64,000 nt of DNA from positions 96,001-160,000 of the forward strand of contig CBDEUK010000001.1 of NCBI GenBank assembly GCA_965243205.1. The letters are read 5' to 3'. The notes beneath the pieces were generated by a model. It was not told the DNA's origin, ran no database searches, and saw nothing but the letters and a program-made list of their open reading frames with translations. Every line of letters begins with the position of its first letter. Within the stretch, counting starts at the first letter, position 1. Positions 1-64,000 of this stretch are shown one piece after another. The stretch is from Gammaproteobacteria bacterium (GTDB lineage Bacteria; Pseudomonadota; Gammaproteobacteria; Eutrophobiales; Eutrophobiaceae). Position numbers and translations under genes: made by a program.

Positions 1-131
1 AATGGTAATTGAGTTTTACTTTTACTAAATGTTTGAGAACCCAATGGAATTGAGTTTAATGCTCGTTCCAAAAATTTCTCTGAATACTTATAACGCCCTA
101 ATTTATTACTAATTGTTATCTCCTCAGACAT
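1..131 (-). CDS. Partial (5' end only) class III PLP aminotransferase, GSA-aminomutase-like type found in polysaccharide loci
   Basis: Not in ORF track. My translation from ATG at 131, overlapping the spsF-like stop: MSEEITISNKLGRYKYSEKFLERALNSIPLGSQTFSKSKTQLP. IPLGSQTFSKS is typical of this family's N-terminus. Runs off the window edge. Confidence 0.75.
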   Translation of the reverse strand, partial: MSEEITISNKLGRYKYSEKFLERALNSIPLGSQTFSKSKTQLP

Positions 132-882
132 ACATAGTTGAATATCCAGTTTCTGTATAAGGTGCAGTAAGTTCTATTAACTTTGGATTCCTATCTAAAA
201 ACTCAACCACATCTAACACCGATATCATCGGAGCCTGTTCAGAAAATTGATTATAAACAATACGGCAAACAGCAAGATCTTCAGGATTATCTACTGTTAA
301 CCTCAAATCTCTTCTAACTAATTTTTCAGGAGGGGTGTCTTTAATGATCTTGAACAGTGTCTGATGTTCTCGAATATATAAACTACAGAGTTCAGAACGA
401 TGTTTTACACCACCATCTTTATGCGATGTCTCAAGCGCATTTAATTTAATGATCTCATATCCACAGCCATCGATCACATCATCCATAAAAGTTGCATCCG
501 CATTTCCATTTTGATGATGGTTCCAAGATTTTTCAACTGTCTGATAATAAAGAAACGGAGATTCACTTGTAACACGGAATACGTCAGTAGCATTAACTAG
601 TTTTCCACAATCTATCAATCTCTGCAGAACATCTATCTGATCTCCGATGATATACTTTAGTCCTTTCTCTTCAGCAATGATTTTAAATATTTCGTTTTCA
701 ATTCCTTCTGAGATACCAAGTACAACTTCATCTATACAATCGATATTGTTTAAGCATGAAATGATATTATCAATAATACGGATTCCATGATTTACATCTA
801 GATTTTGTATTGGTTTACCATATAATCTTGAGCCTTGGTTGCGACAAGCAAGTGCAGCGACTAATTTTCTATCGTTACTCAA
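124..882 (-). CDS. Acylneuraminate cytidylyltransferase family protein (SpsF-like)
   Basis: N-terminal ACRNQGSRLYGK (variant of ARxxSxRLPGK), DVLxR, RVTSESP and RLTVDxPED motifs; adjacent to a NeuB-like gene. Confidence 0.8.
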   Translation of the reverse strand: MSNDRKLVAALACRNQGSRLYGKPIQNLDVNHGIRIIDNIISCLNNIDCIDEVVLGISEGIENEIFKIIAEEKGLKYIIGDQIDVLQRLIDCGKLVNATDVFRVTSESPFLYYQTVEKSWNHHQNGNADATFMDDVIDGCGYEIIKLNALETSHKDGGVKHRSELCSLYIREHQTLFKIIKDTPPEKLVRRDLRLTVDNPEDLAVCRIVYNQFSEQAPMISVLDVVEFLDRNPKLIELTAPYTETGYSTMYV

Positions 883-1880
883 TTTATATCATCCGGTTTA
901 ACAGGCGCGTTTTTTTTAATATCCTGAATTACTGTCTTATTATAAACTTTTTCAAGGTGGGTTATATTCGACTCTGCAGATGTCCTTTTTAAACCAACAT
1001 CCTCTGGTTGAATGATCGTACCGTTTTTCAATTGCTTTGTAGTAACGACATGACGTCTTATCATTTCACGATATTGATACTCAGACTCGCTCATACCAAA
1101 ATCGTTTTTATTTTTTGAATTACCATATGCGGCAACACAACTTCGGACAGTTTCGGTAAATACAGAAAATTCATCTGGATTCAGTGCTGATTCATGATCT
1201 TCTAACTTCATAGATTTACCCAGAGTTAAATGTTTTTCAATTACTTCTGCTCCAGCTCCAATCGCTGTTGCAGCAAGAGAATAAGCTAATTCAGTATTTG
1301 GCTCTGCATGATCAGCAAATCCAACTTTTACATCTAAATCTTTCTCATTAAATATTTTATTGAAAAGCTGAATTCTAGATATCTGATTAGTATCATTTGG
1401 TGTTGGATATCCCTGAAACCCAAACAATACGATGATTGTTTTTTTATTTAATATCGCCAAAGCCTGTTTTATCTCATTAATAAACGCACCACCTGCACCT
1501 AAAATAACTTTTTGAACTCTACAATTTGCTACTTTTTCTAATAAACCAATATTGGCTATATCTGTTCCATGAAGTTTAATAGCATCAGCTTCAATTTTTT
1601 CAGCAAGTATAAGACTTTGTTCACCAAATATATCTAGATGCAGGTTAATACCAAGCTCAATCGCATAATCAGCGAGTTCTTTCCATACTTCGTCCGGCAT
1701 TTCTAATGATTTAAACAAATCGTAATACTGGTAATCTGGTGTCGCTAGTTCATCAGCGTAGACCAATTGATATTTAACACTATCTGCATTAGCCGAATTC
1801 GCGGCCTGCATCAATAACTTCGCTTGTTCAGGTTTACCTTCAAAACCCTGAGCTAATTCTGCAATAATTTCTACATTCAT
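879..1880 (-). CDS. N-acetylneuraminate synthase family protein (NeuB-like) with C-terminal SAF/AFP domain
   Basis: IIAE, VKYQ, GFADH, IEKHLTL and DHESALNP motifs; C-terminal RRHVV...LKR SAF domain. Confidence 0.85.
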   Translation of the reverse strand: MNVEIIAELAQGFEGKPEQAKLLMQAANSANADSVKYQLVYADELATPDYQYYDLFKSLEMPDEVWKELADYAIELGINLHLDIFGEQSLILAEKIEADAIKLHGTDIANIGLLEKVANCRVQKVILGAGGAFINEIKQALAILNKKTIIVLFGFQGYPTPNDTNQISRIQLFNKIFNEKDLDVKVGFADHAEPNTELAYSLAATAIGAGAEVIEKHLTLGKSMKLEDHESALNPDEFSVFTETVRSCVAAYGNSKNKNDFGMSESEYQYREMIRRHVVTTKQLKNGTIIQPEDVGLKRTSAESNITHLEKVYNKTVIQDIKKNAPVKPDDIN

Positions 1881-1907
1881 ATCGTTATCCTGATATTAGT
1901 TATGCTG

Positions 1908-2765
1908 TCACCACTTAGATGGATTCAATAAATTGATATCCTCTGAATTAAAATCAATTGATTCTGTATCTATTTTTGTATTGTAGGCACTAATTATTTC
2001 TTTTAAATGTTTTAAACTATCTACACCAATAATAATTTTATTAATCTCTGAATAAGCTGTCACAAAACCCAAGCAAGCCTGTAATGCCGTCAATTTATAT
2101 TTCTTCAACCATCGTTCATATAATTGCCAATTTTTTTCCCATAACTTAAATTTATCTGGACGCTGTTCAGAGTTCATCAATAATAAACCCTGTAAAAAAA
2201 CAGAACGAACATGTACCTCGATACCCATACTACTCAGTGAATTAAGCCAACCGGAGGTAACAAGCCTATGATCGAATATATTGAAAGGCGCTTGTACAAT
2301 ATCTATATCGAAATTATCTAATAATGTATGTAACTCGGATGGGTCATAAACAGAAACACCTATCTTATTGATAAATTTTTGCTGTTTAAGATCAAGTAAG
2401 GTTTGATAAAGTTCTTTTCCTTGTTCAGAAAAGAGCATTTCAGGTTTATGTAATAATAGCCCAAATAATTTATCTGTATTCAACTTACTAATTGAATCCA
2501 ATATGGAACTTCTTGCCCACGTTTTTATATCCTCACATTCTTGTGGTACAGCTGGTAGTTTGGTTATCAATTCCCAATCATTAACTCCTATTTTACCAAG
2601 TATTTCCTCTGCATTACCGTAAGCAACTGCTGTATCCAAAGTATGAATGCCATTATCCGATGAATAGCTAAGGATTTCTTTAACATCACTAAATGGAATA
2701 ATCCCATGTTGATTAGCAATACCATATTCAGTACCGAATTGAACTGTACCCAAAGCTAGTTTCAA
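1908..2765 (-). CDS. Aldo/keto reductase
   Basis: LGTVQFG..YG, LDTAVAYGNAE, IGVSVY and RSVFLQGLL motifs; TTG start. Confidence 0.85.
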   Translation of the reverse strand: MKLALGTVQFGTEYGIANQHGIIPFSDVKEILSYSSDNGIHTLDTAVAYGNAEEILGKIGVNDWELITKLPAVPQECEDIKTWARSSILDSISKLNTDKLFGLLLHKPEMLFSEQGKELYQTLLDLKQQKFINKIGVSVYDPSELHTLLDNFDIDIVQAPFNIFDHRLVTSGWLNSLSSMGIEVHVRSVFLQGLLLMNSEQRPDKFKLWEKNWQLYERWLKKYKLTALQACLGFVTAYSEINKIIIGVDSLKHLKEIISAYNTKIDTESIDFNSEDINLLNPSKW

Positions 2766-2780
2766 TATATAAAGTAATTC

Positions 2781-3986
2781 CTATTTTTCTAATGTATTTT
2801 TTAGAGCAAAGAGTACTTCTGACAACATATCATCCTTTAGCTCATAGTAAATTGGGATAGATAACGCCTGATAGTAATAATCCTTTGTTATGGGATAATC
2901 ATCCCGTTTAAATCCACGCTCTGCATAATAAGGATGAAATGGCACAGGTATATAATGTACTTGAGTACCAATATTTTTATCAAACAACTCTCGCATGACT
3001 TGGCCACGTGATTTGCCCAGTTTTTCGAAGTCAATACGAATCACATATAGATGTAGTGAACTATTATTACGTGATGAAGTTTGAGTTAATGTAACAAAAG
3101 GTAATTTCGCAAGTTCTTTGTCATAGATTTCTGCAATTTTTTTTCTGCGCTCTATAAATTTATTTATTTTTTTTAGCTGTGATAAAGCTAAAGCACATTG
3201 GAAGTCTGTAATACGATAATTAAACCCCAACTCCTGCATCTCATAATACCATGGGTTCAGCTTTCCTTTATCTATAGCTTCTTCTTGGTATATCAACGCA
3301 TCATCACCTTCGCTAATCCCAGGAATATCAAAATTACCTTTACATATTCCGTGACTTCGGAGTTGTAAAAGTCTTAGATAAATCGAATAATCATTCGTTG
3401 TGATCACACCTCCTTCACCTGCTGTAACACCTTTAACAGGGTGTAATGAAAATACTGTCATATCAGAATACTCACAACTTCCAACATATTTTCCAGAAGG
3501 ATAGATAGCACCGAGTGCATGTGATGCGTCTTCAATTATTTTTGCATTATGTTTTCTTGCAATATAATTTATTGACTCCATGTCACAAGGTAAACCAGCA
3601 AAATGTACTGGGATCACAGCATCTATTCCTGGTTCATTTGTAACATGGGATAAAAGTGACTCTGGAGACATATTAAGTGTATCAGGATCAATATCGGTAA
3701 ATTGCGGTTTTCCACCTGTATATAGAACAGAATTCGCACTAGCAACAAACGTATTCGCTGACGTATAAACTTTATTGTTTGGACCAATATCTGCTGCCAT
3801 GCACGCAAGATGTAAAGCTGCTGTTCCACTTGAGACTGCTACAGCATATTTTGAACCAACCTGCTTTGCTAAAGTCTTTTCAAATTCATATATGACAGGA
3901 CCTTGAGTCAGGGTACCGGACTTTAGTACTTTAATGACTTCCTCTATGTCATCCTCATCAATGTAATGTTGTCCGTAAGGAATCAT
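2781..3986 (-). CDS. pseC: DegT/PseC-like nucleotide-sugar aminotransferase
   Basis: MIPYGQHYIDEDDI start; EDASHALG, SLHPVK (PLP Lys), GFNYR and QVHYIP motifs. Confidence 0.75.
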   Translation of the reverse strand: MIPYGQHYIDEDDIEEVIKVLKSGTLTQGPVIYEFEKTLAKQVGSKYAVAVSSGTAALHLACMAADIGPNNKVYTSANTFVASANSVLYTGGKPQFTDIDPDTLNMSPESLLSHVTNEPGIDAVIPVHFAGLPCDMESINYIARKHNAKIIEDASHALGAIYPSGKYVGSCEYSDMTVFSLHPVKGVTAGEGGVITTNDYSIYLRLLQLRSHGICKGNFDIPGISEGDDALIYQEEAIDKGKLNPWYYEMQELGFNYRITDFQCALALSQLKKINKFIERRKKIAEIYDKELAKLPFVTLTQTSSRNNSSLHLYVIRIDFEKLGKSRGQVMRELFDKNIGTQVHYIPVPFHPYYAERGFKRDDYPITKDYYYQALSIPIYYELKDDMLSEVLFALKNTLEK

Positions 3987-4897
3987 AGTTTATAAAGTTT
4001 TGTAGCTAGCCCTTCTTGTTCTTGTTCATACAATCTATGCAGATGTTGCTCTACATTACCAAGTTTTTTACCCAATAAAGTACAGGTTTTCTTATTAGAT
4101 AGGCTCATATCGAGTGGTCGTTTTACCAAATCTGTTTTATTTTTTAATAATCCTGGCTTTATATATTGTTCATCAAAATTAAATACATTGGCTAATTTTT
4201 TACCAAACTCATATTTTGACAAACGCTCATCACCTACTACATGATAAATACCCGTAGCATTTTTATCCAGTAACTCGTGTACCGTCTGAACAAGTGTTTC
4301 AATTAAAATTGGTGTGTAAAATACATCTTGAAATAAATAGATATCCTTGTTATTTCGCAAAGCATTTATGATCTGATCACTAAATGATTGCCGATATGAT
4401 GTGCCCCAACCGTAAAAATTAGTACGAATGATTAACGTTTCAGGATTTGCTTCTAATACTAATTTTTCAGCCTCTGCTTTAGTACGAGCATATTCATTAA
4501 GTGGAAATATATCTGAGCTTTCTTTTACACATGCTTCATCACCGGAAAATAAATGATCAGTTGATATATGGACTAATTTTATATTTCGTTGAGAACAAGA
4601 TCTGGCGATATTTGCTGAAAGTTCTGCGTTTACATGATAGGAATCATCTTTATTGGATTCACATATCTCCACATTTGCTAAACCTGCACTATGAATTATG
4701 ATATCAGGATTATTTAATTCCAAATATGAATTTAATTCTTGATTCGATCCTAAATCTACTAAACTAGCATTAGCGCCTTGAAAATATATTTCACGTTTAT
4801 GTAAAGCGAGTTGAACTAAAAATTTATCTAATACAGTAAAAGCCCAATTCAAAGCTAACAAGCCAGAACCACCAGTCAGCAGTATCTTTTTATCCAT
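3983..4897 (-). CDS. RmlD/SpsK-like NDP-4-keto-sugar reductase (SDR)
   Basis: TGGSGLL, HISTD, YxxxK (YARTK) and RPLDMSL motifs. Confidence 0.8.
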   Translation of the reverse strand: MDKKILLTGGSGLLALNWAFTVLDKFLVQLALHKREIYFQGANASLVDLGSNQELNSYLELNNPDIIIHSAGLANVEICESNKDDSYHVNAELSANIARSCSQRNIKLVHISTDHLFSGDEACVKESSDIFPLNEYARTKAEAEKLVLEANPETLIIRTNFYGWGTSYRQSFSDQIINALRNNKDIYLFQDVFYTPILIETLVQTVHELLDKNATGIYHVVGDERLSKYEFGKKLANVFNFDEQYIKPGLLKNKTDLVKRPLDMSLSNKKTCTLLGKKLGNVEQHLHRLYEQEQEGLATKLYKL

Positions 4898-5037
4898 ATT
4901 TTTAAGAAAATTGCAATTGTATATTTAGTATCTTAATCATTACACCAACACTTTATATAAAAATATTTTCGGCAAAATTTAATTGATGATAAATCTATGA
5001 ATAATTGATAATGAAATTTAAACAGAAATATCTCATA

Positions 5038-6093
5038 CTAATCATGATTAAGAGCGGGAGGTATTTTCTTATTTAACAACTTTCTAAGAATTTTTGATTT
5101 AGATAATTTTTTTCGCGTTTTTAAATACATCGTTCTAGACAATCGTAAAAACCAATATAATGGATAAGATATTATTGAGCTCAATATTTTTACTATTAAA
5201 ACGATATATCGATTAGCAATAAAGAAAAAATAATTAAAAAAATTCGAGAATTCAGTTGTAGCCATAGTAGGTAATAGCCCAATCATACGGTTTAACAATA
5301 TGATTTCATATCTCATAATCGGAAGATTCATCGCTATTAACCTTGACTTCCACTCATCAATAAACCTTATCAATAGAAAGTCTCTTTCTCCCAAATAGGG
5401 ACTTACTCGCCCAAAAAAATCATGTTTATGTTCCAAATGCATAAAACTTCTATGTAAAACATCTGAAATAAACGCAGCATTTCTACTATACATAAGCCAA
5501 ATTAAGACAACATACATATCACCTGAATGGAATACTGGGTTAGAGTAATTATTAACAGCAAGTAATTGTCTCCTAAAGAGAACGGTTGTAACTCTAAAAT
5601 TTGTAGCTTCTTTATCTTTAAATAATGCATCTATGGTCAATGGCGCTGGCATAATATTTTGTTCGGGCCACTTTAAATCAAAACTCACAATCTCACCGGC
5701 ATCAGTCTCAAAATCATATCCACACCAAACTAGGTCAACTTCATGATCACTCTCTAGCAAATCTACTCGTCGAGATAAACTATCTTCACCGATTAAAAAC
5801 TCATCACATGAAATAAAGATTATGTATTTACCTCTAGCAACTTTTAAACCGCTATTAAAATTATTGACCATACCAATATTAGTATCATGTCGAATATATA
5901 CTATTCTAGTATCATCATAACTTTGTACAATAGATTCAGTATCATCAGTACTATTATTATTACATATAATTATTTCAATTCTTTTTTCTGATTGCATCAA
6001 AAAAGAGTCTATTGCTCTCGATAAGAATTGTCCCATATTGTAAACAGGGACAACAATAGAAACCATTGGTGTGTTTTGCACTTTACTTATCAC
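5038..6093 (-). CDS. Glycosyltransferase family 2
   Basis: VSIVVPVYN, NNNSTDDT and NIGMVNNFN motifs; hydrophobic/basic C-terminus. Confidence 0.85.
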   Translation of the reverse strand: MISKVQNTPMVSIVVPVYNMGQFLSRAIDSFLMQSEKRIEIIICNNNSTDDTESIVQSYDDTRIVYIRHDTNIGMVNNFNSGLKVARGKYIIFISCDEFLIGEDSLSRRVDLLESDHEVDLVWCGYDFETDAGEIVSFDLKWPEQNIMPAPLTIDALFKDKEATNFRVTTVLFRRQLLAVNNYSNPVFHSGDMYVVLIWLMYSRNAAFISDVLHRSFMHLEHKHDFFGRVSPYLGERDFLLIRFIDEWKSRLIAMNLPIMRYEIILLNRMIGLLPTMATTEFSNFFNYFFFIANRYIVLIVKILSSIISYPLYWFLRLSRTMYLKTRKKLSKSKILRKLLNKKIPPALNHD

Positions 6094-6138
6094 TCACTAA
6101 TTTTACGGTATTAATTAAATATAAAAATAAATTTCGCA

Positions 6139-6918
6139 TTATGCGATCCTTTTTAAATAACCATCAGGTGCAACAGTAATTTGCAATTTATTCGCTATAT
6201 CTTTATCTATTTGGAATTCAGGATGTGATTTAATAAACTCCCAAACAGCAGTCTTAGGATTATCCCCTTTACCCCAAGGCCTATCAGGAAACATATCTGC
6301 TGGCATATCTTCTATGACAGTATCAAATACAACACAATAGCTATCTAAAGTAGTTAAATCTGCATAAGCATTTAATTCTTTTAAAACATGATCATGGGTA
6401 TGATTTGAATCTAAAACAACTAATATAGAACTATAATTTTTTGCAATACCATAAACTTTATCAACTACTTCTTGACTTATACTCGAACCCTCAATCATCT
6501 CAATGTATGAAGATAATGGATGATTATTAATCTCTTTCTTATTATGTTCTCTAATATCGATATCAATTCCTAATATTTTCCTTCTAGACGCTTGTGGGTT
6601 AATACTTTCATTTTTTTCAGCCGCTTCTACCACATCTAACATAGCCAACATGGATGCACTAAAAATTAATGAACCACCATGTGCTATACCTGTTTCAATA
6701 ATAAGGTCCGGCCTTATCTTCCATATTAACTCCTGCATACAAACAATATCTTGAGGATATTGTATAATCGGTCTACCCATCCATGTAAAATTATATGAGT
6801 ATTTATAAGGAGCTGACTTTAAAAGCCAATGATTAGAAAGTTCATGTAAGTCACTGTCCTTGCCGATTCTTTCAATATTTTTATTAACTTCATCTTTAAA
6901 TTTTTGTATGGCATCCAT
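6139..6918 (-). CDS. CmcI (cephalosporin hydroxylase) family protein, probable sugar O-methyltransferase
   Basis: FTWMGRPIIQYPQD, ETGIAHGGS, LDSNHTHDHV and APDGYL motifs. Confidence 0.85.
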   Translation of the reverse strand: MDAIQKFKDEVNKNIERIGKDSDLHELSNHWLLKSAPYKYSYNFTWMGRPIIQYPQDIVCMQELIWKIRPDLIIETGIAHGGSLIFSASMLAMLDVVEAAEKNESINPQASRRKILGIDIDIREHNKKEINNHPLSSYIEMIEGSSISQEVVDKVYGIAKNYSSILVVLDSNHTHDHVLKELNAYADLTTLDSYCVVFDTVIEDMPADMFPDRPWGKGDNPKTAVWEFIKSHPEFQIDKDIANKLQITVAPDGYLKRIA

Positions 6919-6947
6919 TGATTGTTTCTATACCTATTTCTTGCGTT

Positions 6948-8084
6948 TTAAGATTTATTGAGTGATTTTATTTTTTGGGAATATTCGACCATTAATACCG
7001 AATCTGAATCTATATTTTCTCTGATTACTGCACCAGATGAAATTACAACATCACTACTAATTTTAATATTTGGCTCAACAACGATACCTGTTGCAAACCT
7101 TATTCTATTTCCTATCGTAACATTTCCTGATGTTGTAACATTTGGTCCAAAAGCACAATGACTACCTAATATATTGCCATGTTCTAAGCAAACATTACTA
7201 CTTATAAAATTATTATCACCGATAAAGGAACAAGCTCCAATATACGTATTTCCTAAAATAACATTTCCTTCTCCTATCTCTACTAATGAACGTATATTAG
7301 AAGAATCGTCAATAACATTTGCAAAAGGTATTTCCATAGATTTTATTTCATTAAATACTTTTTCGCGTTCTTTAAGATCACCATTAAAAGCAATCACAAC
7401 TGAATCTATTATTTTGTTAGCAAATAAATCCCCTAATTTATCTATTGTCCCAACAACAGGAACACCCAGTATAGTTTTATTATGATAGTAAGGATTTTTA
7501 TCTAATACAGCCACAGGGCTTTGATTCTTACTTCGTAATAAAGAATCAATAATAATTAATGCGCCTCCACCTCCAGCACCACCAATAATCGCAACACGCT
7601 CTAAATTCGCAAATCCTAGTAAGCGATTTTTATTTTGTTCATATTCGATATATTCAAGAACATGATTTTCTTTTATTTTTGTAATCGAGGGATATTGTTT
7701 TGAAATTTCTTCGAGAAGAATATTATTCTTTTTTGCTATTAGTTCAGCTTTTTTAGTAAACGATATTTCATCAGAAGAAATTAACTTTTCGCTATCATTC
7801 TCTTGCTTAAATATTTTATCAACTTCACTATCAGATAAATTCTTATTAGAAAGAATTCCCATAATTGCATTCACAGAAAGTTCATCAGAAATTTCTACAT
7901 TCCAGTAAATATATCCATCAGATTCAGACACCACATCAATTGCAGTTTTGGTAGTTTCTACTACTGCAATAATATCATCATTATTTATGAAACTATCATT
8001 TTCATAAAGTTTGCTAACAAGGTTACATGATTGATCATTAACGCCTAAGAATGGCACTCGAATTAAAGTATATTCATCTTTCAT
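6948..8084 (-). CDS. Fusion of lipoyl domain, PSBD-like segment and PglD/NeuD-type left-handed beta-helix sugar acyltransferase
   Basis: VVETTK(46)TAIDV lipoyl motif; FTKKAELIAKKNNI...KIKENHV E3-binding-like segment; AIIGGAGGG Rossmann motif; hexapeptide repeats with LEHG. Confidence 0.75.
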   Translation of the reverse strand: MKDEYTLIRVPFLGVNDQSCNLVSKLYENDSFINNDDIIAVVETTKTAIDVVSESDGYIYWNVEISDELSVNAIMGILSNKNLSDSEVDKIFKQENDSEKLISSDEISFTKKAELIAKKNNILLEEISKQYPSITKIKENHVLEYIEYEQNKNRLLGFANLERVAIIGGAGGGGALIIIDSLLRSKNQSPVAVLDKNPYYHNKTILGVPVVGTIDKLGDLFANKIIDSVVIAFNGDLKEREKVFNEIKSMEIPFANVIDDSSNIRSLVEIGEGNVILGNTYIGACSFIGDNNFISSNVCLEHGNILGSHCAFGPNVTTSGNVTIGNRIRFATGIVVEPNIKISSDVVISSGAVIRENIDSDSVLMVEYSQKIKSLNKS

Positions 8085-9085
8085 TGAATTAGTTCGTTTA
8101 TAGCCAGTTTAATATTATCTATATTTACAAGTACTTTTTCTTCTAATTCTTTAGCCGCAGGTATAATAGAATTATCTGAAGATAAACAGATTATTTTTTT
8201 ATCCATAGAAAAATTTTTACTTTCATAAATTGCCTTTAACACATCAGCATTCCAGCCGAATGCTCCAGCGCCAGGTTCACATATTATATACCCATATGAA
8301 GGACAATTGAGTTGATTAATCTCTTTAATAAAGTCTAAATTATTTATTATAGATGGATAAAATACTCTTATATTGATTTCTTCATCGATAAAATCTTCTA
8401 AAATTTTATTCACCATTTGACTCATTGAACCATACGAAAATATACAAATATCAGGATTCAATCCTGAAGAAAAGTTATCTACTATGGCAATAGAATTTTT
8501 TCCAATCTGTTTTTCATTAATATTTAAAGAACCACTTTTATTATTAATTAACGGACATGTATATATATCTTTACCTTCAATAAATATTGTTACTTCATCA
8601 TCTTCTACTGATTCAATGAAGAGTTTTTTTACATCATGAGCAAGACTCGGAGAAACTACAGTAACCCCCGGCATTCCAAAAAAAAGCTTTTCAATACTCT
8701 GGCTATGAGTAGGCCCATAGCCTCTTCCGCCTCCCATAGGCGTACGAATCAAAAGCGGTACATTTACTTCTTCTCCATACATAAGTCCAAACTTCGAAGC
8801 ACTGTTTAATACTTGATCAACAGTCAAACTCATGAAGTCACCAAACATTATTTCTACAATTGGTCTGTATCCTTGTAATGCTAAACCAATCCCTACTCCA
8901 ACAATTGCCGCTTCACTAATAGGTGTGGCTATCACTTTTTCAGGAAATTTATCAGATAACCCTTTTGTAACTTTAAAGGCACCTCCATATGGATCTAGTA
9001 TATCTTCACCAAGAATTAAAACGTTATCTTTCTGTTCAAATACTTCAAAAAAACCTTTATTTATTGAATTAAGATAAGTTTCCAA
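8081..9085 (-). CDS. ThDP-dependent 2-oxoacid dehydrogenase E1 beta subunit (transketolase-like)
   Basis: LGEDILDPYGG, TPISE, EIMFGDF and GPTHSQ motifs; TTG start. Confidence 0.85.
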   Translation of the reverse strand: METYLNSINKGFFEVFEQKDNVLILGEDILDPYGGAFKVTKGLSDKFPEKVIATPISEAAIVGVGIGLALQGYRPIVEIMFGDFMSLTVDQVLNSASKFGLMYGEEVNVPLLIRTPMGGGRGYGPTHSQSIEKLFFGMPGVTVVSPSLAHDVKKLFIESVEDDEVTIFIEGKDIYTCPLINNKSGSLNINEKQIGKNSIAIVDNFSSGLNPDICIFSYGSMSQMVNKILEDFIDEEINIRVFYPSIINNLDFIKEINQLNCPSYGYIICEPGAGAFGWNADVLKAIYESKNFSMDKKIICLSSDNSIIPAAKELEEKVLVNIDNIKLAINELIQ

Positions 9086-9088
9086 AAT

Positions 9089-9967
9089 TTACCCTACTAG
9101 TTTATCAACAACTAATTTAATCTCTTTTTGCACCTCAGATTCGATTTCGTTAAAGAGATCTTTATTTAAAATATTTTTCATTTTATCTATTGGGTCTTGC
9201 AATTTATAACTATCAATTTCTTCTTTAGCACGAAAATCATCACCTTTACTATGAGGAGAAAAACGATAGGTATTGAGTATTAACATTTTTGGTTTGCTTG
9301 TTTCTCTAACTTTATTTACAAGTTCGATAGCCGAACTGTGGACTGTTTCTAACTCCATACCATCGATAACTTTTGTTTCTATTTGAAATGCATTTGCTCG
9401 TTCTTCGAATGAACCGATATGTTGCATATGAGAGGGAGTTGATTGAGCGTATTTGTTATGCTCAACAACAATAAGAACTGGTAAATTCCACAATGAAGCA
9501 ATGTTAAATGTTTCATATATAATACCTTCTCCGAACGTTCCATCTCCTATAAAAGCAACAGCAATAGCTCCAGATTTTTTTAATTTTTCAGCTAAAGCCA
9601 TCCCTGCAACGATCGGAACTCCTGCTCCCTGTATTCCATTAGAATAATAATTATTTTTATGTAAATGCTGACTACCACCAATACCTAAACACACTCCGTC
9701 CTTTCTACCCATAACTTCTGCTATTAAGCCATAGACATCATTACTGTAAGCTAGATAATGACCATGTCCTCTATGGTTAGAAAATAAGATATCTTTTTTT
9801 TTGTCTAAAGCATTTACAACACCAACTGCACAAGCTTCTTGGCCAATACAAGTATGCACAGTTCCTCTTAAAAGCCCTTTAGAAAACAGTTCAAGCAAGC
9901 TTTCTTCAACGCGACGTATAAGTAACATTTGCCGAGTAAGATCATAAAAATCAGGTGAAGTTGTCAT
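9089..9967 (-). CDS. ThDP-dependent 2-oxoacid dehydrogenase E1 alpha subunit
   Basis: GTVHTCIGQEA, HRGHGH, GDG...N ThDP motif and TYRFSPHS. Confidence 0.9.
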   Translation of the reverse strand: MTTSPDFYDLTRQMLLIRRVEESLLELFSKGLLRGTVHTCIGQEACAVGVVNALDKKKDILFSNHRGHGHYLAYSNDVYGLIAEVMGRKDGVCLGIGGSQHLHKNNYYSNGIQGAGVPIVAGMALAEKLKKSGAIAVAFIGDGTFGEGIIYETFNIASLWNLPVLIVVEHNKYAQSTPSHMQHIGSFEERANAFQIETKVIDGMELETVHSSAIELVNKVRETSKPKMLILNTYRFSPHSKGDDFRAKEEIDSYKLQDPIDKMKNILNKDLFNEIESEVQKEIKLVVDKLVG

Positions 9968-11085
9968 TAATCGCTTAATTTTCTATATGTATTGAGTATC
10001 ACTTCTATTACTCGATCTTGATCAGAGAATGTCATTTCATGATAAGAAGGTAAATTTATTGCTCTTTCTGGAATTGAATAGGCATTATAATTTGAAGAAA
10101 CTTCATCGAACATATCTAAGCTGCTTAAAGGCCAGAAAAAAACTCTTGCATCGATATTTTCTTTACCAAAATTTGATTGTAACTCTTCTCTCGTTATACC
10201 TATTTCATCATCGAAAACAACTGTAGGCATCCAAACACCATTTTGTGTTCCAGCCTTCTCTGGATTCATCGAAAGACCTTTTACTTCACCTAAATGTTTT
10301 TGATAATAATGAAATATCTCTCTCTTTTTACATATCAATTCATCGATACGCTCTAATTGCGCGCAACCTATTGCTGCTTGTATGTTTGACATTTTATATT
10401 TAAACCCTACTTTATCAGGCCAAAATTGTTTTTTTTGGCTACGTGCTCGTCCGTGATTTGAAAGGGTTAAAGCTGTTTCATAAAGCTGGGAGTTACTGGT
10501 TACAAATATACCTCCCTCACCAGTTGTTAATGTCTTAGTTCCATGAAAAGAAAATGTACCAAATTCTCCAATCGAACCTGCACGTTTTCCATGATAAATC
10601 GAACCAATAGCCTCTGCTGAGTCTTCAATTATCGGAATACCATACTTATTACCAATTGAATTTAACTCAGCCATTTCACATAAATTTCCATATAAATGTA
10701 CCGCAATAATAGCTTTGGTTTTAGGTGTAATAGCTTTTTCAACTAATTCAGGATTAATACACCAGCTATCTTCTAAAATATCAACAAATACTGGTGTTGC
10801 ATTAAGATAAGTAATTGGTGCAGCCGTTGCAATCCAATTGGTGTCTGCCAAAATGATTTCATCTCCTGCTCCTATACCAAGCGATGCTAATCCAAGATGT
10901 AATGCACCAGTACAACTTGAAGTAGCAATAGCATATTCAACATCTAGATGTTCTTTAAAATTTTTCTCAAACCGATTGATATAATCATAACAATGCTTTC
11001 CCCAACCATTAGTTGTAGCATCAACGGCATATTCAACCTCTTTTTCTGAAATAGAAGGCTTTGTGTAAAATATTTTTGATTTCAC
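9967..11085 (-). CDS. DegT/DnrJ family aminotransferase (perosamine synthetase-like)
   Basis: SSCTGALHL, EDSAEA, SFHGTK (PLP Lys) and TTGEGG motifs. Confidence 0.85.
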   Translation of the reverse strand: MKSKIFYTKPSISEKEVEYAVDATTNGWGKHCYDYINRFEKNFKEHLDVEYAIATSSCTGALHLGLASLGIGAGDEIILADTNWIATAAPITYLNATPVFVDILEDSWCINPELVEKAITPKTKAIIAVHLYGNLCEMAELNSIGNKYGIPIIEDSAEAIGSIYHGKRAGSIGEFGTFSFHGTKTLTTGEGGIFVTSNSQLYETALTLSNHGRARSQKKQFWPDKVGFKYKMSNIQAAIGCAQLERIDELICKKREIFHYYQKHLGEVKGLSMNPEKAGTQNGVWMPTVVFDDEIGITREELQSNFGKENIDARVFFWPLSSLDMFDEVSSNYNAYSIPERAINLPSYHEMTFSDQDRVIEVILNTYRKLSD

Positions 11086-11169
11086 TTATGAAGGAAGAAA
11101 TTATTTAATTTTTTTAATGCAAAGTTTTTGGATAAAAACTTTAAAATTAGCCTGAATATATAATTATTT

Positions 11170-11943
11170 TTATTCCAATACAGCGTATGAAATAGAGGGA
11201 GTAGTTGGGAATCTTTTAATTTTTAAATTGGATATTCCTATCTCTTCTAAGACCGCAGTTGTTTCACCAGGCCATTGTTTTTGATTAAGTTCATCAAAAG
11301 CAATCACCCCACCCTTTGGAATTCGAGGATATAAATATTTCAAAGCAGCTTTGGTTGGTTCATATAGATCAAAATCTAAATATAGTAATGAAATTACAAG
11401 GTGTGGATTCTCTTCTACATAAGCTTTAATTGTTTGAACAGCATCACCTTCAACTAGTTCTAACTTAGGTATATGACCAATAGCTCTATTTAAATCATGT
11501 ATTTCAGCACAATTTAATAATTCCTGTTTGCCATTAAAAGAGTATGCCCCTTTATATTTATGCTCTTTATCAGCTTCTACCGAAGATTTATCGTTTTCAG
11601 CTAACGAAGGAAAACCTTCAAATGAATCAAAACCAATAATCTTTCGACCATGATTCACTGGTTCATAAATTGAACTCAATTGAAACCAAGTAAAAATTCC
11701 GCCACCTGTAAAAACACCACACTCTACAATGCTCCCATGTACTGGTAGGATTTCTTTAAATATTTCATGTTTTGCAATAAATTGACTTAAACTTTGTCTT
11801 GATACAAACCTTGGAAAAATATTTAACTTATCATTCACTGTACCAGATGCAGTATTGAAATGTTCTTCAATAGACTGCCTAAATTCCTGATCTAAATTCG
11901 TTTGAGTTGATTGGTTTTTTAAGGAAAATTTTTCAGTTTTCAT
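11170..11943 (-). CDS. TylF/MycF-family sugar O-methyltransferase
   Basis: GSIVECGV, GFDSFEGFP, LYLDFDLYEPT and GGVIAFDE motifs. Confidence 0.85.
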   Translation of the reverse strand: MKTEKFSLKNQSTQTNLDQEFRQSIEEHFNTASGTVNDKLNIFPRFVSRQSLSQFIAKHEIFKEILPVHGSIVECGVFTGGGIFTWFQLSSIYEPVNHGRKIIGFDSFEGFPSLAENDKSSVEADKEHKYKGAYSFNGKQELLNCAEIHDLNRAIGHIPKLELVEGDAVQTIKAYVEENPHLVISLLYLDFDLYEPTKAALKYLYPRIPKGGVIAFDELNQKQWPGETTAVLEEIGISNLKIKRFPTTPSISYAVLE

Positions 11944-12817
11944 TTTTTATACACTCAGGGTGAATATCTTCAAATTGACTCCCTTCTATCATGCCTCCAG
12001 GCCAGCCTTTTTCAACAGCAGTTTTATTTTGAAAATTTGCATACCTTAATTGTGTTGACCATCTAACATCCCCTTTACTCATTGGGACACTTTTATGAAG
12101 CAACAATGTATTAAAAACTAAAACATCTGTTAAATTAACTTCTACAGTATAAGCATCATAGTCATCAAATTTATCAGAGCCTATAATTTCAATCGTATGC
12201 GCCCCATTCTTATTTTTATTCTCAGGGTCAATTAATCTAACATCACAAATGCCGTTTTTATGGCTTTCAGGAATAATTTTAACTCCACCAAACCCTTCTT
12301 TCATTTCCATTAAAGGCATCCATAAAACTACTCCATCAGGAGAGCCTTGAATATAAGGATAATCTTGATGCCAACCAAATAAATATTTTTCTTCTCCTTT
12401 AATATCTATTCGAATAGGGATATAAGGTAATAAATTTACAAATTCAGTCTCCATCAAAAAACCAGCAAAATTTAGATTTTTTGTCTTTGATAGTAGTTGA
12501 AATAAAGATGGCAAATGTCTTGTAGCCCTATAAATTTCACCCGCTTTTGAACGATCAATTTTACAAAGTTCAATAAAGTTTTCCGAATGAATTCTATCGT
12601 CAGCATCATTTTTGTATTGTTTAAAATTAGATTCTTCTAACTTTAGTCTGATTAAATTATTTACTTCTCTAAAAACAGGTTTTAAATCTTTATCTAAATC
12701 AAAAAAATTTCTTATTAAAACCCATCCTTTTGATTGATAATGTTCTTTACAATCATTAGACATGCATTGCGTAACATCATAAATTCCATAATCATCTTTA
12801 TATTTTGTTACAGGCAT
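11933..12817 (-). CDS. Phytanoyl-CoA dioxygenase family 2OG-Fe(II) hydroxylase
   Basis: WHQDY (HxD), LWMPL, IPESH, LLHKS and RWS..LRY motifs. Confidence 0.85.
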   Translation of the reverse strand: MPVTKYKDDYGIYDVTQCMSNDCKEHYQSKGWVLIRNFFDLDKDLKPVFREVNNLIRLKLEESNFKQYKNDADDRIHSENFIELCKIDRSKAGEIYRATRHLPSLFQLLSKTKNLNFAGFLMETEFVNLLPYIPIRIDIKGEEKYLFGWHQDYPYIQGSPDGVVLWMPLMEMKEGFGGVKIIPESHKNGICDVRLIDPENKNKNGAHTIEIIGSDKFDDYDAYTVEVNLTDVLVFNTLLLHKSVPMSKGDVRWSTQLRYANFQNKTAVEKGWPGGMIEGSQFEDIHPECIKNEN

Positions 12818-12833
12818 TTCTGTATTATTCCAG

Positions 12834-13601
12834 TTATTTTTTTATGAAAAAACCGCCAGGAGTTGAAGTCCATGGAAACTTATTAAGTACAGGCATTTCA
12901 TCTTTAAAATAATCCTCAAAAGCAGAACTCTCACCACCCCACTCTGTCATTGCATATTCATCTAAAACAACTAATCCTCCAGGCACAACTCTAGGATATA
13001 AGTTTTCTAATGCAGCTAAATTTGGCTCATATATATCAACATCTAAATGCAATAATGAAATTCTAAGTCCAGGGTGCTGTTCAACATATTTTGGAACCGT
13101 TTCCAAGATATTACCTTCAACTATTTGAACTCGCTTAGCTTGAGGAACAAACATATCAGAATGATAAATATCAACAAACTCATAAAATGCGTCTTTGAAT
13201 TCTCCAGCACTCCAACCGCCTACAACTTTAGAACGGTTTTCATACATCGGGCCATCCTTGTCATTAAAATCTTGTAAGCCTTGAAAACTATCAAAACCGA
13301 TTACATTCCTTATCCTATCCCCTGGATGAAAAATTTCTAAAAACTTGGCAAATGCAAATAAACTATTACCTTGATAAACACCACATTCCACAATACAACC
13401 GGGTATATCTTGGATCATCTTATAAAGTTCATAATGAGCTAAAAAACGAGTAATATTTATTCTTCGAGCATATATAGCAAATGACTCCAAAACATCCTTC
13501 ATAGGAATATTTTCTTTTTCAATTACATCGACAATATTTTGCATCACATCCATGCCAGCTTGATTTTGTCCACCGTACATTTCTGATCTTTTTTTATCCA
13601 T
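12834..13601 (-). CDS. TylF/MycF-family sugar O-methyltransferase (second paralogue)
   Basis: GCIVECGV, GFDSFQG, LHLDVDIYEP and GGLVVLDEY motifs. Confidence 0.85.
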   Translation of the reverse strand: MDKKRSEMYGGQNQAGMDVMQNIVDVIEKENIPMKDVLESFAIYARRINITRFLAHYELYKMIQDIPGCIVECGVYQGNSLFAFAKFLEIFHPGDRIRNVIGFDSFQGLQDFNDKDGPMYENRSKVVGGWSAGEFKDAFYEFVDIYHSDMFVPQAKRVQIVEGNILETVPKYVEQHPGLRISLLHLDVDIYEPNLAALENLYPRVVPGGLVVLDEYAMTEWGGESSAFEDYFKDEMPVLNKFPWTSTPGGFFIKK

Positions 13602-13648
13602 AGCCTTTACCTTAGTTTTAATTTCTTAATATTGAAAAAACACATTAT

Positions 13649-14869
13649 TTATACTATCTCCAGTTGAGGTATAGTTACCACAAAATACCCACCCCAGTCA
13701 CGAATATAATCCAATTGTTCAGTTAACTCTGTTTTTAAATTCCAGGGTAAAATAACCACATAGTTAGGCTTGTCATTTTTAAGTCTAGCACCCTCTACTA
13801 TAGGTATGTGGCTACCAGGCATAAACTTACCTTGTTTAACTGCATTATTATCAACAATATATGATATTAAATCAGATTTAACGCCTAAATAATTTAATAA
13901 GGTATTACCTTTAGCAGCGGCACCATATGCAACAATCTTTTTTCCTTTTCTATTTTGTTCTAATAAAAAACTTAAAAAATCATTTTTAATTTTATTTACC
14001 CGATTTTGAAAATTAGTATAAGTAGAAAGTTCTCTACACCTTTCTTTTTCTTCTTGGTCAATAATTTCATATACAATTTCATTAACACTTCTACTATCAT
14101 CTACATGACATCCATATATTCTCAGGCTACCACCATGGGTAGGAAGCTTTTCAACATCAAAAATCTTCAAACCAGATTCTGTAAAAATTTTATTTACAGT
14201 ATAAAGAGATAAATATGAAAAATGTTCATGATATATAGTATCAAATTGACTGAGATTTATAAGATTCAGTAGATGTGGAAATTCTAATGTTACTACGCCA
14301 TCATCTTTGAGCATAGCCTTGAGGCCATTAGTAAAATTATTGATATCAGGCACATGAGCATATACATTGTTACCAATGATTAAATCTGCTTTTTTTTGTT
14401 TCGATAATTGTAATGCCAGATCATGACTAAAAAATTCACGAATTACTGAGACACCGAGTTTCTCAGCAGCATCAGCAGTACTATTAGTTGGTTCTATACC
14501 TACACAAGGAATTTCCAATTCCACAAAATTCTTTAGTAGATACCCATCATTTGAAGCAATCTCTATAACATAACTATCTTTATTAAGCTTCAATTTTTGT
14601 TTAATCATATAGACATAGTTTTTTGCATGTTCAAGCCAACTTTTTGAAATAGAAGAAAAATAAGCATAATCTGAAGAAAAAAGTTCTTCAGCATCAGAGT
14701 AGTCAATTGTTTGTACTAACCAACAACTTTCACATACATAAGTTTTAAGAGGGTACGTTGTTTCAGGTTTATTTAAATCTTCTAAATTTAAATACGCATT
14801 TGAAGGTGGAGCAAAACCTAAATCTAAAAAAACATGTTTAAGATTATTCTTACAATGACGACACTTCAT
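13649..14869 (-). CDS. NDP-hexose C-methyltransferase (TylC3/NovU type, Zn-finger plus SAM domain)
   Basis: CRHC...CESC Zn motif, EIASNDG, IYHEHFSY, YGAAAKG and ILPWN motifs. Confidence 0.88.
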   Translation of the reverse strand: MKCRHCKNNLKHVFLDLGFAPPSNAYLNLEDLNKPETTYPLKTYVCESCWLVQTIDYSDAEELFSSDYAYFSSISKSWLEHAKNYVYMIKQKLKLNKDSYVIEIASNDGYLLKNFVELEIPCVGIEPTNSTADAAEKLGVSVIREFFSHDLALQLSKQKKADLIIGNNVYAHVPDINNFTNGLKAMLKDDGVVTLEFPHLLNLINLSQFDTIYHEHFSYLSLYTVNKIFTESGLKIFDVEKLPTHGGSLRIYGCHVDDSRSVNEIVYEIIDQEEKERCRELSTYTNFQNRVNKIKNDFLSFLLEQNRKGKKIVAYGAAAKGNTLLNYLGVKSDLISYIVDNNAVKQGKFMPGSHIPIVEGARLKNDKPNYVVILPWNLKTELTEQLDYIRDWGGYFVVTIPQLEIV

Positions 14870-15423
14870 ATCATAATCCCAGAAAACTCAGATTGAATTA
14901 AGGGATGATTCAAATCACGTTCAGATATATCTGTTACAGGCAAAGGCCAAGTTATGTTGAGTATTGGATCATTGAATCTAAACCCTGCCTCATGTTCTGG
15001 GTTATAGTATTCAGTATGACAATAATATAACTCAGAATTTTCTTCTAACACTTGAAAGCCATGAGCACATCCTTCAGGAACAACCATCATTTTATAATTT
15101 TCTTTTGAAATTTCCTCAGCATGCCACTTCAAAAACGTTGGAGAATCTTTACGCAAATCAACAGCGACATCCCATACTTTACCTTTAATACATCTAATTA
15201 ATTTCATCTCAGAATAAGGAGGGTATTGTAAATGTAAGCCTCTAATAGAACCAATTGAATGAGTGAGTGAGTAATTCATTTGTACAATCTGTTTTTTTGC
15301 TAAAATATTATCTAATTCATTTTTGCAAATTAATCGGCTAAAACTTCCACGCTCATCAGAACGCACACTACTTTCAATTATCGATACACCATCAATTACA
15401 GTATTAGTAATTTTCAATGTCAT
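14866..15423 (-). CDS. rfbC: NDP-4-keto-6-deoxyhexose 3,5-epimerase (RmlC family)
   Basis: DERG, IRGLH, DVAVDLR..SPTF and GCAHGF motifs. Confidence 0.85.
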   Translation of the reverse strand: MTLKITNTVIDGVSIIESSVRSDERGSFSRLICKNELDNILAKKQIVQMNYSLTHSIGSIRGLHLQYPPYSEMKLIRCIKGKVWDVAVDLRKDSPTFLKWHAEEISKENYKMMVVPEGCAHGFQVLEENSELYYCHTEYYNPEHEAGFRFNDPILNITWPLPVTDISERDLNHPLIQSEFSGIMI

Positions 15424-15436
15424 ATCGATATATTTT

Positions 15437-16525
15437 CTAAACTAATAGATTTGAATAATACGTTAATTGTTCTTCACTAATAATTTTGTTATTAGTTTTA
15501 AATGTTTTATACCATTCTGCAGTTAGTTTCACAGTTTCTGAAAATTCAAGAATGGGTTTCCATCCAAGTATTTCCCTTGATTTAGTTGAATCTAAATGGA
15601 GTAATTGGGCTTCATGAGGTTGATTGCTTTCATTAGATTGCCATTCTATTTCAGGCCAATACTTTTTAAACTCTGTTAAAACAGAAGATACTGTTTTATT
15701 TGAATTTTTATTTGGCCCAAAATTCCATGCTGCAGCAAATTCATTTTTTCCTTGTAATAGTTTCTCACCAAGTTGGAGATATCCATTCAGAGATTCTAAA
15801 ACATGTTGCCATGGCCGCGTCGCATTAGGATATCGAATATTTAAAGTTTGATTTTCTCTATTAGATTTTACAAGGTCAGGTATAAGCCTATCTTCAGACC
15901 AATCACCTCCACCTATAACATTACCCGCACGTGCAGAAGCAACTAAAGCGGAGTTATTATCTGAGTAAAATGATTTTCTATAACTGGCAGCAACCAGTTC
16001 GGTGGCTGCTTTTGATGCACTATATGGATCATGTCCCCCTAAAGGGTCAGTTTCTACATAAGCTGTTTCTTGCTCATAATTTTCATAGCATTTATCTGAT
16101 GTAATAATAATTATAGCTTTTAGATCTAATAATTCTCTAGAGACATCAAGCAAATTAGCTGAACCTATAACATTAGTAGTCCAAGTTAATAAAGGATTAT
16201 TATATGAGCGTCTAACTAAAGGTTGTGCAGCAAGATGAAAAATAATTTCAGGAGAAAACTTTTGAATTATAGTTCCTAACTTATCTTTATCCCGAATATC
16301 TTGATAGTGATTTTCTATATTAAGATCTAATAATTGCCAATGATTTGGATATACTTCAGGAGGTAATGAAATACCGCAAACATTTGCTCCTAATTTTTTT
16401 AACCATAATGATAACCAACTTCCTTTAAAGCCACTATGTCCTGTGACCAAAACTCGTTTATCTTTATAAATATTTGAAAATAATTTTATTTCCAAACCCT
16501 CCATGGAGCTTCGCCTGAACTCCAT
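15437..16525 (-). CDS. rfbG: CDP-glucose 4,6-dehydratase
   Basis: [35 protein letters not shown] and RPWQHVLE motifs; true start may be slightly downstream. Confidence 0.93.
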
Positions 16526-17256
16526 AATTCATCTAAGGTAATTTTATCTCGCAGTGTATCCATCGGCTTCCAAAACCCTTTATGGATATACGATGATAAT
16601 TCACCATTTTGAGCAAGTCTTTCTAATGGCTCTCGTTCCCAAACTGTATCATCACCATCAATATAGTTAAGCGCTTCAGGTTTTAATACAAAAAAACCGC
16701 CACTGATCCATGAGCCATCTCCTTTAGGTTTTTCCTCAAATGTTTCGATCTTATTATCCTTAATATTAAGAGAACCAAAACGACCTGGAGGCTGAACAGC
16801 TGTAACCGTTGCTTTGGTGTTTTGTTTTTTATGAAATTGGATTAGTTCCGCAATATTGATATCGCTAACTCCATCTCCATAAGTAAAACAAAAATCCTCT
16901 TCATCGATGTATTCGGCAACACGTTTTAATCGGCCTCCAGTCATCGTATTCTCACCCGTATCAACTAACGTAACTTTCCAAGGCTCAGCATTTTGATGAT
17001 GTACTTGCATATTATTATTTGTCATATCAAAAGTTACATCTGACATATGTAAAAAATAATTCGCGAAATATTCTTTTATTACATAACCTTTATAACCACA
17101 ACATATAATAAATTCGTTAACATCATAGGACGAATACATTTTCATAATATGCCAGAGAACTGGTTTACCACCTATTTCAATCATTGGTTTAGGCTTAAGA
17201 TGAGATTCTTCAGAAATTCGTGTTCCTAAACCCCCAGCTAAAATTATTGCTTTCAT
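16486..17256 (-). CDS. rfbF: Glucose-1-phosphate cytidylyltransferase
   Basis: [25 protein letters not shown] and [10 protein letters not shown] motifs. Confidence 0.95.
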
Positions 17257-17301
17257 AAGTAGCTCACGTTTAGAATTTCATAAAATAATATTTATTAATT
17301 A

Positions 17302-19062
17302 TCATTGCTTTGTATCTAATATCTCTTCAGGCTGTCCTTGACTTATTATTTTACCTTGTTCGATCTTATATAAATAATCGCAGTCCCTAACAGTAGAAAG
17401 CCTATGAGCAACAATAATTACTGTTTTCTTTCCATGTAATTTACTTACAGAGTTCATGACTTCTGTTTCGGTATTAGTATCTAATGAACTTGTCGCCTCA
17501 TCTAACACTAATACGTCTGGATCATGATATAACGCTCTAGCAATACCAATCCTCTGTCTTTGTCCACCTGATAACTTAATACCTCTTTCTCCAACAATAG
17601 CATCTATCCCATCAGCACAATTATTTATAAAATCTTCTAACTGAGCAGACTCTGCAGCCTTAACTACTTTATTATTATCAATTTCTAAATCAGGTATTCC
17701 CAAAGCAATGTTCTGTCGAAGAGTATCATCAGTTAAATAGATAGTTTGTGGAACATATCCTATTAATTTCTGCCATCCTCTTGCATTAGATACCACATCA
17801 ATACCATCTACTTCCAATTTTCCACTGTCTGCCTCTAATAACCCTAGAATTATATCAATTAATGTACTCTTTCCAGCACCGCTTGCTCCTATGATTCCAA
17901 CAGTTAATCCATTTGGAATTGTCATCGAAATATTATCTAGAGAAAGTCTATCCGTGTTGGGATATGAATAACTGATATTATTAAGAGAAATTTCTTTTTT
18001 AAAAAGAAATTTCTCTTCGGTGGTTAAAGTCTTTTGAGGTTCTCTTATTTCCTTAAGTTCAGTATGTATCGTGTTAATAACAGGAAGTGAATAACGGAGG
18101 CTTTGATATGCATTTAGTAATCTATTAACAGAGGGCATCATTCTAAATGCTGCTGCTGCAAACACACCTAAAACGGGTATTAATGAATCTAATGGCTTAC
18201 TTTTTTCTACCATAAAGATAACTAGCACCAATAAACTTAATATTGCTAATAACTCTAATAAAAATCTAGGTAATGCCATAAATGTTGATTGCATTTTACT
18301 TACATAAGCAGAACCTGAGTTGTGTATTTCATATCGACGAAGAAATTCCTGTTCTCGACCTAGTATTTTGATATCTTTTATACCACCAAGGCCTTGTTGT
18401 AAGTGTTGAAATCGTAACCCTTCATGAGACTGCCTTGCTTCACCCCAATGTAATATATATCCTCGAACAAAACTATAATAACTAAGACCAGCAATTCCAA
18501 ACAATATCATTACCAATAGAGCTCCGATAGGTTCTACGAGAAGTAATAATGTTAATATTCCTATATATACTAGCACCTCAGTAATAATAATTAGTATTGA
18601 TTGTATAACAGTACTTAACATACCAACTTCACTAACAATATTTCGTATTAATTCAGCAGAGTTTTTTTGTAAATGAAATGTATAAGGCTGATAGAGATAC
18701 CCTTTGAACAATCTATGCGAAAAGTTTGCTTGAACTCCAAATGTATATTTAGCTTGTTGCCAAGTTAAAAAACTTAAAAAGATAGATTTTAAAGTATATA
18801 CCATTGCTAGTATTAACATTGTATATATGACTAATTCGTGTTGAGAAGGGCTACCAACAAATTCTAAATATTCTTTTAGGTCTGGGTAACTAAAATAGAG
18901 ATCTTTATTCGTCACTGTTGTTAAAACAGGAATTATTAAACCAATACCTAGCATCTCAAACAACATTCCACATAACATCAAAAGCATTAAAATGATCGCG
19001 CTTTTGCGTTGAGGCTTACTTAAAGTGCTCCATAACTTATGAAATAGTGTATTAGAAAACAT
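17302..19062 (-). CDS. ABC transporter, fused permease/ATPase (PglK/WlaB-like glycan flippase)
   Basis: N-terminal TM helices; GASGAGKST Walker A, LSGGQRQR signature and LVLDEATS Walker B; first gene after the ops element. Confidence 0.85.
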   Translation of the reverse strand: MFSNTLFHKLWSTLSKPQRKSAIILMLLMLCGMLFEMLGIGLIIPVLTTVTNKDLYFSYPDLKEYLEFVGSPSQHELVIYTMLILAMVYTLKSIFLSFLTWQQAKYTFGVQANFSHRLFKGYLYQPYTFHLQKNSAELIRNIVSEVGMLSTVIQSILIIITEVLVYIGILTLLLLVEPIGALLVMILFGIAGLSYYSFVRGYILHWGEARQSHEGLRFQHLQQGLGGIKDIKILGREQEFLRRYEIHNSGSAYVSKMQSTFMALPRFLLELLAILSLLVLVIFMVEKSKPLDSLIPVLGVFAAAAFRMMPSVNRLLNAYQSLRYSLPVINTIHTELKEIREPQKTLTTEEKFLFKKEISLNNISYSYPNTDRLSLDNISMTIPNGLTVGIIGASGAGKSTLIDIILGLLEADSGKLEVDGIDVVSNARGWQKLIGYVPQTIYLTDDTLRQNIALGIPDLEIDNNKVVKAAESAQLEDFINNCADGIDAIVGERGIKLSGGQRQRIGIARALYHDPDVLVLDEATSSLDTNTETEVMNSVSKLHGKKTVIIVAHRLSTVRDCDYLYKIEQGKIISQGQPEEILDTKQ

Positions 19063-19083
19063 TAAAATATATAAAAAATTAGA

Positions 19084-19094
19084 ACGCTACCGCC
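19084..19094 (-). promoter_or_regulatory. ops element (RfaH recruitment site, JUMPStart-like)
   Basis: Minus strand reads GGCGGTAGCGT about 20 nt upstream of the ABC transporter ATG, preceded by an imperfect hairpin; rfaH lies 0.7 kb upstream. Confidence 0.88.
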
Positions 19095-19145
19095 CTGCAG
19101 TGTTATAAACATAACCCCGCATAGACAATAACAAACTAATTTTCA

Positions 19146-19748
19146 CTAAATATTTAATCCTAAAAAACTTGGGATAAATACATTCTCTTGATTAACTTCT
19201 AGGCTAATTTTTTTATAAATATCTTCTGCTTGGTCCAATGCAGTTATTAAACATGCATCGAAATGTTGAGAGTTATTTATAGTTCGACAAATTGGTTTTC
19301 CGAGGTAGTTATTTTTTTTTGTTTGCTGATCAAATGTTGCCGTATGTATTAACTCATGCTCATGTAAACGTACTGATGCAATCTCTGCTAACTCGGAAAC
19401 TCCACAAAATAAAATTTTCTTATGACCTAGCTGATGGCAAATATTAAAGGTCTCATTTACGGACTGACTGGCCTTACGATAAAAGTCAAAAGAATATGAA
19501 AGGTACTGTGCTGTCAGACGACTTTTTTCAGCAAAGCCTTTTGGAGTTAGATAGTAGAGATAGCGATTTGCCGGTATATGTTGAATTTTGATCAGGCCTT
19601 TATTGGCACAACGCTTTAAGTAGGAATTGGCCAAGCCAAGTGCCACGCCAAGATTATCGGCAAGATGACGCTGAGTAACCTCTTGATTTTCTTCAATAGT
19701 TTGAAGAATCTCTAAAGTCATTGCATCTTCTTTTTCCTTAGCGTTCAT
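19146..19748 (-). CDS. EPS-associated MarR-family winged-helix transcriptional regulator
   Basis: TQRHLA..LGVALGLANSYLKRC..KG and YLYYLTPKGFAEKSRL motifs. Start placed at ATG 19748 (MNAKEKE) rather than 19778. Confidence 0.85.
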   Translation of the reverse strand: MNAKEKEDAMTLEILQTIEENQEVTQRHLADNLGVALGLANSYLKRCANKGLIKIQHIPANRYLYYLTPKGFAEKSRLTAQYLSYSFDFYRKASQSVNETFNICHQLGHKKILFCGVSELAEIASVRLHEHELIHTATFDQQTKKNNYLGKPICRTINNSQHFDACLITALDQAEDIYKKISLEVNQENVFIPSFLGLNI

Positions 19749-19787
19749 AATATGAACATTATATATCAGCATGTTCATAAAATGAAC
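19743..19787. promoter_or_regulatory. Two GTTCAT-N3-ATGAAC palindromes flanking a TATAAT -10 box: probable MarR autoregulatory operators
   Basis: GTTCATAATATGAAC at 19743-19757 and GTTCATAAAATGAAC at 19773-19787, 30 bp apart; minus-strand TATAAT at 19758-19763. Confidence 0.65.
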
Positions 19788-19807
19788 TACTATATGTAGT
19801 AGTAGAC

Positions 19808-20326
19808 TTAATCTAGCCTTTCAATCGATTGGGCTTCAATCTTGAGTTTGGCGTAATTTTCGGCAATTTTGAGTAAAATCAACACCCTATCATTGGAATC
19901 CTTAGCAGAAAAAATCGCTTCGTAACCTTCGAACGGCCCTTCAGCAATTCGGACTTTATCGCCCTCTTCAAACTCTAGGATCTTCATAGGATGAATATCA
20001 GGTTCAACTTCTTGAGATTTTAAATTCTGCACTAAGATATCTGGCACCTTAGCTGGCTCCATTCCAAAACGAACCAAAGCAGCAACACCTAAGGTTGAAC
20101 GAATAGGTCCCCAATTATCAATTTCATCACTGAGATATATAAATATGTATCGAGGAAATAGAGGGCCAATCTTGCGAACTGACTTACCACGGTGTCTTTT
20201 TAATAATGATGTCAGAGGTAAATAAGTTTCATACCCCTGACGTTCTAGATTTTCTTTTGCAGTCTGTTCCTGATTCGGCTTTGTATGAATCAAGTACCAA
20301 CTGCGGGAAATATTTTGTTCATTCAA
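19808..20326 (-). CDS. rfaH: Transcription antiterminator RfaH
   Basis: WYLIHTKPNQE..A..NL..QG, PLFPRYIF, IRST.GV..LVRFG and KOW motif GDKVRIAEGPFEG. Confidence 0.9.
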   Translation of the reverse strand: MNEQNISRSWYLIHTKPNQEQTAKENLERQGYETYLPLTSLLKRHRGKSVRKIGPLFPRYIFIYLSDEIDNWGPIRSTLGVAALVRFGMEPAKVPDILVQNLKSQEVEPDIHPMKILEFEEGDKVRIAEGPFEGYEAIFSAKDSNDRVLILLKIAENYAKLKIEAQSIERLD

Positions 20327-20331
20327 AACGA

Positions 20332-20940
20332 CTAAGAGGAAAGGATATCCTTTTCCAACATGGCAACTAATTGATCAACGCATTCTGGAACTTGAGACTT
20401 TGAAGTATTGACTGTCAACTCAGGGTTCTCTGGTGCTTCATATGGAGAAGATATACCTGTAAATTCAGGGATTTCACCCGCTCTGGCTTTTTTATATAAA
20501 CCTTTAGGGTCACGTTCTTCACAAGTCGCTAAGTCCGCATCAACAAATATTTCAAAAAACTCTCCATCATTTACTAAACTACGAACAATATCACGGTCTT
20601 CTTTGAAAGGAGAAATGAAAGCTGTCATCACAATAATACCCGCATCTAACATGAGTTTACTCACTTCACCAATACGACGAATGTTTTCAACTCGATCTTC
20701 ATCAGAAAAACCTAAGTCTTTATTCAAACCTTTACGAACATTATCACCATCTAAAACATAGGTACGTTTACCTAATTTATTCAGTCGATCTTCCAAAGCA
20801 TTTGCTAAAGTCGATTTACCTGAACCAGATAAACCAGTAAACCAAATGATCGCTCCTTTATGATTATTTAAAGCTTCACGTTCCTGACGTGTGACTGTAT
20901 GTTCATGCCATACCGTATTTTCATTCGTTATCTTTGTCAT
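20332..20940 (-). CDS. cysC: Adenylyl-sulfate kinase
   Basis: [25 protein letters not shown] and [15 protein letters not shown] motifs. Confidence 0.95.
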
Positions 20941-20964
20941 TATATATTTTCTCTTTTATAAATT

Positions 20965-22269
20965 TTAACGGCCAACACATACGTATTTAAAACCAAGCTC
21001 TTTCATAGCATCAGGCTCATAAACATTTCTGAGGTCTATAAAGATATTACCGTTCATTTGATTTAAGATCTTCTTTAAATCTAAACCGCGATAAGCATTC
21101 CATTCAGTTAACAAAATAACAGCATCCGCATTATCGAAAATAGAATAAATATCTTCATAATAATTAACTGATTCTGGTAGAAGTTCCTTTGCTTCTTCAA
21201 CACCTTGAGGATCATGCGCATTTACTATAGCACCATTCTCTATTAATTTTGGAAGGATCGCTAATGAAGGCGAATCACGCATATCATCGGTTTCTGGTTT
21301 GAATGTTAAACCTAAAACAGCAAAGGTTTTAGCCGATTCATCTCCACCTATTGCTGCACGAATTTTTTTGATCATTCTTGCCTTCTGTGCTTCGTTGACC
21401 TCAATCACAGATTCCACAATACGACTTGAAGTACCATTTTCTTGCGCGATTCTAACTAACGCTTTGGTATCTTTTGGAAAACAGGAACCACCATAACCAG
21501 GCCCAGGGTGTAAAAACTTTTTGCCAATACGACCATCAAGTCCCATACCCTTAGCCACTGCATGAACGTCCGCACCTACAGCCTCACATAGCATTGACAT
21601 TTCATTAATAAAACTGATCTTCGTAGCTAAGAACGCATTAGATGCGTATTTGATTAACTCAGCACTTTCTAATCCGGTAGTTAGAATTGGTGTCTCGATT
21701 AAATTTAATGGTCGATAAAGTTCGTGTAATAAGTTTTTTGCGCGTTCTGATTCCAAACCTAATACCACGCGATCAGGCCTCATAAAGTCTGATATCGCAG
21801 CACCTTCTCTTAAGAATTCAGGGTTTGAGGCCACATCAAAATCCGCATTTGGATTTTCTTCTTTAATAATGCGATGAACATTACGAGCAGTTCCAACTGG
21901 TACCGTCGATTTGTCCACGATAACGGTATAACCTTTTAGATGTGGAGCAATATCTTTTGCTGCTTGATAGACATACGATAAATCAGCATAGCCTTCACCT
22001 CGACGTGAAGGTGTACCTACGGCAATAAATACTAAATCACTTTCTGCAATAACTTCATCATAAGAAGTTGTAAAAGTTAAACGCCCCTGCTCAACATTCT
22101 TTTTAACTAAATCATCAAGGCCAGGCTCATAGATTGGTATTTCACCATTTTCTAATTTTTGAATTTTAGATTCATCAATGTCTAAACAACAAACATCTGC
22201 ACCAAACTCGGCAAAGCAAGTCCCAGAAACCAAGCCAACATAGCCGGTGCCTATCATTGTAACTTTCAT
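20965..22269 (-). CDS. ugd: UDP-glucose 6-dehydrogenase
   Basis: GTGYVGL, SNPEFLREG, GYGGSCFPKD and FKPETDDMR motifs. Confidence 0.92.
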   Translation of the reverse strand: MKVTMIGTGYVGLVSGTCFAEFGADVCCLDIDESKIQKLENGEIPIYEPGLDDLVKKNVEQGRLTFTTSYDEVIAESDLVFIAVGTPSRRGEGYADLSYVYQAAKDIAPHLKGYTVIVDKSTVPVGTARNVHRIIKEENPNADFDVASNPEFLREGAAISDFMRPDRVVLGLESERAKNLLHELYRPLNLIETPILTTGLESAELIKYASNAFLATKISFINEMSMLCEAVGADVHAVAKGMGLDGRIGKKFLHPGPGYGGSCFPKDTKALVRIAQENGTSSRIVESVIEVNEAQKARMIKKIRAAIGGDESAKTFAVLGLTFKPETDDMRDSPSLAILPKLIENGAIVNAHDPQGVEEAKELLPESVNYYEDIYSIFDNADAVILLTEWNAYRGLDLKKILNQMNGNIFIDLRNVYEPDAMKELGFKYVCVGR

Positions 22270-22327
22270 TCAGTAAAACCTATTAATGTATTTTATTGTA
22301 TGGCGAACGAATACTAATGGATAAATA

Positions 22328-23614
22328 TTACAATCTAAATAATTCAATTCCGTCTGGTTTAGTATCGCGTGGTAACACCGATTTCACATCGTAAACTACA
22401 CCTTTTCCATCTTTTAGTAGTGCTTGAATCCCAGACCATCCCATCTCAAGATAGTGATTGTGTGGAACGGCTAAAATAACAGCATCGGCTTTTTGTAAGT
22501 GTTTTTCTTCGGTTAAATCTATACCGTATTCGTCGTGTGCTTCTTCTGGGAACGCCTCAGGATCCGTGATTTGAATATTAGCTTCATAACTTTCAAGTTC
22601 TTGGGCGATATCTATCACTCGAGTATTACGCAAGTCGGGTACATTCTCTTTAAAGGTAAAACCTAGCATAGTTATAGTACTGCCTTTAATTGCTAGACCA
22701 GATTTTATTAATGCTTTAATAATGCGACTGGCAACAAAACTACCCATGCCATCATTGATAGCCCGCGCATCTAAAATCATATCGGGGATATAACCTAAGA
22801 TGGATGCTTTATGAGTTAGATAATACGGATCAACACCAATACAATGTCCGCCCACTAAACCAGGACTGAACTTTAAAAAGTTCCATTTAGTACCTGCAGC
22901 ATCTAAAACATCTTTAGTATCAATACCCATACGTTGAAAGATCATCGCCAATTCATTCATCAAAGCAATATTTAAATCACGCTGAGTGTTTTCAATTACC
23001 TTACAAGCTTCCGCAACTTTAATCGTAGCAGCTCTATGCACACCTGCGGTCACAACTGACTCATAAACTTGTGCAACAATCTCTAAAATTTCAGGTGTTT
23101 GCCCTGAAACCACTTTGGTAATTGTTGTAAAGGTATGTTCTTTATCACCTGGGTTGATTCGTTCTGGTGAGTAGCCAACAAAAAAATCCTTACCACATAC
23201 CAAACCTGACTCTCGTTCTAATACTGGAACACAATCTTCTTCAGTAGCACCTGGATAAACAGTCGATTCATAAACGACAATGTCACCTTTTTTAAGTTGT
23301 TTACCAACCGTTTCAGATGCTTTTAAAACTGGCGTTAAATCAGGGTTTTTTGCAGAGTTAACTGGGGTAGGCACCGCAACGATATGAAAATCTGCTTTAG
23401 GAATTTCACTAGGATCATTTGTATAAATGACAGCAGCTGTTCTCAATTGCTCAATATCAGCTTCATTAGTACTATCTTCACCACGTTTTAATTCATCAAT
23501 TCTCGATTGATTAATATCAAAACCAATGACTTGTTCAGTTTGACCAAAGGCAACTGCAACAGGAAGGCCTACATATCCAAGACCAATAACAGAAATTTTA
23601 CGACCGTGCGACAT
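22328..23614 (-). CDS. tviB: UDP-N-acetylhexosamine 6-dehydrogenase (TviB/WbpO-like)
   Basis: GLGYVGLP, YSPERINPGD, GGHCIGVDPYYL and FKENVPDLRN motifs. Confidence 0.8.
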   Translation of the reverse strand: MSHGRKISVIGLGYVGLPVAVAFGQTEQVIGFDINQSRIDELKRGEDSTNEADIEQLRTAAVIYTNDPSEIPKADFHIVAVPTPVNSAKNPDLTPVLKASETVGKQLKKGDIVVYESTVYPGATEEDCVPVLERESGLVCGKDFFVGYSPERINPGDKEHTFTTITKVVSGQTPEILEIVAQVYESVVTAGVHRAATIKVAEACKVIENTQRDLNIALMNELAMIFQRMGIDTKDVLDAAGTKWNFLKFSPGLVGGHCIGVDPYYLTHKASILGYIPDMILDARAINDGMGSFVASRIIKALIKSGLAIKGSTITMLGFTFKENVPDLRNTRVIDIAQELESYEANIQITDPEAFPEEAHDEYGIDLTEEKHLQKADAVILAVPHNHYLEMGWSGIQALLKDGKGVVYDVKSVLPRDTKPDGIELFRL

Positions 23615-24627
23615 TATGATTCGACTCCATAGTATTCTTTATACCAATTAATAAATTTCTCTATACCCTCTTCGATAGGAGTGTCTGGCTTATAATTCAT
23701 ATCTCTCACCAAGTCATCGACATCGGCATAAGTTGTCTCAACATCACCGGGCTGCATGGGGAGATAATTTTTTTGCGCCTCTTTTCCGAGGTTCTTTTCG
23801 ATGGTTTCAATAAAATGCATTAATTCTACTGGATTATTATTGCCGATATTATAAATACGATACGGGGCTTTACTAGTCCCAGGGTCAGGAGAATTACTAT
23901 TCCATTGTGAATTCGTCTCTGGCTCAGTATCCAATGTTTTTATAACGCCGGCTACAATATCATCAATATATGTAAAGTCACGTTTATGTTTACCATTATT
24001 AAATACATTTATCGGTTCTTCTTCCAAAATCTTTTTCGTGAAAGAAAAATAAGCCATATCGGGGCGTCCCCAAGGACCATAAACAGTAAAAAATCGTAAC
24101 CCAGTAGTAGGGATTCCATATAAATGACTATATGTATGCGCCATTAACTCATTGGATTTTTTACTCGCTGCATATAGGGAAACAGGGTGATCGACATTAT
24201 CATGAACAGAAAAAGGCATGGAAGTATTTGCGCCATATACAGAACTGGAAGACGCATAGACTAAATGTTCTACTTGGTTGTTTCGACAGCCCTCTAATAT
24301 ATTTAATGTACCAAGAATATTCGAATCTACATAAGCATGAGGATTTTCCAAGGAATAACGAACTCCTGCTTGTGCGGCTAAATGAACCACGCGCTCAGGT
24401 TCGAAATCATTGAATAGGTCTTCCACCTCACGGCGATCAGCAATATCAATTTGCTCAAATATAAAATCATCATAAGGTTCAAGTTGTTCCAGTCGATCTT
24501 CCTTCAAAGAAACATCATAATAATCATTGAGATTATCAATACCATAAACTTGGTCGCCACGCTCTAATAATGCTTTCGCTACATGAAACCCAATAAAACC
24601 GGCCGAACCTGAAAGAAGTATTTTCAT
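23614..24627 (-). CDS. NAD-dependent epimerase (UDP-glucuronate 4-epimerase, CapI/Uge type)
   Basis: [24 protein letters not shown] and [15 protein letters not shown] motifs. Confidence 0.9.
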
Positions 24628-24866
24628 AATAATTTTAAATATCCATGTACAAATGAAATACAGATTGAATAAACTTTGGTAAAGTTATGTAAGTGATTTG
24701 ACAAAAATAGGTATTATTTCACAGAAATTGATATGTAGCATAAAAATACAACAAAAGCGTATTGATTTAGAACATAATTTTAGTTTTAATTGATAAATAT
24801 ATAATAAAAATCATCTTATTCATACATCATTCGAATCTAGGAAAATCAATATGATACAAATTATAA

Positions 24867-27800
24867 ATGGAAATCTTTTTGATGGTTCTAGAATTAACTA
24901 CAAAATTAAATGAATTCACTACAGCGCAAAAAAAATTATCGTCAGCGTTTTATAAGCTATTTTTATTTGCCGCTCTAATTATTCCTTTCTGCTCTAACGC
25001 AGATACTTTAAATGTTCCTGGTGATCATGCGACTATACAAGCCGCAGTCACAGCAGCTACAAATGGTGATACTGTTCTGGTTGCTCCAGGCACATACCTT
25101 GAAAATATAACAATTGAAGGCAAACAATTAATTTTAGAATCAGCAGAAGGACCAAGCGTTACCGTCATTGAAGGCCCTCCTAATGGAACTCCCTCTTCAC
25201 TTACTGATGCGATTATTAGAATTAATGGCAATAGCACTATCGTACGAGGTTTCACCATCCAAAAAGGAAATAGTTTTCCTTTTGCATCTCAAGGTGGTGG
25301 CGCTATTACTATTAGGGCAGGTACCCCAACAATTGAAAACAATATAATTAGAGAAACACTTGATGGTGTAGCAATTGAAGTTGGAAACAATGCTAGTCCT
25401 ATAATTCGTAATAATATTATAGAGGATAATACATCAAATGATGTTCCATTCCTGATTCATTTATATTCTGTAACAGCCCCCGTAATTGAATCAAATATAT
25501 TTAGAAACAATACTTCTCAGCCCATCAATGATGTTTTTGCAAGCAGTTCTGACATCATAACGATTATAAATAATCGTTTTGAAAATAATAATTTTTCAGG
25601 TTGTGGTTCTATTGATGCAGATGAGAATACTACTTATAAAATTATTCAAAATGTTTTTAGTAACAATACGGCAAATGGAGCAACCGCTGGAATTTGTATA
25701 GAAGAATCAGCAGATGCGGAAATTGAGAACAACACTTTTTTTAATAATCAAGCAGGAACCACTTCGACAAGTGCCCTTGGTGCTGATATTTATTTCTCTA
25801 GTAACATCGGTGGAGTATCAAATGTTACTAATAATATTTTTTATAATTCAAGCAGCTTAGCCTCAATTGCTTGTAATGGCCCTGGGTCACAAACCTTTTT
25901 AAATAATAATATCTATAACACAACAGGGCCCGCATCTGCTGGTGTATGTTCAAGTATAGTTGGAACAAATAATAATATTTCACAAAACCCTTTGTTTACG
26001 GATTCATCCAACTCGGACTTTAATCTAACATCAGGTTCCCCTTCGATTGATACTGGGGATAATACGGCCACCAATATTCAAGCTACAGATATTATTGGCG
26101 CAACTAGAATCATTGATGGTAACAATGATGTAACAGCAACTGTTGACATGGGCGCGCTCGAATTTAATGCCAATGGCTTCTTGCAATTTGAAACGCCTAG
26201 TATTGTTGCTCAAGAAAACGACACAAATGCGTCGATAAATATCTGCCGTATTGGTGGCAATTCAGGTGCTGTGGGTGTTAATTACCTAACTGCGAATGGA
26301 ACTGCGTTAGATAGTGTCAATTACACTCTTACATCCGGAACTACAACATTTACTAATGGCGAAAGTGGCTGTAAACCTGTATTAATTCCATTAATCGACA
26401 ATAACTCTATTGATCCAGATGTTAATTTTACAATCTCACTGTCGAGTCCCTCTGGAGGAGCGTTACTAACGACACAAAATCAGGCCACTATCGAAATTAA
26501 TAACGATGATAACCTTCTAGCACTAAATGTTTCTCCTAACAAAAGTTCATATGACTTTGAAGAAACAGTCACTCTAACTATTCAGGTTACTAATTCTGGT
26601 GTTCCCTCTAATGCCACTACAGCCCAGAACGTTACATTAACAAACGTGCTACCATCTGATTCTCCTTCACCATTTGGTGTGACTTTTTCTTCGGTCTCTG
26701 CTTCCCAAGGAAGTTGTTCTGGAACCCAAACAATCGATTGTAATCTTGGTAACATAGCCGTTGGTAATACGGCAACCGTTACTATAACGGGTACAGCAAC
26801 CAAGGCTGGAACATTTACAAACCTAGCTGCAGTAACAGCCGATCCAGTCAATACCGTACCGACAAATTTAACTGACTTAACGACTATTACGGTTGCAGGC
26901 TTACCAACAGCACAAGAATTATTTCCAATCGTACCGTTAACGAAATATAACTATCGATTAAATAACAGCCCATCATTAACTAGTAGTGTGTTCATCTTAC
27001 CTCAAACAGTAAATGTAAATGGCGTTGAAACCTATGGCTTCCAATTTTCTGAGGGCAGTGTTGAATACTTCACGAATGATAGTGAAGGTGTTAAAAGTTA
27101 TGGTGAAGTCGATGTTGATGGTTATTTACAATACATTCCACCAAGTAAACAAATAAACGCTCAGCCTATTTTAGGTGAAACAGTCAATTCTAATGGTACA
27201 TTAAGACTGTCTATTACTGGTCTTGGAATTTTTGATCTTTCATATTCAAGAGCATGTACTTTAAATTCTATTCAATCAACATCTGTCCCTTATGGAACAT
27301 TTAATGCCATTAGAATAGTTTGTACCTTAACTTCATCAGGAGTGATCAACGGCCAGACAATAACATTTGATGGTTCTCAAACTAACTGGTTTGTAAAAAA
27401 TGTTGGCTTAATAAAACAAACTCAAACACTAACAGCTCGAGTTAATGGTGCTATAAATCAAACTGAAACTCGTACTCTAGATCTCATATCAATAGAACCT
27501 CCTCCAGAAATATCATCACCTGCAGCGAACTCTACTCTAACCAGTGGTTCGGCTACTGTGAACTGGAACCCGAATGGCGCAACCCCACAAAACTGGGTCG
27601 TCACCGCAGGCACCTCTAATATTGCTGGACCTGCTGCCTATAATATTTTACTACCTGAGAACGCAGGGCCTTCAGCCACCAGTCAAACCTTATCTGACTT
27701 ACCGGTCGATGGCAGTTCGTTTTATATAAATTTATATATGTTAATTGATGGCACATGGTCTATCGTCGATTCCATTAGCGTCAATGCCTTCGATGCACCA

Positions 27801-30281
27801 TCGCCGGCCATTACCTCACCGACAGCAAGTACTCTCACCAGCGGGTCAGTTACGGTCAATTGGGATCCCATGGGTAATGTAGCGCAAGATTGGGTTGCCA
27901 CAGCCGGAACAGGAACTTCGGGAGCTGCTGCTTATAACTTAGTCTTACCTGCTTATGCGGGAGCTTCTGCCACCAGCCAAACCTTATCGGGCTTACCTGT
28001 CGATGGCTCAGGATTTAACATCAATCTGTTCGCCTTAATCGATGGGGTCTGGACTGTGGTTGATACGGTAGCCGTTACTGCCTTTACCGCGCCATCACCA
28101 GCCATTACTTCACCGACCGGTGGCAGTACTCTAACCAGTGGCTCCGTCACCGTGAACTGGAACCCGAATGGCACCGCCCCTCAAAACTGGGTGGCCACAG
28201 CCGGAACAGGAACTTCGGGAGCTGCTGCTTATAACTTAGTCTTACCTGCTTATGCGGGAGCTTCTGCCACCAGCCAAACCTTATCGGGCTTACCTGTCGA
28301 TGGCTCAGGATTTAACATCAATCTGTTCGCCTTAATCGATGGGGTCTGGACTGTGGTTGATACGGTAGCCGTTACTGCCTTTACCGCACCATCACCAGCC
28401 ATTACTTCGCCGACCGGTGGCAGTACTCTAACCAGTGGCTCCGTCACCGTGAACTGGAACCCGAATGGCACCGCCCCTCAAAACTGGGTCGTTACCGCGG
28501 GTACCTCTAATGTCGCAGGGACCGCTGCCTATAACATTCTTTTACCATCAGTGGTTGGTACCAGTGCGACTAGCCAGACCTTATCGGGTTTACCAGTTGA
28601 TGGTTCTAATTTCTTTATTAATCTTTATGCGTTAGAGAACGGCGTGTGGAGCATCGTTGACTCGATTTCCGTCACTGCCTTTACCGCGCCATCACCAGCC
28701 ATTACTTCACCGACCGGTGGCAGTACTCTAACCAGTGGCTCCGTCACCGTGAACTGGAACCCGAATGGCAACACCCCTCAAAACTGGGTGGCCACAGCCG
28801 GAACAGGAACTTCGGGAGCTGCTGCTTATAACTTAGTCTTACCTGCTTATGCGGGAGCTTCTGCCACCAGCCAAACCTTATCGGGCTTACCTGTCGATGG
28901 CTCAGGATTTAACATCAATCTGTTCGCCTTAATCGATGGGGTCTGGACTGTGGTTGATACGGTAGCCGTTACTGCCTTTACCGCACCATCACCAGCCATT
29001 ACTTCGCCGACCGGTGGCAGTACTCTAACCAGTGGCTCCGTCACCGTGAACTGGAACCCGAATGGCACCGCCCCTCAAAACTGGGTCGTTACCGCGGGTA
29101 CCTCTAATGTCGCAGGGACCGCTGCCTATAACATTCTTTTACCATCAGTGGTTGGTACCAGTGCGACTAGCCAGACCTTATCGGGTTTACCAGTTGATGG
29201 TTCTAATTTCTTTATTAATCTTTATGCGTTAGAGAACGGCGTGTGGAGCATCGTTGACTCGATTTCCGTCACTGCCTTTACCGCACCATCACCAGCCATT
29301 ACTTCACCGACCGGTGGCAGTACTCTAACCAGTGGCTCCGTCACCGTGAACTGGAACCCGAATGGCACCGCCCCTCAAAACTGGGTCGTTACCGCGGGTA
29401 CCTCTAATGTCGCAGGGACCGCTGCCTATAACATTCTTTTACCATCAGTGGTTGGTACCAGTGCGACTAGCCAGACCTTATCGGGTTTACCAGTTGATGG
29501 TTCTAATTTCTTTATTAATCTTTATGCGTTAGAGAACGGCGTGTGGAGCATCGTTGACTCGATTTCCGTCACTGCCTTTACCGCGCCATCACCAGCCATT
29601 ACTTCACCGACCGGTGGCAGTACTCTAACCAGTGGCTCCGTCACCGTGAACTGGAACCCGAATGGCAACACCCCAGACAACTGGGTCGTCGCCGCAGGCA
29701 CCTCCAATGTGGCAGGACCTGCTGCTTATAACATCTTGCTACCTGCTCATGCAGGACCGTCGGCCAGCAGCCAAACTCTCTCTGGTCTGCCAACCGATGG
29801 CTCAAGCTTTTATCTCAACTTATATGCTCTTGATAACGGGGTTTGGACCATAGTCGACTCCATTAGCGTAACCTCGCCTTCCTGGATCTCAGGCTTGTTT
29901 AATGTTTCTGGATCTTTTTCATACTCTGGCTGCTCTAATCCATCATTGAATGTAACCCGATCATTCACAGGTACCTATAACTCAAACGCACAAGATGGTA
30001 ATGCATATAGTGGTTATCTATCCTTGGCAACGTTAAACGGGTTTAATCTGGCTTCTCTAGGCTTAGCCGTTAACTCATCATTCTCAGGCACTCATAGTCA
30101 AACCAGCTCATCAGGCAGTTACACCTTAGACGCCTACGAGCAAGGTGGTTTACAATCGAGAAATCAAGGCAATTTCAGTGCTAATTTATCTGGCAATTCC
30201 ATTTCTGTCAGTGGCTCTGGCAATGATGTCTTTGGCGAAACCTGTTCTATTAGTTATAACTTCTCCGGAACTAGACAGTAG
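24867..30281 (+). CDS. Large secreted/surface protein A: signal peptide, right-handed beta-helix, Calx-beta, DUF11-like, TapB/DUF3108-like domain, 8 x ~100-aa beta repeats, C-terminal Cys-pair domain
   Basis: FCSNA|DTLNVPGD..TIQAAV....GDTVLVAPGTY; SPSIDTG...DMGALE; Calx-beta-like segment; VPYGTF...WFVKNVGLIK; visible repeats. Start codon uncertain. Confidence 0.75.
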   Translation: MEIFLMVLELTTKLNEFTTAQKKLSSAFYKLFLFAALIIPFCSNADTLNVPGDHATIQAAVTAATNGDTVLVAPGTYLENITIEGKQLILESAEGPSVTVIEGPPNGTPSSLTDAIIRINGNSTIVRGFTIQKGNSFPFASQGGGAITIRAGTPTIENNIIRETLDGVAIEVGNNASPIIRNNIIEDNTSNDVPFLIHLYSVTAPVIESNIFRNNTSQPINDVFASSSDIITIINNRFENNNFSGCGSIDADENTTYKIIQNVFSNNTANGATAGICIEESADAEIENNTFFNNQAGTTSTSALGADIYFSSNIGGVSNVTNNIFYNSSSLASIACNGPGSQTFLNNNIYNTTGPASAGVCSSIVGTNNNISQNPLFTDSSNSDFNLTSGSPSIDTGDNTATNIQATDIIGATRIIDGNNDVTATVDMGALEFNANGFLQFETPSIVAQENDTNASINICRIGGNSGAVGVNYLTANGTALDSVNYTLTSGTTTFTNGESGCKPVLIPLIDNNSIDPDVNFTISLSSPSGGALLTTQNQATIEINNDDNLLALNVSPNKSSYDFEETVTLTIQVTNSGVPSNATTAQNVTLTNVLPSDSPSPFGVTFSSVSASQGSCSGTQTIDCNLGNIAVGNTATVTITGTATKAGTFTNLAAVTADPVNTVPTNLTDLTTITVAGLPTAQELFPIVPLTKYNYRLNNSPSLTSSVFILPQTVNVNGVETYGFQFSEGSVEYFTNDSEGVKSYGEVDVDGYLQYIPPSKQINAQPILGETVNSNGTLRLSITGLGIFDLSYSRACTLNSIQSTSVPYGTFNAIRIVCTLTSSGVINGQTITFDGSQTNWFVKNVGLIKQTQTLTARVNGAINQTETRTLDLISIEPPPEISSPAANSTLTSGSATVNWNPNGATPQNWVVTAGTSNIAGPAAYNILLPENAGPSATSQTLSDLPVDGSSFYINLYMLIDGTWSIVDSISVNAFDAPSPAITSPTASTLTSGSVTVNWDPMGNVAQDWVATAGTGTSGAAAYNLVLPAYAGASATSQTLSGLPVDGSGFNINLFALIDGVWTVVDTVAVTAFTAPSPAITSPTGGSTLTSGSVTVNWNPNGTAPQNWVATAGTGTSGAAAYNLVLPAYAGASATSQTLSGLPVDGSGFNINLFALIDGVWTVVDTVAVTAFTAPSPAITSPTGGSTLTSGSVTVNWNPNGTAPQNWVVTAGTSNVAGTAAYNILLPSVVGTSATSQTLSGLPVDGSNFFINLYALENGVWSIVDSISVTAFTAPSPAITSPTGGSTLTSGSVTVNWNPNGNTPQNWVATAGTGTSGAAAYNLVLPAYAGASATSQTLSGLPVDGSGFNINLFALIDGVWTVVDTVAVTAFTAPSPAITSPTGGSTLTSGSVTVNWNPNGTAPQNWVVTAGTSNVAGTAAYNILLPSVVGTSATSQTLSGLPVDGSNFFINLYALENGVWSIVDSISVTAFTAPSPAITSPTGGSTLTSGSVTVNWNPNGTAPQNWVVTAGTSNVAGTAAYNILLPSVVGTSATSQTLSGLPVDGSNFFINLYALENGVWSIVDSISVTAFTAPSPAITSPTGGSTLTSGSVTVNWNPNGNTPDNWVVAAGTSNVAGPAAYNILLPAHAGPSASSQTLSGLPTDGSSFYLNLYALDNGVWTIVDSISVTSPSWISGLFNVSGSFSYSGCSNPSLNVTRSFTGTYNSNAQDGNAYSGYLSLATLNGFNLASLGLAVNSSFSGTHSQTSSSGSYTLDAYEQGGLQSRNQGNFSANLSGNSISVSGSGNDVFGETCSISYNFSGTRQ
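27504..29880 (+). repeat. Eight intragenic tandem repeats of ~294-300 bp (PAITSPTGGSTLTSGSVTVNWNPNG...)
   Basis: Near-identical DNA units of two subtypes (GTGTSGAAAY and SNVAGTAAY), in the order unique-A'-A-B-A-B-B-terminal. Confidence 0.92.
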
Positions 30282-30346
30282 TTCGAGAACAACATTCGCT
30301 CTGTGGTTGATTTTATTAATCTAACTCCATCAAATTAATGGGACTA

Positions 30347-30383
30347 TGAAAGATAGGTTTCTTCATAAGAAACCTATCTTTCA
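30347..30383. terminator. Perfect 17-bp inverted repeat between the two giant genes (probable terminator or RNA hairpin)
   Basis: TGAAAGATAGGTTTCTT-CAT-AAGAAACCTATCTTTCA. Confidence 0.65.
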
Positions 30384-30477
30384 ATTCAATGAAGGCGCTT
30401 TTCAAATTATTTCATTCGAATTAAAATAGCGGAAAAAACAATACAATCTATCTAGGGGTTTAATATAAGCAAGGAAA

Positions 30478-33400
30478 ATGGGAAGGATGAAGTTCGCTTT
30501 ATTAAATTTCACATCGAAGAACGATAGTAATAATTTCTGTAATTTGTATTGCCGTAAGATCTTACAATGTATTTGTTGTTTTATATTTCTTATAGCACCT
30601 ATCAAGTCAATCGCTGACACACTAAACGTTCCATCAGAGTACTCAACCATTCAAGGTGCCATTGATGCTGCTAATGATGGGGATACTGTGTTGGTTGCAC
30701 CAGGGACGTATTTTGAAAATATCAACATGGATGACTTTGTTAACAAGAATATTATTCTTGAGTCATCTAATGGACCAGAAGTTACCATTATTGATGGTGG
30801 TAGTGATGGCACTACTATAACTGGGCCTGTAATCAGTATCACAACTTCTCTACCAGAAAATAGTTCTCCAATTTCCTCTTCAACTATCATCAAGGGGTTT
30901 ACTATACAAAATGGTCGAAATAATGTTAGAGGTCCTGGAGGAATTCATATAGTAGCTACTTCGCCGACCATTGAAAATAACATCATAAAGATTAATAACT
31001 CAGCGATTGAAATTCGAGCTAGTTCTTCTTTAATTAAAGATAATATTATTGAAAATAATACGGCCTGCTGTGGAAGCGGTTTATCAAGCGCCCTTTTGGT
31101 ACATTATTATGCCGATTCTAATTTTTCTTTTTCTCCTAGAATAGAAGGAAATATATTCAAAAATAATAATGCCACAGCTATTAAAATTCTCGGTCAGATA
31201 AACGGAAACCCTGAGCTTTTCCCCAATGCAATAATAAATATATCTGATAATGAATTTATTGAAAATACTTCGAATAATTGTGGAGCCATATATTCTTTAA
31301 GTAATAGTAATTTAAATATCATTCAAAATATTTTTGTCAGTAATGCAGCTATCCATAAAAGTGGTGGGGTATGTATTGAAAATAATTCTGGCACTATTTC
31401 AATAGAAAATAATACTTTTTTTAAAAACAAGGTTAATCTTAGCAATGGGAATTTCCCACCTTCTACTAACAAAGGCTCTGATCTTTACTTAAATACACGA
31501 ATAACAAATCAAGGGCCAATTAATTTAACTATTCAAAACAATAATTCTTTTTCTGAATATACGGAAACCTCAATTTATTGTGACGGAACTGATCAACCTA
31601 GTTTTAATAACAATAATTTTTATAATTCTAATGGAGATGTTTTCGGAGGCGTTTGTTCTATTAACTCAATCTCAAACGATAATATTTCAGAAGATCCATT
31701 ATATATAGATCCAGAAAATAACAACTTTAGGCTTACTATAAATTCTCCTTCAATTGATACAGGAAACAATAACGCCCCGAATTTAACCACTAATGATATT
31801 ACTGGTGTTACTAGAATCTTAGATGGGAATAACGATAACGTTGATGTAGTTGATATTGGCGCATTTGAATATAATCCAAATGGCATCATGGAGTTCTCTT
31901 CAAATTCACTCACATTTCAAGAAAACTCAAACACTGCCTCCATTGATGTATGTCGAATAGGCGGAACTATCGGAAATGTATCTGCAGATTATCTAACTTC
32001 TGATGGCACTGGTATTAATGGTGTAAATTATACTTCAGTATCAGGTACAGTAAGTTTTACAAATGGTGAAAGCGGTTGTAAGACTATTCAAATTCCACTG
32101 CTAGATAATAACCTTATTAACCCCGATTTTAATTTTTCTTTTAACTTAACCAATCCTGTTGGTGGTACTTCGTTATCTAATCAATCCCAAACTCAAGTAA
32201 CCATTAATGATAACGAATCATTTTTAAATCTATCGTCTGCAACCAATAAAGACCGCTATCTACCTGGTGAAAATGTTACTTTAACTCTAACAGTCTCAAA
32301 TAACTCTACAGCCTCTAACGCTACCACAGCACAAAATGTAGTTCTTACGAATACTCTACCTTCAGAATTAACATTTTCTTCTGTTCAAACAACACAAGGA
32401 AGTTGTTCAGGTTCTCAAACACTTGTTTGTAATCTCGGAAGTATTGGAGTTGGTAACTCTGTAACTTTGACTCTAGTAGCAATAGGAACTTCGGAGCTAG
32501 GTTCATTCACCGATACCATTTCTATTACAGCTGATCCAATAAACCAAGCAACAACTTTGTTATCAGAATCACAAACCATAACAATTGGCTTACCAACTGC
32601 TCAAGAATATTTTCCAATAGTTCCTTTAACGACATACACCTATGTTGAAGAAGGCACTCCTCCACTGATTGAGACTGATATTGTACTACTTGATAAGGCA
32701 AATATTAATGGTGTTGAAACAAATATTATTAAGGACGAAGATGGAGATACCACTTATTTTACAATTGATGATGATGGATATAAGGTTTACCGATATGACT
32801 ATGCAGATGGTGATTCAATAGAATTTTCACCTGCACTCACCCTCATAAATGGTCAACCAACAATCGGCGAAAATTATAATTCATCCGGTATTGCCACCTA
32901 TATTTATCCCGGCAATATAAGAGTTAATGCATCCTACAATCTCTCTTGCTCAATACCAAGAATAGAAAATGTCAGTGTATTATATGGGACATTTGATGCA
33001 TTAAGAATTGACTGTAATTTAGATATATCAGGATTTGTTTTAGGTACCTTCATTGAATCAAATGGTATATCCAGTGTTTGGATCGTTGAGGGTTTAGGGG
33101 AAGTATTAGAAATTGGGTCTGGAATAGGTAAAATTAATGGAAATATTACAGAAACATTTAATTCAAAAGAAGAACTACAATCTATAACGCCTCCACCAGA
33201 AATCACTTCGTTAAATCCAAACGTTCTAAATAGTGATACTGTTACTGTAAATTGGAATCAAAATATCAGTTTTGCTACAAACTGGGTTGTCACGGCTGGC
33301 ACTTCCAATGTCGCAGGACCTGCAGCTTATAATATCTTACTCCCGGCTCACGCTGGGCCTACAGCCACCAGTCAAACCTTATCTGGCTTACCAATCGATG

Positions 33401-35679
33401 GCAGTTCGTTTTACATTAATCTCTATGCACTAATTAATGGAAACTGGAGTATCGTAAGTTCCATCAGTGTCAATGCTTTTGATGCTCCATCACCAGAAAT
33501 CACTACACCAGATCCCGGTACTCTTGGTAGTGGCTCAGTGACTGTGAACTGGAATGCCAATGGCAATACCCCTGACAACTGGGTCGTTACCGCCGGTACT
33601 TCCAATGTCGCAGGACCATCAGCTTATAACTTATTACTTCCAGAACACGCAGGACCATCAGCCACCAGTCAAACCTTATCTGGCTTACCAGTCGATGGCA
33701 GTTCGTTTTATATCAACCTTTATGCATTAGAGAATGGAGTGTGGAGTATTGTTGACTCGACTTCCGTCACTGCCTTCACGGCTCCGCAACCGGCCATTAC
33801 CTCTCCTACCGGTAGCAGTACTCTGACCAGCGGTTCAGTGACCGTGAACTGGAATCCGAATGGCAATACCCCCGACAACTGGGTCGTTACCGCAGGCACC
33901 TCTAATGTCGCAGGCACCGCTGCCTATAACATCGCGTTACCAACTGTCTTAGATACCAGTGCGACCAGTCAGACTCTGACCGGTCTGCCGATCGATGGCT
34001 CTGGTTTTTACATTAACTTATATGCCTTTGAGAATGGGGCATGGTCAATCAAAGATTCGATTTCAGTCACCGCTTTCACGGCTCCGCAACCGGCCATTAC
34101 CTCACCCACCGGTGGCAGTACTCTGACCAGCGGTTCAGTGACCGTGAACTGGAATGCCAATGGCAATACCCCCGACAATTGGGTCGTTACCGCAGGCACC
34201 TCTAATGTTGCAGGACCTGCAGCTTATAACATTCTTTTACCTTCGGTGGTTGGTACCAGTGCCACCAGTCAGACTTTAACTGGTCTGCCGATCGATGGCT
34301 CTGGCTTTTACATTAACTTATACGCCTTTGAGAATGGGGCATGGTCAATCAAAGATTCGATTTCCGTCACCGCTTTCACGGCTCCGCAACCGGCCATTAC
34401 CTCACCGACCGGTGGCAGCACTCTGGCCAGTAGCTCGGTCACAGTGAACTGGAATGCCAATGGCAATACCCCCGACAATTGGGTCGTTACCGCAGGCACC
34501 TCTAATGTTGCAGGCACCGCCGCCTATAACATCGCGTTACCAACTGTCTTAGATACCAGTGCGACCAGTCAGACTCTGACCGGTCTGCCGATCGATGGCT
34601 CTGGCTTTTACATTAACTTATACGCCTTTGAGAATGGGGCATGGTCAATCAAAGATTCGACTTCAGTCACTGCCTTCACGGCTCCCCAACCGGCCATTAC
34701 CTCACCGACCGGTGGCAGTACTCTGACCAGCGGTTCAGTGACCGTGAACTGGAATCCGAATGGCAATACCCCCGACAACTGGGTCGTTACCGCAGGCACC
34801 TCTAATGTTGCAGGCACCGCTGCCTATAACATCGCGTTACCAACTGTCTTAGATACTAGTGCGACCAGTCAGACTCTGACCGGTCTGCCGATCGATGGCT
34901 CTGGCTTTTACATTAACTTATACGCCTTTGAGAATGGGGCATGGTCAATCAAAGATTCGATTTCAGTCACCGCTTTCACGGCTCCGCAACCGGCCATTAC
35001 CTCACCCACCGGTGGCAGTACTCTGACCAGCGGTTCAGTGACCGTGAACTGGAATGCCAATGGCAATACCCCAGAGAACTGGGTCGTAACCGCTGGCACG
35101 TCCAATGTCGCAGGACCATCAGCTTATAACTTATTACTCCCGGCTCATGCGGGGCCAGCAGCCACCAGCCAAACCTTATCTGGCTTACCTACCGATGGCA
35201 GGTCGTTCTATATCAATCTATATGCATTAGAGAACGGGGCGTGGAGTATTGTTGACTCGATTTCAATCACCGCTCCAGCATGGATCTCAGGCACGTTCAA
35301 TGTTTCTGGATCTTTTTCATACTCTGGCTGCTCTAATCCATCATTGAATGTAACCCGATCATTCACAGGTACTTATAGCTCAAATGCTCAAGATGGTAAT
35401 TCTTATAGTGGTTACTTATCTTTAACCACACTCAATGGCTTCAACCTGGCGGCTCAAGGCTTAGCCGTTAACTCATCATTCTCGGGAACTCACAGTCAAA
35501 CGAATGCATCGGGCAGTTACACCTTAGATGCTTATGGGCAAGGAGCTTTACAATCGAGAAATCAAGGAAACTTCAGTGGCAATTTATCTGGCAACTCTAT
35601 TTCTGTCAGTGGCTCTGGAAATGATGTCTTTGGCGAAACCTGCTCTATTAACTATAACTTCTCTGGACCTAGACAGTAG
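30478..35679 (+). CDS. Large secreted/surface protein B, paralogue of 24867-30281, with 7 repeats
   Basis: IKSIA|DTLNVPSEYSTIQGAID; same domain order as protein A; near-identical C-terminal domain ending FSGPRQ. Confidence 0.75.
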   Translation: MGRMKFALLNFTSKNDSNNFCNLYCRKILQCICCFIFLIAPIKSIADTLNVPSEYSTIQGAIDAANDGDTVLVAPGTYFENINMDDFVNKNIILESSNGPEVTIIDGGSDGTTITGPVISITTSLPENSSPISSSTIIKGFTIQNGRNNVRGPGGIHIVATSPTIENNIIKINNSAIEIRASSSLIKDNIIENNTACCGSGLSSALLVHYYADSNFSFSPRIEGNIFKNNNATAIKILGQINGNPELFPNAIINISDNEFIENTSNNCGAIYSLSNSNLNIIQNIFVSNAAIHKSGGVCIENNSGTISIENNTFFKNKVNLSNGNFPPSTNKGSDLYLNTRITNQGPINLTIQNNNSFSEYTETSIYCDGTDQPSFNNNNFYNSNGDVFGGVCSINSISNDNISEDPLYIDPENNNFRLTINSPSIDTGNNNAPNLTTNDITGVTRILDGNNDNVDVVDIGAFEYNPNGIMEFSSNSLTFQENSNTASIDVCRIGGTIGNVSADYLTSDGTGINGVNYTSVSGTVSFTNGESGCKTIQIPLLDNNLINPDFNFSFNLTNPVGGTSLSNQSQTQVTINDNESFLNLSSATNKDRYLPGENVTLTLTVSNNSTASNATTAQNVVLTNTLPSELTFSSVQTTQGSCSGSQTLVCNLGSIGVGNSVTLTLVAIGTSELGSFTDTISITADPINQATTLLSESQTITIGLPTAQEYFPIVPLTTYTYVEEGTPPLIETDIVLLDKANINGVETNIIKDEDGDTTYFTIDDDGYKVYRYDYADGDSIEFSPALTLINGQPTIGENYNSSGIATYIYPGNIRVNASYNLSCSIPRIENVSVLYGTFDALRIDCNLDISGFVLGTFIESNGISSVWIVEGLGEVLEIGSGIGKINGNITETFNSKEELQSITPPPEITSLNPNVLNSDTVTVNWNQNISFATNWVVTAGTSNVAGPAAYNILLPAHAGPTATSQTLSGLPIDGSSFYINLYALINGNWSIVSSISVNAFDAPSPEITTPDPGTLGSGSVTVNWNANGNTPDNWVVTAGTSNVAGPSAYNLLLPEHAGPSATSQTLSGLPVDGSSFYINLYALENGVWSIVDSTSVTAFTAPQPAITSPTGSSTLTSGSVTVNWNPNGNTPDNWVVTAGTSNVAGTAAYNIALPTVLDTSATSQTLTGLPIDGSGFYINLYAFENGAWSIKDSISVTAFTAPQPAITSPTGGSTLTSGSVTVNWNANGNTPDNWVVTAGTSNVAGPAAYNILLPSVVGTSATSQTLTGLPIDGSGFYINLYAFENGAWSIKDSISVTAFTAPQPAITSPTGGSTLASSSVTVNWNANGNTPDNWVVTAGTSNVAGTAAYNIALPTVLDTSATSQTLTGLPIDGSGFYINLYAFENGAWSIKDSTSVTAFTAPQPAITSPTGGSTLTSGSVTVNWNPNGNTPDNWVVTAGTSNVAGTAAYNIALPTVLDTSATSQTLTGLPIDGSGFYINLYAFENGAWSIKDSISVTAFTAPQPAITSPTGGSTLTSGSVTVNWNANGNTPENWVVTAGTSNVAGPSAYNLLLPAHAGPAATSQTLSGLPTDGRSFYINLYALENGAWSIVDSISITAPAWISGTFNVSGSFSYSGCSNPSLNVTRSFTGTYSSNAQDGNSYSGYLSLTTLNGFNLAAQGLAVNSSFSGTHSQTNASGSYTLDAYGQGALQSRNQGNFSGNLSGNSISVSGSGNDVFGETCSINYNFSGPRQ
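33196..35280 (+). repeat. Seven intragenic tandem repeats of ~294-300 bp
   Basis: Repeated units such as gctccgcaaccggccattacctc at 33781, 34081, 34381 and 34981 (one-base variant at 34681), at exact 300-bp spacing. Confidence 0.92.
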
Positions 35680-35796
35680 TTCGAGAACTATATTCGGTAT
35701 GAAATTTCATCATTTACATGGATGAATTTTAATTACTTAAAATGACAGCAAGATGAAATTTTTTGTTACGTGAAAGGTAAAAGCCATTGATTGAAA

Positions 35797-35872
35797 TGGC
35801 GTCCCCAAGGGGATTCGAACCCCTGTTGCCGCCGTGAAAGGGCAGTGTCCTAGGCCTCTAGACGATGGGGAC
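35797..35872 (-). tRNA. tRNA-Glu (TTC)
   Basis: Reverse complement GTCCCCATCGTCTAGAGGCCTAGGACACTGCCCTTTCACGGCGGCAACAGGGGTTCGAATCCCCTTGGGGACGCCA; 76 nt with encoded CCA. Confidence 0.96.
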
Positions 35873-35904
35873 AATATAAGAATTGCCGTTTTTTCTGCAG
35901 TATT

Positions 35905-35980
35905 TGGTGGAGCCAGGCGGGATCGAACCGCCGACCTCTACACTGCCAGTGTAGCGCTCTCCCAGCTGAGCTATGGCCCC
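35905..35980 (-). tRNA. tRNA-Ala (GGC)
   Basis: Reverse complement GGGGCCATAGCTCAGCTGGGAGAGCGCTACACTGGCAGTGTAGAGGTCGGCGGTTCGATCCCGCCTGGCTCCACCA; G3:U70 pair. Confidence 0.96.
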
Positions 35981-36049
35981 AAACCGATCAACGGCTACGG
36001 AATCAAGCTCTCCAACCAAGCCAATTGTTAATTGACCCTGTAGCAGAAA

Positions 36050-36085
36050 GCGGTGCAATGTACGTGACAGCAGGCTTGCTGTCAA
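36050..36085 (-). promoter_or_regulatory. Sigma70 promoter of the tRNA-Ala/Glu operon with GC-rich discriminator
   Basis: Minus strand TTGACA (36085-36080), 17 bp spacer, TACATT (36062-36057), then GCACCGC. Confidence 0.7.
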
Positions 36086-36086
36086 G

Positions 36087-37487
36087 CTATGCCGCAGCCC
36101 TTTTTTTAATAAATTCCAATGCCTTATCCAACCTCTGTAACGTCCTGTCTTTACCAATAAATTCCAAGGTAATATCAATGCTTGGAGACATGCCCGTACC
36201 CGTTACAGCGACGCGCAAAGGCTGACCAACCTTGCCCATTCCTAAGTCAAATTCATCGGCAGTGCTTTGAATTGCTTGATGGATTTTTTCAGATAGCCAG
36301 TCATCCATTCCTCGTAAGGTTTGCTGTAATTTTTCCAATGGTTCAAGTACCACTGGTCGTAGGTGTTTCTTGGCCGCATTGGCATCAAATTCATCAAAGT
36401 CCTGATAGAAACAACGGCTCTGTTCAACAAAATCATTTAATGTTTTACAACGTTCTTTCAATACATCGACAAGCAAGCTTAATTCAGGCCCGTTAGAAAG
36501 ATCATAATTAAATAAAGGTTTAACTAAATTTGTTAAATCTTCATTATCATAACTATTGATGTATTGTTGATTGAGCCATATCAATTTATCCGGGTTGATC
36601 GCAGCCGCTGATTTATTTACGTCTTTCAGATCAAATAATTTAATCATCTCATCAATAGAAAAGATTTCCTGATCACCATGTGACCAGCCCAAGCGGACTA
36701 AATAGTTTAATAACGCTTCAGGTAAAATACCTTCATCTCGATATTGCAATACACTTGCTGCGCCATCTCGCTTCGAAAGTTTCTTTCCGTCAGGCCCGAG
36801 TATCATTGGAACATGTGCATAGTTGGGAATATCTGCACTAAGCGCAGAAAGGATATTCATTTGTCGAGGCGTATTATTTAAATGATCATCGCCACGAATA
36901 ATATCAGTTACACCCATATCCATATCATCAATAGCTACAGTCAAATTATATGTTGGAGTACCATCGGAACGAGCAATGATTAAATCATCCAATTCAGAAT
37001 TGTTAAATACGACCTCTCCTTGAATTAGATCATTTACAACCACTTCACCATCTAATGGATTTTTAAAACGGATGACAGGGTCAATACCTTCAGGTGGTGT
37101 TTCATTATTATCTCGCCAATAACCGTTGTAGCGAGGTTTTTCACCTTTTGCCATGGCCGCTTCGCGCATAGCATCAACTTCTTCCTTAGTACAGTAACAG
37201 TAATAAGCATTTCCTTGCTCTAATAATTGTTGAATGATTTCTTTATATCTATCGAAACGAGCGGTTTGAAAAATAGGTTCGTTATCTGCTGTTAAACCTA
37301 ACCATTGCATACCTTGCAAGATAACATCCACGGCTTCATCCGTTGAACGTTCGCGGTCAGTATCCTCAATGCGTAAAATAAATTCGCCTTTATTTTTTTT
37401 TGCGATTAACCAAGAAAATAAAGCTGTACGAATACCGCCAATGTGCAGCATACCTGTTGGGCTGGGAGCAAAACGAGTTTTAGTCAT
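36087..37487 (-). CDS. gltX: Glutamate--tRNA ligase
   Basis: [17 protein letters not shown] and KLSKR motifs. Confidence 0.97.
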
Positions 37488-37501
37488 TATAAAATTCTTC
37501 T

Positions 37502-38146
37502 TTATAGGTCAGGGAAAACCCAAGGTGTTATACACTTCTGACGCTGCTCATAGGCTTTTATATCATCAGCGTATTGGAGAGTAATACCAATATCATCTAA
37601 ACCTTTTAATAAACGGTTTTTTGATTCTGCGTTCACATCAAACGAAAAAACTTTATCACTTGGTTTTGTAATGGTTTGTTGTTCTAAATCAATAGCTAAC
37701 TTATAACCTTCGACTGTTTTAACATCATTAAATAACTCATCTACTACCGCTTCAGGCTGCGTGATCAATAACAAACCATTTTTAAACGCATTACTAAAAA
37801 ATATATCCGCAAAGCTTGTTCCGATAATACATTTAATACCAAAATCTTCTAACGCCCAAACTGCATGTTCACGAGAAGAACCGCAACCAAAATTTTCACG
37901 CGTTAATAAAATTTCTGTTCCTGAATAACGTGCTTGATTCAAAATAAAATCTGAATTTAAACGACGATGCGATTGATCACTATCGGGTAAACCTGGATCA
38001 AGATAACGATCTTCATCAAATAAATTAGGGCCAAAACCTGAACGCTTGATCGATTTTAAGTATTGTTTTGGAATGATCGCATCAGTATCAACATTAGGCC
38101 GATCAATCGGGGCTACTAAGCCAGTAAAATTGGTAAACGCTTTCAT
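37502..38146 (-). CDS. leuD: 3-isopropylmalate dehydratase small subunit
   Basis: [13 protein letters not shown] and [11 protein letters not shown] motifs; start reset to MKAF at 38146, just after the leuC stop. Confidence 0.95.
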
Positions 38147-38147
38147 T

Positions 38148-39542
38148 TTATAATTCTCTAATATCAACAAAGTGGCCAGCAATTGCAGCACCTGCCGCCA
38201 TAGCAGGGCTAACTAAATGAGTACGACCACCTAAACCTTGTCGGCCTTCAAAATTACGATTGGATGTAGATGCACAACGTTCTCCTGGTTCAAGTTGATC
38301 AGGATTCATACCTAAACACATAGAACAACCAGGCTCACGCCATTCAAAACCTGCCGCGGTAAAAATTTCATCCAAGCCTTCTTCTTCGGCTTGTTGTTTT
38401 ACTAAACCCGAACCAGGTACCACCATAGCCAATTTCACATTCGACGCTACAGAATGACCTTTTGCTATCTCAGCTGCTTCGCGTAAATCTTCAATTCGTG
38501 AGTTTGTGCATGAACCGATAAATACTTTATCGATAGGAATTTCATTGATTGCGGTACCTGCTGTTAAATCCATGTAGTTTAAAGCACGTTGAATACCTTC
38601 TTGTTTTACATCATCTGATTCTGACTGCGGGTTAGGTACGACATCATTAATCGTTGCGACCTGTTCCGGAGATGTACCCCAAGTAACATGCGGTAAAATT
38701 TGGCTACCATCAATATTCACTTCTTTATCAAACTGCGCATTATTATCACTTACAAATTGCTGCCAATACTTAACCGCCTGTTCCCATTCATCACCTTTTG
38801 GCGTGAATGGTCTACCTTTAACGTATTCAATGGTTTTATCATCGACTGCAACCATGCCTGCGCGTGCGCCAGCTTCGATAGCCATGTTACATACCGTCAT
38901 ACGACCTTCAATAGATAAATCACGAATCGCTTCGCCTGCAAACTCAATAGAGTAACCTGTGCCTCCAGCTGTACCAATCTCACCAATGATGGCTAAGACG
39001 ATATCTTTTGCGGAAATCCCTTTGCCAACTTTACCATTCACATTCACACGCATGTTCTTAGCTTTACGCAATACTAAGGTTTGTGTAGCAAGTGTGTGTT
39101 CGACTTCTGATGTGCCGATACCAAATGCTAATGCACCAAGCGCACCATTGGTTGAAGTATGTGAATCACCACAGACAATCGTCATCCCAGGTAAACACGC
39201 GCCTTGCTCAGGACCAATCACATGGACAATACCTTGTCTTGGATCAGTCATTTCAAATTTTGTAATACCGGTTTCTTTACAATTTTTATCTAGAGTTTCT
39301 AACTGCAATTTAGAAACAGGATCGCTAATGTTTTCACGGTCAACTGTAGGTACATTATGATCAGGTACTGCAAGACCTGCAGCAATGCGCCAAGGTTTAC
39401 GATTTGCCAGCTTTAAACCTTCAAAGGCTTGTGGTGATGTCACTTCATGAATTAAGTGACGATCAATATAGATCAATGCACTACCATCACCAAAATCTTT
39501 AACGGTGTGAGCATCCCATAATTTATCGTATAAAGTTTTCAC
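38148..39542 (-). CDS. leuC: 3-isopropylmalate dehydratase large subunit
   Basis: [28 protein letters not shown] and [12 protein letters not shown] motifs. Confidence 0.97.
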
Positions 39543-39575
39543 TACGTCTTTCTCTTTTCTTTCAATACTAATTTT

Positions 39576-40580
39576 TTAATCACTAATTTTTACTAAAGTT
39601 CGCCCAGTGGTTTTACCATTTAACATATCATTAAAAACATTATCTAAATCCTCTAAGCCAACAATATTGGTTATAATTTTATCCAAATGATTAGGTGCCA
39701 GATCATTTGCCAAACGTTGCCAAATTGGTTCACGCCATTCACTAGGACATCCCGAAGAAGTGATACCGAGTAAACTAATCCCTCTTAATATGAATGGCAT
39801 CACTGTGGTATTCAAATGACTACCACTTGCTAAACCAACACTGGCAATATTGCCCCAAGGCATTACCGTTCTTGTTAACCACGTTAAAATATCACCACCA
39901 ACATTATCAATCGCCCCACCCCATTGACCTTTTTCCAGAGGAGCACCTTCTTTTGGAATCTCTTGGCGACGTAAAATTTCATGTGCGCCTAATTCTTTTA
40001 AAAATTCATCTTTTTCAGGCTTACCACTGACAGCAATCACTTCATAGCCAAGCCCTGAGAGCATATCTATTGCTAAAACACCTACTCCGCCGGTTGCACC
40101 TGTCACGACGATAGGACCTTTACTGGGATGTTGTCCATTACGTTCCATACGCTGAATACACAGAGCTGCAGTAAAACCAGCAGTACCAAGTGCCATAGCG
40201 GTATACGCATTTAGACCCTTAGGTCGTGGTACTAGCCATTCGGCGGGGACTCGGGCGTATTCTGCATAACCACCATCATGCGCTGTACCAAAATCGTATC
40301 CTGTGACTAATACTTTATCTCCAGGCTTAAATCGATCACTTTGCGATTCGACCACCTTACCAGCTGCATCGATACCCGGAATACGTTTATCACCGCGAAT
40401 GATTTTTCCTTTTCCAGTAGCTGCCAAAGCATCTTTATAGTTCACACTGGAATATTTTACTTTGACCAGTACATCTCCTACTGAGAGCTCTTCTAACTCT
40501 AATTGCTGAACAGAGCTGGTATAATTATCTTTTTTAGCATTTACGCGATAAGCGCGAAATGATTCCATAGAATGCTCCAT
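39576..40580 (-). CDS. yhdH: YhdH/AcuI family NADPH quinone oxidoreductase (acryloyl-CoA reductase-like)
   Basis: SSVNYKDALA, GTAGFTA, TGATGGVG and PFILRG motifs. Confidence 0.88.
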   Translation of the reverse strand: MEHSMESFRAYRVNAKKDNYTSSVQQLELEELSVGDVLVKVKYSSVNYKDALAATGKGKIIRGDKRIPGIDAAGKVVESQSDRFKPGDKVLVTGYDFGTAHDGGYAEYARVPAEWLVPRPKGLNAYTAMALGTAGFTAALCIQRMERNGQHPSKGPIVVTGATGGVGVLAIDMLSGLGYEVIAVSGKPEKDEFLKELGAHEILRRQEIPKEGAPLEKGQWGGAIDNVGGDILTWLTRTVMPWGNIASVGLASGSHLNTTVMPFILRGISLLGITSSGCPSEWREPIWQRLANDLAPNHLDKIITNIVGLEDLDNVFNDMLNGKTTGRTLVKISD

Positions 40581-40742
40581 AGAATGTTTACATTTTTGAC
40601 ATATTTACTTTTTTAATAACGCATGAAACAATCTGGCGCCCAAACTGACTAATAACAAGAATAATTATGCTGCGCCGTAAAAAAGGGGCTCATTCTACTT
40701 GAAGAACAATAAACTTACCAAGCCGAGAGCTAGGATTTAATT

Positions 40743-41249
40743 ATGAAAAAATTATTATTATTGATAACCATTCTCTTTAACACCGTTGCTAAAGCGGATT
40801 TCAATGACGGCGTGGTTGCTTACTTAACTGGTGACTATGACACCGCTTTCAATACGATGATGTCACTGGCTGATACAACTGATAATGCAATGGCTCAATA
40901 TTGGGTAGGAGTCATGTACCTTAAAGGTCAAGGCGTTGAACAAGACTATGAACAAGCAGGAGAATGGTTGCGTCGCTCGGCCATGCAATCTGTACCGAAT
41001 GCACAATATAAACTTGCTCAATTGTATTCAGAGGGTAAAGGTGTTCCTCAAGATAGCGAGTACGCCTATATTTGGTACAGCGTGGGATCATCCCATCAAC
41101 ACACCAAATCGACTAATGCGGTAGCAGATGCAAAAGCTCAATTGTCTGAAGAACAGTTAAAAGAAGCTGAAAAAGCAATTCCTGAATTTATTGAAAAGTT
41201 TGGGCCTAAACCTGAAGAAGATCCGAATGTAATTAAATCGAAAAATTAA
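40743..41249 (+). CDS. Secreted Sel1-repeat (TPR) protein
   Basis: Signal peptide VAKA|DF; AQYWVGVMYLKGQGV and AQYKLAQLYSEGKGVP repeats. Confidence 0.88.
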   Translation: MKKLLLLITILFNTVAKADFNDGVVAYLTGDYDTAFNTMMSLADTTDNAMAQYWVGVMYLKGQGVEQDYEQAGEWLRRSAMQSVPNAQYKLAQLYSEGKGVPQDSEYAYIWYSVGSSHQHTKSTNAVADAKAQLSEEQLKEAEKAIPEFIEKFGPKPEEDPNVIKSKN

Positions 41250-41261
41250 TAAGAAAAATTT

Positions 41262-41609
41262 TTAAACGTACGTATCCAGAAACTGGCCTGACATTGAGTC
41301 GTTAGTGCCAGTTCCTCCCATTGTCTCCATCATCTGAAATAATACTGTACGCTTTTGGTAGCGTTCCATAACGTCTTCAAACTGTTGTTTATGCTGGAAA
41401 TTATTGGCTGAATTGAATACTTTATTTCGTTGATTTAACCGATTTATGTCTTCTGTAGTAGATTCTACAAATTTCGATTGCGCATGAGATCTATGGCCAG
41501 ATTCATTAAATCTAGATTGAACTCCATCATTACCTAAGTAAATTCGTGAATACGAATTAGAACTTTGGTTATTGATATAAACCGAAGACAAATTCCCCAC
41601 CATACGCAA
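41262..41609 (-). CDS. Hypothetical protein with C-terminal GQFLDTYV motif
   Basis: 115-aa ORF filling the gap; C-terminal G-x-x-L-D-x-Y-V ending. Confidence 0.55.
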   Translation of the reverse strand: MRMVGNLSSVYINNQSSNSYSRIYLGNDGVQSRFNESGHRSHAQSKFVESTTEDINRLNQRNKVFNSANNFQHKQQFEDVMERYQKRTVLFQMMETMGGTGTNDSMSGQFLDTYV

Positions 41610-41693
41610 TATTTAGTTTAATTATTCAGAATTAAACTAGTAGACAATGCTTAAAGGATCAAGTTTTATTAAAGTTTAAATTTAATTCAAAGA

Positions 41694-43484
41694 TTAAATA
41701 TCGTCGGCGATCTCTTGCTGGTAATCCTCGAAAATCGAGGTATCGAATTGACTCATATCAATTGCAATACTCTCATTTGTAGACGAATTATCGCTTTGTC
41801 TAAGCGGAAATTCTGACTCAGGAATGACATCAGGTTTTGAGAGCTTGTCCATCGCAACTTGATTTTCTAACTCTTGAGATTTGAAAAGATTCAGCTGCTC
41901 TTTATGTTGTTTTAAAGCATTAACTTTAAATAATAAGGCCTGCTTTTTTCTTTTGATATGGCTTGATGACTTTTTAACTTCGAGTTGAGCTAATTGCTCT
42001 AGTTCAGCATGTAACTTCTGCTCTATTTCCTCTAAACTGGTTTCATCCAAACTTGGTGCGCAACCATCCATTTCTTCACACTGGCCAAGTTTCATTCCAA
42101 TACCTGTACCGATAGTGCCAAACATATTGGTATTTTTCTTTGAATAAGCATTAACGTCTACATAGGCAATTTTATTGACTGGCATAGACTGACTGCCTGA
42201 AGTTTCGGTCTCTGAAATTTCTTCTGTAGTATCAGCAATTCTTGCGTTGAACAGTGGTTGAGGGAATTCACCTTGTTGTTGTGGAGGTGCTTGATCAAAA
42301 GGATTATTTGGCTCACCTAAATTTAATGACACAATCTCAGTTTCTGGCTCGCCAATAATTGGTTGAGTAATACTAACAACTTGAGTATTCGTCGGTGTAT
42401 TAAACTGGCTATCTCCACTAACAGGCTTTTCTGCTGAGGCCAATTTTGCAGGAGCATTAATTGGGTTTGGTACAACTTTTACAGTTAATACTGGAGGAAG
42501 TACTTTTTCAACCGGTTGCTGTTGTGATGAAGTAGAAGTTTGATCAGAGGTATCTAATAGTTCTGGAACTTTTTGTTCAGTGTTAGCTACTTGTTCGGCA
42601 GGAGCTTTTAATACTTCAGATTTTTTTGCAGGCTCATCAATTTTGTTTGAAATCTTGTCCTCAACAATATTTTTTTCATCGTGTACTAAAGAATCCGTTT
42701 CTATTATTGGTTCATTAGTAACTATTTCATGAGGGATATTATCGATTTGAGAATTATGTTCGGGCTTTTCGTGTTCTATGTGTGGTTCGTTATTGGGTTT
42801 CTGAACAGTGACAGGTTTCGCTTCATGTTTAGGTTTTATTTTAAAAACACTCACAACTTTTGTTTGCTTGGGAGTATGAGTTATTTTTATTTTTTTTAAC
42901 GTTCCATCGACTTTAGATTCGATTTTTTTTATAAAGCCATTCTTCGGAATCGGCTTATTTAATTTTGTCTTTTTATTTCCTATCTTATAACCTATCAAAC
43001 CACTTTCATCGAATTTCAATACCGCTTTGGTTTTTGTCTTTGGAATTTTAATATTATTTGGTTTAGCTGAATTATTCGTCTTATTCGGTATATTTCTAGT
43101 TTTATTAACTATCTTAACTTTATTTTTCTTAGTATTAACTACTAGCTTAGAACCGTCTTCAAATTTAAAAATCTGACGATTACCTTTTTGCCGATAAGAT
43201 TTAACTCGTGTGTCATTAAATTGAGAACCATCAACATTGTAATCATTGATAACTTGGTTTAATCGTTCGGTTCGTTGTACTTGAGGATTCGGTTCTTCGG
43301 GACAATGATCAACAGGCGGAGTAGCATGTACTACATTCATTGTAAGACACAGCAACATAGTTAAAACGATCACTGCGAATAGCAGACCGCATCGATTTGA
43401 TGTGAAGGGATCAATCTTATAATTATTATTCACAAACCCCATCAGCAAAGGCTTGTTTGGCCGATTTAAGGTGGCCTTCTCCAT
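41694..43484 (-). CDS. Hypothetical secreted protein (basic N-domain, acidic Pro-rich linker, C-terminal CxxxxxC plus coiled coil); putative partner of the adjacent TpsB
   Basis: AAGGA RBS upstream of ATG; hydrophobic segment ending VVHA; NMFGTIGTGIGMKLGQCEEMDGCAP motif. Confidence 0.6.
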   Translation of the reverse strand: MEKATLNRPNKPLLMGFVNNNYKIDPFTSNRCGLLFAVIVLTMLLCLTMNVVHATPPVDHCPEEPNPQVQRTERLNQVINDYNVDGSQFNDTRVKSYRQKGNRQIFKFEDGSKLVVNTKKNKVKIVNKTRNIPNKTNNSAKPNNIKIPKTKTKAVLKFDESGLIGYKIGNKKTKLNKPIPKNGFIKKIESKVDGTLKKIKITHTPKQTKVVSVFKIKPKHEAKPVTVQKPNNEPHIEHEKPEHNSQIDNIPHEIVTNEPIIETDSLVHDEKNIVEDKISNKIDEPAKKSEVLKAPAEQVANTEQKVPELLDTSDQTSTSSQQQPVEKVLPPVLTVKVVPNPINAPAKLASAEKPVSGDSQFNTPTNTQVVSITQPIIGEPETEIVSLNLGEPNNPFDQAPPQQQGEFPQPLFNARIADTTEEISETETSGSQSMPVNKIAYVDVNAYSKKNTNMFGTIGTGIGMKLGQCEEMDGCAPSLDETSLEEIEQKLHAELEQLAQLEVKKSSSHIKRKKQALLFKVNALKQHKEQLNLFKSQELENQVAMDKLSKPDVIPESEFPLRQSDNSSTNESIAIDMSQFDTSIFEDYQQEIADDI

Positions 43485-43534
43485 AATTTATCCTTTTGGA
43501 CTATTATATTAATACGAGTGTTTAATAAAGATCG

Positions 43535-43550
43535 TGCAACTTAAATGCCA
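43535..43550 (-). promoter_or_regulatory. Putative sigma54 (-24/-12) promoter for 41694-43484
   Basis: Minus strand TGGCATTTAAGTTGCA (GG-N10-GC), about 50 nt upstream of the ATG. Confidence 0.65.
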
Positions 43551-43704
43551 CGAGTAGAGGCTACACCGAACCTTTATTCACACTCTTTATCGTCCAAAAA
43601 ATTATACAACTTTAATTTTCATTTACCTAACAAAAACCATGAAAAATCTCTATATTTCATGCGTTTGCAATAAAATTTAACATTACCGTCATAAATGTTG
43701 TCAT

Positions 43705-43730
43705 AAAAGTGAGAACTGTTTCACACTTTT
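43705..43730. promoter_or_regulatory. Palindrome matching a CRP/Vfr box (TGAGA-N6-TCACA), or terminator of the TpsB gene
   Basis: AAAAGTGAGAACTGTTTCACACTTTT. Confidence 0.4.
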
Positions 43731-43754
43731 AATTTGATTAGAAATTGTTCGATT

Positions 43755-45644
43755 TTAAAATGAGATTGAGAAGTTAAGCCAAATTTGTGGCGCTCGGCCA
43801 TTACCAGTGTCAATATTTACCGATTCCCTTACTCCTAGAGGCCATGCAGACATAAACTTAGCATCGAATTTTCCAGGTAAACTGAACTGAGCACCTACAC
43901 CAATACCTTGATAACTTTTCCAACCAACCTCATCAAATTGTCCCGGATCATTTACCTTACCTGCTGCTATATCGTAATAAACAGAAAACTGCAGTAGCTC
44001 TTGAAGAGTGTAGTTTTCAAAAACTGTTATTTCTCTAAGTATTGGAGTATCGAATATATATTCGACCGACATAAATCCAGCTTGATCCACTAATTGAAAT
44101 GAAGGAGAAAACGCTCGAACACTATTCGGACCACCAATGGAATATTGTTGTTGTGATAATAATAAATCATCACTCCATTGAAACTCACTGCGAAATAAAA
44201 GGGATTGTGAAAAACTTAAATTTTGATACCGAGTAAAACTTGCATACAAAACTGTAAAATCACCGCTGACAAATTCCCCTGAACCACTAACACGATTCGG
44301 CTGTTCATCACTTGGTAAATTTGAAACGTCCGTAGAATTACCAAATGAACCCAATACATTTTCTAGTCCTTGGCTAATCTCAAAACTAAAGAAATTGATA
44401 GCTCTTGATTCGAATTCTGAATCTTTAGGACGAACAAATGCAATCAAGTCAAAATCGTCCACTACATCGTATTGTGTAGAGAAATTAAGTACACTTGATA
44501 TTTCACGAGAATTTATTAATCCAGCTCTTTCAACTTTTGAGCTGGTCCGTGTAAAACTTAATGCTGCAGATAAATTTTCTGTCCGTGATCGAATAAATGA
44601 TTTTTCCATCACTAAACTTACATCTGTTGACTCACCTGTAATTTGCTGCTCAGCAAATTCCCCGCCGACCCTGTAATCACTTTTACTTGAACTACCACGA
44701 AATAATAATCCATACGGTAAATACCGCTCGTAATCAAAATAATAAAAACTACTTTCTTTTGGAGAAAACGCTTGCTGAGCTAAGAAACCCAGTTTATCTG
44801 GGCCTTTAAATACACTATTCCAATCAATTGAAACTCTTCCTCTGATACGTCCCGTTTCCTGATTTCCATAATTATCTACACGGAAACGACTATCGAATCG
44901 CTTCTCATCTTGAACATTTAAAACGATATCGGCTGTGCCTATCAATTGACCCGGTTGAAAAATGCCATAGACTTGTAAACCTGGATAATCAGTCAGTCTT
45001 AGTAAAGCTGCTTCAATTTCTTTTTTAACGATAGGTTGATTAATTAAATCTTTGAAAACCTCTTCTAATACTTTCGCATCATAAACTTCATTACCTTCTA
45101 CAAGAACTCTATCAAGATAACCAATGTAAACTTCAATTTTTACAATTCCATTTTCAACATCTTGCATAGGAATGACAGCTTGTGCCAAGGCTAAACCTTT
45201 GGAACGGTAATAACTGGTTATTTCATTTGCAACTTGTTGTAAACGACCTACTGTAAAGCCGTCTTGTCTTTGCAAGCGTAGCATTTCTACTAGCTCTTCA
45301 ACTTCTGTTGTTAAAATTCCTAATTCAGGCATCTCTTCAGCATTAATTAATTCAAAACCATTCACAAGGATTCGTTCGCCTTCATCAATATCCAAAGGTC
45401 TATCGATGACTGCTGGAATATCAACTACTTCTTCTGTTTCAGTTGAAGGTAATTCAGTCGGTTCGGAAAGATCAGGGCGTTGTGCCCCTGGTTGTACTGC
45501 ATCAGGAATAGCAGTAACACCAGCATTTGCCTGGTAACTATTTAAAAATAACATTATGTAAAGCACCAAGGAATGAATGCATAAACATGAATGTTTATTT
45601 TTTTTGAAACGAGCGCTATTAATTTTCCTTAAAATCATCAGCAA
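43755..45644 (-). CDS. ShlB/FhaC/HecB family (TpsB, Omp85) outer-membrane transporter
   Basis: POTRA (ITSYYRSKG...AVIPMQDVENG), VDNYG..TG, GGPNSVRAF loop-6 motif and terminal Phe; start probably downstream of 45644. Confidence 0.88.
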   Translation of the reverse strand: MLMILRKINSARFKKNKHSCLCIHSLVLYIMLFLNSYQANAGVTAIPDAVQPGAQRPDLSEPTELPSTETEEVVDIPAVIDRPLDIDEGERILVNGFELINAEEMPELGILTTEVEELVEMLRLQRQDGFTVGRLQQVANEITSYYRSKGLALAQAVIPMQDVENGIVKIEVYIGYLDRVLVEGNEVYDAKVLEEVFKDLINQPIVKKEIEAALLRLTDYPGLQVYGIFQPGQLIGTADIVLNVQDEKRFDSRFRVDNYGNQETGRIRGRVSIDWNSVFKGPDKLGFLAQQAFSPKESSFYYFDYERYLPYGLLFRGSSSKSDYRVGGEFAEQQITGESTDVSLVMEKSFIRSRTENLSAALSFTRTSSKVERAGLINSREISSVLNFSTQYDVVDDFDLIAFVRPKDSEFESRAINFFSFEISQGLENVLGSFGNSTDVSNLPSDEQPNRVSGSGEFVSGDFTVLYASFTRYQNLSFSQSLLFRSEFQWSDDLLLSQQQYSIGGPNSVRAFSPSFQLVDQAGFMSVEYIFDTPILREITVFENYTLQELLQFSVYYDIAAGKVNDPGQFDEVGWKSYQGIGVGAQFSLPGKFDAKFMSAWPLGVRESVNIDTGNGRAPQIWLNFSISF

Positions 45645-45717
45645 ATTAATTATAATTTTTATATATCGGTTAACTTACACAGCAAAAACCACACCGATCG
45701 TATTTGTTGTTACCGCT

Positions 45718-46719
45718 TTATAATCCTGAACGCAATTTCAATCGCCACTCTTCAATGTCATTAGCTTCAAGATTGGATGGATATTTTTTTTGAGCTTCTT
45801 CTATTAATGCTTTCTGAATATTGCTAACCTGATTTTGTCTTAAAACTTCTCTTATGTTGTTTCCAACCTGTTCAAGTTCTACTATACGCCCCTCAACAAT
45901 TCCTTCATGTTTCATGATATGTATACCTAATTCGGTACGAATAGGTTGGCTAATCTGCCCCTTCTCAAGCAACATAATTTGGTCTTTTACATTATCAGGT
46001 AATTCACTTAATTTAACCAAACCAATATATCCATCATTACTTCGGCTAAGTTTGTTTGCTGAATACTTAGAAGTGGCTTCAGCAAAAGTAAGTCTATGAT
46101 CAATAATTTCTTGTCGAACTGATGAAGCTTTATTTTCCAAATCTAAGATATTTTGTTTACTTGATTCGACATTAATCGGCAAAAGTATCTGCCATAAATG
46201 GATGCGATCTTCTAAGTAATACGAATCTTTATTTGCTTCATAAAACTCTTTTATTTGTGCCTCAGAGGGAAAATCAGACGCTAAGCTTTTCAGAATATTC
46301 TGGTTCAGATAAGCCTCAAACAAAGCCTTTTCAACAGTCTTTTGCAATAGAAACTGGATCTTAGGCTGCTTTAGCGCTCCATCTTCAATCAGTTTTTTCA
46401 ATATTGACTTTTGTGCCAATTCCTTTTTTATAAATAATTGAAATTTCTCACTATCTGACAACAATTCTCTTTGCCTCTCTAATGGAAGCGTCGCAATATG
46501 CTGCCTGAGTTCAGCTATTTCTAATTCGCTACTAAACGGGTTAATGGTAACCATGGACTGATCAGATGCGGAGTTACTGCTGGAATTTTGTTCTTTTCCT
46601 GTAGAAATAGAATCTCCTGATTTAAACCCTATCCATTCTTTGATATTCGCTGAGAACATCGTTACACCAGCTAATATCAAGATAGCAATTAAGATAAGAC
46701 GTTTTGTTGATGAGTCCAT
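45718..46719 (-). CDS. Membrane-anchored parvulin/PpiC-type peptidyl-prolyl isomerase (PrsA/SurA/EpsD-like chaperone)
   Basis: N-terminal TM; IKEFYE..K..Y, IHLWQIL, TFAEA..KYS...SNDGYIG and GQISQPIRTELGIHI motifs. Confidence 0.8.
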   Translation of the reverse strand: MDSSTKRLILIAILILAGVTMFSANIKEWIGFKSGDSISTGKEQNSSSNSASDQSMVTINPFSSELEIAELRQHIATLPLERQRELLSDSEKFQLFIKKELAQKSILKKLIEDGALKQPKIQFLLQKTVEKALFEAYLNQNILKSLASDFPSEAQIKEFYEANKDSYYLEDRIHLWQILLPINVESSKQNILDLENKASSVRQEIIDHRLTFAEATSKYSANKLSRSNDGYIGLVKLSELPDNVKDQIMLLEKGQISQPIRTELGIHIMKHEGIVEGRIVELEQVGNNIREVLRQNQVSNIQKALIEEAQKKYPSNLEANDIEEWRLKLRSGL

Positions 46720-46884
46720 AGAGATAACAGCCTGTTTTAATTGATAAAAATAGTATTTCTTAGATTAAATCATCTTGCATTAAGCAAGCGATTTTGAGGG
46801 CTGGATGATAACTCACAATGCTTTTTCAAAAAATCACATTATTCTTAATACGTAAGTAAGATAACAAAAATATTTCTTCATTCA

Positions 46885-46893
46885 TGGTATAAT
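46885..46893 (+). promoter_or_regulatory. Possible extended -10 promoter for the cyclase-phosphatase-kinase operon
   Basis: TGGTATAAT about 170 nt upstream of ATG 47061; the AT-rich context makes a chance match possible. Confidence 0.3.
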
Positions 46894-47060
46894 GAATTAC
46901 TTGTAATCTTTTGTTATTATTAGATTTAGTTACGTTTTTTGCATAGCAAGATAGATTAACAAAACTTTTGAGCACTAAATTGGGTTAATGCTCTTAAACA
47001 ATATTCAAAATACATATTGCCCTTAAGTGATGGAGCATAGGTTCAAATAACTGATTAAAA

Positions 47061-48101
47061 ATGGCACCTAAATCATCAAACCTCGCTATTTTATTTGCTG
47101 ATATCAGTGGAAGTACCAAACTGTTCGAGCAGCTCGGTGACTCTGTTGCTCAAACAACGATTGCTAACTGTTTAGAACTACTTGGTAAAATCGCTAATAA
47201 ACATAATGGAAATGTCATCAAAACAATTGGTGATGAAATTATGTGCACGTTTAAAAACATTGATGATTCGGTACGAGCTTCATGTGAGATGCATCAAACA
47301 CTTGAATATGGAGAGTCCTCTCAAAGTGCAGGCTTAAATTCAAATACTCTGATTGCTGATTTATCCAGAACTGAAGCCCATCAAAGCCCTCCTGATGTCA
47401 ATTACACGGAATTGATGCATCAGAAACAAGATCAGACAAACAATATTAAAATCCGTGTTGGGATGCATTACGGACCAGCAATTTTAGAAGGTGGTGATGT
47501 ATACGGTGATGCAGTAAACATTGCCGCTAGAATGACTGCTCAAGCCAAGGCAAGCCAGACACTAACAACTCAGGCAACACGTGCAGGTATGGACCGATTG
47601 CTGAGGATCAGTACAAGATTTGTCGATAGAGCTCATATCAAAGGTAAGAAAGATGAAATTAATATCTTTGAAGTGCTTTGGGAAGGAGATGAATTAACCA
47701 GCGCAATTACGGTTAGCCCTTCTCTTTCAACCACTGCGCCTCCAGTTGATAAATCAAAAGAGCCCGATATAAAACTATTCTTAAATTACCAAGGCAAAAA
47801 AATCGTCCTTGATAAACAATTATCTTCTGTCATTCTCGGACGCAGTAATCGTTGTGACATTACAGTTAATGAAAAACTAGCTTCTCGCCAACATGTTCAA
47901 ATAGAACTACGCCGTGATAAATTTTTTATTAAAGATCAAAGTACCAATGGAACTTATGTCCACATACAAGATAAAAATGAATCTTTTCTAAAACGCGAAG
48001 AAATGCAGCTAATTGGCAATGGCAAACTAAGCCTAGGCCGTGCTTTTAAAGAAAATCCAAAAGAGATCATAACGTTTAATCTAAAACAGAATACGATTTG
48101 A
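47061..48101 (+). CDS. Class III adenylate/guanylate cyclase with C-terminal FHA domain
   Basis: FADISGST, KTIGDEIM, RVGMHYG and DVYGDAVNIAAR; FHA motifs GRS...SRQH...DQSTNGT. Confidence 0.9.
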   Translation: MAPKSSNLAILFADISGSTKLFEQLGDSVAQTTIANCLELLGKIANKHNGNVIKTIGDEIMCTFKNIDDSVRASCEMHQTLEYGESSQSAGLNSNTLIADLSRTEAHQSPPDVNYTELMHQKQDQTNNIKIRVGMHYGPAILEGGDVYGDAVNIAARMTAQAKASQTLTTQATRAGMDRLLRISTRFVDRAHIKGKKDEINIFEVLWEGDELTSAITVSPSLSTTAPPVDKSKEPDIKLFLNYQGKKIVLDKQLSSVILGRSNRCDITVNEKLASRQHVQIELRRDKFFIKDQSTNGTYVHIQDKNESFLKREEMQLIGNGKLSLGRAFKENPKEIITFNLKQNTI

Positions 48102-48140
48102 CGTAAATTACTATAACGATCGATTATTATTAACACTCGT

Positions 48141-48902
48141 ATGGTAGTCCAAACTATGACTACAAAAGATGCAAAAAAAATAAATTTAAAATTTAACTCC
48201 TATGGCGTAACCCATGTTGGTAATGTCAGGAAATTAAACGAAGACGCTTTTCTTGAGCGCCCGGAGATAGGGTTATGGGCTGTTGCTGATGGCATGGGAG
48301 GCCATGATTCAGGTGATATGGCGAGTAACATGATCGTCAGCGACCTTAAAAGAATTCATCAAGGATTAAAATTGAATCGAATTATCGATGATATTGAAGA
48401 CAAGCTAATTAATGTTAATCGTAAACTCATTGAGAAATCCAGCCAATCTATTAAAAAATCGACTATCGGCAGTACTGTGGTTTCTATGGTTGTCTATGAA
48501 AATTATTGCGTTTATTTATGGGTCGGCGATAGTCGGTTGTATCGATTACAAAACAAAAACTTAAAACAACTCACTCGGGATCATTCTCAAGTGCAGATCT
48601 ATATTGATAATGGAATAATCGATGAAAAGGAAGCTGAACTTCATCCTCATCGTAATATGATCACAAGAGCCATTGGTGCTATGGACGAGCTCTATGTCGA
48701 TATGGATATTCAAATAATTTCTCCTAATGACCGATACCTTCTCTGTAGCGACGGTTTAAATCGGCATTTAAAAGACTCAGAGATAGAAGAAATTATGAAT
48801 AAAGGTGATTCCAGTGAAAAAACCTGCAATACTTTAATTGATATGGTTTTAGACAGAGGCGCAGAAGATAACGTAACAGCCATCATTGTCGATGTGACTT
48901 GA
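48141..48902 (+). CDS. PP2C-family Ser/Thr phosphatase (PppA/Stp1-like)
   Basis: RKLNED, VADGMGGH, VGDSRLY, TRDH, LCSDGL and DNVT motifs. Confidence 0.93.
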   Translation: MVVQTMTTKDAKKINLKFNSYGVTHVGNVRKLNEDAFLERPEIGLWAVADGMGGHDSGDMASNMIVSDLKRIHQGLKLNRIIDDIEDKLINVNRKLIEKSSQSIKKSTIGSTVVSMVVYENYCVYLWVGDSRLYRLQNKNLKQLTRDHSQVQIYIDNGIIDEKEAELHPHRNMITRAIGAMDELYVDMDIQIISPNDRYLLCSDGLNRHLKDSEIEEIMNKGDSSEKTCNTLIDMVLDRGAEDNVTAIIVDVT

Positions 48903-48919
48903 TACTTTTGTGAAATAGT

Positions 48920-51900
48920 TTGGCAAATTTTAGTACTGCACTTGAAGCATTAGGATCAGGAGTAGTTAGTCTTGAGGTCATTAGCTTTCAGCTAAAAAAG
49001 ATACTCGAACAGACTCCTGATTATTCACAACATCTTTTATCTCATCTTTTAATCGCAAAAGATAAACATGTGATTGAAGATTCTGAATATCTTCATCTTA
49101 AAAGCGTCATTGAACCTTATTTATTAGATGCGCAACCTATCAGTATTTCAAATTCCTTTGATAATAATTTTCTGGATATCGATCATCCTCACTTCAACCA
49201 AGAATTAACCACTGGCTCTGTCATCAAGCAACGTTTCAAACTTTTAGAAATTCTTGGCTTCGGTGGCATGGGAAGAGTATATAAAGGTATTGATTTACTT
49301 AAACAAGAAGCCAAAGATAAAAATCCATACGTTGCAATAAAATTATTAAACGAAGATTTTAAATCACACCCTAAAGCATTTATTTCTCTACAACGTGAAT
49401 CCAGCCGACAACAAAAATTAGCCCACCCTAATATTGCAACAGTATATGACTTTGATCGTGTTGGTGATCAAGGCACTCCCGTCTTTATTACAATGGAGCT
49501 ATTAGAAGGACAAACCTTAAGTGTTTTTATCAAAACGAAACTTCGTCGGATTGGTGGCTTACCTTTTTCAGAAGCCTTTAAAATTATTAAACAATTAGGT
49601 TCAGCACTATCCTATGCTCATGAACAAGGTATTGTGCATTCTGACTTTAAACCAGGAAATGCTTTTATATGTAATGACGGAACCGTAAAAACTTTAGATT
49701 TTGGTATCGCACGTGCGGTAAAAAACACTGTTGAAGGAAATTCAGAAAGAACTCTATTTGATCCTAGAAATTTAGGCGCTTTTACACCAGCTTACGCGTC
49801 GTTAGAAATGTTATTGGGTAAAGAACCCGATACTCGAGATGATATATACGCATTAGGGTGTGTCGCGTATGAATTATTATCTGGAAAACATCCTTATGAT
49901 AAATTACCTGCTACAAAGGTTAAAGAAAATAAAATCACACCGAAACCTATTAAAGGTTTATCAAAAAAACAAAACCTAACATTACAAAAAGCTTTAGCGA
50001 CAAATAGAGAAGATCGTTGTCAAACCGTCGACCAATTCTTAAATGACTTAGAAGATAAATATGTATGGTATAAAGATCTTAGAACAGTAACCGGCATAAT
50101 ATTATTTATTTCAGCTATAAGCTTATACGGCCCATTAAATAATTATCTATATCAAAAAAAGATTAATTCCATCTCTCAAAATATTGAATCGAACAATGAT
50201 AAATTAATAGAAAAAAATTTACTGCTGTTAGATAAACTTAAAGAAGCTGATCAATTATCGATCATTAGCAACTCAAAAGAACAAATACAACTTTATTATG
50301 ACAAAATTCTTAACACATTAACTGATATAGAATCAGACACCTATGATTTTATAAAAGCCAAATATTTTCTAAGAAAAATCGAAAAACTCTATCCTGACTC
50401 TAATTTTTATTTTCAAGAAAAAAATAAAATCGAAGAAAAGGAAAAGAAACTTTTAAATATTTTATATAAACATTTAAACATTTCACTTCAAGATATTGAT
50501 AATTTTGAAACTACAAAAACGATTTTAAATAATATCCATTCTCGTATTGATCCAAACCATGCAATCTTAAAAGAAGAAAAGCTTGCCAATAGTCTTTATG
50601 AAATCGCAATTCAATCATTAAATGATAATTTGATAGAAAAAGCCGAAATAGTTTTATTTACAGCAGAAAGGTACTTTCCTGACAATGATAATTTCTCTGA
50701 AATAAAAACACGGATACAAAATACCAAAACATTAGAAGATATTTATTCCAAACTTAATAAACTACCATCACAAAACGTTAAGCTCGAAACCTATAAAAAA
50801 TATGAAAATGACATAAATAAACTTTCGACCTTAGACGAAACTAATGTTTTACTAAAAAAAATATCTCAAGACGTGGAAACGTTATTCAATGAAGAAATCG
50901 AAAAATTACGAGATTCCAAAAATCGCAAAAAAGTTGATTTTTTTCTTACAGAATATGAAATTTTATTTGAATCACTACACTTAAATGAACAATATTTAGA
51001 ATTACAATTTTTGCATTTAAATTCTTATGATAAAAATTTAGCTCTAGATAAAAATATCGAAAACATTCAAAACAGATTAAAGAAATTTATTATAGAACCC
51101 AAAACTGACAGCACAACATGGAAAAAATCAATTGATACAGAATTATCAAAATTAGATTTTATTCAAAAAAAATATTCAACAAAAACTAATTATGATGAAT
51201 TTTTAGAAGAAATTGCTGATATATTTGTTAACTCTTCTATTTCTCTTATGGATAACAATCAATTTAAACACGCTAAATCTCATATTGAAGTAGCGAAATC
51301 TTATTATCATAAACATGCAAAAATACAACTAATAGAACAACAAATTGAAAGTCAATTAGCACACTATACTGAAGAATTAAAAATATCTGAGCTAAAGAAA
51401 ACTTTCGACTTACAAATCAATGCAAATGAATTAGAACAAGCAATTGAGACTTACAGTTTACTAAACCGTTCCAACAATGACGACGATTATTATATTGATA
51501 CCTATGCACCAAAAAAACTATCTGAATTATTTAGTTACAAAGCCACAAGCGCTGCTGAAAAATCAAATTTTAAACTCGCTTTAAAATTAACTAACGATGG
51601 TCTAGATTATTATCCATTAAATCAAGAATTATCAAATCAAAAACAACTATATCAAATTGAAATATATGACATTGAATTAAAATCGTTATTTCAAAACGAA
51701 GTTGAATTTAATTCTTCCGAAATACAACAAAAATTTGGCCAAATTGAATCTATAAGCCCAGATAAATATATAAAACTAAGACAACGCAGCGTTAAAACAT
51801 TATCTGATAGAATTAATACTCTAAAAAATAACAACACCAATCAAGCTATAACACTAGCACAAAATGCCACTGTTATATTTCCTGGAAGTGCTCTGAGTCA

Positions 51901-53002
51901 ACTATTGAAAGAATTAGTGCCAGAACTTTGGCCAGATAACGAACTAGTTAATACATTACTACAAGATGGTAAACTTTCTGAAGCTCAAAATATCCTTGAT
52001 TCAGTTTCGGATAACTTTATTCATCATCCAGATGTTATACAAGCTAAGCAAACATTGAACTCGCAACAGAATCTAGCCGAAGAAGAATACAAGAAATTTC
52101 TTGAGCTGAAATTGCAAACAAATAACGAAACAAGCCAACTAATTACTGCAGAATTACAGTTACAGAAAGCTAGGGCACTATGGACAGACAATGATAAATA
52201 TTCAAAAGACTATCAGGATGTCATGTCTAAAATTCGATCAAACGATACAAACAAAACTACTTTACTCAAAAGTGAAGAAACTGATTTTGCTCAAACTCAA
52301 AAAAAATCAACTGAAATAAAAGAACAAACTATAGCCAACTCAAACTGGCAACCCAAATCCAGTGGAAGAACATGCTCTGACAAACTTGCTTCTTATGGCC
52401 GCCGCGCAAAAGCGGTTTGCTATGATTTAGTAAACGCAACATGGCGAGGCCCACTGTTAGTGGTGATTCCTCCAGGCAATAATATCAATAACTTCTACGC
52501 CATCAGTAAATATGAAATTTCTGTGAATGATTTTAGTAAATACTGTTACATTTCAGGAAAATGTCACCCCGAAACGGCTAAAGACAAACAGGATTTACCA
52601 ATTACATCAATTTCATATGAAGAAGCACAATCATATATACAATGGTTAAATAAACGTACAGGAAAATCTTATCGATTACCTACAAAGGCTGAATGGCAAC
52701 ATGCTGCCAGTGCAGCTGGTAAACAACCTGAAAAAGATGTGAATTGTCGTCTAGCAGTTGGTGATAAACTTATAAAGGGTGCAAATTTGATTAGTATAAA
52801 ATCTGGACAAGCTAATGGCTGGGGATTAAAAAATTACATTGGGAATGTACAGGAATGGGTCACTGATGATTCAGGAATTATTCTTGCCGTTGGCGGCGCT
52901 TATACAGATGCTATGTCTAAATGTGATTTATCTTTGCAACGTAACCACTCTGGAAAAAAAGACAACATTACAGGTTTTCGTGTGGTTTTAGATGATATTT
53001 GA
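48920..53002 (+). CDS. Membrane Ser/Thr protein kinase with long helical extracytoplasmic region and C-terminal FGE-sulfatase domain
   Basis: LGFGGMGRVY, VAIK, HSDFKPGN, DFG and TPAYASLE; TM near aa 390-405; RLPTKAEWQHAA, NGWGL..YIGNVQEW and GFRVV; TTG start. Confidence 0.9.
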   Translation: MANFSTALEALGSGVVSLEVISFQLKKILEQTPDYSQHLLSHLLIAKDKHVIEDSEYLHLKSVIEPYLLDAQPISISNSFDNNFLDIDHPHFNQELTTGSVIKQRFKLLEILGFGGMGRVYKGIDLLKQEAKDKNPYVAIKLLNEDFKSHPKAFISLQRESSRQQKLAHPNIATVYDFDRVGDQGTPVFITMELLEGQTLSVFIKTKLRRIGGLPFSEAFKIIKQLGSALSYAHEQGIVHSDFKPGNAFICNDGTVKTLDFGIARAVKNTVEGNSERTLFDPRNLGAFTPAYASLEMLLGKEPDTRDDIYALGCVAYELLSGKHPYDKLPATKVKENKITPKPIKGLSKKQNLTLQKALATNREDRCQTVDQFLNDLEDKYVWYKDLRTVTGIILFISAISLYGPLNNYLYQKKINSISQNIESNNDKLIEKNLLLLDKLKEADQLSIISNSKEQIQLYYDKILNTLTDIESDTYDFIKAKYFLRKIEKLYPDSNFYFQEKNKIEEKEKKLLNILYKHLNISLQDIDNFETTKTILNNIHSRIDPNHAILKEEKLANSLYEIAIQSLNDNLIEKAEIVLFTAERYFPDNDNFSEIKTRIQNTKTLEDIYSKLNKLPSQNVKLETYKKYENDINKLSTLDETNVLLKKISQDVETLFNEEIEKLRDSKNRKKVDFFLTEYEILFESLHLNEQYLELQFLHLNSYDKNLALDKNIENIQNRLKKFIIEPKTDSTTWKKSIDTELSKLDFIQKKYSTKTNYDEFLEEIADIFVNSSISLMDNNQFKHAKSHIEVAKSYYHKHAKIQLIEQQIESQLAHYTEELKISELKKTFDLQINANELEQAIETYSLLNRSNNDDDYYIDTYAPKKLSELFSYKATSAAEKSNFKLALKLTNDGLDYYPLNQELSNQKQLYQIEIYDIELKSLFQNEVEFNSSEIQQKFGQIESISPDKYIKLRQRSVKTLSDRINTLKNNNTNQAITLAQNATVIFPGSALSQLLKELVPELWPDNELVNTLLQDGKLSEAQNILDSVSDNFIHHPDVIQAKQTLNSQQNLAEEEYKKFLELKLQTNNETSQLITAELQLQKARALWTDNDKYSKDYQDVMSKIRSNDTNKTTLLKSEETDFAQTQKKSTEIKEQTIANSNWQPKSSGRTCSDKLASYGRRAKAVCYDLVNATWRGPLLVVIPPGNNINNFYAISKYEISVNDFSKYCYISGKCHPETAKDKQDLPITSISYEEAQSYIQWLNKRTGKSYRLPTKAEWQHAASAAGKQPEKDVNCRLAVGDKLIKGANLISIKSGQANGWGLKNYIGNVQEWVTDDSGIILAVGGAYTDAMSKCDLSLQRNHSGKKDNITGFRVVLDDI

Positions 53003-53004
53003 AA

Positions 53005-53151
53005 ATGAAACAACAATATAGTCTAAACGAACTTGCTAAAAAGTATTCTGAAGGTAAACTTCAATACGATGAATATAAACGTTTGCGCACAATACTATTA
53101 AAAGATATTGTTAGCGGCAAACATAAAATTAGTCAGACAGATAAAAAATAA
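53005..53151 (+). CDS. Small 48-aa protein, SHOCT-like
   Basis: Below the ORF-track cut-off. MKQQYSLNELAKKYSEGKLQYDEYKRLRTILLKDIVSGKHKISQTDKK starts 2 nt after the kinase stop and fills the gap. Confidence 0.55.
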   Translation: MKQQYSLNELAKKYSEGKLQYDEYKRLRTILLKDIVSGKHKISQTDKK

Positions 53152-53169
53152 GAATAAAAAAAGAACTAT

Positions 53170-54384
53170 ATGTCTTCAGATGTACTGGTTGGTCGCCAAC
53201 CTATTTATGATGCGAATTTAAATGTCGCTGCCTATGAATTGTTATTTCGGAGTAAACAAGATAACAACACAGCTCAATTCTCTGATGGCGATAAAGCAAC
53301 CTCTGAATTAATTTTAAATACTTTTCTAGACATAGGCCTAGAAAATATCGTTGGTAATTTGCCTGCCTATATTAATTTAACACGTAGTTTTATTACCGAT
53401 CCGACAGCGATTCCATTCGCGAAAGAAAATATAGTTCTCGAAATACTAGAAGAGGTCTCTATTGATAATGAAGTTTCTAATGCCATTAAATCACTACATG
53501 AACGTGGTTTTACACTGGCATTAGACGATTATATCTTTGACCAGAGACACTCAGATATACTCAATTATATCGATATTATTAAAATCGATATCTTAGATCT
53601 CAATAATGAACAACTACAAAACGAAGTTAAAAAACTATCCCAATTCAAAGGCAAATTATTAGCAGAAAAAATCGAAACACTTGATGAATTTGAGTTTTGT
53701 AAATCACTCAATTTTGATTACTACCAAGGCTTTTTCTTATCTAAACCAAAAATTATTAGTGGCAAACGGGTTCCAGCAAACCGATTAACCGTTTTATCGA
53801 TCATTTCTAAACTCTATAGTGATAAAACAGATATTGATGATATTAAAAAGGATATTTTGACAGATGTATCTCTTAGCTATCGTTTATTACGTTATTTAAA
53901 CTCCAGCTATTTTAATTTAGCTCGAAAAATTGAAACTATAGACGACGCACTAATCTATTTAGGCTTAGATAATATCAAACGTTGGATCACACTAATTTCT
54001 CTAAGCAGTATGAGTGATAAACCTAATGATATTATTAATACCTCATTAATACGCGCCAAGATGTGCGAATTATTAGCACAGGATAAAGGACTTGCTGATC
54101 CTGAACAATATTTTACCGCCGGATTATTTTCTAATTTACCAGCACTATTAGATATGAGTATTGAAGAAATTTTAAAACCAATGCCATTAACAGACGCACT
54201 GAAAAATGCCTTATCGAATTACACTGGGCCAATTGGCAAGACATTACAATTTTGTATCAATTATGAACAAATAAATTGGGATAATCTTATTTCGATTAAT
54301 ACTGAAACAGACACTGTTAAAAAATGTTATCTTGAATCCATTCGTTGGGCTAATGACATCATAAAAGAACTTTCATCCGTTTAG
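53170..54384 (+). CDS. EAL-HDOD domain signalling protein (YuxH-like)
   Basis: RQPI..YELLFR, LEILE, LALDDY, LAEKIET and YQGFF; HDOD motifs LLRYLNS...RAKMCE...FTAGLFS. Confidence 0.9.
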   Translation: MSSDVLVGRQPIYDANLNVAAYELLFRSKQDNNTAQFSDGDKATSELILNTFLDIGLENIVGNLPAYINLTRSFITDPTAIPFAKENIVLEILEEVSIDNEVSNAIKSLHERGFTLALDDYIFDQRHSDILNYIDIIKIDILDLNNEQLQNEVKKLSQFKGKLLAEKIETLDEFEFCKSLNFDYYQGFFLSKPKIISGKRVPANRLTVLSIISKLYSDKTDIDDIKKDILTDVSLSYRLLRYLNSSYFNLARKIETIDDALIYLGLDNIKRWITLISLSSMSDKPNDIINTSLIRAKMCELLAQDKGLADPEQYFTAGLFSNLPALLDMSIEEILKPMPLTDALKNALSNYTGPIGKTLQFCINYEQINWDNLISINTETDTVKKCYLESIRWANDIIKELSSV

Positions 54385-54387
54385 ACC

Positions 54388-55119
54388 TTAATAATCTGGA
54401 AACTCCTCTAGCTCAGACTCTCCATTGTTTATTAACATCTCTCTTTGTTGAAAATAAGCATTCTTAATAAATTCGTATTCATCTAAAGATACTTCACCAA
54501 CTAAATCTGTCGCAGAAAGTAAATCAGATTTAATATCAACGAAATTCAATCCAAATAACCCCATACGAAGCGAATCATTTTCAAGATAACTCACAGGGTT
54601 TAGCAATACAGCATCTACCGGGAATCGAGTAGCATCACGTAGAGTTGTAGGCCCTAAAAAAGGCACCATGATATAAGGTCCTGGCCCCATTCCCCAATGT
54701 GCTAACGTTTGACCAAAATCTTGTCTATTTTTGGGTAAATCCATTTTTGAAGCGACATCAAACACACCTAATAGTCCCATCGTGCTATTCACAATAAAAC
54801 GAGCAGAATCTTTCGCCGCTTGCCCTAACTTAAATTGTAAAATGTCATTCGCTACAGCAGAGATTTCACCGAGGTTGCTGAAAAAGTTACTGATGCCTTT
54901 ATCTAAAAAATCTGGAGTGACCGCTCGATAAATGCCAGTGATAGGATCGATAACGGTATCGTCGACGGCTTTATTAAAGCTATAAACTCCACGATTGAAA
55001 CCCTCGAACGGATCACGACTATCAGTCGTACCCGTGGTGGCACAGCCAGACAATGAAATAATTAAGGTTAAGCAAGCTAAAAAGCATGCTTTAACTGACA
55101 GTTTCTTCATCAACATCAA
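54388..55119 (-). CDS. mlaA: MlaA/VacJ lipoprotein
   Basis: Lipobox LSGC; DPFEGFNR, NFFSNL, DFGQTL..WG and PFLGPTTLRD motifs. Confidence 0.93.
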   Translation of the reverse strand: MMLMKKLSVKACFLACLTLIISLSGCATTGTTDSRDPFEGFNRGVYSFNKAVDDTVIDPITGIYRAVTPDFLDKGISNFFSNLGEISAVANDILQFKLGQAAKDSARFIVNSTMGLLGVFDVASKMDLPKNRQDFGQTLAHWGMGPGPYIMVPFLGPTTLRDATRFPVDAVLLNPVSYLENDSLRMGLFGLNFVDIKSDLLSATDLVGEVSLDEYEFIKNAYFQQREMLINNGESELEEFPDY

Positions 55120-55355
55120 TTAAATCCTTTATACGTTTTTAATTATTAATTTCATGAGTTTCTTTACTCTTATTAGCACATTACAACACTTAACAGTTCA
55201 AGATCAATCACTAAAGTACTTGAAAAATATACAGTTTCTTACTTATACAACGGTAAAAAACTATAAAAATAAATATTTTTTAACTAATTACATTTACAAT
55301 TAAATAAATTACATTAAACATAATTTAATTCTTTTTTACATCGGACATATGTCTT

Positions 55356-56069
55356 ATGAACTTGAGTCAAAATAACGTTGATCTAAATGAGCTGAATAAA
55401 TTTGAGCAATCTAATAGTCGTTGGTGGGATACTGATGGGCCACTAAAAACCTTGCATGTGATTAACCCTGTACGCATGGACTTTATTCGTAAACAGGTTG
55501 ATCTCGAGAATAAAGTTATATGTGATGTGGGCTGTGGCGGTGGAATATTAACCGAAGCTTTAGCAAAAGAAGCAAAACACGTTCATGGTATTGATATGAA
55601 CGAATCCGCTATTCAAACAGCCATAACTCATAGTGAAGCTGACAATATCAATAATACTCAATACTCAATAACTAGTAGTGAAACATTTGCTGAGCAAAAT
55701 GTTGAAAAATTTGATGTCGTTACGTGTCTGGAAATGTTGGAGCACGTACCTGAACCTGAATCGATTATTCAAGCTTGCGCACAATTATTAAAGCCAGGTG
55801 GTAAAGTATTTTTCTCAACATTAAATCGTTCCGCGCCAGCTTATTTAAAAGCCGTTTTAGCAGCCGAATATATTTTGAATCTATTGCCAAAAGGAACTCA
55901 TGACTATGGCAAATTTATTAAACCTTCTGAATTAACTCAATTTTGTCGTAACAGTGGATTGAAAGTAGTCTGTATAAAAGGATTGGCATATATCCCATTC
56001 TTAGATAAAGCGTATTTATCCTCTCAGCTTGATACCAATTATATTCTGTGTGCTGAAAAACCTTTGTAA
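55356..56069 (+). CDS. ubiG: Ubiquinone biosynthesis O-methyltransferase
   Basis: WWD..GP.K.LH.INP.R, DVGCGGG, CLEMLEHVP and LPKGTH motifs. Confidence 0.95.
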   Translation: MNLSQNNVDLNELNKFEQSNSRWWDTDGPLKTLHVINPVRMDFIRKQVDLENKVICDVGCGGGILTEALAKEAKHVHGIDMNESAIQTAITHSEADNINNTQYSITSSETFAEQNVEKFDVVTCLEMLEHVPEPESIIQACAQLLKPGGKVFFSTLNRSAPAYLKAVLAAEYILNLLPKGTHDYGKFIKPSELTQFCRNSGLKVVCIKGLAYIPFLDKAYLSSQLDTNYILCAEKPL

Positions 56070-56072
56070 ATC

Positions 56073-56738
56073 ATGGAAAAAAAAATTACGACTGTATTAT
56101 TCGATCTTGATGGAACCTTAGCTGATACATCGCTAGATTTAACGGCTTCACTAAATCAATTATTCAAACAACAGGATTTAAAGCCCGTGACTGTTGTTGA
56201 AGTAAAGCCTGTAATCTCAAAAGGCAGTAGTGCCATGCTAAAACTACGATTAAGTTTTAATGACGGTAGTGATGAACACGAAACATTTAAACAACAACTA
56301 TTTACTGTCTATTCAGAAAGAAATCACGACGACACATTATTGTTTCATGGCATGGATAACTGCCTTAAAACACTACAAGAAAATAATATTACATGGGGTA
56401 TCGTTACCAATAAACTTTCTCATTTAGCTAAACCCGTTATCGAAAAATTAAAATTAGATTCAAACACAGCGTGCTTGGTTTGTCCTGATGATGTGGGACA
56501 TGCTAAACCTCATCCTGCACCTTTATTAGAAGCAGCAAAAATAATCAAAGTCAAACCTGAAGAGTGTATGTATGTTGGTGATGCCAAGAACGATATGATC
56601 GCAGCACATAGAGCTAATATGATGGCTGTCGTCGCCAATTATGGTTTTATTCCTAACGATGAAGATATTTATCATTGGAATGCTGATGCAATCATTGAAC
56701 AGCCATTGGATTTATTAACGTTATTAAATATTAATTAG
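56073..56738 (+). CDS. gph: HAD phosphatase (phosphoglycolate phosphatase / MupP-like)
   Basis: FDLDGTL, VTNK, KPHPAP and VGD...D motifs; follows ubiG. Confidence 0.8.
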   Translation: MEKKITTVLFDLDGTLADTSLDLTASLNQLFKQQDLKPVTVVEVKPVISKGSSAMLKLRLSFNDGSDEHETFKQQLFTVYSERNHDDTLLFHGMDNCLKTLQENNITWGIVTNKLSHLAKPVIEKLKLDSNTACLVCPDDVGHAKPHPAPLLEAAKIIKVKPEECMYVGDAKNDMIAAHRANMMAVVANYGFIPNDEDIYHWNADAIIEQPLDLLTLLNIN

Positions 56739-56744
56739 AGTTAT

Positions 56745-57572
56745 ATGGTTTTCAATAGTCAGGAATACCTTTCTCAATATGCGCCAGATGGAAGCTCTTT
56801 ATATTACGCTTGTTTGTACCATCCAAAATCTGAACAAGAATTTATTATCGCATTACATGGTTTTTATACCGAATTAAAACAAATTCATACCCAAATAAAT
56901 GATCCAGGCATCGCTCGGATAAAATTAGCTTGGTGGCGACAAGAGATTGAAAAAATTCAATCAAATTCAAGTCAACACCCATTAATTCATTATTTATATA
57001 ACTGTACTAATAAACATACGATCGATATCAATCTATTCAACCAAATTATTGATGCTGAAGAATCATTAATCCAAAAACATTTTGTAACAGATCAAGAAAA
57101 AATTAGTGTCTATAAAAAAAGTATTGGTACCGTCTGGCAATTATGTTGTGAATACTCTAAATCGTTATCCAATACTAAAAAAGATTGGATTATACAAACC
57201 GCAACAATTATTGAATGTTTAAATAATGGTTTTAATTTTTTTGAAAACCTAAGACATGATCACTGTGATTTATCGGATGAATATCTAAATTCAAAACAAA
57301 TAAAAAGAGAATCTTTAAACTCATTCGATACAAAAACACTTTGGCACAAGTTAATCAAACCATATATTGAAACTCAATATTCACAACTGGATATACAATT
57401 ACAATCCAAAAACAACATATCAACCTATCTGTTTCCACAAATTTTGAGTCAAATCTATTTAGCTCGTTGCAAAAAAGTCTTAAAAACTAATATGCCAGAA
57501 TCTAACGACATATTACCGATTAAAAAATTATTCTTGGCTTGGAAGATTCATCGAAGATTAAGATCATCATGA
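56745..57572 (+). CDS. Squalene/phytoene synthase family protein (divergent HpnD-like)
   Basis: GSSLYYA, DPGIARIKLAWWRQEI and HPL motifs; aspartate-rich motifs not evident. Confidence 0.7.
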   Translation: MVFNSQEYLSQYAPDGSSLYYACLYHPKSEQEFIIALHGFYTELKQIHTQINDPGIARIKLAWWRQEIEKIQSNSSQHPLIHYLYNCTNKHTIDINLFNQIIDAEESLIQKHFVTDQEKISVYKKSIGTVWQLCCEYSKSLSNTKKDWIIQTATIIECLNNGFNFFENLRHDHCDLSDEYLNSKQIKRESLNSFDTKTLWHKLIKPYIETQYSQLDIQLQSKNNISTYLFPQILSQIYLARCKKVLKTNMPESNDILPIKKLFLAWKIHRRLRSS

Positions 57573-58033
57573 TCTAAGTCATCTGAAGTTTTCACTGGAA
57601 AGCGTAATCTTACTCTTAATCGCCTTAAAAGTTCTTCATGCACATTATCTTTGCTCAATATGATCGCAAAATTTCTATTTTGACAACGAAGTAGCAACAC
57701 AACTAATAAAGGGTGAACAAAACTACCTGGACGTTCTATAGCTGGCAAACTTTCATTGCTATTAGTAATCACAAACCACTCATCTTCAGAGTTCAACAAA
57801 ATAGCCGTTGCTTCTAATGGAAAAAGGTTAAAACGGTAAACTCTCCAATACCAGATACCACAGACTAATAACATTATCCAAAGAGGCCATTTGGGGATTG
57901 AAAGGGGATATACAAATAATACCAATGCACAGAACACGTGCATGAACAAAATTATCCGAAAAACTAATTTTGAGTGCTTAAGAGGGATCAATATTGGCTG
58001 AAGAAAAGTCGAATGAGTGGTGTGCTTGTCCAT
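57548..58033 (-). CDS. YgfX/CptA-like inner membrane protein
   Basis: Two TM helices; C-terminal D...EELLRRLRVRLR motif; near sdhE. Confidence 0.65.
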   Translation of the reverse strand: MDKHTTHSTFLQPILIPLKHSKLVFRIILFMHVFCALVLFVYPLSIPKWPLWIMLLVCGIWYWRVYRFNLFPLEATAILLNSEDEWFVITNSNESLPAIERPGSFVHPLLVVLLLRCQNRNFAIILSKDNVHEELLRRLRVRLRFPVKTSDDLDHDDLNLR

Positions 58034-58131
58034 TTTGATTTAAAAATTTCCTTATAAAAATCGTCTTTGATAGTGAATTTTGCAATTAACGCACTATAAT
58101 AAGCCCTGATTAATCATACAGTTCAATAAAA

Positions 58132-58332
58132 ATGACTGAAAAATCAAAAGATTGCAACAAGGAACTAGACAATAACAACAATAATAATTATGTTCTGTCT
58201 GAAAAAACTGTAAACGACCAGCAAAATTCTGAAATTAAAAGCAAAGACGTCGTCGAAATCGGTGGTCCCAAAGGCCCTGAACCGACACGCTATGGCGATT
58301 GGGAGAAAAAAGGTCGTTGTATCGACTTTTGA
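58132..58332 (+). CDS. DUF1674 / SDHAF4 (Sdh8)-like succinate dehydrogenase assembly factor
   Basis: [25 protein letters not shown] signature; directly upstream of sdhC. Confidence 0.9.
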
Positions 58333-58431
58333 TCTATACAAGTCTTTTAGATTAATCCAAGTTAAAACAATAATTTAATATATTCTTCGTATTGCCGAAG
58401 ACATCTTAGAGAATCGAATGAGGAATGAGTT

Positions 58432-58830
58432 ATGGCATCGGGAAACCGTCCCTTATCACCACACTTACAAGTTTATACACTGCCTCTAACAGCAGTTCTA
58501 TCCATTACCCATCGAGCCACAGGCGTATTCTTAAGCTTGGGAGCAGTCTTTTTATCCTGCTGGCTTCTATCGATTGCAATGGGTCCTGAAAGCTACGCTG
58601 AATTACAAGAATGCACCTCGTCTTGGTTTGGTCAATTAGTTTTAATAGCTTTCGCATTTTCTCTTTATTATCACCTTGCTAATGGTATTCGTCATTTACT
58701 CTGGGATATTGGTACTGGATTAACTAAAGAAGCGACTCACTTAACAAGCTACATAGTGATTGCTGCAAGCATCATTCTCACAGCGATTACCTGGATAGCT
58801 GCTAAGGGCATGTTCGGAGGTGCAGCATGA
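58432..58830 (+). CDS. sdhC: Succinate dehydrogenase cytochrome b556 subunit
   Basis: RPLSPHLQVY, SITHRATG and HLANGIRHL motifs. Confidence 0.95.
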   Translation: MASGNRPLSPHLQVYTLPLTAVLSITHRATGVFLSLGAVFLSCWLLSIAMGPESYAELQECTSSWFGQLVLIAFAFSLYYHLANGIRHLLWDIGTGLTKEATHLTSYIVIAASIILTAITWIAAKGMFGGAA

Positions 58831-59207
58831 GTTTACGTACACCATTAGCCCATGTTCGTGGACTGGGTTCAGCGAAAGAAGGCACACATCATTGGTGGAT
58901 GCAACGACTTACAGCTATTCCACTCATTCCGCTTTCCATATGGTTTATTGCGTCGTTAGTATGTGTCAGTTCCAAAGGTTATCAAGCAGCCGTTGATTGG
59001 ATAAGCAATCCCATTAGCACTGTTTTACTCATTATTTTCTTAGGCGCTCTTTACTACCATGCTGCACTTGGTATGCAAGTAGTCATTGAAGATTACATTG
59101 AATCAGAATGGCAAAAGATTACCGCATTAATCTTAGTCAAATTCCTAGCCTTATTCACTGGTCTGGTTTCAATCTTTGCCGTTTTAAAAGTTTCATTGGG
59201 GATTTAA
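58827..59207 (+). CDS. sdhD: Succinate dehydrogenase membrane anchor subunit
   Basis: [20 protein letters not shown] and H...GMQVVIEDY motifs. Confidence 0.95.
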
Positions 59208-59211
59208 TTCG

Positions 59212-60996
59212 ATGTCAAAAGCGTATGAAGTAATAGAACATAAATATGATGTAGTTGTTGTTGGTGCCGGTGGTGCTGGCTTACGTTCTACCTTTGGTAT
59301 GGCCTCAAAAGGTTTAACCACAGCTTGTATCACCAAAGTCTTTCCAACACGCTCACATACCGTTGCTGCGCAAGGTGGTATGAGTGCGGCTTTAGCAAAT
59401 ATGGGTGAAGACGATTGGCGTTGGCACATGTACGACACAGTCAAAGGCTCAGACTGGTTAGGTGACCAAGATGCAATTGAATACATGTGTCGTGAAGCGA
59501 TGCCGTCTGTGATTGAACTTGAGCATTATGGCGTTCCATTTTCACGTACGGATGAAGGTAAGATTTACCAACGCCCATTTGGTGGTATGACCACAAATTA
59601 TGGTGAAGGTACTGCACAACGCACCTGTGCCGCTGCTGACCGTACTGGGCATGCGATTTTACATACCTTATACCAACAATCACTCAAACATAATGCTGAA
59701 TTTTTTATTGAGTACTTTGCACTCGATTTAATTATGGATGATGGCGTCTGTCGCGGTGTCATGGCTTGGAATCTTGATGACGGTACTATTCACGCTTTTC
59801 GTGCCCACGAAGTTGTATTGGCAACTGGTGGTTTCGGTCGTGCATACTTCTCATGTACATCAGCTCATACCTGTACTGGTGATGGTACTGCAATGGTCTT
59901 ACGAGCAGGCTTACCTTGTCAGGATATGGAGTTTACTCAGTTTCATCCTACTGGCATATACGGCTCAGGTTGTTTGATTACAGAAGGTGTACGCGGAGAA
60001 GGTGGATACTTAACAAACTCTGAAGGCGAACGTTTTATGGAACGTTATGCACCTAACGCAAAAGATTTAGCGTCTCGTGATGTAGTCTCACGTTCTGAAA
60101 CCATAGAGATTCGTGAAGGCCGCGGTGTTGGTCCTGATAATGATCACTGTCATTTGCATTTAGAGCACTTAGGAGCAGAAGTCATTAACGAACGCCTGCC
60201 AGGTATTGCAGAATCTGCAAAAATATTTGCTGGCGTGGACGTTACCAAAGAACCTATTCCAGTTATTCCTACCGTTCACTACAACATGGGTGGAGTACAA
60301 ACGAATTATCATGGTCGAGTAGTGACGATTAAAGACGGCGACCCAGATGCAGAAGTACCAGGGTTAATGGCCATCGGTGAAGCAGCTTGTGTTTCAGTAC
60401 ACGGCGCAAACCGTTTAGGTTCGAATTCATTATTAGACTTAATCGTATTCGGACGTGCTTCTGCTAATTATTGCGCAGAGAACTTAAAACCTGGCCAACC
60501 TCATAAGCCAATCGAAAATGTTGGTGAAGAATGTTTAGAACGTTTGGATAAAGTGCGTCATAACAAAGGTTCTACAGCAACCGCTGAAATTCGTTTAAAC
60601 ATGCAAAAAACCATGCAATCCGATGCTGCGGTTTTCCGTACCGGTGAGACCATGCGTGAAGGCATGAATAAAATGGCGGATATCTGGAATTCATATGAAG
60701 ACGTAAAAGTTGAAGATAAATCGATGGTGTGGAATTCAGATTTAGTTGAAACCTTAGAGTTAGACAACTTACTTCGTAATGCAGTGGTGAGTATTCATTC
60801 TGCTGAAAACCGCACCGAAAGTCGTGGTGGTCACGCCCGTGAAGATTATCCCGACCGTGATGATGAAAATTGGATGAAACATACTTTATCTTGGGTTGAC
60901 GATAAAGGCGAAGTCACTTTTGATTATCGTCCTGTTCATATGTACACCTTAACTGATGAAGTTGAAGTGATACCACCTAAGAAACGAGTTTATTAA
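59212..60996 (+). CDS. sdhA: Succinate dehydrogenase flavoprotein subunit
   Basis: [16 protein letters not shown] (FAD His), QFHPT and HGANRLG motifs. Confidence 0.98.
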
Positions 60997-61008
60997 TAGA
61001 GAATTATT

Positions 61009-61791
61009 ATGGCTGAATTTACCTTACCTAAAAATTCAAAAATTCAAACGGGTAAAACCGTCAACGCTGCTAACGGCGCTAGCAAGAAAAAAACCTTTCG
61101 CATCTATCGATGGGATCCAGACTCAGGTGAAAACCCAAGAGTTGATAGTTATGAAATTGATCTCAGTAAATGCGGACCTATGGTTTTAGATGCCATCATA
61201 TATATTAAAAATGAATTGGATTCTTCTTTAACCTTTCGTCGTTCGTGTCGTGAAGGTATCTGCGGTTCGTGTGCTATGAACATTGATGGCACAAACACCT
61301 TAGCTTGTACTAAAGATATTTCTGAAATTAATGGCGATGTAAAAATTTACCCATTGCCGCATATGAAGGTCGTCAAAGATTTGGTTCCAGATATGAATCA
61401 CTTCTATGCGCAATACGCATCCATCAAACCTTGGCTAGAGTCTCAAACACCGCCGCCACCTGATCGTGAACGTTTACAATCGAAAGAAGAACGCGAACAA
61501 TTGGATGGCCTGTACGAATGCATTCTTTGTGCTTGTTGTTCAACCAGTTGTCCAAGCTATTGGTGGAACAGTGATCGCTACTTAGGACCGGCTATTTTAT
61601 TACAAGCCTATAGATGGATTGCTGATAGTCGTGATGAGAATACTGGTGAACGATTGGATGATTTGGAAGATCCATTCCGCTTATATCGTTGCCATACCAT
61701 TATGAACTGTACTAATACTTGTCCGAAAGGTTTAAATCCTGCGAAAGCGATCGCTGAAATCAAGAAATTAATGGTTCAGAGAACCGTCTAA
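61009..61791 (+). CDS. sdhB: Succinate dehydrogenase iron-sulfur subunit
   Basis: [22 protein letters not shown] and CHTIMNC...CP motifs. Confidence 0.98.
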
Positions 61792-61797
61792 ATAATT

Positions 61798-61818
61798 AGG
61801 GTTGGTGTATCCAACCCT
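61798..61818 (+). terminator. Hairpin between sdhB and sdhE
   Basis: AGGGTTGG-TGTAT-CCAACCCT followed by GTTAACTCTT (weak U-tract). Confidence 0.45.
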
Positions 61819-61828
61819 GTTAACTCTT

Positions 61829-62089
61829 ATGAGTGTCCAAAAAAAACGCTTATTATGGTTATGCCGCAGGGGCATACGTGAGATGGATCTGTTATTTAAG
61901 CAATACATCGATGATAATTTTGATTCATTGAATCAAACACAACTTGAGATACTCGAAAGCTTCATGAATGAAGCCGACCTTGATATTATTGATTGGATCA
62001 TGGAACGTCGTGAAGTGACTAATCCTAGCTATCAATTGATCATTGATGAAATGAAAAATTTAAAATCCAAACATCCCCAAGAAAATTAA
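61829..62089 (+). CDS. sdhE: Succinate dehydrogenase FAD assembly factor SdhE
   Basis: RLLWLCRRGIREMDL (RGxxE) motif; start reset to ATG 61829. Confidence 0.9.
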   Translation: MSVQKKRLLWLCRRGIREMDLLFKQYIDDNFDSLNQTQLEILESFMNEADLDIIDWIMERREVTNPSYQLIIDEMKNLKSKHPQEN

Positions 62090-62096
62090 TTATTTT

Positions 62097-63011
62097 ATGA
62101 GTGATAACTTACATTTTGATTTATCACACTTCAGTGTTATCCAAATTTCAGGCAATGATGCGACTGAGTTTTTACAAAATCAATTAATCACAAATCTATC
62201 CGATTTAGAACACGCAGGTTGGTTATTAAGTGGCTGGTGTTTACCGAATGGTCGATTATTGGCTAACTTTATCTTATTTGAAAATCAAGATAGTTTCTTT
62301 TTGATCTTACCGTCAATGCTAAAGGAAAAGATTATAAAGCGACTTACAATGTTTGTACTGAGGTCTAAAGTCTCTATTGAAGATGTATCTGATAAGTACG
62401 CATTAATTGGCTTGGCTGGTGAAAATTCAAATAACCTTTTAAATCAAATTGATTCAACTTTTACACCTACAAAAAAACAGAATTTAAAAAGTTCTATCGT
62501 ATTACAAATGCCTGATGAAACACCTCGTTGGTTCATGATCATAAAAATTGATGAATTGAAATCCATTATGAATCAAATTTTGCTGGCATTTAAAGAAAGC
62601 GATCGAGCAAGCTGGAGTTTGCTGGATATTCAAGCTAGTTTACCTTGGATCACAGTAACAACAAGTGAACAATTCATTCCGCAAATGTTGAATTTGGATC
62701 AAACTGGTGGTTTAAGCTATGAAAAAGGATGCTACCCAGGACAAGAAATCATTGCTCGATTACATTATCGTGGTGAAGTAAAAAAACGTTTATTTATTGG
62801 AGAAGGAGAATCTGAAATCACTCCTGGACCTGCTGATCAAATAGAGAATACTGAGTCAAAAAAATTAGTCGGTGATATCATTGACGCTGAAACAGTTGAT
62901 GGCAAACGATTTCAATTTTTAGCCGTCGTTGAACTAAATGCATCAGAGAACGTTCAAATACGTGGTGAGGAAAAAATAGCTGTTAGCGTTCAAACACTAG
63001 CTGATTCATAA
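62097..63011 (+). CDS. ygfZ: Folate-binding Fe-S repair protein YgfZ
   Basis: G.DA..FLQ.Q and KGCYPGQEIIAR signature. Confidence 0.93.
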   Translation: MSDNLHFDLSHFSVIQISGNDATEFLQNQLITNLSDLEHAGWLLSGWCLPNGRLLANFILFENQDSFFLILPSMLKEKIIKRLTMFVLRSKVSIEDVSDKYALIGLAGENSNNLLNQIDSTFTPTKKQNLKSSIVLQMPDETPRWFMIIKIDELKSIMNQILLAFKESDRASWSLLDIQASLPWITVTTSEQFIPQMLNLDQTGGLSYEKGCYPGQEIIARLHYRGEVKKRLFIGEGESEITPGPADQIENTESKKLVGDIIDAETVDGKRFQFLAVVELNASENVQIRGEEKIAVSVQTLADS

Positions 63012-63064
63012 TTGATTAATAAAATACCATTACACTAATAACAAAATAGACTATCTAAAACACC

Positions 63065-63562
63065 ATGTTTTCAAGTAGAACTTTATTCACATATATTTAT
63101 GTTGCCTGTTTCGGGTTATTAGTATTCGGGCTTTATTTACAGCATTTTCAAGGTCTAGAACCTTGCCCACTCTGCATCTTTCAACGTATTGCCTATATCG
63201 CAGTCGGAATAGTTGCTTTTATAGCCGCAATTCACGGACCAAAGAAAATTTTCTCTATCATCTATTTCAGTATTATTGATCTTTTCGCTCTTTGCGGAGC
63301 AGTTATCGCAGGCCGACAAGTCTGGCTTCAACATTTACCTGAAGATAAAGTCCCAGCATGCGGTCCAGGTTTAGAGTACATGATGGATGTGTTTCCATTC
63401 ATGGAAATGTTAAGCATGGTATTTCAAGGTTCAGGCGAATGTGCTGAAGTACAATGGACTTTTTTAGGTTTCAGTATTGCTGAATGGAGTTTATTAATGT
63501 TTGTTCTTATTATCCTCACTTGCACTATTGGCACCATAATGAATTTAAAAAAGAGTGCTTAA
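63065..63562 (+). CDS. dsbB: Disulfide bond formation protein B
   Basis: EPCPLCIFQR, RQVWLQH, PACG and GSGECA..W motifs; four TM helices. Confidence 0.93.
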   Translation: MFSSRTLFTYIYVACFGLLVFGLYLQHFQGLEPCPLCIFQRIAYIAVGIVAFIAAIHGPKKIFSIIYFSIIDLFALCGAVIAGRQVWLQHLPEDKVPACGPGLEYMMDVFPFMEMLSMVFQGSGECAEVQWTFLGFSIAEWSLLMFVLIILTCTIGTIMNLKKSA

Positions 63563-63708
63563 TAGCAATCAATATTGAATGCGTTGTATTTCAATAGTTT
63601 ACTTACAATAATTTAATATTTTTCACCTTCTTAAATTGAAACTTACATAGTAAAGTCAATTCAAATCGAATTTATTATTTGATTAAATAAATTCTTAAAG
63701 GGGGAAAA

Positions 63709-64000
63709 ATGAAGAGCTTTAATTTATTAGTAGTCTTGATAATACTCACTATCTCTTCACTTAATACATCAGCAGCAACATATAATCTAACTTTCAAAGG
63801 TTTCTGGAATCCAGATCAGGTACCCCAAGGGACTTTTCCATCTGGGGCCCATTTTACTAATTTAGTAGGAGCATCTCATGTTCCAGGAAATCCTCTTTGG
63901 TATCCAGGACAAATAGCAACTCTCGGTATAGAAAATGTTGCTGAAAGAGGGAAATATGATGAACTAGAAAATGAAGTAATCAATTTACAAAATTCTGGAT
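63709..64000 (+). CDS. Partial secreted Spondin_N-domain protein
   Basis: Not in ORF track. GGGG RBS, signal peptide, then ATYNLTFKGFWNP...FPSGAHFTNLVGASH...LWYPGQIATLGIENVAERG; open to the window end. Confidence 0.75.
   Translation, partial: MKSFNLLVVLIILTISSLNTSAATYNLTFKGFWNPDQVPQGTFPSGAHFTNLVGASHVPGNPLWYPGQIATLGIENVAERGKYDELENEVINLQNSG

Follow-up and report, generated by a model that had tools for sequence, protein, structure and literature searches.

What role could the two subunits of an E1 enzyme play next to an aminotransferase gene, when the protein encoded behind them joins a lipoyl domain to a sugar acyltransferase? This question is raised by four translationally coupled genes on the minus strand of a 64,000-nucleotide stretch of gammaproteobacterial DNA (the window): a DegT aminotransferase gene (9967–11085), an E1alpha gene (9089–9967, 292 amino acids), an E1beta gene (8081–9085, 334 amino acids, TTG start) and a lipoyl/acyltransferase fusion gene (6948–8084, 378 amino acids). 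The DegT and E1alpha genes share one base within a TAATG overlap (9969–9965), E1alpha and E1beta are separated by a 3-nt gap (9088–9086), and E1beta and the fusion gene overlap by ATGA (8084–8081). A sequence-only reading of this DNA had described four tightly coupled genes with these junctions, and the ORFs, overlaps and gap were all recovered as described. The fusion gene (6948–8084, minus strand) encodes, in this order, a lipoyl domain, a segment resembling a peripheral subunit-binding domain (PSBD-like), a PglD_N-like domain and a left-handed beta-helix acyltransferase. The presence of the E1alpha/E1beta pair and the fusion beside a DegT gene is thus confirmed. No description of the fusion architecture was found in the literature searched, and the protein is a member of an unnamed family that is spread over many phyla. 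The two E1 genes and the fusion gene are referred to as the trio.

The Lipoyl Domain and the PSBD-Like Segment

The lipoyl domain comprises residues 4–80 (7845–8075, minus strand; K46 codon at 7947–7949). In the window protein, the Biotin_lipoyl model matches residues 8–59 below its cut-off (E = 6.1e-4, 20.0 bits against 22.1). The weak match of the single sequence is nevertheless solid at the level of the family, because all 104 aligned fusion relatives are matched (best E = 2.2e-15). A profile of the fusion family matches the lipoyl domains of Escherichia coli E2p (2e-23), and a lipoyl HMM searched against the window's own genome ranks AceF (1.6e-19) and SucB (4.6e-14) ahead of BCCP (6.2e-9). 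The ETTK46 motif that had been noted in the single sequence holds across the family, with E43 and K46 invariant in 104/104 members. An HMM scan and a structure prediction had been proposed as checks; the scan gave the result above, and the AF2 model (mean pLDDT 95.7) combines a lipoyl fold and a PerB-type beta-helix in one protein. The lipoyl part of the model consists of beta strands within residues 5–79 (pLDDT >90), K46 is placed in a beta-hairpin turn between strands 38–43 and 48–52, and Foldseek matches this part to the lipoyl domains 3crk_C (TMt 0.81, rmsd 1.3) and 1y8n_B.

The following segment (residues 106–155, TKKAE motif; 7620–7769, minus strand) is modeled as three helices (111–119, 124–130, and 139–155), and K112 and A113 are present in all 104 aligned members. 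An hhalign comparison with 16 SucB E2 proteins (probability 99.0, E = 4.6e-18, fusion residues 7–154 against E2 residues 5–162) places both the lipoyl domain and this segment in register with SucB-type E2. The sequence signal of the segment itself is weak: the E3_binding Pfam model matches 4 of the 104 members, an HMM built from the segment only did not match the PSBDs of the genome's own E2 proteins, and the Atlas scores (0.75–0.77) are a lead only. The earlier description of an E3-binding-like segment therefore stands with regard to a conserved helical region aligned with the SucB PSBD and is weak with regard to its own sequence. The TKKAE motif is missing from four of the five fusions that lack an adjacent E1.

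An Acyltransferase with a Probably Altered Donor Site

The C-terminal part of the fusion is a PerB/PglD-type N-acyltransferase (6990–7601, minus strand; PglD_N-like residues 162–250, beta-helix 254–365). TIGR03570 (NeuD/PglB/VioB) matches residues 166–364 (3.7e-36) with 124.6 bits, below the cut-off of 160.8. The nearest solved relative of the transferase is PerB (4ea7, 1.1e-30 with the fusion-family profile), to which Foldseek aligns 204 columns (TMt 0.88–0.90, rmsd 1.8); PglB-ATD, VioB, and PglD are also matched by this half. No CAT-like core was found, in agreement with the proposal that an acyltransferase stands where E2 would have its core. The presumed catalytic histidine, H302 (codon 7179–7181, minus strand), aligns with PerB His141, the column mutated in 4eaa and 4eab, and the kept catalytic-His motif reported previously proved to be general (E301-H302 invariant in 104/104). 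The absence of two other motifs likewise extends to the family: the G-x-P-[AG] motif within the last 40 residues is found in 0/104 fusion members compared with 4/5 stand-alone relatives, and the position of the GGH histidine reads G or A. Other invariant features (NNF, FGP, S319, and E337-P338) are specific to the fusion family. A search for shorter proteins yielded only NeuD/PglB/VioB proteins with 25–29% identity and fragments, and no close relative in which the beta-helix domain stands alone.

The beta-helix domain retains the overall fold and length of PerB, so that an intact CoA site is still compatible with its sequence and may be present. Acyl groups might then be passed from the lipoyl arm to free CoA, by the beta-helix domain or by a housekeeping E2, and the acyl-CoA be used as in PerB and PglD. 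All characterized PerB/PglD/VioB members that were matched were crystallized with CoA or acetyl-CoA according to their PDB titles, and the genome carries two E2 cores. However, housekeeping E2 cores work on their own tethered arms, none of the 78 loci described below contains an E2 core, the C-terminal motif is lost throughout the family, and a fusion of carrier and transferase would be pointless if the acyl group made a detour through CoA. A CoA-dependent route is accordingly judged unlikely.

E1 Subunits and Host Functions

E1alpha matches E1_dh (2.2e-57) and, with 256.9 bits, falls under the 393.85 cut-off of the PDH equivalog TIGR03182. The sequence contains the GDG...N ThDP motif, and H239, which aligns with the histidine of the human E1alpha HGHS loop, is invariant in 28/28 sequences. 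Several motifs of the pocket region differ from human PDH E1alpha (GTVH/GFCH, GGSQHLH/GGSMHMY, and YAQST/YGMGT). The cluster E1alpha is the sole alpha/beta-type E1 in the genome, which indicates that the trio does not draw on the E1 of a catabolic complex. E1beta matches Transket_pyr (4.5e-29), and its E58, F84, and H127 (invariant in 30/30) correspond to E59beta, F85beta, and H128beta through the +1 offset of the match to 1w85_B. PMC2663715 assigns to H128beta the part of general acid/base in the reductive acetylation of lipoate and also describes roles for E59beta and F85beta.

The trio would be expected to rely on LipB, LipA, and Lpd, as do 2-oxoacid dehydrogenase complexes, and all three are encoded in the genome with scores above their cut-offs (304.7, 422.6, and 575.7 bits, respectively). 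The Lpd gene is located outside the locus and no E3 was matched in any of the 78 loci compared below, which agrees with the suggestion that E3 is supplied from elsewhere.

Linkage of the Trio Across Genomes

A total of 78 fusion loci from GTDB species representatives, belonging to many phyla, were compared. E1alpha and E1beta are located directly upstream on the same strand in 63 of the 68 loci with at least 2.2 kb of upstream sequence (62 from the linkage count and locus L062 added from the locus map) and an adjacent E1 is missing in the other five, making the co-occurrence foreseen by the sequence-only reading near-obligate. Pairwise distances of the fusion and E1beta correlate over 24 loci (r = 0.93, a figure inflated by shared descent). 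When Lpd, SucB, and AceF of the window's genome were used as tblastn queries against the 78 loci, neither an E2 catalytic core nor an E3 was found, and all matches fell within the N-terminal regions of 12 fusion genes.

The anticipated association with DegT was borne out in part. A DegT gene is present in 41/78 loci; where both flanks reach at least 9 kb (46 loci), 35 have one and 11 do not. The remaining loci include a Caldilineae clade in which the trio is accompanied by TetR, MFS, aldo-keto reductase, 4HBT thioesterase, and Fumble genes and by no sugar genes. This context and the loci that lack DegT suggest that the acceptor is not always an amino sugar made by a DegT enzyme. The acceptor in the window might likewise be a hydroxyl group (O-acylation) or a non-sugar amine, with the machine otherwise working as proposed. 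The absence of DegT from 37/78 loci, the Caldilineae context (where either of these acceptors may apply), the NCBIfam name NeuD/PglB/VioB and relatives labeled "sialic acid O-acetyltransferase NeuD family" would fit such an acceptor. In the window, however, the DegT and E1alpha genes overlap by one base, the nearest solved relatives of the two enzymes are the pair of perosamine synthase and perosamine N-acetyltransferase, and DegT adjoins the trio in every locus of the window's clade (L001–L009), so that a different acceptor is rather improbable here. Many other loci contain only a Gfo/Idh/MocA oxidoreductase, DegT and the trio; the trio there occupies the place expected of an N-acetyltransferase.

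The Sugar Cassette of the Window

As judged from the encoded enzymes, the trio is located inside a CDP-glucose pathway that makes a heavily tailored deoxysugar. All of its genes lie on the minus strand. The first step is assigned to a glucose-1-phosphate cytidylyltransferase (16486–17256; TIGR02623, 477.8 bits, cut-off 300.25), followed by a CDP-glucose 4,6-dehydratase (15437–16525; TIGR02622, 475.8 bits, cut-off 278.45), an RmlC-like 3,5-epimerase (14866–15423; PF00908, 7e-58; TIGR01221, 158.2 bits, cut-off 155.75) and a TylCIII/TcaB9-type sugar 3-C-methyltransferase (13649–14869; Methyltransf_13/14), whose nearest solved structures are the D-mycarose 3-C-methyltransferase 4rv9 (5.2e-68) and TcaB9. 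A second TylF-like O-methyltransferase (12834–13601; PF05711, 7.6e-19) and a PhyH-type Fe(II)/2-oxoglutarate dioxygenase (11933–12817; PF05721, 2.5e-10) are optional additions: both are found in L003 and L007, and this TylF gene is absent in L001, L002, and L006. The first TylF-like O-methyltransferase (11170–11943; PF05711, 3.3e-13) is of a type that follows the fusion gene in L001–L009, and a CmcI/rhamnosyl O-methyltransferase-like gene (6139–6918; PF04989, 2.8e-94) follows the fusion and TylF genes in these loci and ends the conserved cassette. The DegT enzyme (PF01041, DegT_DnrJ_EryC1, 3.8e-119; nearest structures 7b0m, 1.1e-77, and perosamine synthetase 3bn1, 2.1e-70) probably acts as a 4-aminotransferase and supplies the amine of the acceptor. 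No second beta-helix acyltransferase gene was found within window positions 1–24000.

Such a cassette also invites another explanation, in which the E1 pair would build a two-carbon branch from pyruvate onto a keto sugar, as in the biosynthesis of paulomycose, avilamycin, or yersiniose. The fusion would then be a normal N-acetyltransferase that uses acetyl-CoA, and its N-terminal part would serve only to dock E1. Plm8/Plm9, encoded in deoxysugar clusters, are reported to add a chain of this kind (PMC4802897), the cassette is predicted to make a heavily tailored deoxysugar and the beta-helix domain still has the PerB fold. This combination would leave without a role the lipoyl lysine that is invariant in 104/104 members and the E1beta equivalent of H128beta, a histidine described as important in lipoate acylation and not in decarboxylation. 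Furthermore, the passages of PMC4802897 on the Plm system describe two proteins and do not mention a lipoyl protein, C3 and C4 would already be taken by the 3-C-methyltransferase and the 4-aminotransferase, many loci consist of oxidoreductase, DegT, and trio only, and the C-terminal G-x-P-A of the stand-alone family is gone in all fusion members. Taken jointly, the two roles are considered quite improbable.

Proposed Mechanism

The reading that we favor, and regard as fairly probable, is that E1 loads the lipoyl arm, the fused domain acylates a 4-amino sugar and the host Lpd re-oxidizes the arm. The trio would form a dedicated miniature complex, similar to a 2-oxoacid dehydrogenase, in which a trimeric PerB/PglD-type beta-helix replaces the E2 core. 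The ThDP-dependent E1alpha2beta2 would decarboxylate a 2-oxo acid or cleave a ketose and then reductively acylate lipoyl-K46 on the swinging arm of the fusion, with the PSBD-like segment predicted to hold E1. The acyl-dihydrolipoyl arm would reach into the donor groove of the beta-helix, where His302 would catalyze aminolysis: the 4-amino group of a CDP-4-amino-4,6-dideoxy-3-C-methyl-hexose, provided by the adjacent DegT enzyme, would attack the thioester. The product would be an N-acyl sugar formed without the use of acyl-CoA, and the dihydrolipoyl arm would be re-oxidized by the housekeeping Lpd (E3). A CoA-independent acylation had been suggested from the single sequence; every prediction of it that could be computed agreed with the results, except that the DegT partner is present in only 41/78 loci.

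Comparison with Known Systems

The trio shares with the 2-oxoacid dehydrogenase complexes (PDH, OGDH, and BCKDH) a heterotetramer-type E1 in which the ThDP motif and three catalytic residues (Glu, Phe, and His) are kept, and the fusion shares with their E2 the order of lipoyl domain, linker, and PSBD-like segment. It differs in that a left-handed beta-helix sugar acyltransferase replaces the CAT-like 2-oxoacid_dh core, the trio locus lacks an E3 gene, and an NDP-amino sugar is presumed to accept the acyl group instead of CoA. PerB, PglD, VioB, and PglB-ATD have the two-domain fold (Foldseek TMt 0.84–0.90), the position of the catalytic histidine, and a DegT-family aminotransferase partner in common with the fusion, whereas the fusion has approximately 160 additional N-terminal residues (lipoyl and PSBD-like), scores under the TIGR03570 cut-off without the G-x-P-A motif and the GGH histidine, and adjoins E1 genes.

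The QncN/QncL/QncM and SclQ1-4 proteins form the glycolicacyl-unit system of tetrahydroisoquinoline and scleric acid biosynthesis (PMC6335953). As described there, a dedicated ThDP-dependent E1-like enzyme and a lipoyl domain are likewise encoded in a biosynthetic cluster and the acyl group is passed on without a free CoA ester, but their transfer uses an E2-type acyltransferase catalytic domain and an ACP acceptor; the fusion has a beta-helix enzyme and a presumed nucleotide-sugar acceptor, a comparison of descriptions and not of sequences. Plm8/Plm9 and AviB1/B2-type pairs are also E1alpha/beta homologues among NDP-deoxysugar tailoring genes; according to the passages of PMC4802897 that describe them they add a two-carbon C-branch, with no mention of a lipoyl partner, whereas in the fusion family the transferase itself bears the lipoyl carrier, which is conserved with E1. 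LpxA and LpxD are left-handed beta-helix transferases fed by a protein-tethered thioester (acyl-ACP dependence in the matched PDB names), and LpxD is an N-acyltransferase that acts on an amino sugar. Their acyl groups come from fatty-acid synthesis on a separate phosphopantetheinyl ACP, and not from E1 on a fused lipoyl domain as presumed here, but their use of acyl-ACP provides a precedent for a beta-helix transferase that accepts a protein-tethered thioester.

The replacement of the E2 core by a sugar acyltransferase suggests that an acyl group is probably made and put straight on the amino sugar without CoA. Based on the similarity of E1, this group may be acetyl derived from pyruvate. The gain over acetyl-CoA is not evident for a plain acetyl group, and an acyl group that lacks a CoA pool, such as glycolyl, lactyl, or propionyl, would better account for the existence of the machine.

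A Tightly Packed Gene Block Encoding a Lipoyl-Acyltransferase Fusion

The genes for a DegT-family aminotransferase (9967-11085, minus strand; DegT_DnrJ_EryC1 3.8e-119), E1alpha (9089-9967, minus strand, 292 aa; E1_dh 2.2e-57), E1beta (8081-9085, minus strand, 334 aa, TTG start; Transket_pyr 4.5e-29), and the fusion (6948-8084, minus strand, 378 aa) are arranged head-to-tail, with domain calls taken from Pfam and NCBIfam. The junctions described in the sequence-only reading were confirmed in the sequence itself (TAATG overlap, 9969-9965; 3-nt gap, 9088-9086; ATGA overlap, 8084-8081). The fusion protein gives two weaker matches, both below their cut-offs: Biotin_lipoyl over residues 8-59 (E = 6.1e-4, 20.0 bits against a cut-off of 22.1) and the NeuD/PglB/VioB model TIGR03570 over residues 166-364 (3.7e-36, 124.6 bits against 160.8).

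Of 7821 candidates from a large protein collection, 152 were relatives of the fusion at E <= 0.001. They are mostly 360-410 aa long and contain both domains, and their database names are "biotin/lipoyl-containing protein," "hypothetical protein," or a generic acetyltransferase. No longer fused forms were found at E <= 0.001, which the search's own note rates as weak evidence, and for shorter forms the search gave just short-contig fragments and distant stand-alone NeuD/PglB/VioB proteins. The family alignment took in 104 of the relatives. Every member matches Biotin_lipoyl (best 2.2e-15) and Hexapep, 40 out of 104 match PglD_N, and the invariant residues include E43, K46 (the presumed lipoyl-lysine of the ETTK motif), K112, A113, N292, F293, E301, H302 (the catalytic histidine of the beta-helix), F312, G313, P314, S319, E337, and P338. 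The fusion belongs to a genuine family that is conserved.

Domain Architecture of the Fusion

The structure of the fusion was modeled with AlphaFold2 on the 104-member alignment (mean pLDDT 95.7, pTM 0.71). The model shows a beta-sandwich at residues 5-79, in which K46 occupies the turn linking strands 38-43 and 48-52. Helices come next (85-103, 111-119, 124-130, and 139-155), and then an alpha/beta domain (162-249) that precedes a regular beta-helix (254-355). The presence of a lipoyl domain with its lysine in a beta-turn, proposed from the sequence, is supported by this model, by the Biotin_lipoyl matches of all members, by the match of the family profile to the E. coli E2p lipoyl domains (2e-23), and by Foldseek, which places the N-terminus with the lipoyl domains 3crk_C (TMt 0.81) and 1y8n_B (0.71). 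A profile of the N-terminal part searched against the host genome matches AceF (1.6e-19), SucB (4.6e-14), and BCCP (6.2e-9). A biotinyl domain was ruled out because the motif is ETTK and not MKM and the E2 lipoyl domains of the genome outscore BCCP.

The C-terminal half was predicted to be a PglD/NeuD-type transferase in place of the E2 core, and this holds across the family. The top Foldseek hit is the perosamine N-acetyltransferase PerB (TMt 0.88-0.90, rmsd 1.8 Å, 204 columns), followed by PglB-ATD, VioB, and PglD; the family profile matches PerB at 1.1e-30, and H302, present in 104/104 members, aligns to the column in which the PerB entries H141N and H141A carry N and A, respectively. The CAT-like 2-oxoacid dehydrogenase core (PF00198) has no match in the fusion or the 104 relatives. 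The fusion shares with the NeuD/PglB/VioB proteins the two-domain fold, a Rossmann-like N-domain plus a left-handed beta-helix with the catalytic histidine, and differs from them by the absence of the G-x-P-A motif and the GGH histidine. Among five stand-alone NeuD/PglB/VioB proteins (25-29% identity to the fused transferase), four have G-[VN]-P-[AG] close to the C-terminal end, and the set has a GGH/GH loop in the N-domain. No fusion member out of 104 has G-x-P-[AG] within the last 40 residues, and the position of the GGH histidine is occupied by G174 (102/104) and A175 (100/104), so that both losses noticed in the window extend to the family. In PglD-type enzymes, the two motifs presumably lie in contact with CoA or with the sugar. 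Their family-wide loss is compatible with, and no proof of, a changed donor site.

The segment between the two domains is likely PSBD-like, judging from profile alignment and predicted structure. Alignment of the 104-member family with 16 SucB E2 proteins from the host genome and its relatives by hhalign (probability 99.0, E = 4.6e-18, 148 columns) pairs fusion residues 7-154 with E2 residues 5-162, with the lipoyl domain and the PSBD in register and the fusion motif TKKAElL facing sPAvRxLL. The segment is helical in the AlphaFold2 model, and Pfam E3_binding matches just 4/104 members. A profile of the segment alone, run on the host genome, matches itself and no E2, and an atlas look-up returned E3_binding clusters at scores of just 0.75-0.77.

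The E1 Pair and the Host Genome

The ThDP-binding GDG...N motif is readable in the E1 sequence. Residues E58, F84, and H127 of E1beta are invariant in 30/30 sequences and, with the offset from the 1w85_B match applied, correspond to E59beta, F85beta, and H128beta; H239 of E1alpha is likewise invariant and aligns with the histidine of the human HGHS loop (the alpha outer loop), all of these equivalences depending on alignment offsets. Passages of PMC2663715 describe H128beta as the likely general acid/base in the reductive acetylation of lipoate and place a single PSBD on the two-fold axis of the E1 heterotetramer. E1alpha differs from human PDH E1alpha in several stretches (GTVH/GFCH, GGSQHLH/GGSMHMY, and YAQST/YGMGT) and scores 256.9 bits on the pyruvate dehydrogenase E1 alpha equivalog TIGR03182, below the cut-off of 393.85. 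The substrate of the E1 pair would be a 2-oxo acid or a ketose.

The host genome (2.79 Mb, two contigs) contains no other E1 of the alpha/beta type; the only further E1_dh match is a 942-aa SucA-type protein. It encodes LipB (304.7 bits), LipA (422.6 bits), two E2 cores, and an Lpd (575.7 bits) adjoining sucB. The fusion was found in 0/40 relatives searched, as expected of a horizontally moving glycan cassette.

Linkage of the Fusion to E1 across Phyla

A pattern scan of one genome per GTDB species yielded 78 confirmed fusion loci within the Gammaproteobacteria, Alphaproteobacteria, Bacteroidota, Chloroflexota, Acidobacteriota, Actinomycetota, Planctomycetota, Verrucomicrobiota, Armatimonadota, Bacillota, and others. 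Upstream sequence of 2.2 kb or more is available for 68 loci, and in 63 of these E1alpha and E1beta lie immediately upstream on the same strand. Among the ten loci with less, E1beta is present in six and the other four have just 59-724 nt upstream. The pairwise distances of the fusions correlate with those of E1beta (r = 0.93) and E1alpha (r = 0.85) over 24 loci (999 permutations, p = 0.001), values that are inflated by shared descent. These distances indicate that the fusion and its E1 partners are jointly inherited.

Five loci lack an adjacent E1 (L011, L030, L041, L047, and L060). The fusions of all of these except L011 keep ETTK and are without a TKKAE-like motif; L030, L041, and L060 cluster in the tree and L047 lies elsewhere. 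Absence of TKKAE from E1-less fusions, in this small number of cases, agrees with the segment being the E1 dock. In L030 (5886-11227) and L041 (315-4093), the fusion comes after genes for an enoyl-CoA hydratase, an amidase, and a DAO-type FAD oxidoreductase.

A tblastn search (E <= 1e-5) with Lpd, SucB, and AceF of the host genome as queries detected neither an E3 nor an E2 catalytic core in the 78 loci; the sole matches were of SucB residues 1-77 up to 2-214 to the N-terminal parts of 12 fusion genes. This bears on the alternative that the acyl group detours through CoA before it reaches the transferase, which is disfavored by the lack of an E2 core at the loci.

The aminotransferase is less tightly linked than E1. 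A DegT homologue (alignment over 150 residues) occurs in 41/78 loci, and in 35 of the 46 that have 9 kb or more of flanking sequence on each side, so that the predicted co-occurrence with E1alpha/E1beta stands and that with DegT is partial. When 1143 ORFs were clustered without bias, 22 loci proved to encode Gfo/Idh/MocA oxidoreductases and 26 to encode SDR dehydratase/epimerases, enzymes that commonly accompany an amino-sugar N-acetyltransferase. A non-sugar setting is found in the Caldilineae and their kin (L012, L013, L014, L019, L020, L025, L026, L027, and L031). The gene order in the Caldilineae clade is TetR, MFS, aldo-keto reductase, sometimes a 4HBT thioesterase, and E1alpha-E1beta-fusion, and a gene of the Fumble family (type II pantothenate-kinase family) lies close by; DegT is missing. 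A midpoint-rooted FastTree, built from the 66 fusions of 330-480 aa with the rest dropped, nests this clade among clades with a sugar context. An acceptor hydroxyl, giving an O-acyl product, or a non-sugar acceptor is conceivable in other clades and unlikely in the window.

The Glycan Cassette of the Window Clade

The window fusion groups with L001-L009 in the same tree, and this clade has a common cassette. Its order is glucose-1-phosphate cytidylyltransferase (477.8 bits, above cut-off), CDP-glucose 4,6-dehydratase (475.8 bits, above cut-off), an RmlC-like epimerase, a 3-C-methyltransferase (nearest solved structure D-mycarose 3-C-methyltransferase, 5.2e-68), DegT (nearest solved structure 7b0m, 1.1e-77; perosamine synthetase, 2.1e-70), E1alpha, E1beta, and the fusion, and finally TylF-like and CmcI/rhamnosyl-type O-methyltransferases. 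The expected product is a CDP-4-acylamido-4,6-dideoxy-3-C-methyl-hexose with O-methyl groups. It would resemble the N-acylkansosamine of Mycobacterium kansasii, a likeness that serves as a lead only. The sole paper found on kansosamine names the sugar and, in its available passages, is silent on its biosynthesis (PMC4403928).

A PhyH dioxygenase gene and a second TylF-like methyltransferase gene are additionally present in the window (11933-13601, minus strand) and in two loci of the clade, L003 (11140-12789) and L007 (11140-12790), and are missing from L001, L002, and L006, which makes the pair an optional module. Its composition suggests hydroxylation followed by O-methylation of an otherwise unfunctionalised position, possibly on the acyl group. 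No second beta-helix acyltransferase gene was identified in window positions 1-24000.

One of the E1alpha/E1beta-positive loci in other genomes (L062) contains a second beta-helix gene. The glycan locus extends past the left edge of the window, with genes for a PglF-like 636-aa protein and a 192-aa beta-helix transferase upstream on the contig. A second sugar pathway in the same locus (124-4897, minus strand) comprises PseC (477 bits, above cut-off), an RmlD-like reductase, an aldo-keto reductase, a NeuB-like synthase (below cut-off), and a CTP_transf_3 protein, a set that points to a nonulosonic-acid branch. Genes for an APS kinase, a NusG/RfaH-like protein, and a winged-helix regulator (19146-20940, minus strand) stand between the glycan genes and two genes of the UDP-glucose/GDP-mannose dehydrogenase family and may provide operon control and sulfation supply. 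Beside the locus lie two giant paralogous surface-type genes, at 24867-30281 (plus strand; 1804 aa; Beta_helix/NosD, Calx-beta, and DUF11) and 30478-35679 (plus strand; 1733 aa; Calx-beta and DUF11), whose 3' parts have a GC content of ~0.5 against ~0.33 around them; their products might be substrates of the glycosylation genes. A further gene (48920-53002, plus strand) encodes a 1360-aa protein with a Ser/Thr protein kinase domain and an FGE-sulfatase-type domain.

Proposed Mechanism and Relation to Known Systems

The favored reading is a minimal PDH-like complex in which a beta-helix trimer would form the core, the K46 lipoyl arm would be loaded by E1, the acyl group would be released by aminolysis by a 4-amino sugar under catalysis by His302, and the arm would be recycled by Lpd. 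We regard this mechanism as a whole, from E1 loading through arm-to-sugar transfer to recycling, as reasonably probable. A branch-chain reading of the genes can be modelled on Plm8/9 (from passages of PMC4802897) and offers no explanation for the invariant lipoyl lysine. The broader proposal, for which belief and doubt are evenly balanced, is that the family would represent a widespread, so far undescribed, CoA-independent class of acylation machine, in which a beta-helix trimer with three lipoyl arms would dock its own E1 and place acyl groups that have no CoA pool (e.g., glycolyl, lactyl, or propionyl) directly on nucleotide amino sugars, with another acceptor in one clade and a kansosamine-like CDP-4-acylamido-4,6-dideoxy-3-C-methyl-O-methyl-hexose as the product in the window.

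A literature search confined to openly accessible articles, supplements aside, turned up no account of a lipoyl/beta-helix fusion and none of E1 genes located in O-antigen clusters, and neither that literature nor the database names hold a functional description of the fusion. The LPS locus of Legionella pneumophila may carry PDH-like genes; no paper on these was found, and no Legionella locus is among the 78. Parts of the system have precedents. In the 2-oxoacid dehydrogenase E2 proteins the lipoyl domain is shared with the fusion and the CAT-like core is not. LpxA and LpxD, according to their PDB molecule names, are beta-helix transferases supplied by a carrier protein. In QncN/L/M and SclQ1-4, a ThDP enzyme devoted to this task works with a lipoyl domain to supply an ACP with a glycolicacyl unit (passages of PMC6335953). 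The Qnc system differs in having an E2-type acyltransferase domain, which is absent from the fusion and its 104 relatives, and an ACP acceptor; no ACP was identified among the scanned ORFs of at least 80 aa in window positions 1-24000. The fusion system would follow the logic of the 2-oxoacid dehydrogenases with a different transferase and acceptor.

If the mechanism holds, the lipoyl arm would join acyl-CoA and acyl-ACP as a third type of acyl donor used by sugar-modifying beta-helix transferases, and the E1/lipoyl logic of central metabolism would have been recruited to surface-glycan tailoring in many phyla. It would also explain unusual N-acyl groups on bacterial amino sugars that have no matching acyl-CoA and would supply glycoengineering with a compact module of three genes. 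The family comprises hundreds of members under generic names, all of which would be annotated by one biochemical study.
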